From positions 2,666,001 to 2,730,000 of the forward strand of contig NC_134029.1 of the NCBI RefSeq assembly GCF_964204645.1: a stretch of 64,000 nucleotides of DNA, given 5' to 3'. This DNA is from Tubulanus polymorphus (taxonomy: Eukaryota > Animalia > Nemertea). The translations under genes and the position numbers were made by a program. Within the stretch, counting starts at the first letter, position 1. Each line of letters starts with the position of its first letter. Below are positions 1-64,000 of this stretch, piece by piece. A model generated the notes under the pieces. The model was not told where the DNA came from. It ran no database searches and saw only the letters and a program-made list of their open reading frames with translations.

Positions 1-576
1 TATGCGACTTAACTTTATTCTACATTCTACATACAGCGTGTGATTAGATACGACGATGAAATTTACTTCACTCTAACCATGCTCAGTGGTTCATAGACGA
101 TCTTACAGGATTTACAAACGGAAAAGTAACAATACACCTGCGGCCAAAGCAACGCCAGCGAGCGATATTAGTGAGAACTAGTGAAGAATCTTGTCCAATC
201 AGGCGACATCTGGCAGAATATCGACGCATGAAATTGACTACGTACGCATTGGAAATAATAGAAACGATCAACCTTTTTCTCTCAACTTAACTTACTCCAT
301 ATTTACACAAAACATTTAAAAAAAAATGTCATTAATACAGCATTAGTTTAGCCTTTGTTGGCTAATAATTCATCGACGAATATTCGCTGTTTCACTGTAC
401 AAAGTACAAAGTTTTTAAACTTCGAACCCGAGTCCAAAAGCTATCTCTAGTAACGACATTCTCATTGATTCGTCATTTGAATCTTATATATACTATATGC
501 AGATCTGAATCGAACAGAAATACGATTGTAAATAGATCTGAAATAAGAAACAAGTTTAAGAAAAAGGATTTAGACG

Positions 577-3500
577 ATGCTGCCGTTTCGTCAGACCAAA
601 CAGCAGTCTTCTAGTTCCGGTGTAATAGCGAGCACATCGCGCGCTGAGAATAAATCCTCGCCTACCAGGGGAGGTGCACTGCCGTATACCAACATGGATC
701 GGACACCGTCTAATTCCGCGGATAGTGAACGCAAACCACATATCTGCTGGTATTCAGGTAAGTGTGGTTTTATCAGTGAACATACGTGGAAGTTGGCTTA
801 CCTAACAGCAATTACAATCTGCTGCAATATCCAATGACGCAATGAGAGTTTTTATTTTGGGACGACCCGCATTCGGACGCCGGCGCGCCGGGGAATAGAA
901 TTGGCTATTACTACTGCAGTACAGTTAAAATGTATATGATATACCAATGTATGCATTGGAAACGGCTGGGATAACGATCGGTTTGAATGAAGCGCGAGGG
1001 AAAATTTCTGAACAAGATATCAAATAAAGCTAATGAGTACTAATATAAGCCGCAACAAATGGGGCACGTTTTACATTTAATTACATACATGATATGTATA
1101 TATTTTTCTCTTAATTAGTAAAATTAGGGTTACATTTATGGAAGCATCTGAATTATGATGTCGGAATATAAAACGTTTATACATATATCGGGCAGGGATT
1201 AATATCTAGCGCTGTATGCGCTCTCTGCCATATGTTACTTTAACACAATCATCGTATATATTAACACGAATACCGCTTTGTGTATAAAGTGCACAAACCT
1301 GTACAAACTGGCCGAATGGAGAGTTCCGGCATAATGATTTAAAAACACACCAAACGTGAAAAGCGCACACGGCGTCGCGGGGAAAGAGCGCGCTTAAGAT
1401 TTGAATTTTGGGTCCATGGCAGGACCGTAGCAATACAGCATTATCATTGTACAACGATGATATCTCCTCTTAACAACTACTCACGAATTGTTGTTTAGTT
1501 TTACGATTGGTTTTTAGGCGTGGTTTGGTGTTCATTTTTAATCCGGAAAAACTCTGACTCGCTCGCAAGCTACCGATATGCGTGAAACCTGAACCGTCAA
1601 GTGCTGCCCCTATATACGCTGACGGCGAATATGTGAACCAACTTAAACTTGCATGCCATAGTAGAAATTATGGGCTCATTAGTTCCCACGTTGACCGCTA
1701 ATGATTTGTATAGAGACAGCACTTAGCGGTTTAGATCTGATACTCTGCGTTGGGCCGAACTGCTGCACCGAAATACAAAACTGTCACATTTCATTTAACT
1801 ATCGTTTTGTAAATAAAAGAAGGAAATTTGTGATAAGAATCGATTAAGGATATAGGTACAGGAAAGGTGATAGTTTTGTAGAATTTAATAAAGGAATGCG
1901 TTTTTCCAAAAATATATGATTAGAGACACTTCGGGTGAAAATGTCGCTGTATACCAGAGCCCTGTCATTATCATCGAAAGCGTCTCGGTTCCAGAGAAAC
2001 ATTCATTTAAATGCAACCGTCATGTTTATATTTAGTAAGCGTTAGAATGCCAGAGTAACATGATCGTTTTTCAATACTAGGATTGGGAGGCAGTGAACAC
2101 GTTCATTCGGTTGAAAAATCATTCGCAAGTTCCACTTCGTGTCACGGTCTCGCGAGAATCAACGAGAGTTGTCACCCGACACGGAAACTAGTATGGACAA
2201 GTCTGGTAGCCATTGGTCTGGCTTGTATCGTCTGGCAAGTCAGTCTACTTGTACAGAACTACCTCAGTTGGCCCACCAATACCTCACTTAGTAAGAAGTA
2301 TGGAACTGATATGCCGTTTCCCGCCGTTACTATTTGCAATTATAACAGGTAGATTCATAATTCGATATCAATTCTCGATTTTATGAACGAAATAAATTCA
2401 TTTTCCGATACATTTTTTAGATATATTAAATCAACTTTGTCGCCATGTGAACAGGAGATTATTGATGCTTTAGCCCACGCGTACAGGGAAAACACGACGG
2501 AAGCCACCGGCAAGTGAACTTTACAAATAAAGATAAATTCGAAAAAAATGTGTCAAAAGAGTTGAATATCACGAAGTGCATATTTTTACAGATCATTTTC
2601 AGACTGTTATAAGCAGATGTAACGACGGTCATTTTGATTTGGACGAATTTAATAAAGCAAAAGGTTGGAAATTGGACGATAAGACGCTGTTGTCGTGTTC
2701 ATTTAAGGGAAAACCGTGCAAACAAAAAGTTCGTAGAAAGCAGGCGTTCATTTCAGGAGATCTGAACAGTCTTTGAGAAATAATGTAATATCATTAATCA
2801 GTAATACTGTTGTCTGTTTAGGACTGGACTCAAGTGAGCACACGACTAGGCAATTGTTACACTTTCAACGGAGCCGGAAGTATTAGTCAAACTCAGCCTG
2901 GTTCAGCGAGTGGTTTATACCTGGAAATAGATGTCGCTAGTGTATGTTACACATAATTCATCCACTCTTATTATACCGTGTATTTGTGCAGCGTTTTGAT
3001 TTCTCGAGTTTTCTATATTTAAGGATCAGTATACGTATCTATTAGATGAGTACACGCATACCGGTTTAAAATATCTCATTCACTCGCCGTCAGAACCGCC
3101 ATTTGTAATGGTGGAAGGCGATGACGTCAGTTCCGGTTTCGAGGTATCTACTAGCGTTCGCCGAAGACAAGTACGTAAGATGGGACTATAGAAGGTCAAG
3201 GCGATGTAGTTAACCTTCAAAAAAGCTCAAGATGCTTTAATTTTTAAGCTGTTTCTTTTTCAGCATTCAAACCTCGTAGCACCCTGGGGTGAATGCAGGA
3301 ACGACATTAAACTCGAAAACTTTGATTCGTACACAGTTCCAGCTTGTGTGTTGGAATGTCAGTCGAGATATGTGACCCAACGATGTGGCTGCAATCCTTC
3401 GTATTTACCAGGTATTATCATGCGTTATCGTTTCATTATCGTATAATTATCACAATAGTGAGAATTTCAGCATTAGCTTGAAAGGAACTGCGCTTAAAGA

Positions 3501-4325
3501 TGAATTGAATTATAGAAATTCATTTGTAGGAAAAGGAAAAAAATGCGATGTAACTGAAATGATTTGCGCTCGACTCGTGCATGGTGAGGGCAATAGACAT
3601 GCAGTATTCTTTTTATCGAAGACTGGGCCTGTTTAATGTGCATTTAAAACAATTCTATCACCAAATATTACAGCGGAAGTGAATTCTAATCTACCTCAAT
3701 TCTGCGACTGCCCGATAGCATGTGACTACAACCAACACGACGTCAGACTTTCATACGCCAGATACCCGACTGAAAAACACGCTCAAACTTTGGCTGAAAA
3801 AGCTAAACTTGACGCCGCTTATATCAAGTAAGTGACGCAGAACATCAAATAAGGAAAGTCCTAGTATTTCTTATTAATGATTTATTCGATACCATATCGT
3901 TTTACGTATACAACACAATAATGATATCAAATCGAGTCCATAATTGACTAAAAAGTAAACAGTATAGTGTTAGGACTATCCCTTGCTGTCCCGAGTTTTC
4001 TACGAGATATAGTGGTATTCTTTCAGATCGAATGTAGCGGCTTTGAGGATCTTTTTCGAGGAATTAAGTTACGAGAAGATTGAACAACAAGTCGCGGTTA
4101 CATTTGGAGATTTATTGGGTGAGGTTTAGATCTGTCTGATATATATTTCTAACCCCATATAATCCCTTTGAATTAATGTAATATTGCTTTTTTACAGGTG
4201 ATATTGGCGGACAAATGGGATTATTTCTCGGTATTAGTTTGATGACTACGCTGGAATTTCTGGAGTATTTTATCAATATCATATTTCGCATCATCAATAG
4301 AAACCAACAATTCAAACAAGATTAA
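577..4325 (+). CDS. DEG/ENaC (ASIC/FaNaC superfamily) amiloride-sensitive sodium channel subunit, 11 coding exons
   Basis: Phase-consistent exons: 577 (or ATG 694)-757, 2081-2348, 2421-2509, 2592-2728, 2822-2941, 3024-3170, 3264-3411, 3530-3583, 3674-3827, 4027-4118, 4198-4325. Motifs: pre-TM1 STSCHGL, TM1 RKLVWTSLVAIGLACIVWQV, FPAVTICNYN, GNCYTFN, Cys-rich thumb (CVLECQSRYVTQRCGC; CDCPIACD) and TM2 [26 protein letters not shown]. Start codon choice is uncertain. Confidence 0.93.
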
Positions 4326-4882
4326 AGGAAGCATGATAGATTTGAGCGATTATTTTGTAGAATAAGATATCATCCGATTAAAAAGTATTGTATTATTTTT
4401 CCAATTACGTCGTTTTTTCTCATTTTTTCTCTCTCAAGCAGAATCGATTCGATGCGGCAGCTTTAACTAAGTATCGAACGTATGTAGCGTTTATAACTAG
4501 CGATCAGAAAGGGCGTAGGCCTACAATACGTGCTGAGTGTATGTGAGTGTGTATCGTACTACATCTATAGCACTACTGTTAGTACTGTAAGGATTTATGC
4601 AGACTATTCTACTGAAAGATAGGAGAGCAGGAAACACGAATTTACTCGAGTCTATTCATGACAAAACGATTTAGGTCATAGATATTTTGTGGATGTGAAA
4701 CCAGTTTTTTACATTTTGATCATCTATTGTTCACCCGGGATTATTCAATTCACCTATGTAGTTATATTCAAACATAAGGGTATATATATATATGCTGTAC
4801 TTATATTCACATATATACGTCATATCGATGGATACAAAATAGTATTAGCTATATATACGAAGAGTGCAGTTCACGGATTAAA

Positions 4883-7526
4883 ATGGTTAGATGTGGCATG
4901 GGCTGCTGCCCTGGGCCTCACGTATTACCCATATCCATTGCGATTTTAACATTGCTATCGTTAATCACAGCGTAAGTCGTGTGCTCCTTAAATTCTAAGT
5001 GTCTTTTTAGAATTGGATTTTCCGATATTTGGATTAAACAGAAGAATTAAAATGAATTGATGATTTTCAGATACACGATATCGTTCTTAAAAGGACACAT
5101 AAAAAGGCAATTTCCATACATAAGGTAAGAAAAAGGCGTTCGTAAGATTGTACATTGTACAATTCTTGAATTCTCATAGCAAGCCGCCCATGTAACTGTA
5201 GATCTGGCTAAACTGACCGTACTCTGACTAATCTTTAAGGAGCGCTTTAATTCAACAGTACACAAGCCGTGAAAAATAGAATATACCATTTGCGGCAAAT
5301 TCTTGCATTCTTACAATATTCCAAGAGACCTTAACCAATATTTGAGCAGATTGTTGTTCGAGGTCAAGGCCACTTTAAAAGCTCTTAGTACAAATATGTT
5401 TGGTAAACATATTTGCAATATATCTGCTATAAGTGAAAAAACTTGTGTGATTTTATATTGAGATATCGTTTCAGTGAGACAGGGGCATCGAGTCCAGAAA
5501 GTTGTATATTTGGAGAGTTATGGAACACGATAGCAGTTTTATGTAAGATATCATGCGTATACCCAACTCAACTAGTATCAGATACCATACAGCACCATAC
5601 AATAATATCACCATAAACACCATACAGTCTTCATTATACCTACAACTATTTGAATATCGTTGCTTCAATTATATCAACGACCCTCATGTATGTGATGTGT
5701 TTCGCATTTGGTGCCCGGTTTTTACGGTCTCACCTGATCTCAGGCTTATTCCCAAGTCTGACTTTATTTTCCTATCTATTCATTTTTAGATGTCCCGTAT
5801 TTTACTCATTTTTGACGTTGTTTTTGCGTATTCGTGATACGTTTCTTATCTTTTCTTTTTGTTCGTTTCATTATTTTCTCTTTTTAGTAGGAATATTCTA
5901 CTATTTTATCAGTAAACAAGTAAGCGCATACTTCTCAGAGGTTTCCACGCGAGGAACCAGGCGTTTATTACGAATGAATAACGTGGCTCTCGCATTTGGA
6001 TTTTTAGACTCTTTTGGAATTAGCGTCGTCGCTAATTTTCAGGTACATTTACAATAGCTACATTTACGTAGAGAATAATTGATATCAATTAGAATAGAGG
6101 ATATAGAGAATTCCTATTTCTATCCAGAACTGGTAAATCTCTGTATGTAGATCGGATTACCAATTATAATTAATGGTTAAAGAATAGCCCGTACCTTAGA
6201 CGAAATAATTAAATTGAACCGACCGCATACAAATTCAAAAGATCGACTTCATTTTTGATTTAAACTCTTGACAATGAATCTAGTTTTCAATATTCTAAAT
6301 TCGTATGTAGTGTGTTTGAATCTTATTGCAATTAATGATTTTAGTTTTCCCTAACATTTCTTACACAAACATCTGTATTCTAGTGTATTCAAAGTTACTT
6401 TGATAATCTCTAAAATTCTTTATTTTTTCTCTCATAAATACCGAACTGTTTTCTTTATTTTTTTTCTAGATAACTAATCTCGGTTATACGCACTATGTCG
6501 GAGCAGCGCTCGCGTATCTTGGATTATGTGTGAACGCTGGTATCAACACCGCTTTGTCTTATAAGATGCATTATTTTACATCTCGTACCGTTTGTCGCAC
6601 GCGACTGGTAGCTACTTTTGGAATGACGTTGCTATCTTCGATAAGTACGATTTGTTTTTGATTGTCAAATTATGTAGAACATCAACGATTATTTTCACAT
6701 TTGGATTCGGTGTGGCGGTTAGATCGGAAATGAACTAGTTGATCCTAACCGTGGGAACTTGATCCAGGGCGCCTTAAAACATGCTATCTAATCCACTAGT
6801 CTCTAGTTTCCTAAACCCATGTTAATTTTGATCTTGTCAAATTATCTTTACAGCTTGCACGACGGGTGTGTTGTTTTGGACTTTATCTTATTCAGTGAGT
6901 AGAAATTCTAGTAAAGTCTAACAGTCGTCTCTTTCGCTTCTCTGTTTTAGTGGTCGTTGTCGATATGTTCTTTTGTTGCCAGTTGAAATCCCATTGTAAT
7001 GCACAGCATTGGAACATTTGGTTCATTGGATTTAAAAAGAAAATCTTCTTATCCTAACCTAGCTGTGTTTATGTGTGCGCGCTGAGCGTGTAGGGTGACC
7101 GTGGACCTTCATATCTAAGGCGGCCACACCCGTGAAGATTCGGGACCTCGGACCTTGAAAATTTCAGTGTCAGAAAATCAGCTTCTTTACTTTTACACAC
7201 GAATGTATTCACAGATAATTCTGGAACTGGTCTTGACTTACACTGTTTGTCTTAGCCTTCAGAAGCCCACTAATCTGATGAAATATTAATAACCTTTTCT
7301 TTCATTTCTTTTTCAATTGCAGAACTACAAACTCCATAACGCTAGTACTCTAAGTCAATGGTTAATGGTATTGATGATGTTAGTTTATGTTTTGACTTAC
7401 GTTCACGAGTTTAAACGGATGACGATAACACCACTTAAAATGAATATCCGTCTAAACGGACATGTTTACGATATGAATCTCGGCTCAGACGACGAATCAC
7501 GTGATTCTGAAGGGTCGTTGATTTGA
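4883..7526 (+). CDS. DRAM/TMEM150 (Frag1/DRAM/Sfk1 family) multi-pass membrane protein
   Basis: Exons 4883-4971, 5071-5124, 5475-5542, 5888-6042, 6470-6644, 6854-6894, 7323-7526 join in frame. They give MVRCGMGCCPGPHVLPISIAIL..., FPYISETGASSPESCIFG, FGISVVANFQ, HYVGAALAY and LHNASTLSQWLMVLMMLVYVLTYVHEF, which match the DRAM family motifs PYISDTG..PESCIFG, VANFQ, H..GA.LAF and LTF..EF. Confidence 0.88.
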
Positions 7527-10268
7527 TATTTCAGACGCTAGTGAATCATCAATACGAAAATATTATCCAATGCAAATTTCAGCCATGACGAAATGTTGGT
7601 TTCAACAGCAAGCGACTGTCTAATTCAAATGAAGAAAAATCCACAATATGAAGACAAATCTACTTTTCGATCCAATGCTATAATTCACTTCACGTTTTAA
7701 AAAGGCTGATAGAATTGAGTGGAAACTACAAATATTCTCACAGGTTTTTTGTTTGTATTGTGGATTTCTCTTTAGCGACTAAACTAAAACGTGGTGTAGT
7801 AGAATCCAGCACATCTGCTTACACTTTGGAAATTGACAAAACGTCCTTCTGTTGTGACAACGCTCACATTTTTGGATTAGTTCAAACTCAATTCTGTTGT
7901 GAAATTGCTACATTTAAGATACGTGGATTTTCAATTCATTTTAAAATATGAATTCTTTTTTCTATATGTATGATGTACAGTGAACCATTCCACGAAAAAA
8001 CGGTCACACATAAATTTCAGGTCACTCAAACACCATGATATGCCTTTGGAATCAAATTGCACGAACTATGATGTGCACGTCTCCGTCCAAATAGCGACAA
8101 GAAACTCTCAATTTCTGTGTGTCGAATCACACGTGATTGTCTCTTAATTCACATTTTCAACTTGAGACCTGATTTGTTCAGAATATGTGCTGTAATTAGT
8201 CTGTACACCTCAAGGCTTTTCAGTCTATGCATTTTAAAAAAATAACCAAACTGCACTTTCGTCCCTCAAACTCCGGCCCTAATCAACTGACCTGGTGATC
8301 TTAAATATACGATTTGTTAAGATAGACGCATGTATTAATTAGCTCATGATAGAAAATAATCAAACATAGAATTACCCGAAGCAGTGGTCCCATTGTCACT
8401 TGCCCACTTGATGAAGGGTTTCTTGATATATTCATTATTCAATAAGTTAAACACTTAAATCAAAAATGATGATGATAATATTTTTCTATTTCTATAATAA
8501 AGCTCATGCGGAAATGTTGCTGCATGTTATTATTTAATGTATTCGTACTGTTTAATTATATGTGAAATAAAGTTTGAGCTATATTAACTATGTTAAGTTT
8601 TAAATAAAGTCTCGTATCAGTTGCTCAATTGTATATTTATGAATAAACAGTTTTCTTATTAAGGAGAACCTTGCGGAGGACAGTTTGTACAGGTGTGAGG
8701 GGGTGGGACGGTGATTCGTTCGTATCCAAAGAACCCCCTTGGGCGTGGTATAAAACGAGGATTTCTAGAAGCATATAAGTTGCTTTAACCTATACAACTG
8801 TAGACACGCGTGCTGTATATGTGATATGTCTATTCAATGCGACAGAAATGAAATTCATTTTCTTTTCATCAGTCAATATGTCCTGTATGAGAGTCTCGGG
8901 AACGTATTTTCTCGAGTATTTGCTCCGTCTCGAGTGAGGACGTTGACGCAGTTTTCGAGTTTATTTCCCAATTTCTATTCATGATACAGTTCTTCAAAAT
9001 TGATATTTTCTCCGTTTATTTTCGCTCGCTGTCTGTTTCTGCCGACTTTTCAAGTATATATCGAATGGCTGTTAAACAGAGATCGTAATGAATTCACTGG
9101 TGCAACATAGCGCTAACCATTCGCTACATTTTTTCATTTGTAACATTTTTCTCCGTAGATATTTTTTTTTTTAAAGAGCGCATTTGTTCCGCGTGTCTGT
9201 ATGATAGATTACGCAGGTTTTGATTGGTAATAGCTCTGTGGTTAACAGTAATCAGCTCCGGGGTTTTTGTGTGAACCAAACCGCACACAAACGCATAATA
9301 ACCCACCACCAACAGAAAAATACATACATCCAAAAATATTTAATAGCCCCGCGAATAATCCTGCGCAAAAATTCAGTCGCAGTTTTTGATTTGCGTATTG
9401 CGGAAGTCATCCCTTCAAGAGAAGTTGTTATCCCGCGATGCAACTGAATTTCGTATCGTTACTTGATTTGTGGCGCATCTTCCGCGAGAGGGAACGAAGT
9501 TAGTAGTTAACACCACAAAGCTTAGCAGCGCCTGAACCTTTTTGCGTGCGCGTGATCACAGAGACTACGAACTCGATAAAAAGACGTCAACTCGATTCAA
9601 GTATCATCGTAAACTGTGAAAACTGTCGAATCTATTCATACGAATGCTATTTTTTGTGTCACATATTTAGAAGAATTAGTGTGTTTTCAATTTGATTTTC
9701 GAGGAGCGGTTGGGATTGTGACATTTGCGCGTCTATTCCGGAGTCCCGGAGTCCCCGTGTTTTCCCGCATTACCGTGTGATTTTTATGAAGATAGCGCGT
9801 ACTGACGGTAGCGGAATTTGTCGGGTTCTCAAAGTCGAAGCGGCCTGCGGCATATCGTGTGTGATCGAGCCAAAAATTAATTCCAAAACAAACGGAACAC
9901 GCGCATAACCAACCCCGACACAGCGGAACGTCTTTACAGGGCGTCTATAAATGGATATTGATTGTGTAATTCGATAAGCGTGCGTTTGAATATTCAATTT
10001 TTAATTTATCTTCTAATCTCCGGTGAGACTCGGTACGATATAGCCGTATACCGACGGATATTGCTTAAACAACGAGATAATACGTAAGGCACTGTCTCGA
10101 CACGCTCCAAAGGAATAAACCACAGAAATATAAGAAGAGATGCCAAAACACGAGTAAATCATCTTCAACAACTAACACCAGAAGTTTCGTAGACGTTTTG
10201 ACATTTCCTTCAAATATACAGAAGATCAAATCTTTAAAAGAAGGAGTTGTGAAGTATCTGAACCCAGC

Positions 10269-13200
10269 ATGAGGTAGGTGGAATTCTGACGATGCCGTTG
10301 ACGGCGCTACTTAAAATCCTTTCAGACTTCTCTTATACCCGATCAACTGCATGTAGGCCTAACATAAAAATCGACCCACCAAGATGTAGACACCAAACAA
10401 AACGGACATTTTTGTTGCGACTATTATTAAAATGGTATGGTGCTGCAGCTTCAAAATCAATCTGAATGAAGCGTTATACTACAAAGACTCCGGGGCCAGA
10501 CATATGTATCTAAACCTGCTGAGTGCGAAGATTTTATGACTGTTCTAATACTAATTGTAGCAAAAGAAAACGGAGTTTACGAATCTTTGTCTTTTCTGTC
10601 AAATATATAACTGAGGGTACTAATAAAGTATCGATAGAACACGGATATCATTCACTACTGTTTACTTTACTGAAAAGTTCAAAGTCATTAAACACCGAAA
10701 TAACCAAACTTCAATAGAGCTTTCGAGAACGCCGCCTGATAACGAGTAAGTCTGTCTATAACGTCTATACACACATCATTATCAAAGACAAGACGGTAAT
10801 TTAGAATTCATTGTTTACCGTCGAATAAGAGACAGTGTATTGATCAATCGGGCATAAAACACATTCGATTGACAACGTAAAGTACTTCATATCGTAAATA
10901 GTAATAAATCATGCGTAGTCCGTAAAATGCCATCGATAAAATAGGACCCGGTCTCAGTATGCGTTTTTAAGTCGATTTTGCGGGGGTCGATTGTTTCTAT
11001 ACGTGACATATACCCGTATCAAACATTCCATGGATCCACTACACTCATGCTGCATAGTTTCACTTAGTTAAAAATGCTCTCTTGCTCTGACTATCTGAAT
11101 ATAATACTATGTGGGTCTTGTTTAATGGGCAGAACACACACTTGTAATAATAAATAGTTGTTTGTTCCTGTTGTGTCATACTGTTTTCCGGTATCATTTT
11201 ATACCGTTTATTGCGCACTTCTACAATATCAACCACCACCGCATCGCCTCCTTCACTCGACGTTATATGAAAACAAGAGCCAGGGGATGGATTCAGGATT
11301 TTAGAATGGAGTGGGTTCATTGGCGCTAGGAGAAAAATGAAAAAGAAAGATGCGTTTTTATGCATTCTGGGGACATTTTAAATCAAATCTCTTGGAAAAT
11401 ATCTCACTCAACTTGTAATGAACTCCCAAGCCTAGCCCAGGACCTACCACTGATGGATCAATTACACCATAGACTATTCGAATTCTATGGTCGCACTGTC
11501 GATACATAAGTTTAAAATCTTGCTGAATATTATGAATGATCTCAGGCTGAGCTCTTGCACTAGTCATAAGTCCTAAAACTAAGCTCCGTCCTGGTTCATT
11601 CGTAGATTGCTAAAGCTGGCAACCCGTTATTTCATTTCGGTCCTAATTCATCTTTCAAACCTAACAACACGTTCCACTGATACTATTGCAATACTATAGT
11701 CGTTAATGTGTATATTTCCCCTTATCTAACTTTTAAATGTAGATTTTATGTTAATTCTGAAATCGGAGTGGTTACGATAGAAATTGTCCCAAATAGATTT
11801 CAGAAAAAAATTCGAGCACGAGATTTGACTATGAACAGACCCCCACCATACCGAATAATCATTATTCTTTGAATATACTTTTTTGCGATGTTTGGGAAAG
11901 TCTGATTCCGGGAACCGGTATCTAAAAACTGGAACCTGATGTGGTAATATTTGGTTTCCTCCTGGCTTGTAGCTTCATGGGGTAATTAAGCACTCAACAA
12001 GCCGCCAGCTTTATTTAACAGTCTGCTGTGAATTAATTTCGGCTACGATTTGTTTACTCGGGTCTTACCGGTAAATGTATAACTCGGCGAATTTTTACGT
12101 TAATCAGTGACAAGATGAAAGTAAAGCAGTTTTTTCATCTTAGTACTTCTCACGAGTTCACCGAAGCAAACTGAACCTAGGCTTGTGCGTTGAAACTCAT
12201 CGATGCCAAATGTTGATGAAGTCAAGGCCCGTAGGCAGGATTTTTCAAGGGCGGGTTCAGACATAGCCAAAAGGGCAATTTCGCTTGTGGTTGAGACCAA
12301 AGATGCCATTTCACGGTTAATTTCAAAGACTGTGTAACCCTATTTTTCTCAAAGATATCTCGCACTTTAGCCCTTTTAAACAAGAAAATTGACGCATCTT
12401 TAAAAAATCTATCTATTTCTGAAGTATGGACAGATCTTTGAAAAAAGACACTTGGACAATTCCGGGGCAGTGTGCACCCCTCGTGACTGCGGAAATGGTT
12501 CATTAATCTAAAGCCATAAGAAAAAGCTAAAACAAATCTACTTTGGAAGTAAAACAAGAGTGTTGTGGGTGGATGAAAATATTTAGTCTATCGGGATAAA
12601 AAATACGTACTTATTAAATCGGGTTTACGTGTGCAATAGCTATAGCTATATGATATTACAAAACGATGTAGTGACCCAATCTGAATGACAACTGCTGTCA
12701 GTCAAAATACAGAAAATTAGTTTTGTTATCAGAGATCCGATGACGCGAATACAAACAAATTTTCGTCTTGAATAATTCTTAATGCTTTGTACATGTAAAC
12801 AAAAGTCAATCAGACGAGTATGAGTTTCTTTTATCCCGAAGTCGATTTCATAAAAAAGAAAAAAACATTTCCTGAAAATACTTTCAGAAAATAGTTAACC
12901 GGGTAGATTTTGCACATTCGAAACATCGGCAATTAAAGAAAGACCGGGCACTGGACCACACAGACACGATATAGTGTGGTGACCTGAAATAAGAGCAAGG
13001 CGAAAGAACGTTTACAAGGTCGTGCGGAGAATGCGTGGGTCGATGTTTTGGGTCTCGATATGTTCTAAGTAAACCCGTGCGTGCTGAATGAACCCTTTGT
13101 ACAAAGGGATGGTTCACGTATATCAGACAATAGGAATGATAATGAAGCTAATTTTGAGAATACGGAGGCATATTTACTATTTACACATCATCAACACGTG

Positions 13201-16200
13201 ATTGACTCATAATAGAATAATCATTGATATTTGTTCCATAATTTCCGTTCATCTTCATATCAAATTTCGTATCGATTATCATATCATCTATTTTCCCGTA
13301 AATGATCATTGGCCCTAAACTTTCTTATTAAAAGAATGCGAGGGTCGGAATTTTGTGCGAACTGAAGATTTCAAGGTCGACATTTTTCAGTTGCTCGTAA
13401 GAATTCCACATAATCGACGAAATAAAAAATCATTCGGTGGATGGTGAACGAATAGAAAGATGACATTGGTTCAAAATGTTTTTCTCTTATTTAAGAGTCA
13501 GGAGACAGAGCAAACAAATTGTTCATCCTTTATTTTTAAAGTACCAAATACGTTCGTCCTCGACTGGCAGTAATAATGAGAGACCATTAATGATAATTCT
13601 GACGTGGGACTAACTTGCATAATGATTCAGCTATTATACGATGAATTGGACGCATTAACAGTTTATTTATTTGATGATGAAGATCTGTGATATATTACTA
13701 TATAGTTGTCATATTAGAGACATTTCTAGACCACATCATTACGTCGTGCTGAGAATCACTGAAGTCCCTCAAACACTGAGTAAATCGAAATGTGTAACTT
13801 AGCAAACCGAACCGTGGCCGTAGATCAACATTGATGAAACACTGTGTAACGATAATGTAAAATCCAATACAAATGGAACAATTACAATGGAATGCTATTC
13901 ATTATTATATGAATAGATTATGTACATGACGACCCCACATTTGATGATATCCTAAGCTGGGCGTAGGTCGGCTACCAATATTGTGAAATTGTTCATTATC
14001 TTCTTCAACCTGAGATTTACAGTTGGCGTCCTTGTATAGCATCTATATATTCATCGTAAATTCGATACGATGAATTCAGAGCCACATATCCAAATAACAT
14101 ATCTAAACGTGTATTCACAAGGCTTTCCTATTCTCCGATGTTTTTATTTCTATTTCGTGCTGAAAGTCTGATTCGTTTGCGTTGCTACAAACAATCATCA
14201 AAACATCAGTCAGTCGTTGGAAAAAAATGCGAAACAAATTTAAAATGAAAAATTTCCCCTTACCGCCATTAGCGAGCTTTTTACCCCATCCTTCTAGACT
14301 TCAGATTGCCTTGTACTCGCTGAACACGAGATAAAGATCTCCTTTTTTATATTTTCAAAAAGGTGCAGACAAAAGACATTTAGAGCTATATCATGTTATA
14401 CGTGGAAATCGTATAATACATACAAGCACGAGATACTTGTCTTGTATTGCAACAAAAAGTCAGTTTGATAAAGAACAATGAGGATGTTTTGCCCTCCGCT
14501 GTAGGAGAGGAGTTATCTAATATATAAAATGTTTGTTTACAGTGTCGAGAGAACTTTAATAGATATATCAGATTCCATGTACCAGTGAGTGTTTGCCTTG
14601 TCTGCCGCTTCGTCAATATATTTCTGAGAAAAAAAAAATAAGAAAACCTTACTTTGAAAGTTGTAAGGCCCAATTTCACAGTCGGGCTTAGGCAAAGTAT
14701 TTCATCCGTAAGCAAACCGAGTCCACTTTGAACTGCTCTCTATAATGAAAATAATACTCGATAACGATTACGCCTTGTTGTCAGAGTTTGAGCTGCTATT
14801 TCAAATTTAACCACTAATAATTTTGTAATTTATGTGAAATGGATTAGGAAAAATATGTATACACAACTCATCCTGTATATATCCGCGTGGTAGACTTAAT
14901 GATATCAATTCGATTCATATCACTTACTGAATTCCTCAGTGCAAATTGTACCCCCCACTTTCCAGATGGATGCGAAATAGTTTTAGGGAAAAATTTGTTT
15001 AGTCTTTTAAAGAGGATCGTGTCTTAGCCCCCGCCGTATTTATAGAGCGAGTGAGAAGAGAAGCGGCCAATTTCCGGTGCGTTAGTTTGACGTATTGGAA
15101 AACGATAGTCTGAAGATCGATATTATCTATATTTCTGACAAATTTATCGATGTATCAATCGAACTTTGCAACTGGGGAAGCGAAATCGTTTCTTACAAGG
15201 ATAAATCTGATAGAAAATAAACTACTCGTCTTGATTCGACGGGCATTTATTGCGACCTTCACATTTTGGTCATGAATTTTTATTACACGGGAGCAATTTC
15301 GTAGATTTTGCACTTATTCGGGACAGTTGCAGCGGCAATAACATGAACCATAATCAAGCAAAACTTGATGAAAAAAAGAATCAGATGAAAATCGATTAAA
15401 TATGAGAAGTTAGTTTGACTCATCATGCATCGATATTACGAGGGCCATCAATCGCGATATCACGATAAATAAATCGTAAGTCCGTCATTAAAGAAAAAAA
15501 CATTTTTATTTCCAGGAAACACACCCAGTTTGCGGTAGTGTGTTGTATTTACATATTAGTAACAGCATTAAAGGTAAGTTCCGTTAGGGTTAACCGTGAT
15601 CAACTAATCATATCATCGTGTTATCTAACTTACAAATTATGAATCATTTATATGGCGTAGAACGGAACTCTGTTTGCGCTAAACAACAAATTCGTCTACT
15701 CTAAAGAATGTAGATATCAATTTCTATACGTAGGGCATCTATGGACAATCAGATGGACGATGGTCTGAATGGAAGGAATGGAGTAAATGTTCAAGGTCGT
15801 GTGGACTCGGTGTCCGAATGAGAATGCGAGAGTGTAACGACAAGGAAAGGTACCGCGTACCCAGCACCTAATTACCGTAGATAATCGCTTTTATACAATA
15901 TGTCTTACAGAACCAAATAAATTAAAAATGACATATCTCTAGTCTACAAGATGATATATATCTGATCTGAACAAGATCCCGTGTGGCTACGCTCCTGCGA
16001 GGAGAGAGGAATCGCGTCACTATCGCCACCCAGACGAATAGAGATATCTCCACTTCGATTCATATCAATAATGATAACAACAGCTTATCTAATATCTATT
16101 AGCAGTAAACAACACCGGGCCATATTTCACTGTCCTGCTGTGTCTTCACGCCCTGTACTGTGCGCAAACTGTTTCATTTTTCCGATGTGTTCGAAACTTT

Positions 16201-18156
16201 TTTTTAAAGAAACATTACGTACATTAAAACATTTTCAGTGTTGATAAATAACGCTAAGAAGGTTTACAAGTATAACAGCTGTGTTTCAGATTAGAATAAC
16301 GCTTCTTTATTCTTGCGATGAATTATGTCCCGGGTACGAGAGATATAGGGTCTGTGTTACTACAGTTAATTGTCATTCGACTTCAATATTCTATAAATAT
16401 TCACATAACAATTTGTCAATACGGCTTTTAAGACTTCATTGACTCGCCGACTATCAGTAAATACTTATTGTAACCACTGTAAAAAATAACATTTTAAAAC
16501 GATTATCATTCTGTTTCGTGGTGGTGGCTTATAAAGCCACACTATACGCCGAAAACCTTGCAGTCCAATCCGTATTTGTAAACGAATTGAATCAAAATTT
16601 CTCAATCAATGATATATATGTTAATCCTACTGATTCTTTATTCGTAACACACAAAATTGAATCGATTTCCCTTTCTGATCTCAAGTATGATAAGTGTCTG
16701 CATTTTGCACTAAACTGAATTTTACGCAAACAAAATTGTTCAAAATCATCTCGAGTTGAACTAAGTTACTTGAAACGTCTTTATAAACGGGTTTGTTTAC
16801 GGCGGGGAGATTAACAAGGTTCGGTAGCTCTCAGGGCGACATCAGCAGCCGTAAATTACGTCAAATAAACCCTTCACACTATCGCGTAGTTTACACAATT
16901 CATTTTTATGAAAAAACAAATTTCATATCTTGAACACGCAGTTTTACACGTAGGTATTACTCACTTGTAAGCGATGAAACACTTTAAAATAGGAATGGGA
17001 TTCATCACGAACATTATGAACTCTTTTCAAGTATATTTTTCTACCCATAAGGTTTTATTTGGAAAATGTTATGGGAATCGAACGATGCAGTTTTAGAGTT
17101 TTCTACCATTTGAATTTTATGATTTATGGACGAATAACAGTAGAAGAGGGCTCTCGAATTGAAGAAAGAATACCCACAATATTTAAAAAAGCTAGGAGAG
17201 TAGTGACGTTTCGGGAATCATTTTTTTAGTTTTTGTCGCAATTGAGTCGAAACGTTGTTCTTCGATATTGTAGGATGTTTCTCTATTTAAATCAGGTTCT
17301 TGGAAACCATTAGGGCTCTAAGTTTTGCCGCCACAAGTTTTATATTTAAAAATTATTGTTTCAGAGTCTACGGAGGACGAAGCCAGTCAAAATGTATTGG
17401 AAAAAGTGCGCAATATGAAACATGCAATACTAGGGTACGTAGATGATATTAACCCAAAATAAATAATTAAGTCTTTCTGAATGAGTAAATTACATAACAC
17501 TTAACATAAATTTCAACCCCGAGTTGGTTGGCATTTAGTATTTTTACTCGTTTCTGGAAAATAATGTCCGTTTAAAGGTAACGTTACGGGTGGTGAATAA
17601 TGTATCTATCCAAATATAAACTCAGACAGTCGCAGGTTGAGTTGATTAGTGGATAGTGCGCGTGCCTTATCGGCTAATATGAGATTATCGATTAGCGTTA
17701 GATGATAATCCATGCAGTTTGTATAGATTTAATCCCCGACTGAGAAATCTGTATCTATCGTGGTTTTCTGAGCAATTCAGTGCTAAAACTGCATAAAAAA
17801 TACCCCCTACAGACACCCGTCAATCTTACCACAAAAATTCATTATACTTCTTTGCCAAACCAAATCTTTACTTTAAGAGGAAAAACAGAAAAAGTTTTCG
17901 CCGAGGAAACGAGGTATTGGTGTAATTGGTGACATACGAAGAATATATTTGTTTTGTCTAGTTGTCTGGCCGATAGGTGTCGTAGTTGTTGTTCTATATC
18001 GCCCGGTTATTAGCTCTGTTTACATTACGCAATAGCGTCTATTATCACGTAATAAAAGTTATTCAGACAACACGAATAATCGTTGTTTATGTGGAACAAT
18101 ATTTTATAAACAACTTGTATATATCGTATATATAATAGGGCGATTTATTTCGCTAC

Positions 18157-18196
<40 letters not shown>

Positions 18197-21100
18197 TGCA
18201 GTAGAGAATGTGCAATCATTTTTACATATTATAAGCTAAAGGCTGTACATAATATGCATACATCAAATGCGACAGGCATTGACTATTCGTAATATGGCCA
18301 TAGTTGAGCCATTTTGATAAACCGTTAAATATGTGTGCGGTAGTAGTATAAGTAAAAAGTTATTTGATAATCAGGAAGTTATGTATAAGTTATGTGAACC
18401 CCAAAGGCAAGCAATGCACTCAGGTAATCCCTACCTGTTATCATTCGCCACAGCTGCATTCTTCCTAACGCAACTTTTCGAGCTATTGTTACTAAGCTAA
18501 GCCAGGAAATTAGCAAAGGCGAAACCTATGTTTCTTTTGATTGTCTGGTAGAAAAAAGTGAAGATAATTGATATCTCTAAATTAATCGTATTTGTATATG
18601 ATTTTGATTCTAGAATTGTCCCGCAGGCAGCAAAGATTTTCGAACCGAGCAATGTGAAAAATTCAATCATAAAGTATTCAAAAATAGGCGTTATCGATGG
18701 GAACCATATCTAAAAGGTAATTCTCCAATGCGAAACAATGGAATTTGATAGCTTATTATGAATAGAACTTTTTAAAAATCTTTAGCAGAAATCATACTAT
18801 TTCTTTGTATTGCAATGTTGTTATTCAACTACGATTTTACCTTTCTCGTTTGAGCGACATGAAGGTTTATTTACAAGGTTCAGATGGATTCTATGTAACA
18901 TCTTTACTTCAGCTCGGAACCCTTGTGAATTGGCGTGTAAAGCTACTGGTCATGAATTCTACGCCCGACTCGCTCCGAAAGTTGTAGATGGAACTGAATG
19001 CAGAACAGATGGCACAAGTATTTGTGTAAACAGAGAATGCAAGGTAACATTTAAAACCCAGACATACGCATTTCATCGATTATTTATCCCCATAAACCAT
19101 TATACACTATACACTAGATTAACTAATTGGCAATAAATGAGTCTCAATGTTCCAAAAAAATTGTGTCCGTTATTTGCTTCAACCAGAACCGAACAGATCA
19201 CATCTAATTTGTGGTAATAACCAATAAGTGGTCAAATTGAATTGTTGGGGTCGACTACCACTGTTACACACGTGGTAAGCCAGGTTAACCCTCACACACT
19301 TTTTATGCAATACGGAATTGTACGATGCGGGTTAGTTCCGTGCGAAATGATTTACCTTGGGCATAAAACGCTTTAAAACGTGATTTTCCCACCAGAAACT
19401 TATGCCAGCGGTAAATGCCAGTTGAATATTACTAGAACAGTTAAGCAAACATTGGTCATCACATATTATGTAGATCACAATTTGACCACGGATTGAGCCC
19501 CAAATCTTCGCATCAGTGATAGACTTTTTCAGGGGTCAGGGTCAGAATTGAAATGCAGGGTCCAAAACAGAAAGAAGGGAATTCCTCAGATGAAGCAGAC
19601 ACGCCGAGGCAGCAGGTGGAGTTCCTCTTAGATCTGCTCCTGCTTTTTAAGGCGCACGTCGCAGTAATTTCTGCCCAAATAAATTGCAGTCTCGCAAGTA
19701 ATATGAAACTGAACGGGTTTATCTTGAAAATACCACAATAGACAAATATGCGCAGTGTGATCATCGGTTATGATACGCTGTCTGTGTTTATGAATGATGA
19801 ATTTTTAAATAGAAATATTTCTAACGCGAGGAAATTGACCGAGAGCGATTTACATTCCATCGTTAAGGAATTGGAACGTGGGCCGCATTATACTTAAAAA
19901 CCCCGTTACAAACAATCATAATCCGATAAACTCGATGGTCATTATAAATACCTCAGGCCATGGGAATTGAATCTTCCAACGGCAAAATATTGCTATCAGT
20001 TACATTTAAGATGGTGTCCCTAATTCGAAAGCTATAAAATTCGATCGAAGATCAAAGATCGGCTGCCGTTGCTAGTTCGTGAGTTAATGATTTAAATGTA
20101 AAATAGATGGCGGCAGGGTGGTCTATTTGAATTTTATCAGTCCTGATATATCAATTCAGTTAACGAATATATCAAACTCTTTCCTCCGTAGATCATTTGA
20201 GAGACTACTGTATTTTTCCGATATATTATGACAATTATCGTGTTATCACGGCAAATAAACTAGCGTTAAAAATTACCCTCCGTGTATTAACAAATTGCTT
20301 ATTTCCGGCTGCAGGAATTCCTAGACTACGAGGGCCTCACGTTTTATACCGTAACGAACCGGTGACGTATAATAGCGTTTTTTACGCCGTTATTACCAAA
20401 TAATCATCACGTATTCTATACACGGCGGCTCTCATGATGTTAATGAACTTAACTGGAAATATTCCGAATGTATCACCGCCACCTCAACAACGTCTATTTA
20501 GAAGAACGCGAATAATTTTTGTTTTTCTTAAATATTGCATTTCATTTTTTTCAAGATAATGTAGTTGTATATTAGAATTCAGGGCAAAGTCGCACAGTCG
20601 TGACTTAGGTCCAAAAGTGGTTTTAAATCTCTCAAGCCTGGCCTTATTTTTTAGTCATATTGGCTATTGAATTAAGATCGTCCCAGACTGGTCTAAAACC
20701 TAAGCCATGACTGTGCGACACGTCGCTCATGCAGGGATCCAGTAACACAGTCATGAATTCAGTCCAGAAGCGGTTCTAAAATCATGACTGGTTTTCAGTC
20801 GTGAATTGGCTATGGAACCGACTGGCTCCAGTAGAAACATGCCCCCCGTTCTAACCCGTATATCATTTTTTGATTCCGATCCATTTGAACTTTATTCAAT
20901 TGACTATAAAATACACGTCCCTCGAGGGCACTATTTTTTCACTTAAGTACAAACAAATATAGACTATTTTTCTTCTGTTTTTCATTATATGAAGTGACCT
21001 GATTCACTTGAAATACTTGGCACTGAAAACCTGCGCCGAACTATTGTTCAATTCAAATACTCAAATTGAATAATGACAATAAAAACCAGAATAGTTTTGA

Positions 21101-24100
21101 AGAAATAGTTCTCTGTGTAAGACTGACTGTAAATATATGCTCAAATCGTTAAATGTAATTTATATCGTGTTCGAGCTATTCAGATTAAACATAAATAATT
21201 CCGGGGCCGTAGTTAATCTGAGAACATCGTCCTTAAATCGTAAAGTCACCTGATAGTGCGGACTGATATTTGTGGAAAAGACACGTAAAATAAATATACA
21301 TATGTCACGGCAAATATTATCATTCGGAGGTCAAGGTCACTAAAGAAGCCGTGACTAGCTTCATTCAAGGTTGACAGGGCTTTCATAGCTTTCGATTATT
21401 GTAATGAAAATTGCAAATTAATGAAGCGAATCGAATGAGATATATTCGAATTTGATAATGCCAGGAATGCTTACGAAAATACGTTTTGAATGCACTATTT
21501 AAATGTTTCTTTGAATCAAAGATCTGTTGACACAACGAACAGTTCTGTATTCATACAAATAATATTTTCACAAGAAGAAAACGAAAGACGAAGACAAGAA
21601 AGACGAAGTTTTCTCAGACCAGCTGATAGTCAGCGTGTCATACGAAATATTCAAAACAGATTGCTATTATTCATTCGACGCTATTTCAAATACAAAATTT
21701 CAAGCATTCTTCGCGATATTATTTTCGTTGCAGGTAGAACTCTCTTAACACTTACGGAGCACTCCTGCATTATTGACGGAGCACTCCTGCACAATTGAAC
21801 GCGAAAAGAACTGAGTTTTTGATAGGCATTTCATACATCGTTCCTAACTTCAATCTGTCTGTCACTTGTTTTTGAAGAAATTGTTTTTCTTTTTTTTTCT
21901 AACAATCTGACAGCCACTTTTAGCGATGAATTTTGTGTATTCATTTGCGCAGTGGCCACGGCATACCCCCGAAGCAAAAAAGCAAAGTGCTCTCGGTATT
22001 GAATGACAGACAGCGATACATACACCTAACCTGTCACCGTTTGAGTAACGAAAACTAAATAGTTTTAACATCTGCAAAGGTGTACGGTTTATGATCTCTG
22101 ATGAACGATGAAGTCACTGACGATAGTCTAACGATAGTATAAAATCCCACAGTAAGACAGAAAAACGAATCCGAAATATTTCCTTTAGCTGCTGGTTGAT
22201 TAGAAGTTTCGACATTAACCTAATAGTTAACTTCAGGCATACTAATCAACATTGTAGTACAGTTGGAACATGTAATGTAGAAAAAATTCAGGAATATTAA
22301 ATACTGCAAGATAGCTATTAGAACATTGCCGAAAAATTCGAATGAAATATCAACTCGAGGAAACATTTTAGACTGTTTCTGGATTTTATATCATTGTTCA
22401 CGTATGCCATTGGCCGTCAAATGTGACTTTTTATTTCCGTTTATGGCGCGCTATGACGTAACGTGTATTACCTCTGGTAATATGCCTGTTTGTATAAATG
22501 AATTTTGTAGCTCGGTTGAATTGTTACAGCTGTTTAAAGTTATGCGATTTTTTTTCCAGTAAATTATATAATCATTCCAGATCGAACCGAACGAGCAGTT
22601 TGTCTTCAACAGTCGTCACGTCACGTACTCGCTATCGCCTTCCCTGTTCGAATTGTCCCTCTATTCGATCATTAATCGTCTGTAATGTATAATGTATTAG
22701 TCAATAGCTGTCAAACGAGAAAAAAAGAGAAAAACACTCCGTGGTCTTTTTTTCTTCTAAAAACCCACACAATCGACACGAAAGCTATTTCGTTGGATTG
22801 CGCGTCATAGACGTTCGAGCTCTGGTAACATGCGCAGTTCAGCGCGTAAACTAGCTTGGTGAATTTTACGAAAAATTCTACTTCGAGGGAATTAAAACTT
22901 CTTCAATCGGAAAAACTTATATCGAACTTAAAACAATGTGGATTAACCGGATTCTATTTGTTTTCGCGATTCTGGTAAGTGCGCCCGTTTATGACAGGAA
23001 AGCGAAACAAAACGTCAACTTGAAACAACTTCAGTCAATTCAAAATTAGACAGTTAACACTTGACTAGTTCCAAAAATTAATCATTGTTTTGTTGTTTAC
23101 ATTTTTTTACATAGCATTTCGTGTCTTCCGTGCAGACTATACAATAAGACACTATCAATAAACACATATGGTATCGGAGTTGAAAAGTTTTGTTATCAAA
23201 CCATAACATTTACGTGAACAAAGTATCTTTAGTTAAGCTCGAGAGTGAAAAAATACGTATACAAATTATCATAGCGTTAAAACAGTCTATTATCTGGTTA
23301 TAGGGGCACCTGTCAATCTGAAATTAACAAAAACCAACTTCATGCAAATTCCTAGAAATATGAATTAAATTCGAGATTGGTGCGGCATTTCAGACTTTTT
23401 CTCTTCCATTTAACTACGTGTTACGTATTCAAAATTAAGTTACAATTTTCTTCGAATAATAGCTTTTCAAAGTGATCATAAGTGACTGTGTTTAGACAAC
23501 GTATCATGTTTTAGCTAATAGATCCATTTCTTCCAACTTCACATGCGACACAGCTAGAAATAATAATATTGACTTTTTGTATTTACTTGTTACGTAATAG
23601 ATCTGTATGACCCTAATAAAACAATCACTATATAACATTGAGATACCTTCATGTTATCTAATCGAAAAAAGATTTTCCCATGAAATAAGAAATTCGTAAT
23701 TCTTCTGCAGTTGATTTGTGGTTCTTATTCTTTTACTCGACGAACATCGGGATGAACTTATGCTGATAATCGTTTTCATCACACAACCGAAAGCTCAACG
23801 CTAACGATTAGGTTACTTACTTAAACCTGAACCTTTTTAAGTTAGAAAAAACTGTGAAATCTAAGTACGCGCAATACCATGTTGATGAAATGTATATGAA
23901 TACATCTTAATCGTTTAAGAAATTCGAGATATTATTTCATGGAGGTTATCAAAACGAGTTTAAATTGAATTCCGTGTAAAACTACAAAAAAAGACTCCCG
24001 AATACAAATCGGCTGACATTAAAGACTTTGTTTATGGTAATGACGAACAATTCAGAAATCGCTTTTTCTGTGTGAATGATAAATTCCAGCTGTAATGAGA

Positions 24101-27100
24101 TTATTTGGCAGTAAAAGAACACGCGGATACGAACTGACTGGTTCTCGGTAGAAAAATAGTTATAACTATACATGATTATCCCTGATTAGAGACGATATAA
24201 TGATTTTTATAATTACGGTGAATACTTATATGCATATCAATCAATCGTAAGTCGTAATTTCGACGTGTGATTTTTTCTTGTATTCTGATCGTTTGATACA
24301 AATATCTAGTGAACTTGCTTCACTGTAAACTACTTTTACTACGATGTACTTAAGAGTTCAATAATTGGAGACCCTGAAAAACGAAACAAGCCCGTGTATC
24401 GAAGTGGCCAAAAGGTCAGATGTAATCGTGAATATCGTTGGTCAAATTCATATCGAAGTTATACTCAACGAGCCCAATTTCTCATAGTACATAACTATAT
24501 TATGATACTTGCTTCAGTCAACGATATAATGATTACAATGGAATCTGGCAATATGAGATAAGCCGTCCTTTTGACCACCTCATTGCTTGCCTCGTCGCGG
24601 ATTTGTTTCAAATGTGGCTTCTTTTTCTATTTAGAAAATAGGTTGCGACGGAGTGTTGGGTTCGAGCCTGACGTATGATAAGTGCGGTGTTTGCGGCGGT
24701 GATAGTAGCACGTGTAAAGTAGTATCTGGTATATTCATCCGCACACCTTTACCTTACGGTTACAACGAGATCGCTACTATACCGGCCGGCGCTTGTAAAC
24801 TCGTCATCAAAGAGACCAAAAACAGTCGTAACTATCTGGGTGAGTAATTAAAAACAAACACTCCAAGTTCGAGATTTGAAACTTTCGGGTAACTGTCCTG
24901 GCTAAGAGTGGACAGTTCCAACGACGACTATGAAGGATAAGAAAAACGTAGCTCGTATTGTAAGCAGGAATAAACGTGAAATCCGGTGTATATATATTTT
25001 TTTTGGTGGGGTTATGACGTCACACAATGATAGTGGATTTCAATATATACAAACGAACCACCGCGACAGGAACTGAGTGAATATTACAAACTGCCTCAGG
25101 TTATTTCCTCTGGTCTTTCGTATCATTTTTCCCTGTTTTTATTTTCCATGGTTTATTTCATTGCGCTTCACCTGTTCTCACCAGGAGATATCGCTGACAA
25201 GACGAAGAATGCGATTGTTGAAAATCCAAACTCTACCGGGGGTGGCATTCTTTCCGACCGAGTTATTTCATAAATAATGCATATATAATACGGATTGCGG
25301 AGAGCTTCGTGGGGGTTCATTTCAACCAATTATGTAACTATTAAAGCGACACTTAGTTGACAAAAATGTCTCAATGGAACGTGTAATTACATTACAAAGC
25401 CATATGCAAGTTTTTGCGAGTGATTTTAAAAAGAACTATTCCGATTGAAAATGCACATCACTCTGAATACAGTTGTAAGTGAGCATTTGGCTATCGAGTT
25501 AAATCATTAGGAATTGACTTATTCTAACTCAACTCTTTCTCACAACGGCGAAATCATGTCCAGGATAGAGTTAACCAGAGTTAAAATCCGTTCTTTTTCA
25601 ATGAGTTTACTCCGAGTCAAATCCTAACTCAGAACTCTCTTTGTAATTGGGTCCTGATGTCAACATCGATGTCGTTATTTCAGTACTGAAAAAGAAGAAT
25701 TCCGGACACTACATTCTGAATGGTAATTACGGTATTGATTGGAGTGGTGATTATAAGGCTGCCGGTACCGTGTTTAAATACGTCAGACCGGTCACGAAAA
25801 ACTCGGATAAAAATGAACACATAACAGCAAACGGTCCACTCACTGAACCCATCGTATTAGAGGTGTGTATACAACACATTACATCTTCAATACCTCGATA
25901 TAAAATCCAAATGGTAAATTAGTTAACAGATGCATTACCATTAGGAGCGTCACAAAGATATTCCACGGTTAATGAACAATGCCTCATCTTATCTGGTAAC
26001 ATCCTACGTAATGTGTATGAAAATACATTCATTACGGTTTCTCTGAAATGGAATAGATAATTCTCGAAACTATAAACCTTAGATATCATCAGTAATTGTG
26101 GGATTATACATTATTTTCTACACCTAGAATATGTCAATCCAACCACATATGTCAATTGTTCAACGCAGGTTCTTTATCAAGAGAAGAATTCTGGAATTGA
26201 GTATCAATATTCGATACCGGTTGTAGGAGCGGGTCGAGGACGTGTCAGTAGTTCTCAGCACAGGTATCGTTTCTCATATCTCGGCATCTCAATTTCTTAC
26301 ATATTTGACGTGTTTCTAATGTGCTCTGTGTATTGTTGTTAGGGTAGCGCCTGCAAATAATAATTATCTATCGACTGACACGGTGGAAAGACCAACACAT
26401 GGAAATCGAGATAGGAATCAAAATCGTGTCCCTGCACGAGGGACTGGACAGGGGATCGGACATGGGACTGGACGCGGGACTGGGCGAGGTACCGGACGCG
26501 GTACAGCACGAGGTATCGGACGCGGGACTGCACGAGGAACCGGACGCGGGAACAGGCGCAGACCTGGCAACTCTTCGCCACAGCGGCCGCAAGTCACCGG
26601 AGAGCTACCACCCGATCAACCGGTCGATTTGAGTAAGGTGTTCCAATGGAAGGTCCACGGATTTACAAAATGTTCAGCATCTTGTGGAGGAGGTTCGTAT
26701 GTATTCTTTTTGATAGGAAATTGTTAAACGAAAACAAAAATATTACGAATAATTTCCCACTTTGTTTGTGATAAAGGATACCAAAGATCTAATGTTTTGT
26801 GCGTTGATATAACTTCAATGGCCGTCGTAACGAATGTGAATTGTGATAGACACAAGAAACCGACGAGTCAAACAGTACCGTGTGCGAATGAACATTGTCC
26901 ACCAGAGTAAGTAAAGCCTAGGGATACCATCATAAAGATACCACCGTAAAGATCGTTTCAAAATATATAAAACTTGAAAAGGTCTTATCGTTGTATCTAG
27001 TAACAATCCACAATTTCGGCTGAACAGTGTGATGTGGTCAACTGCTAGTGGGTTTATTTTATACTGCGATGTTTTCTTTCTGAACACGTCAATGTGTATA

Positions 27101-30100
27101 TATATATATATGTTTATGTTTACTATTTGAAAGCTGGACGACTGGTAACTGGTCTCCGTGTAGTGTATCCTGTGGTAAAGGTCAGAAAAAACGACTGGTC
27201 GAATGTAAACAGAGGGTTTCACCGAAAATTACTTTCATGGTATCGGCGAATCAATGTCTCCACAAACAACGACCGTCGTCCACTGAATATTGTACACTAA
27301 CCGCGTGTTTCAAATGGAGAGCCGGACAATGGGGGAAGGTAAGTGGACACTGGATTAACAAATACAGGAATACAGCATGCATTTACAAAACAGCAGAATC
27401 TGTATTCGTTTATTTACGCTACACCTGAATTAGTTTCCCGATTGGAAAAACATTTACATTTACAACGAAACCCAGTCCTAATCATTCAATCTATTCAATT
27501 TCTGCCAGTGGAAAATAATAGTCTTACGTTATTTCTTCAATTAACTTCTTTCACATCACCGAATGCGATAATCATTTTACTACCGATGTTTTCTTTCACC
27601 TGCGTTTCTGCCAACTCAAAATTAATCTCGATTTCATTCTGAGAAAACTTTAACAAATACGAAAAGTTTGAATATTTGTTTTGAAGGCCAGGAATTTCAG
27701 TCGGTTGTTTTAGGTGCTAACAGTCGGCAGGAAGCGAATTGAAACAAATAGAGCCCCCGCTATTGAGAGAGAAATGTTCCCCATAATGGAAAACTAACGC
27801 GCGTTCAAACGTGAACGAATATAGATTTTTTACGTAATCGAACTATAATTTCTTCCAGATGTTCCGTTCGTTTCTTTTTCTCATCAATCACTTAAATCAA
27901 ATGTGAATAATTGAGTGCAACAACTAGATCCGAAATAAAAAGTTTGTCTTGTGCTCGATTGAGTCCCGAAATATTTCACCAACACTTCCAATTTTCGCAC
28001 CAAAAATGTACAAAATAAGGAGACCTTTTATATCGACGAATATTTCTTTTTTTGTATCGAGAAAAACTATACATAGACTGAGATATGTGTAAAAAAGAAT
28101 GCTATGAGAAATTTTGCCAACAAAAAACGAACGAACGTTTTTGGCACAGCTGCCAGAGATCAGTTGCACCTGTATCGTTTTAGTATATAATCCATCATTA
28201 CAGTAACTAGAGTTTACCTAACAACTGACAACAGCCGCAAATATAGAGAAACTACAAAACTCAGGGAGCAAAGAGTACTGTTTTTTACAGCATATTTCTC
28301 TTAGTTCCTCGATGTCATTGGTCTTTCTACAGCAAGGTGCAAATTTGAAATGATATTTATAGGAAAATCGGTATCAGTCATTCGGTCGAATTTTATTTCA
28401 GTCATTTTCAAATATTAAACAATTTGATGACATTACTGCGATCCGCGCTCGTTGCAAAAAGCTGGTTTTCCCGGTTAACAGCGACACCTTTCGGTCGGGA
28501 TAATTCTCGTACTACGACACTCGTCATTCTGAGATCGGGCGAGAATTTCACGATTCGATCGTTCAGTTCGTCGGCGACGCAAACGAATCCTCGACGATCG
28601 ATGCAGATTCCTTTCGGTCGGTTTAGATGACACGGTCCACCGTCGAGACGACCGATCTGAACTCCGCTACGATCAAACACCTTCACGCATGCGTCACCCG
28701 TCTCCGTGACGAACATCCGGCCTTTATCGTCCATCGCGATTCCCATTGGTTGGTTTAAATATTGAAATGGAGTCACGCGTTCACCGATCATAAACACGGC
28801 ATTGTTGCTGGTATCTGTGACGTATATGTGCCCTGTGAGATGGTCGATCAATGTGTCTGTTGGCTCTCTCAGATGATCGCCTTTAAATTCGCAATCAATT
28901 TGCGCTGATTCGGCCTCACTCGGACGAGATAGTATCAACACTCGTCTGTTTCCAGTATCAGCCACAATCAGAAATCCCAGACCGGCGGTTCGCGTGAATT
29001 TAGCGCTTCTCGGCCTATGAAACCCTCCTTCGATAGAGCACGTAGCTTCGTAAGCTGTTGTATTGATAATCTGGACTCTGTGATTGTACGTGTCCGCAAC
29101 GGATAAATCACCACAGTCATCCACATCGATGAACCAGGGATCGTTTAGTTGACAGGGTCCACTTCCAAATTCCAGAACCTGTGCCGACAATCCTGGGTAT
29201 TTGTGACACAAATCAGCCGTAGATTCAGTCATATTTCCACGAGACAGTTACAGTTCCTCCGTATGAAAAGAATGATTGTGCATACGTTGTATTTTATCGA
29301 TATTGCTGTGCTCGTAAATGTTTATGTCGCCAGGGTAGCAACCACTAGTCAAGAGACCATTCGACGCTATTCACTTTTAGTTTCATACAATTCAGTTCGC
29401 ATATAAAACGATTCATTAATCACGAACCTATCGTTCAATGACGTACGCCATATCGTTATATCTAAAGAACTGGGTAAAACAAGATCAAAGACATTATTTT
29501 GATGACGAAAAGATAACGGGTTTAAAAAATGTTATTCAACGTCTTAATACCGGATGCCGGGGCCAAGTTGCATAATCGAAACTTTAGTCGTAACCCTAAT
29601 GACCGAAGGTGTTAGATTGGATATAGAACTTAATTGATCTTATAGACTGGTCTTAAATCTAAGCATTTCCTGCGCAACTGGTATCCCACATAGTGTAAAC
29701 GTACTGTGAATTGAATATCCCAAATCAAAAATCAGAAATAGAAAATCAAAGAACTTATTGGGTTGTTTTTTTAAATCTTTAGTGTTCAGTATCGTGTGGC
29801 CGAGGTAAACAGAGGCGTGATATCGCCTGTGTGGATTCATACGGTAAACAAGTTCAAGATAATTACTGCGAAGGTGACAAACCGCACAACGAACAGAGAT
29901 GTCACAAGGGTTCCTGCGATAGAGACTGGATTCATACTGAATGGTCGAAAAAGGTAGGAATACCGAATCGAAACATTTGAAACATTGACAGAAATTATGG
30001 AATTCATTGTGAACAATTTTGTTATGTATTTTGTGTAGTGTTCGTCTGACTGTGGAGAAGGTGTTTACACTCGAAAAGTCATCTGTAGCGCTATTTCCAA

Positions 30101-31129
30101 CAGGTGCGATTCGCAATTCAAACCCGCATCTCAAAGACCGTGTAATACTGGTGGTCGACAGTGTGGAGCGGCCTGGTATAGTGGACCGTGGAGCAAGGTT
30201 AGTAATATCAGGGAGGTCCCCCTCCCCGATTATATCAAAACTCTCAGCACCACGACGCCTCTTAGGTAATTAACTGATGCAATTTTCTAATTGGCATTCA
30301 GTGTTCAGATTCGTGTGAAAGTCAGGTGCAGGTTCGACCCGTGGTGTGTATGATAAGAGGAGTGAATTCGGTCCTGCAGTCCACGACCGATTCTAACTGC
30401 ATCAGAGAACTGAAACCTAGCAATGAACAGCCATGTGACAGGACGAGATGTGGCGCTGATTGGTTCATGTCCGCCTGGTCTGAGGTACGTAAGCTAACCG
30501 TTTCAACGGGTTGGACCAGATTTGTCTGACATATCCTGAATTTTGAATGTTCTGCAGAATTCATTCTTCCACTTGATTTATTCAGTGTTCAAAGAATTGC
30601 GGATCCGGGCATCAAACAAGAAAGGTCATGTGCATGGTCGGTGGTCTTACTCCGAGTACCAGTTGTCCGGATGGAAATAAACCAGTTGATTCTAGAGACT
30701 GCAATAACGGCGAATGTCCAACCGAGGCCCCACTGGGTAAGTAACATATGGCAGACAAGTTTCAATCCAGTTCTACTGTGGATTCAGAGCAATAATTGAA
30801 AAGTATAACTAAATATACTACCAATCGAAACAAAACAAAAACGGCCATTTTGAGTCGACCTTCTGTTGACGTCGATGGTAAAATCGCGATGTCTAAAACC
30901 GCGCTTTGGACTATAAGCTCATTATAGGTTTTATTCAAGTCAATGACGCCACTTAAAATGTTGAAAGATCGTGCTGGTAAATTACATTTTAGATCCATCG
31001 TGCCGAGACAAAATGCAGCAGTGTAAAACAGTCGTTCAGGCGAGACTTTGCAGATACGGATATTACAAGAATTTGTGTTGTCGATCGTGTACTCTGCACA
31101 AACGTCATCATCACCACAAACATCACTAG
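10269..31129 (+). CDS. ADAMTS-like secreted ECM protein (THSD4/ADAMTSL6 - ADAMTSL4 type): signal peptide, TSR, Cys-rich, spacer, Gly/Arg linker, 5 TSRs, PLAC; no protease domain
   Basis: Exons 10269-10273 (ATG AG, less certain), 15516-15573, 15734-15849, 17365-17434, 18614-18716, 18913-19043, 24635-24839, 25684-25862, 26169-26263, 26343-26692, 26777-26906, 27134-27338, 30039-30197, 30302-30484, 30586-30736, 30993-31129 are phase-consistent. Motifs: [56 protein letters not shown], five W..W..CS..CG-type repeats and [22 protein letters not shown]...CCRSC. Confidence 0.92.
16295..16364 (+). other. candidate mutually exclusive alternative exon for the second half of TSR1
   Basis: AG...GT-bounded, 70 nt, same length and phases as exon 17365-17434; encodes [23 protein letters not shown]. 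Both splice sites are weak. Confidence 0.3.
18159..18194. repeat. (CTG)12 microsatellite, intronic
   Basis: Read directly from the sequence. Confidence 0.95.
22936..22974 (+). other. candidate internal alternative first coding exon of the ADAMTS-like gene
   Basis: aaacaATG context; encodes hydrophobic [13 protein letters not shown]; strong CTG|GTAAGT donor; phase 0, compatible with exon 24635. Confidence 0.45.
28408..29232 (-). CDS. stand-alone NHL-repeat (beta-propeller) protein, intronless CDS, nested antisense in an ADAMTS-like intron
   Basis: 274-aa ORF with about six NHL repeats: [111 protein letters not shown]. It lies inside intron 27339-30038. Confidence 0.9.
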   Translation of the reverse strand: MTESTADLCHKYPGLSAQVLEFGSGPCQLNDPWFIDVDDCGDLSVADTYNHRVQIINTTAYEATCSIEGGFHRPRSAKFTRTAGLGFLIVADTGNRRVLILSRPSEAESAQIDCEFKGDHLREPTDTLIDHLTGHIYVTDTSNNAVFMIGERVTPFQYLNQPMGIAMDDKGRMFVTETGDACVKVFDRSGVQIGRLDGGPCHLNRPKGICIDRRGFVCVADELNDRIVKFSPDLRMTSVVVRELSRPKGVAVNRENQLFATSADRSNVIKLFNI

Positions 31130-32099
31130 ACATTGTTTATACACGTGTATCTTCCACTTGGCTGAATATTCAAATCTAAAAATCTCAGGGCCCAGTTTCA
31201 CTAAAGCCATAGTGACTACTTTAATTCTGAAAGTGCTCACTTGTAACATCAAATCGTGCGAGATGAACTCTGTGAAACCGACCCTGGCCAAAGAAAAGAA
31301 AATCCATGGGATTTCGAGGATACCAGAAACGGGAAAGCTGATGAGGAATGTTGCCCGAGTGTGGTGATATTAAAACAGTACACATCTATTCATTCGAATT
31401 CTAACTTATCTGTTCGTATTTAGTAGGATAAATTGAAAGGGTTGTGAATGAATTAAGGATCGAAGCCGCGATATTAGCATTCACTTTTTAACAACGTAAC
31501 AAATAAACAACGACGTCGCCTTTCCAAATAGTGTTACTGGAAGGCTAAGTAAGAAATACTTTTACATACTTTAAAGATAGAAAACACTTTTTACTGCTGA
31601 GATTCATTTATTCATTAGTGTTAGCATTATGAATATACATATATACATATACACAAATATATATTGGATCTGTATTATAGCGCAGTGCTTTGGCTACCAG
31701 TCGCGTTATAAACTAAGAATAATCAGCAGATTTAACTTGTTTTAGCGCAATTTATCAACCATTCTCGCTGTAAATAAAGTTTTTTTTCAACTATTCCTCC
31801 GATTCATAATCTTATATTATACCGATGTGTTGTGAAAATATGTGACTTAAAAAAAAACAAAACATGTAATTTATTTACTTCAATAGAGTTTTCTTTGTTT
31901 ACGGTCTTGATACGGAGAGAAGTTCATTCATGTTTTCATGGCTTACAGCCGAACGTCATTCTTATTGAACCGCCGGGATAAGGAAAATGAAAGGTATCTG
32001 ATATGCGATGGTATGACGGGATTCGCCGCAGTGAAAATATCGAGTCAGATATTGACCGTCTAGTGCTGCCCATTTGTATAACCACAGCGGAGAAAACGA

Positions 32100-32458
32100 G
32101 AACTAACAGAATACTTGCTTGCCAGAGACTTTGAACGGCCGTAGTAACTTATTTACCCGGCGTTTCAAAATGGCGGCACATTGAACAAGACCGTGAACAT
32201 CACGCTGTTAATGTGGCAGCGAATATTTTGATAATTCAACCGAAAGCGTTTTTCATGAAGGAAACTTTGATCGGTTTGAAGAATATACAGTTAAAAGTAG
32301 TTTGACTTCATTCAATCGATGGTGTACGTCTCAGGCGTAGATTTTCAGATGCGATTTCGAATGAATTGCGACATTTTCCGAGTCTGTTTCCCCAAACGTC
32401 GCCATCTTTTTCGAGTACGTATTCGGATGTACTTGCTCGGCAAGCAGTTTTTAGTTAC
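32100..32458. mobile_element. degenerate palindromic MITE-like element
   Basis: Imperfect inverted ends (aactaa...tgcttgcc / ggcaagca...ttagtt) and internal inverted motifs (aaaatggcggc / gtcgccatcttt); no clear TSD. Confidence 0.35.
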
Positions 32459-32593
32459 CTAATCATTGGTGGTAAATAGCTTACCACCATTTACACTACT
32501 ATACACATTTACACTCGGATGAGCTTATACCAATCGGATGTGGTTTGTGAAAATATCCGATCGTGAAACTAAACCAGACATGTTACTGACTAG
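32451..32593 (+). repeat. dispersed repeat; second copy at ~35111-35230 in PSMA4 intron 2
   Basis: Shared blocks ttagttacctaat..tggtggtaa, gcttataccaa and atgtggtttgtgaaaatatccgatcgtgaaactaaa.cagaca.gttactgactag. Confidence 0.8.
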
Positions 32594-33186
32594 GCTAGCA
32601 GGTACCCTACTCGACACACGTCCGGGTATGATACTCGGTGCTCATAAAAACGTCCACCGATTTGTGGGCGGATTCCGAGAAAATGTCTCTTCGAACTGAA
32701 TTAAGTAATCCCCGGTATTATAAATCAATTGATATTCTTGAAGTTTGAATCGATATCTATGACAACCATGTTGACATTTTATCTGATGGATACGACGACA
32801 CGAAACCACCACTCAGACTTCCATAATCAATGAGACACACAATAACTAATAATCAGATTTAGAAAGAAAGATCTGTTTTTTTATTTGTTTTACACATTTT
32901 TTATACATACAATAATTAATATACATGTAATAAGTGAGAGAGAAAATACAGCACAGCGTGAACTAACTGTGAGCTTTCAGTCACTGGTATTCATAATCTT
33001 CAAACTTTAGACAATCCTCAGAGAGTCTATTTATCTACAATGACAAAATCAAATTCAATATTCATTATTAGACTATAGTTAAAGTAATAAAACTTTTATA
33101 CTTAAAGGAAATATTTCATGATACCAAAATCTAAAACAAAACATGCGCGCACGAAATCGAGTGATGTGATTTTTGTTACCGGTTTT

Positions 33187-36116
33187 TTATGATTTATCTT
33201 TCTTTTCTTTTTTCTCAGCATCCGACTTGGCCTCGGCTGCTTCGTGCTTCTTCAATAACTCATCAACTTCGCTCGTTGGTAAAACCTTCAATAACAATTT
33301 AGGTATCAGTGGAAAACCGGTTCTAACAAAATCAAAAATTTTTGATCGAATATCATTTTTTTGCCCCGGGAACCACTCGAATTCTATTAGCGGTCTAGTC
33401 ATTCAAAATAAATGATTGGCTGTGATGTTTAGATTGGCCGCTTCTTCTATTTGTATAAGGCTTAGAATCGTGCACATAGGACGGGTGGAGTGGGGATGGT
33501 GGTGCAGGAAGAGGGGACTGGAAATACAATTACCTTTATAACAGTTTTCCCATTTTCTCTTGTCAATGTCGCTAATTCCATTTTCTCTGATGATAATTTA
33601 TTGATATCTAGAGTTTTATTGAGAACTTTCAAACTCAACAACAAAGCATCTTTCAATTCTATTGTCTCTTTATAGTCCTGTTTCAACATCGAAATAGCAG
33701 CCTATACAAATAGAAATAAATAAACACACTCAATCGCAACGACAAAGCACAAGTTTTCTCAGACCTGTAGCCAGGGCAGATAGTGGCTAGGTGGAGTTCT
33801 TTGGTACTCAAATGAGCACAATTCAGGGAATTTTTAGCAGGTTGGAAGTTTCTTTTCCCCTTAACCTAATCAGTGCCATTCAGGACATTACTAGCAAGTC
33901 AAAGGTGTCTTTTTTCCCAATTGATGGAAAACAGAGAATACCTTGCCGCTGCCACAATTTGAACCCCCGAGTTTGACGGCCTTCTCACAGATCTGAGGAA
34001 TTAGGTAATAGTGGTAGAGATGTACACTTACTGCACTATTGTTACCGATACAAGTAGCTTTCCATCCTCCGTAGTTTCCACTAGGATCACTCTGATACAA
34101 CTGATATCCGTGGTGTTTATCCCAACCCATATATAACAATGAAACACCGAACGGTCGTTTACCTGATACAAAAACAAACATAAATCAATTAACAATGAGC
34201 CAATCGAATAACTTCTGTCAGTTAGGACCTAGCAATATTACCTCCGATTTGTGTATATAACTGTTTATAATCACAGATAGAACTGACTAACTGTTCACAG
34301 GGTTGAGGTTCACCATAATAGAATAAATACCTACAAAACAATCATCGCATAAATATCAGATCAGATCAAGCAAAAATTGTAGAGCTGTGTTCATTGTGGC
34401 AAAATATCCGATGAGGGCGGTTTCTTTTCAAGAGGAGCCTTGTGCCAATGAGATATAAACAAATTTGAATTCTCCGACTTATCCGTGATTTTCAAGAGGA
34501 GTCAGAATTCTCTAATTTTCCCCACAGGGAAAAATGAATCTGATATTCCTTGATGATTTTTTCTGACCTGTAAAAGGGAGACCCAAAACCGGACGCAAAG
34601 TTCATACCTCTGAGCAGAATAACGCAATTCATTAATCAAGAAATTTGCGTCGGAGGTGATTCCTGCAACGCTACAAGCCATATCCCTAGAAATAAATCGA
34701 AACTTGCAGTTCATTATTTTCATTCGAAATTCATAAATCGCAGGAAATTGCGAATGATTGTTAAACTTACTCGTGAAGTTTGTAGATTTTTTCTGAGTAG
34801 GAAACCTCGTCGAGGAGTTTATTCGTGTTACGTCTTTCCGCAGCTAAAACGACGCCATCTTTAGCTAGAATACCGAGACACGTACCAGCGTGGCCGATAG
34901 CTTCCATCGCATATTCAACCTGGTACAATCGACCTAAAAACAAAACAAAATGAGGACTATTCACTGACCGATCTATTCAATTAAAATCAATCAATAATTC
35001 GTCAAATTCTACAGATGACAAATAAATATTGTATGAACCCTCAAGAATTAAAATCTGAGATGCATGCCAACACAGACCCTGGCCGCAGATCCTACATTGA
35101 AATTGGTCTAGTTAGTTACCTAATTGTTGGTGGTAAGCTTTTTATAATCGAATGGGCTTATACCAACGGATCAATGTGGTTTGTGAAAATATCCGATCGT
35201 GAAACTAAATCAGACAGGTTACTGACTAGTGATCACTAGGCGGCCACAAGTATCTAGCCCACAGGGACTTGGCACAAAAAGTTTTTGACCCCAGTATCCT
35301 AGGTACTACATATGAGAAGACTTTTTATATATAGTACCTAGGATACTGGGGTCAAAAACTTTGTGTGTCAAGTCCCTGTGATCTAGCCAATTAGATGCGT
35401 TGCATTGATAAAGCGAATCTGCCAGTGAAAAACAACGCATCTGATTGTCGGTGAAAGTTAATTGAAATGAAGTGGCTATTCGCACGGACACGTACGAATA
35501 ATTCCGGAGGTTATTCGTAAAGGAAGGGATAGGGTTAGGGTAAGGTGAGGCTATATCTAGTTAAAACATTCGGCCGACTGTCAGCGAGCTTGGTGGTCTA
35601 GTGGTACGATGCTGTGCTAGTAATTTACTGGTTTACTGGCCCGGCATCGAGTCTCATTCTATTTTTCTCTTACTCTCTTCTCTACACTTTCCTTGAATTT
35701 TCTAGGTCCCGCACCTTTTTGTACGATGTGTGGCGAATATACATTCTACCCAGAACAAAATGCAAGGCTTTAATCTCTACTTTAGATTCTGACTATCTAA
35801 AATAATTTTGATTTCGATGGCTTACCTTCAGGAGAGAAGATAGTCGTACGCGAGTCATATCTGCGAGACTGGAAAAAAATTCATCACAATAAAATAAGTT
35901 TGATTGATTTTTTTTGTGATTCAGCATTTTTAATGTTTGATTTCGGATTCAGACCGCGAATCAGGAAATTAATTCATCAATTCTAATTATTTATAAATAA
36001 ACAATACATCACAGATTCAAGCTAGAATAATCGATTACAACCGGGAAAACGATTAACTGTGTGATAAGATTTGTATAAAATTTTGCTGCCGGCAAATTTC
36101 AATCTAAACCCACCAT
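33187..36116 (-). CDS. PSMA4: proteasome 20S subunit alpha type-4 (alpha3)
   Basis: Exons (minus) 36116-36114 (ATG only), 35868-35826, 34933-34771, 34685-34608, 34330-34242, 34161-34032, 33701-33534, 33285-33187. They give [57 protein letters not shown]...[54 protein letters not shown]...EKKEKKDKS. Confidence 0.98.
35260..35380. mobile_element. 121-bp hairpin MITE with 8-bp TSD (hAT-like)
   Basis: Arms of ~53 bp (cacagggacttggcacaaaaagtttttgaccccagtatcctaggtacta... and its near-perfect reverse complement), flanked on both sides by ATCTAGCC (35252-35259, 35381-35388). Confidence 0.88.
35587..35655 (+). pseudogene. tRNA-derived relic (SINE head or tRNA pseudogene)
   Basis: A-box-like TGGTCTAGTGG, loop-like CTAGTAA and degenerate B-box (atcgagtc); no intact cloverleaf. 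Confidence 0.35.
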
Positions 36117-36591
36117 CTTGGATTTCTTGAGCGTCACTAATAAGCGGCTGGCGGACTCGGAAGAGTAAACACTAAATTCCTGGGTAGAATGTGTAAAGGG
36201 CCAACTTCCGACTACTGGTGTCCCAGCAAACTTGGGAAACAAATATCAATATTTTTAGCCTGACTGGGTTGGAACTCCACACACCCCTGCGTACAAAAAT
36301 CTCACGCCCTGAACTGTCAAATCGGACGGTTCTATGATCTGATCACTGCCCGACCGGCGCTGGGGTTCGCCCGCGGATCGCATCGAGTCATAGTCCGCAC
36401 CTTAGTCCAATTCCGGACCGATTAGGGGTTTTCGGGTTTTCGAAATATCCATTACCGTCCTAATGTCATCGGTTTTACACTTCCGAACTGTCAAAATTTA
36501 AAGTTGCCCATTTGTTGATTAATTAGTGGTTTACAATTCCCAGATTACAGTAGAATGATCGCATATTGGGTGCATATTCGTGATTAAACAG
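36117..36591. promoter_or_regulatory. probable bidirectional promoter and 5' UTR exons of PSMA4 (-) and TBCK (+)
   Basis: GC/CpG-richer patch at ~36340-36430 between the divergent genes; CAG|GTACAC donor at 36591 and acceptor near 37105 suggest a non-coding TBCK exon 1. Confidence 0.6.
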
Positions 36592-36808
36592 GTACACTTT
36601 AGAGTTTAGTGATTAAACCACAGGCACTCGCCGACGAGGGTATACACACAGTCTCTGGCCGGGGTGGGGGAGGTTATTGATACTGATGACTGTATCTATC
36701 TGTGTTTTGAGTGGTTAATCTGCAATAAATCCGAGAAAAAACATCTCGCTACTGATACGTTTAAGAAGATAATGGCCGCCGCTAGCTGCATACACACAAC
36801 GACATCAC

Positions 36809-36866
36809 TAGTCTAGTAGTAGCTAGCCGTTGTTCGGAACCGTAACAACGACTGGTATTCAGACTA
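36809..36866. mobile_element. 58-bp mini-MITE (TAGTCT...AGACTA) with 9-bp TSD, Mutator-like
   Basis: Flanked by CGACATCAC at 36800-36808 and 36867-36875; imperfect hairpin. Confidence 0.8.
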
Positions 36867-37129
36867 CGACATCACTAGCTACTAACAAACTTCGTCTTTC
36901 CAATCTAAAATTAAAACTTCTATTTTATATGATGCTTACTTGTGATATTAGATTAAAGTTATATATCCTTTTATTCCGTGAGACACTATCGATTTGTGAA
37001 ACGTCTTTCATATTGCATAACGTGTACATATTGCACCGTGAAACTTACCCTAATTTCTTTGATTTCTCCACTAAATATTACTGCAATGAAATGTGACTAT
37101 TTCAGAGGCAGTTGATGTAATAATCGAAG

Positions 37130-40100
37130 ATGCCTAAGTTTGGTAATTCGCTATTCGGGGTGTCTACGTTCTACGCGGCTAGTTTACCTAATGATAAATG
37201 TGGAGCAAATGGTTTACCTCTGACTCCTAATTCCATCAAAATACTCGGTAGATTTCAATACTTAAAAACATTCGAACATCCGAACTGCTGCGTTTATCTG
37301 GATCTGATTCGCTCTAAACACGGTGAGTGTGATTGTGATTATCCTCCAACTCTGCCACCATCCTCGACAGGGATACGAACCATGGCAGATTCTGACCATT
37401 GCCATGGTGTGAAACCTAGTCTAGTACCTAGCCGTCGTTCCTCAAACAACCGTAGGGAACTGGTAACAACGACTGGTATTCAGACTATGTGAAACCCTAC
37501 CTAATGAGCCCCAGTGCACAGATACAGTTGCAGGTTGCGGCACCAATCTGATGACCTGTTGTATAATCTAATTTCACAGATAACTATAAATGAAATAACC
37601 CAGGCTAAAATATGATTTCTTATTGGCTACTAATGACATCATCCAAGCTGCACTGAAAACCTGCACATTTGGGCTTATGAAGCAGGTTTTTTGCCATTGC
37701 CTAATGTCGATGCCATCAGGTTCTAATCTCTGCTGAGGGAGGATGTACGTACTTTAGTACAAATGATGGATATGTTTATGTTTAATTGTTGTATGTACGA
37801 TTATATTGCAGAGAGAATCAGTATCGTCTCCGAATATTATGATAATAATCTGGCAATTGAAATGAAATCTGGTTTATACAGCAAGTAAGTTATACTGGAT
37901 TCTACTTCACTAATACTTGATCAACCATCTCCTTGATCACTGTACGATTGCGGTCTAAACCCTCGTAAAATTCTACGCACCAATACTGAGTAAGACTATG
38001 TGAAATACAGTACATTCTTGTATCTTACTGTGGTCAAGTTGAAACTACGTGTAGTTTTTACCCTGAGTTGGGATCATATACTAAGAAAGAGTTTGAAAAA
38101 GACATTAGACTCTGTCTCAAAGTATTTATTCTTAAAGCGTAAATGTTTACTGAATGTGGTTTTTTTAAAATTATTTCAGTGAATCAATGTTGACTGGTCT
38201 TGCGTTTAATGTTCTACAAGCTCTAAGTTATATTCATCAAAAAGGACTGACACATTGTAATCTATCACCTGAAAATATTCTATTAGATCCAACGGGTCGT
38301 GTGAAATTATCGAATTATGGATTATATCATATGACAGGACATGGGACTGATGTAGCGTTTCCTATCGGGTAGGTTTGAATACTACATCATGAAGTTTTTG
38401 GGACGTGTTAGGAATGTTGATCAAGGGACAGTTGCTCAAAAGTTTGTTGAAGTTGCCCTTCAGATAGATACCGTAGTAACAATGTCAACAAGTCAGTTAT
38501 CCATCTGCCCATTCTACGTTCCTACAACTCATGAATTTGGAGCAACTAGCCCTTGAATATCAACGGTGATATCGTTATTTTGTCCTGACATTTTAGTGAA
38601 TGTGAATATATGTCGCCTGAAACAATAGCTATGGGTCGACCTACGGCTCACGATACAGAGGAACCAATACCTCGTATCGGTCCTAAATCAGATGTCTGGT
38701 CTCTCGGTATGGTGCTTTTGGAGACATATTTGGTAAGTAGATGGCTAAAGAATTTTTGAAGAGTCTGATAACTGTCGCGCACTGATGTCTCAATTTTTTC
38801 ATGTCTCATAGGGAATAAAACTTTATTCAAGTTTAACGGTCAAACAGAAATTAAGAAAGGTGCTTTCATTCCTTACATCGAGTAAGTATGGATACTATTT
38901 CTCATCTATTTGATTCTTTAAATTAGTCGTCATTTTTTACAAATTTTAACTCGTAGATTCAGAGCCATTGGAACAAGTGCTTCATGACAATGGTTTAACA
39001 TTGAAATTGAAGGTATGATCAGTGTTTAGTTTCCTGATGAAATCTCAATGGTTTGTAAGATTTCATGTGCTATTTTGACTGATATTTTCAGGATATGCCA
39101 AAGAATCTCAGAGAATTTTTCACACTTTGTCTGACAACATCAACTTCTACGAGGTAAGACGTAGCCGAAATGCTAAAACTTCATTAGCATTCTTATATTC
39201 TGACTGAAATTCATATATTTCAGACCTACAGTTCAGACTTTGATTTGTTCAAAAATATTCAATGAAAATCGCAAAACATATGTAAGTAAAGATTACAATT
39301 TGGAAGAAACTACGCTTTGAAGATGTTTGAAATTTGATGTTTTTATCGGTTTTATTTTCGTAGGTTCCACATAAGAATGGTTATTTACCGTTAAGCGCAC
39401 AAGCTCGCAGTTTGGACCTAGAAATGCCTGTATTGGATGAGGAAAGCCTTGGGAAAGGTATAAACATTCTAGCAAACCTGTGATGTTCCATATCAAAATG
39501 CACAAGTTACTGTACAGTAAAACCTCTATAATGAACACCTTTGGGTCTGGGCAAAACGTTCGCTGTGGAAAGGTGTTAGCTATGGAGAAGTTTGAATTTT
39601 GACATCACACAATCTTGTGGTCACTCATTGCGAAGATCAATAGAAATCGTATCCTACACAGATGCACGATTCACGTATCATTTGGCTATCTAATTTTTAA
39701 CAATTTAAATCTCCACACATAATCAACACAGCAACACAACCTTACAGGTTGAAATCCATATGGCAAGTGACCAAAAATAAAAAAGATATCAATACAATAT
39801 GCAGAATACAATACGTAGAATGTCAGGAATTAATCCTTACACTCGTCAATTGACCCCCAGACATACTGGTACATGGACACTGTATGCTCTTGAGAGGTGT
39901 TCATTGTAGAGAGCTTCTCTTACTTGAAAATGAAATTTTCGTTGCGAGGAATAGTGTTCATTAGTACATAGTGGGTGTATTTGCAGAAACAGATGTGGAT
40001 CATTTAGCTGAGAGAAGTATGAGCGAGGTTTATTACCTATGGACGTTATCCGGTGGATACATAAACTCAGTGTTGAAGAAAGCCGGTTTAACTAAAACGA

Positions 40101-43100
40101 ATCCGCCGGTTACGATGATGCCTCAGTTTGTCGTTGAACAAGGAGAAATGTTCGGACAAGTGAAAGATCAGTCATCGTTGTATAATAAAACAGTGGTGGT
40201 TTTATCATTCGAACAGCTCCGACAGGTAACGCACATTTTACTTCTGAATCTAAACACCTGAGATATCCTAAAAACAGTTACATTATATATTCGTACCGAT
40301 ACATTTTATCTGACTGTACATCATCATTTATGTATATAGTGTTATTGTAGTGAAAAATTCAATAACTTTGATTAGAACTTAATGCCTTTTTCTGTAGAGA
40401 TTGGAAAATCTGGATGAAACGGCGTATTACCCACTGTTAGAGGGAGAAGAGTAAGTACAGATTCAAACGCCCTGTTGAATTATTATGTTATTTAGGAATT
40501 TTACCCACTTTATTGTTTTTCAGTTCATTTTTACCTCACAATAATGGTAATCACAGCGCAGGAGGACTGCCCACTTCACCGAGTATAGCTAGTCTTAACG
40601 AGACGGCTTCACTACCGACTAATATCAAAGAAAAAGATATTGAATATCAGGTACTCAATCAGTTAAAACGACACTCATCTAAACACATTGTGTACTTTCA
40701 AACGTTGAAATCTAACTTCATTTTGATACACGGATGAACTTATTTCAATTCAACGATTAAGAGTTGTTTATTTTATTCTGTTGTAGTTTCATCGTATAAT
40801 ATTGTACGATCGTTTGTTAATCGGCTACCCTCATAAACGCCCACAGATCTGGAAGGAAGCTCGAGTTGATGTACCTCCACTCGTCCGTAATCTTGTCTGG
40901 GCTGCTCTTCTTGAAGTTGAGGTATATAGGTTACTAGACAAACTTCTTACGCCTAAGAATTTATCCCTTAGATGTAAGAGTTTTATCTCAGTAATTCTTG
41001 GAGATACTGCGCTCACCACTGCTGATTGCCTCTAATTATCATGTGCCCCGGACTTTGATTGCCTCTGATTATTGTGCTCCCAGGACAAAATATTTGAAAT
41101 TGACCTCCAATTTACTTGAGGATGACCCATCACTAACCCTTGAGTTTTATGAATGTGGTATATCGCTGTTTTTTCACACAGGGCGACTACCAAGAAAAAT
41201 ACGACGCAATTGATAAAGAAACACCTACAGCAACAGACAGACAGATAGAGGTTGATATTCCGCGTTGTCATCAGTACGACGAAATGTTATCTTCACCGGT
41301 CGCTCACGCAAAATTCAAACGTATTCTAAAAGCGTGGGTCGTCAGTCATCCGCAATACGTTTACTGGCAAGGATTAGATTCTCTTTGCGCGCCATTCCTT
41401 TACCTTAACTTCAACAACGAAGGTAAAAAACCAGTCGATTCATTACAGTAGTACCTCTTATACTCGGACATGTGCTGCTAAAACTAAGACTTCTGACTAA
41501 TTCAAAAAATGAAATAATCTTCTCAGATCAATTTTGCCATTGGTTCCAGTTTGTCTGAGTTAGGTGAGATTATTGTGTAAAGAAGTGGATGTCTTTGTCT
41601 TATTGAAGTGTAAATGGGTGCCTCGGGCTTTATATTTCAGCACTCGCCTATACCAGTCTGACGAAGTTCATTCCAAAATACCTGAATAAATTCTTCTTGA
41701 AGGATAATTCACTGGTTATAAAAGGTGCGACAAAAACTCCGTAGTTTTTCGTATACAACAAGGTGAAATATTAAATGTAATCTATATTTTGTTCTATTTG
41801 TAGAGTATTTAACGGTATTTAGTCATTTGATTGCATTCCATGATCCTGAGTTGAGTACACATCTTGATGGTATTGGATTCATTCCTGATGTAAGTCAGAC
41901 TCTAGATTTTTCATGAAATGAACTGAAATTCATTCAGTTTCTGTTAAATACGGCAATATTGTTGTAATGTTTTACAGCTGTATGCTATACCGTGGTTTCT
42001 GACGATGTATGCTCGTAAGTATCCTCTCTCCGCTTTCAACTCAGCTGAAAACTAGTCAACCCCAAATTAGTGATTGATGATTTTGGCTGTAAATAGAGTA
42101 ATAAATATCTTCTAAACAAAAACCTGGCTTTAGACGAGTGTAGTGGGGTTATCAGGCGGGCTCTGTATTGGGAGTTGATTGTTATGTATTTTCCCTAGTG
42201 AATCAACTGTTTTGATATTTGATTTCAGACGTTTTTCCTCTACACAAGATATTTCACCTGTGGGACACGTTATTACTGGGTAATTCATCGTTCCCGTTGT
42301 GTATCGGAGTAGCGATATTAGAACAGTTGAAACTGCAGCACAACCTCCTGTCTCACGGGTTTAACGAATGTATTTTACTATTCTCTGATATGCCTCGTAA
42401 GTCAATGCCGTTTATTCGTTCAGTTTCGTTATTAGTCAGTGATTAATGCCAGGAGTCTCGTGTTCTATCAGCATTTCTCATTCTTACAGAAATCGTAATC
42501 GAGAGATGCGTTCAGGATTCTATTAAGATATTTTGTAACACGCCGAAAAGTTCAACGTATCGACAGTACGCGCGTCCCGCTAAACGATCACCAGGGGGAG
42601 CTACAGATCGTCATTCTTACTATTCACAGGACTATCACGATTTGCCGGTTAATGAATTGGTGAGTACCACGAGTTAATGCGAATACATCAAGGCTTAACT
42701 CATCTAGAAATTCTCACTCTTTTCTGAATTTATTTTCGCAGTCGATGGAACCGGTTCCTCTAGAGGAACTACGCGAAGAGAAATGTCCTCGAATATCGGC
42801 TGAAGATCTGGTCGAGTTGGGTGAACTGATCGGACCAGTCGCGTCGAAGAGTCCCACAAAAAAATCCAAATCTAGTCGTCCGAAAATATTAATGATCGAT
42901 GTTCGAAGTCACGATGAGTAAGTAAAAAGTTTTATTGAGTAGTTACTAAACTCTGAGTAATGTAGAGTCTACAGTCTACTAAACTCTGAGTAATGTAGAG
43001 TCTACAGTCTACTAAACTCTGAGTAATGTAGAGTCTACAGTCTACTAAACTCTGAGTAATGTAGAGTCTACAGTCTACTAAACTCTGAGCAATGTCGAGT

Positions 43101-43962
43101 CTACAGTCTACTAAACTCTGAGTAATGTAGAGTCTACAGTTTACTAAACTCATGTACTAGACTAATGTAGGGTCTTTAAGGACTGATAATATCTGGATTA
43201 AACATATTTTACGATCAAACCCATTAAAAAGGTTGTCACCGTAAAAGTCACCTCATCATTTATCACTATTTGAGTCCCAATTTGTATTTCCGATTAAATT
43301 AACAAATCGTAAGTCGTCATAAGTATTCGACATAATGATCTTCCCAAATGTAATAAAAAATGCTAGTTTTACTGGGCATCTATGTATAGGTGGACCATTT
43401 AATGATATCCCATTTAGATCAAAATCCAGATAAAACTGATCTGAATTAAGATCATGGCCTGTAGCTCAGCAAGGGAGGGTAGATACTTTTTCCCCCCCTT
43501 AAAAGTGGAGTGAACCCATCTTTTTTATCAGTGGATTTGAAAGTAGTGCAAATTGTCATTTTCTTTGTTATTCACCTGATGTGAATGAGTTGTTTTATAT
43601 TTCAGTTATCAGCGAGGTTGTATACCTAACAGTATAAACCTACCGTATTCAACGGCATTTAATTCCGATAAAGATTTGAACCCGTGCGCCGCCGTACATT
43701 TGCTCAACTCGATGAAAGCACAGGTTAAAGTGATCATCGGAAACCGAGGAAAGAATGCCGTCTTCGTAAGTTTGAAAATGAATGAAATCTCTTCGAATTT
43801 CAAGTATTGATAGATTATTGTTAATTCATGAGGTTGTTTTTCGATTTTCAGTTTGCGAATGAATTAGTTCGACTCGGTTATAGTAAAGTGTGTATTCTGC
43901 ATAAAGGAATCGATGTTTTCACTTATACAAACGTTTTAATAGTTCCTTCACACGATTTATAA
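37130..43962 (+). CDS. TBCK: TBC domain-containing protein kinase-like protein (pseudokinase + TBC/RabGAP + rhodanese-like), many small exons
   Basis: [24 protein letters not shown] (exon 37130-37322); [36 protein letters not shown]; [15 protein letters not shown]; [21 protein letters not shown]; [22 protein letters not shown]; [24 protein letters not shown]; rhodanese-like IDVRS...[10 protein letters not shown]; last exon [21 protein letters not shown]...HDL* ending at 43962. Confidence 0.97.
37417..37487. mobile_element. 71-bp mini-MITE of the same family with 9-bp TSD
   Basis: Flanked by TGTGAAACC at 37408-37416 and 37488-37496; shares gtaacaacgactggtattcagacta with the 36809 copy. Confidence 0.82.
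38424..38553. mobile_element. short TIR MITE, representative of a family with GGGCCCAGTT(G/T)C-like ends
   Basis: agggacagttgctcaaaa / tttggagcaactagccct inverted ends; similar-ended ~100-150 bp elements at ~20581-20730, ~29558-29690, ~31187-31285 and ~44041-44175. Confidence 0.55.
39515..39920. mobile_element. Tc1/mariner-pogo (Tigger-like) non-autonomous element
   Basis: TA|CAGTAAAACCTCTATAATGAACACCT left TIR; degenerate right TIR AGGTGTTCATTGTAGAGAGCTTCTCT|TA; located in a TBCK intron. Confidence 0.6.
42944..43151. repeat. 33-bp minisatellite, ~6 copies, in a TBCK intron
   Basis: Unit tactaaactctgagtaatgtagagtctacagtc, near-identical copies, no spacers. Confidence 0.95.
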
Positions 43963-45086
43963 GTAGTAAACTCTGAATGAACGCAGGGAGGAGAGGATTG
44001 GCTCGATTTGAAGAAGCCTAGAGTTGTCTCATGTGAACATGGCCCAGTTGCACTCCTGGCTTCTAACAGTGGGCTTGAATCTTAAAATTCGTCTTAAGTT
44101 ATTATAGATTCACTAGTTAACTCAGGGCAGGGTCTTAGACCTGGTCTTGAATCTGAGCCATGACTGCAACCGGCCTTTGAGTTAGAATGAAACCTTATTT
44201 TAGTCGAACCCTTGTGAACAGAGGGTTTCACGCTTTGGGAATCTGCACACTTGCTTGGGTTTATAGAATATCACAATCAAACTTAACCACAAACCACTTG
44301 TCTCCATTAGATTCTTTGAGTGAAGATATGTTCAGCATTTGTAAATCTTTATACATGATATTTGAAGAATTTTACCAGATTAAGCCTAAGGCAGATTTTT
44401 GGGGTGTGGGTAGCTCTGTGTGGTAGCTGTATTTATTGTTGTTGAAATTAGGAGATTGTTGGTATATAGAATGAAGCAATTATACGGAACTTAACGATAT
44501 ATAATTTTGTACGATCACAACATGTAAGCGGTCACTCGGCAAAAATAATCCATAAAAAACTAGTTGTTGAATGTTTATATGATGATAATGCAACCATCAT
44601 CGTGTTCATGTTTTTTTTCTACTCTGATCTGATTGAAATGAATTAAAATGCATTAATTGTTGATGGTGTAATCATGTGATAATAAAAATCTGTTTATATT
44701 AAATGAAAATGTTCTTAAGTGTTTTTTTAAATCATTATCTTTGGTTGGAACATGTTTTGAGGATCTTCCTTGTTTGAAAGCTGGAAACCTTGATTGCCAG
44801 AGGAAGTCTTATTTTTAGTGTAAGAAAATCCGCTAACGATGAGCATTGCGGCAGCACTTGACGGTATAGTGTGACTAATGATGCGTCGTTTTACGTGTCC
44901 TGCGCCTGGTCAACTACTTCTCGTAATTAACTATCGTCTAAAATAAAATCTTCATAAACCTTTTTGCATAGCTTCTAGTACCTGGCAGATGGCGCTTTCA
45001 ATCCAATTTGCATAGATTTCAATTATAGAATTTGATTGGATAACGCATTACTTATAACGTTGGTATTGTAACCGATACCCGTGTAT

Positions 45087-46163
45087 TCAGAGCAGTTTGT
45101 TAATCTCAAAATCATTTTCATCTGTATTTCTTTCGGTGTCTTTAAGTGACAGAGGCTGCGTCGAAAAGCCATTAATTCTCTTCACAAATATTTGATAAGT
45201 GAGTTTGATTTCCTTTGTCTGACAGTCTTCACTCAGCTCTCGCGTGCATCGACCGCGAATCATTTCCCTGAATCTATAAAAAGTAACGGGTTAAAACATT
45301 AATTTCCGTATTAGACGATATCTGTGTTGAGCAGTACAAACGAAATAAATGGTATAGTTCAAAGAAAAAATATGCGTGTCTTATTTCTGCGGTGTCTATA
45401 ATGTCGTATGATTGTGAGCATTTTTGAGCGAACGTTTTCTGGAAGCCTCTACACCTTAATCAATATGGCTAATTAATATTCAGGTAAACTCGTGGAGCCT
45501 CCTTCGCGTTTCTCCTTGGAGTGGAAAAATCGGAAGTTCACAACACGAATTAAAGGTAAAACCCTGGATGTCCTCAGACAGCGAGGCTGAGATAAATTAG
45601 ACTTCACTTAATCAGACAACACTGCGACGATGACGGTTGACCCTCAGTGTCTGTATATATCAAAACTTTATGATTGCTGTAAGGAACCTTGTAACTTTTT
45701 AGTTGATGAGAATCAGGACAAGACTAGAAAGAAAAACGACAACGTTTACTGAATCATGATATCGTATACGTATTTCTGAACCATTCATTTTCTTTGTATT
45801 GTTTTCATTAATTTGATATTTCATTTTATGCGTATTTTCTACTTTATTTTGCCGAACTTATTTGAGCTGATGACGTCACGGACCGCACGAATAACAAACT
45901 AGCCGGGTGAAGGTCAGAGTATATACATACATCTTATAAATCATTTGTTGCGCTGAACTATAATTACAGGAGCGATCAGTTCCAAAAACCCTCATAATCT
46001 GCTCACATGGACACTCGACACTCGAGGGATGGTGCTAATAAGACATCAACAGGGAGTCGTTATCTCTAGATAATCCAATATTGTCGCGCATGCTACTCGG
46101 TCAAACTCACGAATCATTAACGATGTAGCGGGCATGCAGATTACTAGAATGGCTGCCGATCAT
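45087..46163 (-). CDS. possible two-exon small ORF (79 aa), product unknown
   Basis: 46163-46111 (MIGSHSSNLHARYIVND, TC|GTGAGT donor) joins in phase to 45273-45087 (tttttatag acceptor; FREMIRGRCTRELSEDCQTKEIKLTYQIFVKR...NKLL*). No family recognised. Confidence 0.25.
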
Positions 46164-48082
46164 TTGCGGATAAGATGATTCGGAAAAACATTAGTTTTAG
46201 AAAAATCGCAGTATCTATTGAAGAAAATGCAGGAATTTCGCAGGAGTCGGTGATTAGATTTTAATTCTAATTCTGGAAATTTCCAAGAAACGATTATAAA
46301 TCTTTATTCTGTTATGAATAATCCAGTTATACTATCAATCTTTTTGATCTCGGGGGTTGTTTTTGCTGTCGTCGCAGTGTATTAAATCAAGCGGCGTTAA
46401 GTTAAATCTATTTTCAAGTCAAACACTTTGTTGTGGCGGTAAAATGCGATTAGCACAACTGAGAAAATCGACGAATTTGCAAATTTGACAACTGCGGCTT
46501 GGGGGATAGGAGAGAAATGTGAAAATTACCGATTGATTTAATCCTAACTTCGTTTTGATGACGGTTCAATGAAACACTTCAGTCATTACGCGCATTCATA
46601 ATGTGGTGGTACATGTGACATTTATACTCGCATATATCGGTATATAAGTCGTTCTGCATAAAAGTTACACTTTCCATTGATTTATTAATATCAAATAAAC
46701 TTGACTTACATAACTTAACAGCAATCCTTTTAAAACTATTTCAGATTGAATGAAGACTATAAAAGCACAGCAAGACATTAACACGAACATGAAACGCGCT
46801 CCAATCTAGGCCTATTATAACCATTGATGAAACACTGTCTCTATTGCTGAACGATGACATAAATGTATATTACTGGGATATAAGTCGAATGATTTTAGAC
46901 TTTTTAATGCGGATTTTCATCTTAAGCTTCGCCGTTTTTGTAATCTCTTATAAACACGGCTGCGCCCCTATAGTTTTAATTAACTAGACGGCGAGATCTG
47001 TTTTCTTTTTATTAATTCAGGGTTTATGGATTTCGAGACAATTCAAACAACACGAGTAAATACAAGCATCTGGAAGTCGATTTAAGTGAAAGAAAGCTAA
47101 ATGAAAAGTGGCAAACATTGCGTAGCCAACTCGTTAATATTCATAGTGTGAATTTAAGATTGATGTCGCTGGTTTTTCGCTGGTGACGACAGAGATATTT
47201 TTGTCCTACGCGGTGGCCCGATGGTTGCTCTGACGCTCTACGCGAACAGTGATGAATAATTCCGCGAACGACGTAGTTTTAATTATGTATTTAGCGGCAC
47301 AGACAAGCCGATTAACGTGGATTAATCCGGGGATTTACTCGCCTTCCAATAGTTAAACCTTCAGTACAAGACATGCCTGGAATATTCAGGCTTAAAAGCA
47401 TAAATACCTTCCTTGACTTGGATGAACGAAGATCGATTTCATATTGTTCTTATTTTGAAGGGATTGCTGCAACAGTTAAATCATTTTCTTTTTAAGTAGA
47501 GAAATTTTAAGGCAAATCTGTCTTTTACTTATTTTGATTAACAAATACGTTTCTTAGTAATTTAAGGTACGTAGACTCAACATAGCATTGTATGAAAGGA
47601 CCCTTTAACTCACTTCTACATATTAGTGCACTTGTTCCATTCCCCAGTTCTTTGACTCTATTGAGTAAAAACATCGAAAATGAACTTACTTTAACTCCTA
47701 GATAACTTTAACTCACGGAACCGGGCCCTAAATGCTCTGTTAGCCAACAGACAACCAAGAACGACTTTACATACCCTCGCGTGGGTCTATTTTGCCATAA
47801 GGTGACTTAATATGGTGTTGCACCAATCCCTTCAATCTAACATGTTCATTGTTTTATTTACATTTCGTAATTTCGAAACATCATACGCATATCCCTGGTT
47901 TTACGAGGATAATGACACGGTATAAGAAGTTTTACTTGTTTTACAACCAGGACCCTGGGAGAGTTTTATACGGCATACTGAAGGACACCTGTATCGGTTG
48001 GTTTTAAACTGCGCATCGTTCCCAAAGCGATATGAAGAGTATAATGCAATAACTATCAATAATGTAGCAAATAGATTGCAAT

Positions 48083-48412
<330 letters not shown>

Positions 48413-51118
48413 TCGTTTCTATTCAATTCCCTTTCCATTATTGATAGAAGGTTTATGGCTTGAAAAAAACATACGCACGAAATTGACCCGTAAAATGATG
48501 GAAGGGTACTCGAGTACGATGGCAGATTTATAGAAAATATGGAAAACCTTTTGTCGAAAAAATGAACCAAAATCTGGGAATCCTGACGACGCTATATTCT
48601 ACACTCAGCCTTTGAGATTGCTGTAAATAAACAGAGATTCTATGATTGCGATGCAAGTAATTTTTGATCGTTAGAATCTAATCTTATTTCGATCTCATTT
48701 GACAAAGAAATCTAAACAAAATGCTTTCAACTGTGTTATAGGTATTTGTACGGAGACGCGAGTGCCCGGTATTGAGAGTGTGATTACACGGGTGAGTGCA
48801 TGTTCAGCGAATAAACATAGAAAACAACAAACAATTTGTTTGATGAACAGGAAATTACTGTGACAGTTTAAGACAGGATCCACACCTCTTCAGTCTGATA
48901 ACCTTTCAGTTTCTTACTGCACAGTAGAGAACAACATCTTCACTTACTGTGTCGTGAGATTCTGTTGGCTTTCTCGTGGGTTGGTTGGGCAGAAAGGGGT
49001 CAACGGAGTTATCGATAAATCATTCTGTATTCAAAAGTTGTGAAATGTTTTTTTTATAAATTCTAATTATTTCACTATTATGCAACGCTTCATTAGTGAG
49101 ACTCTGTACGACCCTTTGCAGGAACACGTTTAACATATCGTTATTACTGCAACATGTCTTTGAAGTGTACTAGTGGCCGGGTATAATAGCCGGAGGATGG
49201 AGGAGAGATGACGACATGTTGTTTCAGTGATCGCGGAGGCTATCATACACGGGTTTGTGTAAAATACACGCTGTCTCTAACACGTACTGACGACATATTC
49301 GCTAATTAGACGGACAACAACGTGAGTAAGGTACTGTATCGTATCGAACGAGTGAGGGGACATCTTGTCAAGTCGTTATTTGGAAAATAAGAAATCCGAG
49401 CGCAAATGAGTAGCTGGTGAAGCGTCGTAGCATTGGCTATGATTAATATATAAAAAATTGGAAGCACGGCGAGTTTAAGTATAAAGAGATGACAGAGGGA
49501 GGATATGGGGGGGGATAGATAGGACGAGAAGACGGACGGAGAAGGAAGGGGGTCAACAAGAGGAGGAGAGACCGGGGGCTGAGTTGAGGGAATGGATATC
49601 TCGCTGAATAATGATATATAAGTCAATGTGGTTTTAGCTAATGATAGAACTGGTCAATATCACCGTTCGGTCAGAGTCAGAGATTCTCAGATAAATCTGT
49701 GACAAATTAGATGCACATTCACCTGTCTATCAGTTAATAGTTCTCACAGTTCTTACCACGGGTTAGTTCTCATATTCCTGCGGTGATCTGTTATTTTTTT
49801 ATGAATTAAATCGATGTGCTGCGCTGGAAATTGGTACGTATCCTATACCAAAGCTATCGCGAAGGCGTCTGCTGAGACATATTTCAGTTTTTATTGAAGA
49901 ATTACTCGTTTGGCTTGATACGCGTATTGTTATGATGACTTAAAGGTCATAAGTCAGAGCTGTTATCAGTATCAACGAAAAAACCCAGCGTACGACCGGC
50001 CGCCGATCCCCCGCCATTACAACTACAAAAGACGGGAAATATATATTGGAAAAAAGCAATTTCTGGTGGATAGTGGTCGGATAGAATGCGCGTACGGGAG
50101 GCTTAATGAAGCGAGAGGATGGGCTGATTGAACATAATAGAACCACTGCAGTGGTCTCTGATACAGACTGAGGTCTTGAGGTCTTTGGGACTTCTTTTAA
50201 TTAGTCAAAGCATACATTCTTTCTTTTCCGGTTGGTCTGATTAGACAGAGCAGTTTTTGTGCCGTATAGATTATATCTAGGTGGTGAGGTTGGTTGGATT
50301 GAATAAAAATAAAAGTCAATTAACCGTCGAGTTCATTTAGACGTGAAATTTGCCGGTCATTATGATCATATTACACGCGGTCAGAGTAATAAATATCGTC
50401 GGTGAGTGAAGGGAGAATGGCGCCGAGGAACCATCGGGGGAAAGAGAGAAACAAAACGGGAAGAAAAGAACACTCAACCAAAAACCTTTCCAGACGTAAC
50501 AAGATCTATTTTACGGTGGCCGGCCTCCTATTATGTTTTGGCTACTGCCATATCAACTTCAACAGTAATCTGAATACTAATCCTGCGGGAGTCTCCGAGC
50601 GCACGGGTTTCAGATGATCCGGGATGGACTCGGATTATTGTTACTCGTGTTATTAGATCCATTAACTCGGCGACAAGATCATTTGTAAAGATTAGTAAAT
50701 CTTACACCATTGACCAAAAATAAAGCACACTTCTGCTGCCACTGGAAGTGTTTATGACTGAGGCTGATGATTCCACCCCCTCATTCTGTCGAGGAATCCC
50801 GTAATCAGATTATCAATCAGTTGTCCATGAAGTTCTTTCTAAACTCTTGAATACTTTAACAGGGTGATGGAAGTTACAGGACTCAGCAACTCAAGTGGAA
50901 TTTATTAGATATATATGACATGTCCCTTATCGTTATTGTTCGCATTACTTTCATGATTTAAACTAAAAAGCGGAATTCTATAAGTAAATGTTGCTACTGA
51001 TTCGACTTGTTCGACTCCACAAAATGTAATAATACAAAGCTTCTGGAAATATGCCATGTTGTGTGGTGGCAGTACACTCGCTGCGACTCAGTGAAACAGT
51101 AACGTTTACAACACGAAC

Positions 51119-53723
51119 ATGTATTCTCGTAATCTTATCCTTCTCAGCTTCGTCGTTTATTTCCATTCGACTTCAGCTTGTAAATGTGTACCACCAGCTA
51201 TAGAACAGGCTTGCACTTCGAATTTCAGTAAGTATCTAATTAGAATAGAAAGAGTACCAGATAGATTTAGTGTGAAAATGTTGATCGAGTAGAATTGTAT
51301 CGTGGTTGTTACAAAAACGTCCCTTTTTTCACAGGTTTTCTGTTAATATATCTATAAGTTTACTTTTCACTGTAATACCAACTACTTTTAAAAGCTGGTT
51401 CTGCTAAACAAATTCGTTCTAAAACTAGTTTTCGAAACACTCCTGAAATATTGAATTGAATTGTATATTGTATACTATCAATAAATTAACCTTACACTCT
51501 CTTACACTCTGTCAATACGTATGACAGGTTTTATACGTATATATATATATATACCTGAACTCGTACTTGGAATACAGTGTTATATACGTTACGCTTTTAA
51601 TAAGTGCGGCCAAAGTCGGATATAGCATAGTATAGTGCCTTGGCGTAGAGTTAATAAGTTGTGCGGTTAACGTATCAGCGCATTAATACATTGGCGCATG
51701 AATACATTGATAATTGGGTATTAACCGCGGCAAAGGAACAGTTCATTTACACGTTGACCGACGACTAGTGACAGTTGACTACTGTTGGTTGTTTGTTGGT
51801 TGGCCCAGTGGAGAGGTGATAGAGTGCATATTTCACCCGCTGGTTGACGGCCGACGGATGACACGATGCAATGTTGTCGCCAATGTATGTACAAGGATCG
51901 TGGCGACAGAGACGATAGAGTGTATAGACCTATATCATCCGCTGGTTGACGGTCGACGGATGACACGTCGCAATGTTGTCGCCAATGTATGTACAAGGAT
52001 CGTGGGTTGACTGGTTGACGGGTGACCACACAACACAAACAAACAAGAGAAGTAAATCTAAACCGAAACAGTAAACTATAAGAATCAGCTACGAAAGTTT
52101 CATTTTTGATTTTGAAAAAAGAGCCGTCACGTATCGACGTCGTTCTGTAGCAATGTGAACAATGCCATATTTCACCGTCCCCACAGTTGGTTTTTTGGAG
52201 GCGCATCTCACGTTGACAGTGCTGAAAATAAATAATGAATCTCCTGTGATTTTGAAGGCTCGACCGTGTTGAAACTAATATCAGAGAACTGGAATTGACT
52301 AAAGAAAAATAGAAATGCAATTTCTATTTTAAGTATGGGGTTTATCATGTGTTTGGTCACGTGGTGTGTTTGGTGTTTAAGGTTAATAGATCGTTAATAG
52401 TTAATTTGTTGGTTGGTAGATACGTCGACACGTTGGCACATGGAATGTTAATGACTGGCGATTTGAATGTGTCGACATGACAACTTTCTTTGGGATACAC
52501 ATAAACCGAAGAACTCAGTAAGCATACGCGAAGGAACTATACTATGCAATACCCTACTTGAGCCATAAGTGCTTTGTGTTCCAAACTGAAACGATGATGT
52601 CTACAAAATCCTTAGCGATCGTGGTCGTTATTTTGGCAATGACGATGGTTAAATCTATCGATAGTTGTTCGTCGTTGAGTGATATGTGTACTGCGAATTT
52701 CAGTAAGTAAATATCTGTTGTTATCGTATGATAACGGATAACTCTAGGGTATAAGATTGTGTGTGTTTTTTTGCCATTTACTATTGAGTTTATAGAAAAA
52801 GATTTGAATTTCTAAATCATAATCTAATATATCTCTCCCTGTATATTCACATTAATACCATTATCTTTGCAGCGATTCGAGTGAAAATTATATCCTCAAA
52901 TGGAACGGTCGATTCGAACCCACCATCAAGTGGTAATATCGTATATAATGTCAACCTTATTAGTGTATATAGGGTATGTAAAAGTTCACCTTTAATGTAT
53001 TCTTCAGACGCATTTGATAAAATATGCAAACGGTATATATCTAAACACTGAGTTGGACCCTGGATTCTAAAACGTTTTAGAATCCATGGTTAGACATTCC
53101 GAAAACAGTTTTTGAATCAAGGTCTCCAAAGCCAATTTTGATTAAACAACAACCATTCTAAGACCATTTCCAGACTAAAAAGAAAAAAACATTTAGTGCT
53201 CTTCTGGGGCTGGTTTTATCGATTGCTACGTATTATCTTGAATCCGGAATTAACTGAAAATGCATTGAGTTAATCCTCGGAGCAAAGTTAAACAGTCCCT
53301 GTTGATTTGACCTACAGTGCCCGATATTCATACCCGATTATAACTTTTTTCAGTGGCACAGCGACCACCCAAGAACGGTTAACACCATTTCAACACCCAG
53401 TTCAAGTGCCGCATGTGGAGTAAGATTGCCATTGGGTTCCGGCAAAATATTAATGGGTAAACATCTTATGTTCTTAACATAAAGTCGTATCTATACTAAT
53501 AAAATCGAGCCCGATAATTCGTTTTCTTTCCGTTTCAGGAGGTTTTTACAAGTCCCAAGCCCAGGTTCACTCGTGCTCCTACAAGGCTGATTGGTCAACA
53601 GAAGAGGAAACTGAAATCTATAAGACTCTTCAGAAATGTGGAGCCGACCTGAACAGATCAAAACTGACTTGGACCGTTTTTATCGCTCTCTTCGTTTGGA
53701 TAACGTTTTTGAACCAGAAATAG
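51119..53723 (+). CDS. single-domain TIMP (N-TIMP/NTR) protein with C-terminal GPI-signal-like tail, isoform a (165 aa)
   Basis: Exons 51119-51227, 52873-52973, 53354-53456, 53539-53723 give MYSRNLILLSFVVYFHSTSA/CKCVPPAIEQACTSNFTIRVKIISSNGTVDSNPPSSGNIVYNVNLISVYRWHSDHPRTVNTISTPSSSAACGVRLPLGSGKILMGGFYKSQAQVHSCSYKADWSTEEETEIYKTLQKCGADLNRSKLTWTVFIALFVWITFLNQK*. Mature Cys at 1, 3, 12, 71, 97 and 118 match the N-TIMP pattern; TPSSSAACGV motif present. Confidence 0.88.
51608..52564 (-). mobile_element. internally deleted Merlin (IS1595/ISXO2-like) DNA transposon
   Basis: Imperfect ~39-bp TIRs starting GGC (ggccaaagtcggatatagcatagtatagtgccttggcgta versus reverse complement ggctcaagtagggtattgcatagtatagttccttcgcgta). 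Perfect 8-bp TSD ATAAGTGC (51600-51607, 52565-52572). Minus-strand zinc-ribbon fragment QHCQREMRLQKTNCGDGEIWHCSHCYRTTSIRDGSFFK. Internal ~96-bp direct repeat at 51818-52005. Confidence 0.88.
52594..52702 (+). CDS. alternative first coding exon (1b) of the TIMP gene
   Basis: MMSTKSLAIVVVILAMTMVKSIDS/CSSLSDMCTANF; 109 nt, ends CGAATTTCA|GTAAGTA exactly as exon 1a does; phase 1 into exon 52873. Confidence 0.8.
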
Positions 53724-54179
53724 AGATATTCACTATAGAATTTCACTCTATGGATTAAGTACAATACATGCACTATTTATATATGTTAAGACTGTGATAA
53801 AAAAAATTTTGAGAGGTTGCCAATATTCCGCCCAACGTTACGGAGAATTGTCCTGCTCTTATTTGATATATGTACATGTTATAAATGGCTTTTCATAGAT
53901 TCGGTTTATTACAAAAGTTTTTACAAAAGAATCTTTTCCACAACAAATTTTTTCTAAAGAAATACGCATATGTATATACATCAAAGATGAAAAGATATTT
54001 TTTGAATAAACTTTGAATTGAATGAGAAAAAAATTGAGAGTTGAATTGATAACTGATCCACTGGAAAATATATGACTGATAAACGATCTCACTAGCTTTT
54101 GACATTTCTATTGATGGCATAAACATGATAGATCAAGGCGAATTAATGATAACCTTTTGTAATTGGTGATAAGGTGATG

Positions 54180-54566
54180 CCTCTCCCTCTCCCTCTCCCT
54201 CTCCCTCTCCCTCTCCCTCTCCCTCTCCCTCTCCCTCTCCCTCTCCCTCTCCCTCTCCCTCTCCCTCTCCCTCTCCCTCTCCCTCTCCCTCTCCCTCTCC
54301 CTCTCCCTCTCCCTCTCCCTCTCCCTCTCCCTCTCCCTCTCCCTCTCCCTCTCCCTCTCCCTCTCCCTCTCCCTCTCCCTCTCCCTCTCCCTCTCCCTCT
54401 CCCTCTCCCTCTCCCTCTCCCTCTCCCTCTCCCTCTCCCTCTCCCTCTCCCTCTCCCTCTCCCTCTCCCTCTCCCTCTCCCTCTCCCTCTCCCTCTCCCT
54501 CTCCCTCTCCCTCTCCCTCTCCCTCTCCCTAACCCTCTCCCTCTCCCTCTCCCTCTCCCTCTCCCT
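54180..54566. repeat. (CCCTCT)n / (AGAGGG)n hexamer microsatellite, ~64 units
   Basis: Read directly; one CCCTAA variant near 54527; explains the ER/RG/PL repeat ORFs. Confidence 0.97.
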
Positions 54567-57289
54567 AAAACGTTCAAGACTTCCTACCGAAAACCGGGGA
54601 TCGATAATAATTACTTGTGAGTATAAATCACGACCCATCTACAATGATATAATCACAGAACAGCCAGTAATTTGCTGAAGGGAATATTGGCAAAATAATC
54701 CGCCGTATGAGATACAAAACTGGTTCCATTCATCAGGAAAATGCTTCGGACCAGAGCAAAAGCAATTTCAAGACCTTTTTGCGCATATCCGTGTTATTGA
54801 ATGGGCCGTAAGGAATGATAAAAACGCAGATACAGATAAAAAATAATTGAATAAGATCGTATTGAGTTACCAATTATACAACAGAATATTCCATCTAAGA
54901 ATGAATTTCTGAAAAAAAAGATGTCTGCGCAACATCCATAAGACTTGACCGTTTGTCACGTGTAAACCATCGACCAATCGATAGTAACACGATATGACTC
55001 CTGGTCGCACGTGACTGGTGGTTCGGGTAACCCCTAATACTAATTACCGGCACGTATCGCGCGTCAACTGTAAGATAATAGAGTCGCATCTGTTCTATAT
55101 ACAGTGTGGTCGTACTAATTAACGCTATACCTCGATAAGACAATAGCGGCTACTGTTACACGTATCAAATATCACATGCTTTCTCTGCATCTATATACGT
55201 ATGATGGTTATTCTCTTTATGAACGTGGGAACGAAGGTCACCGAAACTGCCTAGAATTATCAATACTTTCATATAAAACTTGAATTTTCATTAACGCGGT
55301 ATCCATGTCCGCTGATGTGACGACAATCTCCCAAATTGAATGAGAACCAAACAACGTTTAACGTTAGGAATGCTCGACTGTCACAAACGTGATTTCGGTG
55401 TTTGAATTTCGACTTTTTGAACAAGCAAGCTAAATATTCGCTTATACTTCTATGATATACTACAACTGACTAATCAAGAAGGTGAAGTTTGATCTGCAGA
55501 CAGTTTTCGATCGATCCGCGCGATGTTCTAAATGTGTGGTTTGTGTGTATAGTTCATATCTCGCTATATTCGTGTGACATTGTAACATGGTATTACAGTG
55601 TCAATGGAGACGGGGATTATACGCCGGATTATCTCCGCCTAAGCGGATTAACTGTAATGAGATTTGCTAATATGTTTGATGTGTCACCAATGCGACAGTG
55701 CACGGCATTGTCTCTATACAGTCGGGCTCAGTAACACAGTACCCCCATTAGCACCGATCCAGATCCCGAGTTCAGACAAAAAATCGAACTTCTTAAAAGA
55801 GTTTCATTCTTTTGATTTTCAGATCAAATGGAAATTAAACTGATCGAACACCCGGCTAGGTAACCGTCTAAATCGATTCGCCCTCCGGGTTTTTTCCTGA
55901 TTTGATATGCGATGTTATTACCACGGTGAACTCCTTTTGAACCCGGTGACATCCACGAGACGAGATCCCACAGTTCTACACACGTATATACATCAAAACT
56001 CGCAATAAGCTAAGATACCAAAATTTGTAAAATAAGACAATGAGTCGTAACACGTCTACATGCGACAAGTAAAGTGAAGGTCGACTAAGTTGAGTGAAAT
56101 GTATTCGGGGGTAGTTAACAACAGCCCCCCCCCTGCTCTTGTACTGCACTCTACCAGAAACATGTTTTGATGATTCATAAGGATATAGAGAGGATAGGGG
56201 ATACACGCGTAAGAAAGAGGAAGGCTAATCCCATCCAGTTTTACTCAACCCGATTTTCCGCTGATAATCTGGTAACGGTGATGTTCTGGCCAATTAAATC
56301 ATGTCCTTGGTTGACTCGGAAAATTGCTATTTCTTCGTCTTGATGAGTCAGCGATTTTACAATTGACACACAACACACATATTATCCCCCCCTCGCGAAT
56401 ATCTCTTGATTACTTGTTCTTTTGTCATCACTGGTTTGTCAGTGACAGACTAAAATCAGAATTCTGGCCTGTCGTTTTCCCTAATTTTTGTTGTATTTTT
56501 ATCACACGTAGAATCTTCCAGCGAACACGTAAATACACGCTATCGCTCAAAACAATCGTACAAAATCAATTTCTCTATCAAATCGTATTTGTATCCATTC
56601 GTTCGACAAAAGTTAGATTTTTTCAAATGAAATATAAACCACGCGTAAACTCCGGAGATATTGCGAATCGAAAATCTATGGAAGCGATGATAAATATAAA
56701 CCAAATTTTTCGATTAAGAATGAAAATAATGTATTGATACGAACGATTTCAGGGTCCTATTCTCCTCAGTTTGGTGAAAAACAAGTGAATCAAACGAATA
56801 AAAACTATACAGATTTATGTGCAGTAGTTTTATTTTTGCAGTAGTTTTATTCATTTGATGCTCATGTATTTCACCTGATGAGGGAGAGAGATACGATCCC
56901 GAAAACGTTAGCGTCAATCAAACGGTTTTTACTCATTAGAGGTTTACCCGAACTTTCTACCTTCGATTTATTTTGAATCTTGTTTTATTTTTGTCGTCTG
57001 AAAAATTTTGCCGTTTCGCTTTATGTCAAATGTTCGTTCGAGCAATTAAAGAAATGTGTAACTTATATTCGAGAATAAAATGCTTCTGGCTGTTGTTTCC
57101 GTGCGTGTGTGTGTGACTTCTCTCCATTTTTATCCGATGTTAAGAAGCTAAAGCTTGGCAAGCCCCGAGTGCCGTGTAATCATCTATAACGTCACACGGA
57201 GCGCCAATAAGAGACACAGTTTCTCTAGATCCACTGGTTGTATGTATAGTTACTCACTGGTTCTCGCGACCATCAGCTACACGCGTTGC

Positions 57290-57462
57290 GACACAGTACA
57301 CAGTCACCCCCAGTCACCGCGGTGAAACGCTAAACAAACCTACTGCTTCGTGAAAACTTTATCACAGACTGTCGGATAAGAGCTTCACGCAGATACGCAC
57401 CTGCGTTGTAGTTTTTGTGAATATCCAGGATAACTATCTATATATTCGTTCACGATAAGAAG
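57290..57462 (+). other. probable non-coding first exon of a gene continuing downstream
   Basis: Strong AAG|GTAAGT donor at 57462, Inr-like CAGT motifs near 57293-57315, no ATG; start coordinate approximate. Confidence 0.35.
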
Positions 57463-57641
57463 GTAAGTTTTGAATTCTAGATTTTAAAAGTTTGTTATCG
57501 CGAAACTTAAGCCACAATCATACGAGCGTTTTTTTAACCCGGGGAAAATATGGCCCGTGTTAACCGTTCACACCGGCGGTGCCAAATGGGTCCGTGCCTG
57601 TTTGAAAAGAGCCAAAGTTGGCTCGACCAAAATGTCGGATC

Positions 57642-57707
57642 ATGCCCGTGCAAAATTGTAAGCAAGTAAATTAATGCCCGTGCAAAATTGTAAGCAAGTA
57701 AATTAAT
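57642..57707. repeat. perfect 32-bp tandem duplication
   Basis: atgcccgtgcaaaattgtaagcaagtaaatta occurs twice in tandem. Confidence 0.9.
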
Positions 57708-60700
57708 CAAAACATTTAGCTACTGGTCACAATAGTGTTTTAATAGGTTTAGCATAATGTTTGTAGCCAATCTAACTAATGCATACATTAGATATTGAAA
57801 TAATGTCTTTGAATATTTTTGATTATATATATGTGCGGTGAGGTGTTCGTGAAGATATGATATAAGTATCTCGTGATTCTGAATTTACTGTTCAAGCACG
57901 TGGTGATTCGACAAATAGTCGCGTGTGTTTGAGCAGGAATCAAATAACGTCACAACTAATCGATGATTCTTCGTATCGAAATCAGATTCTACAGGTCAGC
58001 CTCTCTTCCTCGTCTCTCAGGATCACCTGACAACCAGTATTCCCGTCACTTAGTTCCATTAAACTTTTTATGATAGCACGACATCAGCTGTGTTGTTACC
58101 CATCGTCTAGCCAGAACCACGTCACGAGATGATTCATCACTGAAGATCCATCCGGTATATATCCCTTTAAAACAAAAAGTAAACATGTTAATGTTTTTGA
58201 GACCGAAGCGACTTCTTTAATGCATCGATGCATCGCGAAAAAACCCATTCAAAACGATATGACGTTTTTTCCCCTGAAATTCGCTGATGGTTCTGACAGC
58301 CTTTTTCCTTGTAGTTTCTGTGGTTCACTGGGTCTCGGGAAGATTTAATGAAATAGTAACGCATCGTAAAATGTTGAATACCGATAACTCGCGTCGAGCG
58401 CAATTCACAGATTCCCGTCAAACGGTTTTATATGGTATCCCTTTTAACGAGTCAGACACATCAATAATTGACGGTCTTCATTCCACCAATTAAACCCGTT
58501 CTATTAAACAGAAATTTCTAATCCGTCGCCCGTTAATGATTCAGAAAGTAAGACCCAGGAAGTTGAAAAATATTTTTAATGTGATTTCTATCATCTGCCT
58601 CCAGTAATCTTATGGTTTGTATTGCAACTGTGAATACAGGCAAGTGGACAATATTTGAAATATTTCATTGATATAGTAAGCGATTGAAAAATTAATGCGA
58701 CACGTGTCTTTGTCATTGTGTGCATGCGGAAATATCCCTCAGCATATCAGAGATATCTAAGACAAAATCCATCACAATTCCCTTATACTTTCTTTACACA
58801 GAGTGAACGTTAAATTATAGATAAAAGTGATTTTCTGATGACGGAGTCTTTGGTAAGTCTGATAGGATTGTTATTTGACTGTCGCCCGCTACAGATGCGA
58901 CAGATCAGTTGAAAGCTTTTGATTATCAAATCAAATCCATCCGAGCAATTCATCCGATATACACAAAGCCTTCGATTAATTATTTGGGAGAATCTAAGGC
59001 CTCACGTGCGACTAGCTCCGGACACGAAAAAAGAACCGGCAGGAAAATTCTTGTTCTTCACCAAGAGAGATCAATATTCTGGTGATGGAAGAAAATTAGG
59101 AAATATAGCCGCAAAGCAGCGATAACGTGTGTTCTGCCTAGTATCATCATACACATTCAAACTGTAAGGAATTATAGAAATTACAGCAACAAAATCGGAG
59201 CGTTCAGTGGGTACAAAATCCCGGACTCATCCCGATGAGATAAACCCACTGGACCGGTGACTCACGCGGTGTGTAAAGCTTAGTTCGGTCGGTTGAACTG
59301 TTATGCATTTAATGACTCCACCCATGGACATCGAAACCGTATCGGGAACCACTCGTGCTTCATTAGAATACAGCCCCGAGGTATACTTAATTAAAGCAGC
59401 ATCATCAAAGATATAGTTTTTAATTCATTAGCTCCAAAATCATTTCTTTCCAATCACCAGATTTAGAATCGAATTCATATATGATTCTGTGTAAAGTATG
59501 ACCAAATATGGTAGGGTATCTATAATCCGTCTGGTTTATATAAGGGTGTAATTGCGTGTATTAGGTTACTCCTGTATTATCTTAACCGCATCAGTTTCTG
59601 TTGATATCTAATATCACTGTTCGCATGCGTCTTTTAACCTTTCGATGTCTGTAATATGAAGGTAATTAGGCTTCTTTCTGATGCTGATGATGATATATAT
59701 TTCAAACTATAATCGCTTCGATTTTACAGTCTGTTCGCCACAACCTAGTCATTATTAAATCATTATACCAGGTATCGTGTGGACTTTGATCTCCGTTGGA
59801 TGCGTCAGAATTTCTACTAGTTATTGGTGTTTATATTACAGAATTCTAACGACTTCGATCGAATCTTAATTCGTGCAAGTTTTCACGCTCCGTTTACACG
59901 AGATCGCGTATAAATGAATGTATGTATTTTCGTTTTTTTTTTCCTCACAAAATAATGAAATGTCAGACAGCGAAGCACGAAAATCGTTACCGGAGAATTT
60001 TTTTCACTTCTGGAAAAACGATGTTAATATCGAGGAGCGTGTCCCTGACTGTTGTAAGTTATTTTTGTCGTCTATTTCATTTTTTTCTGGGAGAAAACGA
60101 AATTTGATGACTTTTGTGCTAATGAGCGAATCAGGAATATCGGATATTATTTCGATTCACTTGTGACACAAACGAAAAACGATGCTAATTCCGACGCTTT
60201 CGTTTTTTTCTTATGACGAGCGAGAAACGCGATAATTTTTGTGTTAATGAGATTTTTTGGTTCGCGCAAAAACATCGGCGATTTATTACGTGTATTCGGC
60301 GGCTGTCGTCGGTCGAGGCTTGGTGTAAATAAACAGAAAACTGAATTACTCTTAAAGTGGCCGAAAGCTTTGATGCCGCTGTTTCTGGAATAATGCTTCC
60401 TCTCATGAGAATACGGCATTTGGTGCTCGCTTTAGAAATCTACTAACAACTTCAGATAATAAGTCGGCTAACTATCTTCACTTCTTTCTCTCCCGAACGA
60501 CATTTATCGGCGTAACATCACGCGTCCATTAGGACTACGGTTCCGCTCCCCTCTCTATCGCTTCCCCCCTTATTCTCCTCCCTCTCCCTCTCCTCTTCTC
60601 TCCCCGCCCCACTCTCTTTAGGACATCGAGACAGCGCTGTATGGATTTTTCGATTAGCGGTGTCTTGATTCGTCAGAGAAAGCTCATTATTGTTCGGCAA

Positions 60701-61421
60701 CTAAGAAACTTTTCCGTAAATCAACCTTAGTTCTTTTTCTATGAGGACACGCGTAGAATTCTCTTCCCGAAAACCAATTCAGTGAAAAATCTCGGAAAAC
60801 ATCTCTTGACGAGTGTAAAGAAACACTTTTAACTTTTTAACGTTTTAAAAAAAATTTGACGTCAGAAAACACTGAAGTTACGTTTATTCAGTCGGCGACT
60901 CTTAATGTAATTTTCTTGGACTTTTCAGTTCTCAATCTATCGGTGAAGTTAGTTCTAACTGTACGTAGAGAAATCAAGCGTTTTTGTCTGTTTATTCTTC
61001 GGTGATTTTGGCCCGTAGGAAGCGCTCTATTTGAACGAATTACGGCGGCAATTGAGGTAAACCGTAATCAAATCACACTTTCCCGAGACGCAACGGGCGT
61101 TCGTTATTCTGGTCACGTGATCGCGACAACCGGTCTCGACTGACAGCTGACAATTTTACAGTTCATCTTTGATTGTCTGCAGTAGACGAAGCGACACGCT
61201 GAATCGAAGATGACGAATCGATGAATTTTGATATCGAATCAGAGTTGAAAATAATTCAAAGTTAGAAACGTGTTGAATTTTAAGTACGTATTATCGTGTA
61301 TTCTAAAAACCACCGCAGTAGCAAGATTCCCTTTTTTAGAAATATCGTCACGAAAATCAATTTCAAAATTAGATATAATTCACAGTCAGAATTGATTATT
61401 AATGAAGTTTCAGAAAAGTTA

Positions 61422-61497
61422 CCGTGGATTGGATTCGAACCCGTGGCCATGATTTTACAAATATCTACCAAAGCCACAGTGGCTGTATAGTCAACGG
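61422..61497 (-). pseudogene. tRNA-like relic (76 nt)
   Basis: Minus strand: CCGTTGA...TCCACGG acceptor-like stem (6/7 pairs) and B-box GGTTCGAATCC; D-arm and T-stem are degenerate. Confidence 0.35.
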
Positions 61498-63593
61498 AAT
61501 TCTTGTAGTAAACGAATCTAAACGAATGAGCGCTATTGTAATTCATTCTGTGTCACGTGTCATCGGAAACGTAACCTTTTCGATCACTTCAGAAGCGAGA
61601 GTCGCGTTATGCAATTCATGCCTTCGTTTCCATGTCCCGACTAATTAAATATGATTAATTAGCAACGAAAACTTCATCAACCAGGTACGCCGACGAACAT
61701 AATGGATACCGTCAGAAAATTAATTGAACCAATACGTCATATCCGGCGTCATATGAAATATACCGATACAGAATCGATTACTTTCAAATTCCCGGTTTCT
61801 ATATGATAACCGGTCACTGATTACCAGGGATAGGTCGTCGATTTATATCTAATGAAAATATATACAACTCTCAATATCGCGTCCCTAAAGCGTAATATTT
61901 TGTCTTTCTCGCGGTGGCCGTAAATCGAATTGGTTTTACTATCGCGTGTCGAGGTGATATTTTCCTCATTCGATTTTTATACGGTAGTCACGAAGTTACC
62001 ACGGCTTCGATCGTTCAGACCCGACGATGTTTAACGAATAGAAATACCCAGCTCCTTCCTGCGTCGGTTCTGAAGTGTTTGCGTGTCGCGTTTAGCAAGA
62101 AAATTGCGCTGCGCTGCTCACTTGATGATCACCCGGCTACAAGAAGAAAATCTGAGAGAAAAATTCGAACCAGATTTGTTTGAGAATGCGGCATCGCTTT
62201 ATCCTTATAATTACACATTGTCTGAATGTCAACGAAATCTAGAATGAAGAAGGTTATCATGGAAATATTAGTAAAACATAGCAGATCAATCCGTAATTCA
62301 CTTAAAAAGTTCTAGCTAACACCGCAAAACAACAGCACCCAGTTCAACAATTGTGAGTTAGGCTTTAAAGCTATGGAACTGCATCACTCACTGAATTGTC
62401 ACTATAGCTGTAAAATGGAAAACATATCTCTGAGTCGCAGAGTAGCAAATTGTCACTATAACTCTTACGAGTTACCAATGATCCACTTTCATATAATCAT
62501 TGTCGTCGCTGTAATGAAAAATACCCGTAATAAAATGTTGCACGACTGGCGTTAATTTACATGTGTAGTGCTTAACTTGATGTATTACTGATTAACAGTG
62601 CGGTATAAAAGTGATCAGCTCTTATAACAATGAAAGTCCACACATAGAAATAAATCATCTCTGTTCGCTACGTGTCTTCACCGAATTAGGCACCGATGAA
62701 TTGTTCATTGCAAAAACTTATACACAATCTAACGCATAACAGTTTGTTGTAATTATGTTGATTTATTGAAATAAACCGATGATTCTAAAATCAGCTTTTC
62801 TTCATCATTACATCATCACATCAGTATGCTGATCCAATACTGCAGCTCTAACTTCGCCTTAGATTCAAAGGTCCGCGCACCTCATCTTACGGGCGTCGCC
62901 GACCTGTGACTAAACTGTGAGATATGAATATAATTAAAACTATTACAATCTTCTATACAATAATGTTTAATTGTGTCTTACGAAATGCTTATTGCGATGG
63001 CGTTTATTTGCTTTAGTGTCTCCTATGAATTGAGAAATACGCATGTTTTACTATCTGGCCGAGCAATCCAGTTGACCCATTACTAAAACTTATAGTTCCT
63101 CGATCCGTTGACGAAACACTGTGTTTTAACGACGATTTGATAAAGTATTCCTATTAGTAATTCTGAAGATAACTATTCGGATCGGCGAGACGGTGAAGAA
63201 CTACTAGCTCAATAAAACTTTCGGATTTTACAATAATACTATCGCTGTTTGTACGAGTTCCGTTGATGACAATACGAGAGATTCAAGAAGCCGAGAGAGA
63301 CCAATATCAAGATTCGCTTTACGGTCTATCCACGGGATATAATACAATTCAGTGCCATTAATACAGCCGCGTCATAGAGAACCAAAAAATCTATCAGTGA
63401 TTTATAATTACTGCTGGTGTATTGGGCAGTATTGGCAGTAAAGGGTCGACCATCATCATTCATTCATGCTCGGTCAGTGCCGTAACAATGATAAATGAGG
63501 TAGGTACCATCGTGACGATATCCTACTCGACAGCACCTGTCAACCTTTATAACATGTAATAAACAGCAAGAACCGTGCTAAAGACGCTTATAC

Positions 63594-63594
<1 letters not shown>

Positions 63595-63672
<78 letters not shown>
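63595..63672. repeat. (CGG)26 microsatellite
   Basis: Read directly; explains the poly-Pro ORF. Confidence 0.96.
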
Positions 63673-63675
<3 letters not shown>

Positions 63676-64000
63676 CGGGTGCGACCAGAATCGACGGTGA
63701 AGGCTTTTATTGAAAACTGTCAGTTTCAATAGATACGCGTAATATAGAAAACGGAAACGGAAGAGTATTTAATTGCCTGATGTTAGAGTAGCTTCTATTG
63801 TCATCCGCGAGAACAGCAAAAAATGATTTTCAAGGTTCTATATGTGTATAGTCTTTCTAGTATCAGTAATAGAGAAGAGCCCGTTATTGTATTTTCTACA
63901 ATCTCTCGAAATGCTAACAATTTCCCCTAAAACAGTTAGGCTTTTAGTGAAAATGTATCGAAACGGCTTCGTGACGAAAATAATCTACATATTCGTTACC

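Follow-up and report, generated by a model that had tools for sequence, protein, structure and literature searches.

LOC141905910 of Tubulanus polymorphus, which lies in the 64-kb stretch of DNA analyzed here (the window), is a spliced gene for a single-domain TIMP, and its structure, family, and fold are established. The gene is already annotated in RefSeq, but as "uncharacterized." The TIMP family and the single-domain form are known; what is new is a native GPI-like tail and a second first exon, both of which are predictions at the level of function. We give about an even chance to the protein being GPI anchored at or near Cys138 and inhibiting surface metalloproteinases, with two first exons supplying two inhibitory N termini. 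The fuller reading is more tentative, a possibility that we hold at less than even: a natural GPI-TIMP in which the anchor replaces the C-domain and two first exons, one of them behind a transposon, switch the tip between Lys2 and Ser2 and with it the targets.

The four exons given in the preliminary description (51119-51227, 52873-52973, 53354-53456, and 53539-53723) were borne out, with GT donors and AG acceptors throughout. Their 165-aa translation was also reproduced, with Cys at 21, 23, 32, 91, 117, and 138 (mature 1, 3, 12, 71, 97, and 118) and with the TPSSSAACGV motif and hydrophobic tail reported earlier. It is identical, letter for letter, to RefSeq XP_074651111.1 (LOC141905910 isoform X1, T. 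polymorphus), and the RefSeq cluster of the gene has two members, isoform X1 (165 aa) and isoform X2 (135 aa). The exons, splice sites, and protein of the earlier model therefore stand, but the model was incomplete, as a second first exon at 52594-52702 had been overlooked. Likewise, the mature N terminus C-K-C is present in exon 1a but is one of two, the spliced contig using exon 1b. The features of the locus are as follows.

51119 to 51227, plus strand: exon 1a, the first exon; signal peptide ending T-S-A, mature start C-K-C, and Cys12; donor GTAAGT (plus strand), phase 1
51608 to 52564, no strand assigned: high-copy repeat between exons 1a and 1b; terminal inverted arms and 8-bp target-site duplication
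52594 to 52702, plus strand: exon 1b, the alternative first exon; own signal peptide ending I-D-S, in register with exon 1a
52873 to 52973, plus strand: exon 2; strands A and B of the NTR barrel
53354 to 53456, plus strand: exon 3; TPSSSAACGV, with Cys71 and the second half of the predicted reactive ridge
53539 to 53723, plus strand: coding part of exon 4; Cys97, the last helix, Cys118 (residue 138, codon 53637-53639), tail, and stop
53640 to 53720, plus strand: predicted GPI signal; G-A, polar spacer DLNRSK, hydrophobic L147-L162 (53664-53711), and N-Q-K
53724 to 53917, plus strand: 3' untranslated region, covered by run X2 contig 14 (53634-53917)

An AATAAA is found downstream of the covered 3' untranslated region, at 54005. 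When the window was scanned with an HMM built from 25 relatives, which excluded the protein but had been picked by likeness to it, the four exon-bearing frames took the top places among 2898 six-frame pieces (E 1.2e-7 to 1.6e-3; exon 1a, E 4.9e-5), and the next-ranked piece had an E value of 0.91. No second copy of exons 2 to 4 was found in the 64-kb window.

Membership in the TIMP family is firm. The identity proposed from the sequence was confirmed with Pfam TIMP (PF00965), where the protein scored 45.3 bits against a cut-off of 23.1 and matched profile positions 2-115 of 183, covering the N-domain only; single exons gave no TIMP match in Pfam because the pieces are too short. Five of the nine PDB sequence matches were TIMP-2 or TIMP-3 chains (E 4e-6 to 2e-4), with alignments beginning at Cys1, and the other four had E values of 0.15 or worse. 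The N-TIMP fold was likewise recovered: AlphaFold2 on 26 sequences gave a model (pLDDT 86.2, pTM 0.71) whose best Foldseek match was TIMP-2, and the 18 best rows among those listed were all TIMP-1, TIMP-2, or TIMP-3 (best E 9e-9), with chicken NtA at rank 45 (E 1.8e-3). AlphaFold2 on the single sequence gave a pLDDT of 39.8, and a separate Atlas model reached a TM of 0.71 to a mollusc TIMP cluster. C21, C23, C91, G92, and C117 were invariant in all 26 aligned sequences. The six N-domain Cys are in TIMP register, their disulfide pairing being drawn from homology rather than read from the model. A C-X-C directly follows the signal peptide, as C-K-C in exon 1a and as C-S-C in the run allele of exon 1b (cleavage placed by eye); the exon 1b signal could also be cleaved three residues sooner, after V-K-S, which would leave Cys1 blocked.

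The single-domain build was upheld as well, since the stop lies 27 codons after the sixth Cys and the C-domain of two-domain TIMPs, with its three further disulfides, is absent from the protein. A C-domain HMM made from five relatives, a weak profile with no held-out control, found nothing below E 0.06 in the window, its best match (E 0.062) lying upstream in another gene. The agrin NtA domain (PF03146) gave no Pfam row at E values up to 1.

To examine splicing, contigs from five runs (X1 to X5), none of them on record as RNA, were aligned to the window; run X5, presumed to be RNA, yielded no contig there. Run X2 contig 13 skips three GT..AG introns that run X1 contig 8 keeps as DNA, and run X2 was on this ground taken to be spliced RNA. 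The skips comprise the exon 2-3 and exon 3-4 junctions and the junction from exon 1b to exon 2 (52702 to 52873). Contig 13 starts with the segment 52481-52702, not in exon 1a, and reaches approximately 53632 in exon 4; contig 14 continues through the tail and stop (53634-53917) at a depth of 188 versus 203 in contig 13, and the one-base gap between the two would fit an allelic site. No joint out of exon 4 was listed in the run contigs and coverage crosses the tail and stop, in line with the earlier proposal that no C-domain exon follows. This spliced evidence is one contig of one run, from one sample and one study, and contigs drop rare forms. The junction from exon 1a to exon 2 (51227 to 52873) was not among the listed contig joints, and exon 1a had no run X2 contig cover; as these are contig data, this is not evidence of silence. 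Use of exon 1a is predicted from the RefSeq model of isoform X1 and from the intact sequence features of the exon, in which a synonymous T>C at 51178 was seen in runs X3 and X4.

Exon 1b is a 109-nt coding exon that has 21 of 23 nt in common with the end of exon 1a, donor included. All three runs covering the site (X1, X2, and X3, from two samples; X4 and X5 give no cover there) carry 12 extra in-frame bases behind 52669. Read in frame by hand, this run allele gives C-S-C-I-K-P-S-L-S-D-M-C at the mature start and keeps the 1/3/12 Cys spacing of exon 1a, C-K-C-V-P-P-A-I-E-Q-A-C. The window copy is without the 12 nt and hence without Cys3 and the C-X-C; it is likely a damaged allele, the shorter form being either a true allele or an assembly error. 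RefSeq isoform X2 begins MCTANF, at the Met behind the 12-nt gap, and has no signal peptide, presumably because the model starts behind that gap; a 12-nt deletion in a reference assembly can thereby hide a spliced isoform. The two first exons differ at mature residues 2 and 4-11, and the isoforms would therefore differ in their targets. Thus, one gene likely offers two N termini, with Lys2 or Ser2 at the specificity residue, on one tethered body, which would be a natural test of how residues 1-12 set selectivity on a fixed scaffold.

The repeat at 51608-52564 has inverted arms of 66 nt (76%) and an identical 8-mer on either side (51600-51607 and 52565-52572), and its summed contig depth in run X1 was 400-2800 versus 12-29 in the flanks. 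Three run X2 contigs match the element without differences across 51640-52220 of the window, at depths of 88-116. We take it to be a hAT-like nonautonomous element. It ends 29 nt before the exon 1b ATG, and its right arm contains the start of the spliced contig; the start of the exon 1b transcript may lie further inside the element. Within exon 3, run X1 carries two G>A changes at 53436 and 53442, each converting Gly to Asp (residues 98 and 100), and run X2 matches the window at both positions. Together with the damaged window copy of exon 1b, this pair could reflect relaxed selection.

Upstream of the TIMP gene in the window is a kinase-TBC gene (37124-43962, plus strand; domains found by search), which we take to be TBCK-like, and head to head with it lies a proteasome alpha subunit gene (33187-34976, minus strand). 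Nesting of the TIMP gene in an intron of a neighbor was not seen, as the kinase-TBC gene appears to end near 43960; this check covers the window, and a host gene could have its exons outside it. Downstream of the kinase-TBC gene, no other gene was recognized in the window ORF list. An ADAMTS-like gene with TSP1_ADAMTS domains is located at 18786-27428 (plus strand), and its exon at 26320-26727 holds a G-T-G-R-G-T repeat; no HExxHxxGxxH zinc-binding motif was found in the six frames of the window. A single frame at 28408-29247 (minus strand) encodes a 279-aa NHL-repeat protein stretch. Very long pure repeats flank the TIMP locus, at approximately 48070-48420 and 54160-54566, comprising a trinucleotide repeated about 110 times and CTCTCC repeated about 65 times, one of these units reading CTAACC.

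A GPI signal near mature C118-G119-A120 had been proposed for the end of the protein. Published patterns, in the portions of the sources that were available, have a small omega residue (A, C, D, G, N, or S) and a small residue at omega+2, a polar spacer of 8-12 residues, a hydrophobic end of 15-20 residues, and a cut 20-30 residues from the C-terminal end (PMC9098846, PMC2571997, 10.1101/838680). In a scan of 21 positions, C138-G-A and N143-R-S satisfied the small-residue rules, and C138 was the only one to satisfy all scored rules, with a polar spacer (hydropathy -1.23), a tail start at omega+9/10, and a propeptide of 27 residues. N143-R-S was rejected as the omega site, as the hydrophobic stretch would start at omega+4. 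The hydrophobic stretch is 16 residues long, followed by N-Q-K, and has a best 15-mer hydropathy of 2.09 and a 19-mer hydropathy of 1.42. The pattern rules thus fit at Cys138 as proposed, but the flexible linker expected before omega is replaced in the model by one helix (125-164) that runs through the tail, with the lowest pLDDT of the model (67) at residues 141-150. It may be that the transamidase acts ahead of folding. Among verified omega residues, Cys is one of the rarer, according to the accessible part of one source (10.1101/838680). C138 should sit in a disulfide, which was counted against it as omega. Thy-1 has a disulfide-bonded Cys omega site; a literature search for this site found no paper on it. 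On balance, the tail pattern favors a GPI signal with somewhat better than even confidence, and tethering of the protein to the membrane by any means is probable.

Two other accounts of the tail were weighed against a GPI signal. The tail could stay on the protein as a short transmembrane helix, leaving three residues in the cytosol, so that the protein is tethered but not via GPI, as the single modeled helix through the tail would allow; membrane-tailed TIMP-like domains do exist, since P0020 and P0022, two relatives of bacterial type, have a hydrophobic helix and lysines at their end. We consider this unlikely, as a stretch of just 16 residues, with its low 19-mer hydropathy and a single basic residue behind it, is on the short side for a stable transmembrane anchor, and small residues and a polar spacer stand at the distance expected for GPI. 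Slightly less probable still is that the tail is unselected read-through left by the loss of a C-domain exon, with the protein secreted or poorly exported and the gene perhaps decaying. Relatives mostly stop within a few residues of the last Cys, and both the damaged window copy of exon 1b and the two Gly-to-Asp changes in another haplotype would suit such decay. Against this, all six Cys are kept, no base change was listed inside the tail in the contigs of runs X1 and X2 (a very small sample), and random read-through rarely resembles the tail: from 18328 start points in downstream DNA without a recognized gene, 85 gave a hydrophobic end of 18-35 aa and four the full pattern, on criteria set after seeing the tail and with overlapping start points.

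The function of the domain and the use of exon 1a are separate matters. A surface-anchored NTR-domain module that binds matrix or a ligand, rather than a protease inhibitor, has a low probability, comparable to that of the transmembrane helix. It draws on an agrin NtA-like cluster that ranked second by features (score 0.83, a lead only), on the weaker fold matches to noninhibitory NTR proteins, and on the Lys2 of the exon 1a isoform, given what the available text says of this residue in helminth TIMPs (PMC3679795). TIMPs outrank other NTR proteins by both sequence and fold, however, NtA had no Pfam match at E values up to 1, a C-X-C comes straight after the signal peptide in both exons, and the Ser2 of the spliced exon 1b allele is of the vertebrate type (PMC8467561, as available in part); we therefore prefer an inhibitor. 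Independently of the anchor, exon 1b may be the sole first exon in use, with exon 1a a relic of a partial duplication and no specificity switch. The only first-exon joint listed does start from exon 1b, yet exon 1a retains an open frame, a signal peptide, three Cys, and a GTAAGT donor despite its divergence from exon 1b, RefSeq models it as isoform X1, and the sole variant seen in it is silent. Hence, we regard the relic as rather improbable, if less so than the alternatives above.

In vertebrate N-TIMPs, the protease zinc is bound by Cys1 once signal peptidase has freed it. By homology, signal peptidase would expose Cys1 of the Tubulanus protein, which would chelate the zinc of the protease, while residue 2 would enter the S1' pocket and the S-S-A-A-C loop would cover the other side, again as in vertebrate N-TIMPs. 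GPI transamidase would remove the 27-residue tail and add lipid, and the choice of first exon would switch residue 2 between Lys and Ser, changing the target range. In the parts of the papers available, the C-X-C motif is described as engaging the active site (PMC8467561) and residue 2 as sitting in S1' and shifting selectivity (PMC9409782). Ser2 is the vertebrate type (PMC8467561), and Lys at this position, found in 4 of 32 relatives, is called atypical and possibly noninhibitory in helminth TIMPs (PMC3679795); Lys2 may weaken or redirect inhibition. The TIMP C-domain normally aids binding to surfaces and matrix (PMC3679795), and the anchor would take on this localizing job of the lost domain, concentrating the inhibitor where membrane MMPs or ADAMs act. 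That an anchored TIMP can work is indicated by engineered GPI-TIMP-1, which, in the accessible text, reaches the surface of cells, is retained in membrane extracts, and leaves cellular MT1-MMP without gelatinolytic activity (PMC6359047).

To identify relatives, an exhaustive search was performed, which returned 30 matches, 29 besides the gene itself, with a best identity of 39%; an alignment search added three among its six matches, and word-based homologue searches returned only the RefSeq cluster of the gene. Of these 32 relatives, 20 had their names looked up and a further two came named from the alignment search; none of the named ones is nemertean. Three have a hydrophobic C-terminal end: P0022 (a WS6 bacterium), P0020 (of similar build), and P0049 (Owenia). 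P0049 is not a tailed TIMP, as it is a two-domain TIMP that runs on into the beginning of a GPCR and likely a fused gene model; P0027, which has no Cys, is likely a chance match. A tail following the N-domain was found in none of the 12 named animal relatives (six nematode, two annelid, and one each from a sea urchin, a mite, a coral, and a clam). The libraries contain a single representative for each cluster, and most TIMPs fell outside the E cut-off; tailed animal TIMPs may occur beyond the proteins sampled. A cnidarian-rich cluster of 293 aa had a feature score of 0.90-0.91, which reflects features only and no sequence comparison.

The usual account of TIMPs is that they are soluble inhibitors. 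No natural C-terminally anchored TIMP was found in the available portions of five TIMP surveys (PMC4860685, PMC9409782, PMC3679795, PMC10755359, and PMC8467561). In the literature on GPI-anchored TIMPs, as far as its text was accessible, the identifiable ones were engineered and the rest concerned human disease; the literature search found no TIMP paper on duplicated first exons. To block membrane MMPs better, TIMPs have been engineered for display at the surface. If the GPI reading is true, evolution reached this engineered design with a minimal domain of approximately 118 residues, and anchored metalloproteinase inhibitors would include a second class in addition to RECK. The reach of this is so far one gene in one species.

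Among known systems, invertebrate single-domain TIMPs (PF00965) of nematodes, cnidarians, and others share the signal peptide, C-X-C, six Cys, NTR barrel, and missing C-domain, the best matches being Haemonchus and Ancylostoma proteins with 31-37% identity. Unlike the Tubulanus protein, they stop at the last Cys or shortly beyond it and lack a hydrophobic tail, and the available portions of the papers describing them mention no duplicated first exon (PMC4860685, PMC3679795, PMC9409782). The N-domains of human TIMP-1, TIMP-2, and TIMP-3 have the same fold (Foldseek E 9e-9 to 1e-6), Cys register, and S-S-A-x-C loop, whereas identity is approximately 20-24% and the vertebrate proteins are soluble and two-domain. 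P0020 and P0022 resemble the protein in their TIMP-like domain, SSAACG motif, and hydrophobic C terminus, and have a C-S-C start of their own, but differ in having a Pro-rich linker some 60 residues long and an end rich in lysine. GPI anchors are not produced by bacteria, and the membrane tail of these two is likely an independent means of tethering. Engineered GPI-TIMP-1 carries a GPI signal and is displayed at the surface, as predicted here, but, according to the part of the source available, is an artificial two-domain protein with a prion-protein anchor (PMC6359047), whereas the Tubulanus tail is native and follows the last N-domain Cys. RECK, a natural GPI-anchored metalloproteinase inhibitor, is a functional analogue structurally unrelated to TIMPs, according to the accessible part of its source (PMC12842694). 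Finally, insect serpin-1 also varies a specificity-setting segment on a shared body by exon duplication; as described in the text available, it belongs to another fold and protease class and uses many C-terminal exons (PMC10513286), in contrast to the two first exons found here, each with its own signal peptide.

Follow-up and report, generated by a model that had tools for sequence, protein, structure and literature searches.

Inhibition by TIMPs is carried by their first five residues, and invertebrates diversify TIMPs by gene duplication. According to excerpts of PMC3679795, this inhibition depends on Cys1 placing its free amine on the zinc and on residue 2 occupying S1', and hookworm AceES-2, whose first cysteine is Cys3 and whose second is absent, shows no MMP inhibition. 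TIMP-like proteins without C-X-C are described from echinoderms in excerpts of PMC8467561. In insects, serpin-1 (PpSerpin-1) swaps its reactive loops by means of alternative exons, as stated in excerpts of PMC10513286. A metazoan survey of TIMPs kept one isoform per gene and, in its main text, cites splice variants only for human TIMP-1 and has no nemertean passage (PMC10755359). Judged by titles and abstract openings, the open-access literature yielded neither a TIMP with swapped N-terminal exons nor a natural membrane-anchored TIMP, and no TIMP combining swapped reactive-site exons with a form lacking C-X-C.

Here we describe LOC141905910 of Tubulanus polymorphus, a palaeonemertean ribbon worm, a gene located at 51119-53723 of a 64-kb window (the whole stretch of DNA that was analysed). 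Two candidate first exons, 1a and 1b, precede its shared body. The likeness to insect serpin-1 is that duplicated exons would swap a protease-contacting segment on a constant body; however, the serpin-1 exons are C-terminal, number 21 and are seen in transcriptomes (PMC10513286, excerpts), whereas in this TIMP gene two first exons at the N-terminal end would be exchanged; both bring a signal peptide of their own, and 1b has no catalytic-site motif. The 1b form also resembles hookworm AceES-2 and Ad-TIMP-1 (PMC3679795) and echinoderm tensilins and TIMP-like proteins (PMC8467561) in that an NTR domain carries a modified cysteine motif at its N-terminus, as far as the excerpts of these sources describe them. 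Those proteins are, however, products of separate genes, while the 1b tip would belong to an isoform of a canonical TIMP and leave a cysteine unpaired. To our preferred explanation, that exon 1b serves as an alternative first exon and its product is probably a non-inhibitory version of the same TIMP domain, we assign an even chance.

Two first exons and a shared body

The coding features of the gene are the following.

51119..51227, plus strand: exon 1a, encoding the signal peptide (residues 1-20) and a canonical C-K-C inhibitory tip; first coding exon of isoform X1
52594..52702, plus strand: exon 1b, encoding a strong signal-peptide-like stretch and a single N-terminal cysteine (residue 25), with the conserved C-T-x-N-F ending and donor
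52873..52973, plus strand: shared exon 2, from splice reconstruction and match to the NCBI protein
53354..53456, plus strand: shared exon 3, with Cys91 (the Cys70 equivalent) in an S-A-A-C-G loop
53539..53723, plus strand: shared exon 4 to the stop codon, carrying Cys117 and Cys138

A preliminary description of this DNA had proposed two first exons of 109 nt, each with its own ATG, a common C-T-x-N-F ending and donor, and phase-1 entry into a common exon 2, all of which we recover. Both exons are free of stops and encode 36 residues each; 1a ends in C-T-S-N-F and 1b in C-T-A-N-F, GTAAGT follows in either case, and both join the AG at 52872. From either first exon the three shared exons read through to 165 residues, and the two proteins are identical beyond residue 36. 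Exon 1b thus has the coding features expected of an alternative first exon, namely its own ATG, an open frame and a donor in phase with the shared exon. The block formed by the last 16 exon bases and the donor is identical at 21/23 nt, a score reached by none of 1000 shuffles, and the window holds exactly two copies of the 16-nt donor motif, at 51219 and 52694. An assembly artefact from two alleles can be dismissed because the copies differ far too much, being identical at only 42/108 nt without gaps.

The odd cysteine number claimed for the 1b form also holds, with six cysteines in the 1a form and five in the 1b form. The further claim that 1b is four residues shorter and lacks Cys3 requires the signal to be cut immediately ahead of Cys25; as a statement on the exons it fails, these being of equal length, and the alignment does not identify which cysteine 1b retained.

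An AG inside exon 1b, at 52616, is in phase with exon 1a and, if used, would give an in-frame 194-residue hybrid with both tips; we found no record of such a 1a + 1b product.

TIMP identity and hydrophobic tail

The product of the 1a splice, in which 1a is joined to exon 2, is identical to NCBI isoform X1 (XP_074651111.1, 165 aa). X1 matched the Pfam TIMP family (PF00965) with an E value of 1.1e-11 and 45.3 bits, against a curated cut-off of 23.1, while none of the five single exons, which are too short, gave a TIMP match. Among nine solved-structure matches of X1, five were TIMP-2 or TIMP-3, the best being N-TIMP-3 and TIMP-2, with residue 21 aligned to their residue 1. In its AlphaFold model (25-row alignment, mean pLDDT 83) the top 18 fold matches, among the matches listed, were all TIMPs, and the ESM Atlas returned TIMP and NTR clusters only, the best an unnamed, mostly cnidarian cluster at 0.91. 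The TIMP identity proposed earlier is therefore supported by the Pfam match and by the structure matches to TIMP-2/TIMP-3, and the product of LOC141905910 is a single N-domain TIMP.

The 1a form has the NTR fold and six N-domain cysteines at matching places, their disulfide pairing being taken from the alignment. With C-X-C at its predicted mature start, it resembles the N-TIMP domains of TIMP-1/2/3 (PF00965; 3cki, 2tmp, 1br9) and the single-domain invertebrate TIMPs. It differs from TIMP-1/2/3 in lacking the C-terminal TIMP domain, in having Lys at position 2 and a second first exon, and in ending in a hydrophobic tail.

53667..53711, plus strand: hydrophobic C-terminal tail, residues 148-162, mean hydropathy 2.09 over 15 residues; a helix in the model

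A tail of similar hydrophobicity was present in four other proteins of at least 100 aa in the comparison set. From hydropathy alone we infer that the tail is a GPI signal or a short membrane helix, and the TIMP of LOC141905910 is likely membrane-anchored. A natural membrane-anchored TIMP, if true, would be interesting by itself and would parallel constructs so far engineered. GPI-anchored TIMP-1 (PMC3338742, PMC4156787, PMC6359047, PMC9680204), as presented in excerpts of these papers, likewise places a TIMP domain at the cell surface; however, it is a laboratory construct, whereas the tail seen here is encoded by a natural gene and its anchoring is predicted.

Signal cleavage and the inhibitory tip

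In 1a, Cys21-Lys-Cys23 directly follows the signal peptide. The C-X-C motif (C21 and C23) is invariant in 25/25 aligned proteins, a set chosen by likeness to X1; it is absent from the 1b form, which has the single Cys25. We scored cleavage with a von Heijne matrix, which found the right site in 16/26 controls, and with a profile built from 26 relatives. Both scores placed the best 1a site before Cys21 (7.86 with the von Heijne matrix). For 1b, the von Heijne matrix gave weak scores of 3.33 before Ile22 and 1.27 before Cys25, while the family profile ranked the site before Cys25 first, with a weak score of 1.31 compared to 7.48 for 1a.

The preliminary description had suggested, as one of two options, that 1b confers a second specificity. 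Both forms would then inhibit, with the 1b signal cut right before Cys25 so as to expose C-S-S and place Ser in the S1' position. The first rank of this site in the profile of 26 relatives speaks for such a cut, as does the fact that Ser is the vertebrate-type residue 2 of TIMPs (PMC3679795, excerpts). On the other hand, the profile score is weak, the general matrix prefers the earlier site, and 1b has no second cysteine to tie the tip down. Moreover, the next cysteine follows Cys25 of 1b after 6 residues, compared with 8 to 10 after C-X-C in 22/23 proteins counted. With C-X-C invariant among the relatives and a cut before the 1b cysteine not clearly favoured, we consider two specificities improbable.

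A non-inhibitory 1b form is favoured instead because C-X-C is absent and the von Heijne matrix prefers a cut three residues ahead of the cysteine. It is also favoured because the second cysteine is missing under either cut, with AceES-2 and the echinoderm proteins as precedents. From its sequence, the 1b protein is thus likelier to be non-inhibitory than to have a second specificity. Its signal would most likely be cut before Ile22, so that three residues precede the cysteine and no Cys1 amine would reach the protease zinc. Cys91 or Cys117 would be left unpaired in this form, and dimerisation through the free cysteine, also raised in the preliminary description, is a conjecture.

Origin by duplication

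That the first exon was duplicated, as had been proposed, is supported by the 21/23-nt donor block and by a collinear remnant of the intron.

51228..51392, plus strand: what is left of a second copy of intron 1; it runs collinear with 52703-52872 and lacks an AG where the acceptor would fall

In this alignment, the 158 nt that follow the donor block of 1a are matched to the genuine 170-nt intron downstream of 1b, giving 90 identities, 61 mismatches and 19 gap columns. With bounds set post hoc, its score was equalled by 0/1500 random window segments and 1/1500 shuffles. Since the intron copies align above random, exon 1 and intron 1 were duplicated together. Codons 1-31 of 1a and 1b, in turn, show background similarity (557/1500 random segments score equally), so the divergence of the signal peptides and tips would be no smaller than that of the intron. 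For the same reason the identity of the surviving 1b cysteine is not fixable: the ungapped 1a/1b alignment sets it opposite Pro25, with Ser and Asp opposite Cys21 and Cys23.

A second exon 2 remnant appeared at first to follow the 1a intron, and proved not significant (676/1500 random segments equal). Homology between the regions upstream of 1a and 1b, seen by eye, was overturned in the same way: with or without the insert described below, it was not significant in 8 tests (best 290/2000), which thus lend no support to a duplicated promoter.

Signs of selection on exon 1b

The best 10-residue hydropathy is 3.47 in 1b compared to 2.78 in 1a. As background we used in-frame back-reading from 118,582 window positions on both strands, which are not independent of one another, leaving out 48001-48500 and 51001-54600. 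An open ATG-led frame of 28-45 codons was found at 4017 of these; a value of 3.47 together with a basic n-region occurred at none of the 118,582, and 69 passed a threshold of 2.5. We also let a copy of 1a evolve freely in 20,000 simulated runs, counting it as retained when donor, signal frame and motif survived together. Neutral retention was 0.3-1.5% at a branch divergence of 0.19, 0.03-0.2% at 0.29 and 4-10% at 0.10, figures that depend on a twilight-zone intron alignment as divergence yardstick and on a 1a that starts near the threshold, and that concern a class in which only intact copies get noticed.

Exon 1b looks selected because its signal-like frame is absent from the background and because neutral decay rarely leaves such intactness. 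On balance, these results speak for 1b having been constrained during most of its history. Neither orthologues nor nemertean paralogues, on which conservation could be measured, were among 30 matches (10 looked up by name) or a further 12 matches.

The intactness of 1b could instead be luck, whether 1b has decayed neutrally since the duplication or the two exons descend from two old tandem genes, with the body of the upstream gene lost. Codons 1-31 are indeed no more alike than random DNA, and survival rises to 10% at low divergence, with attention drawn only to intact-looking copies. However, survival is at most 1.5% at the intron-based divergence, 1b is more hydrophobic than 1a, and no second exon 2 remnant passes the random-segment test. 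We regard luck as very improbable, and continued selection on 1b for its signal peptide, third cysteine and donor, with divergence of the tip, as the better account.

Isoform X2 and the possible transcription of exon 1b

The NCBI protein cluster of LOC141905910 has two members, X1 and X2 (XP_074651112.1, 135 aa).

52684..52702, plus strand: part of exon 1b in NCBI X2, the sole 1b portion in that model; start at Met31

Since X2 begins with the last residues of 1b, the NCBI model splices 52702 to 52873. Both donors are therefore used in models, as had been expected, that of 1a in X1 and that of 1b in X2, and X2 suggests that the 1b donor may be used in transcripts. The full 165-residue 1b protein was found neither in the cluster nor by a search with exon 4, whose single match among 6 candidates is, by its source name, LOC141905910 isoform X2.

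X2 starts at Met31 (52684), lacks a signal peptide, and passes over four in-frame ATGs (52594, 52597, 52639 and 52645) with A or G at -3. It is the longest frame in only 4/19 transcript layouts, all with a first exon beginning at 52646-52684, by a longest-frame rule that the NCBI start choice need not obey. Short-read gene models often have truncated 5' ends, and the 5' end of X2 could reflect either sparse short reads close to the junction or a start within the exon. Layouts that derive X2 from a poison cassette lying between 1a and exon 2, or from a splice at the donor-like site 52518 inside the insert, gave X2 as the longest frame in 0/8 cases.

A transposon-like insert above exon 1b

The region upstream of exon 1b contains the following features, to which no strand is assigned.

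51600..51607: left 8-nt target-site duplication, abutting the inverted arm and repeated without change at 52565-52572
51608..52564: 957-nt non-autonomous DNA-transposon-like element with 66-nt inverted ends, an internal 75-nt repeat pair and 22 ATGs
52565..52572: right 8-nt target-site duplication, ending 21 nt above the 1b ATG

The inverted arms (51608-51673 and 52499-52564) are complementary at 50/66 positions, and the flanking duplication is flush and identical at 8/8. With terminal inverted repeats and a target-site duplication, the element is MITE-like. Target duplications of 8 nt are typical of hAT, P and Merlin elements; this 8-mer occurs 4 times in the window, counting both strands, and no further copy of the element was found elsewhere in the 64 kb. 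A TATA-like run lies above the insert, at 51538, and an initiator-like site, a candidate new start, lies at 52515 within it. The insert may have silenced 1b by cutting it from its promoter, or may have supplied a new start; the low complementarity of its arms may mean that it is old and tolerated.

These observations bear on the possibility that 1b is a relic, once a working first exon and then cut from its promoter, whose leaky transcripts use the intact donor to give a signal-less X2 without a role. The perfect 8-nt duplication only 21 nt above the ATG and the 22 ATGs inside the insert would fit this, and so would the absence of a signal peptide from X2, the odd cysteine count, the loss of the invariant C-X-C and the retention in the shared body of each of the three cysteines that would partner the 1a tip. 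Nevertheless, the frame, hydrophobic core and donor of 1b are all undamaged, the insert may be old and tolerated, and the frequency of truncated 5' ends offers another reason for the form of X2. We hold the relic to be unlikely, if clearly less so than two specificities or luck.

Proposed mechanism and significance

In the mechanism that we prefer, the first exon and first intron of a single-domain, likely membrane-anchored TIMP gene were duplicated. Exon 1a, with its canonical C-K-C tip, is predicted to inhibit, and exon 1b would be a likely minor alternative first exon leading to a secreted, probably non-inhibitory form. Promoter choice would then determine whether a cell makes an inhibitor or an inactive NTR domain at its surface. 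In this haplotype, the insert in what is presumably the 1b leader probably reduces the expression of 1b or alters its control. A fuller version we put forward tentatively, as less likely than not: promoter choice would yield two surface-anchored isoforms, one inhibitory and the other, with disabled tip and free cysteine, acting as decoy, dimer or adhesion-type NTR ligand, and the transposon in the leader would supply or tune the second promoter.

Because the first five residues carry inhibition, switching first exons is the simplest means of turning the product of one TIMP gene on or off, or of retargeting it. TIMP diversification by exon choice, if true, would be a new route for this family; if there are indeed two isoforms, the exon-swap principle of the serpins would have been reinvented at the TIMP N-terminus. 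The 1a and 1b forms would also offer a natural matched pair to separate protease-dependent from protease-independent TIMP functions.

Surroundings of the gene

An Rfam scan of 50000-55000 gave 0 matches. By eye, no synapsin-like host gene was noticed around the TIMP gene in the window. Its neighbours, also labelled by eye, are presumably a DEG/ENaC channel-like gene (2059-3443), a proteasome alpha subunit-like gene (33465-34184, minus strand) and a TBC-domain kinase-like gene (37124-42918). On the minus strand, 28411-29247 holds a 279-residue open frame that we take by eye to resemble NHL repeats, lying opposite and between the exons of what is presumably a thrombospondin-repeat, ADAMTS-like gene (~18786-30526). 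A 33-nt tandem repeat (6.3 copies, 97% matches) occupies 42944-43151. Simple repeats flank the TIMP gene on both sides, with 109 CAG units at 48085-48411 and 64.5 CCTCTC units at 54180-54566, and its intron 2 contains a 34-nt near-perfect palindrome (94%) at 53057-53090.
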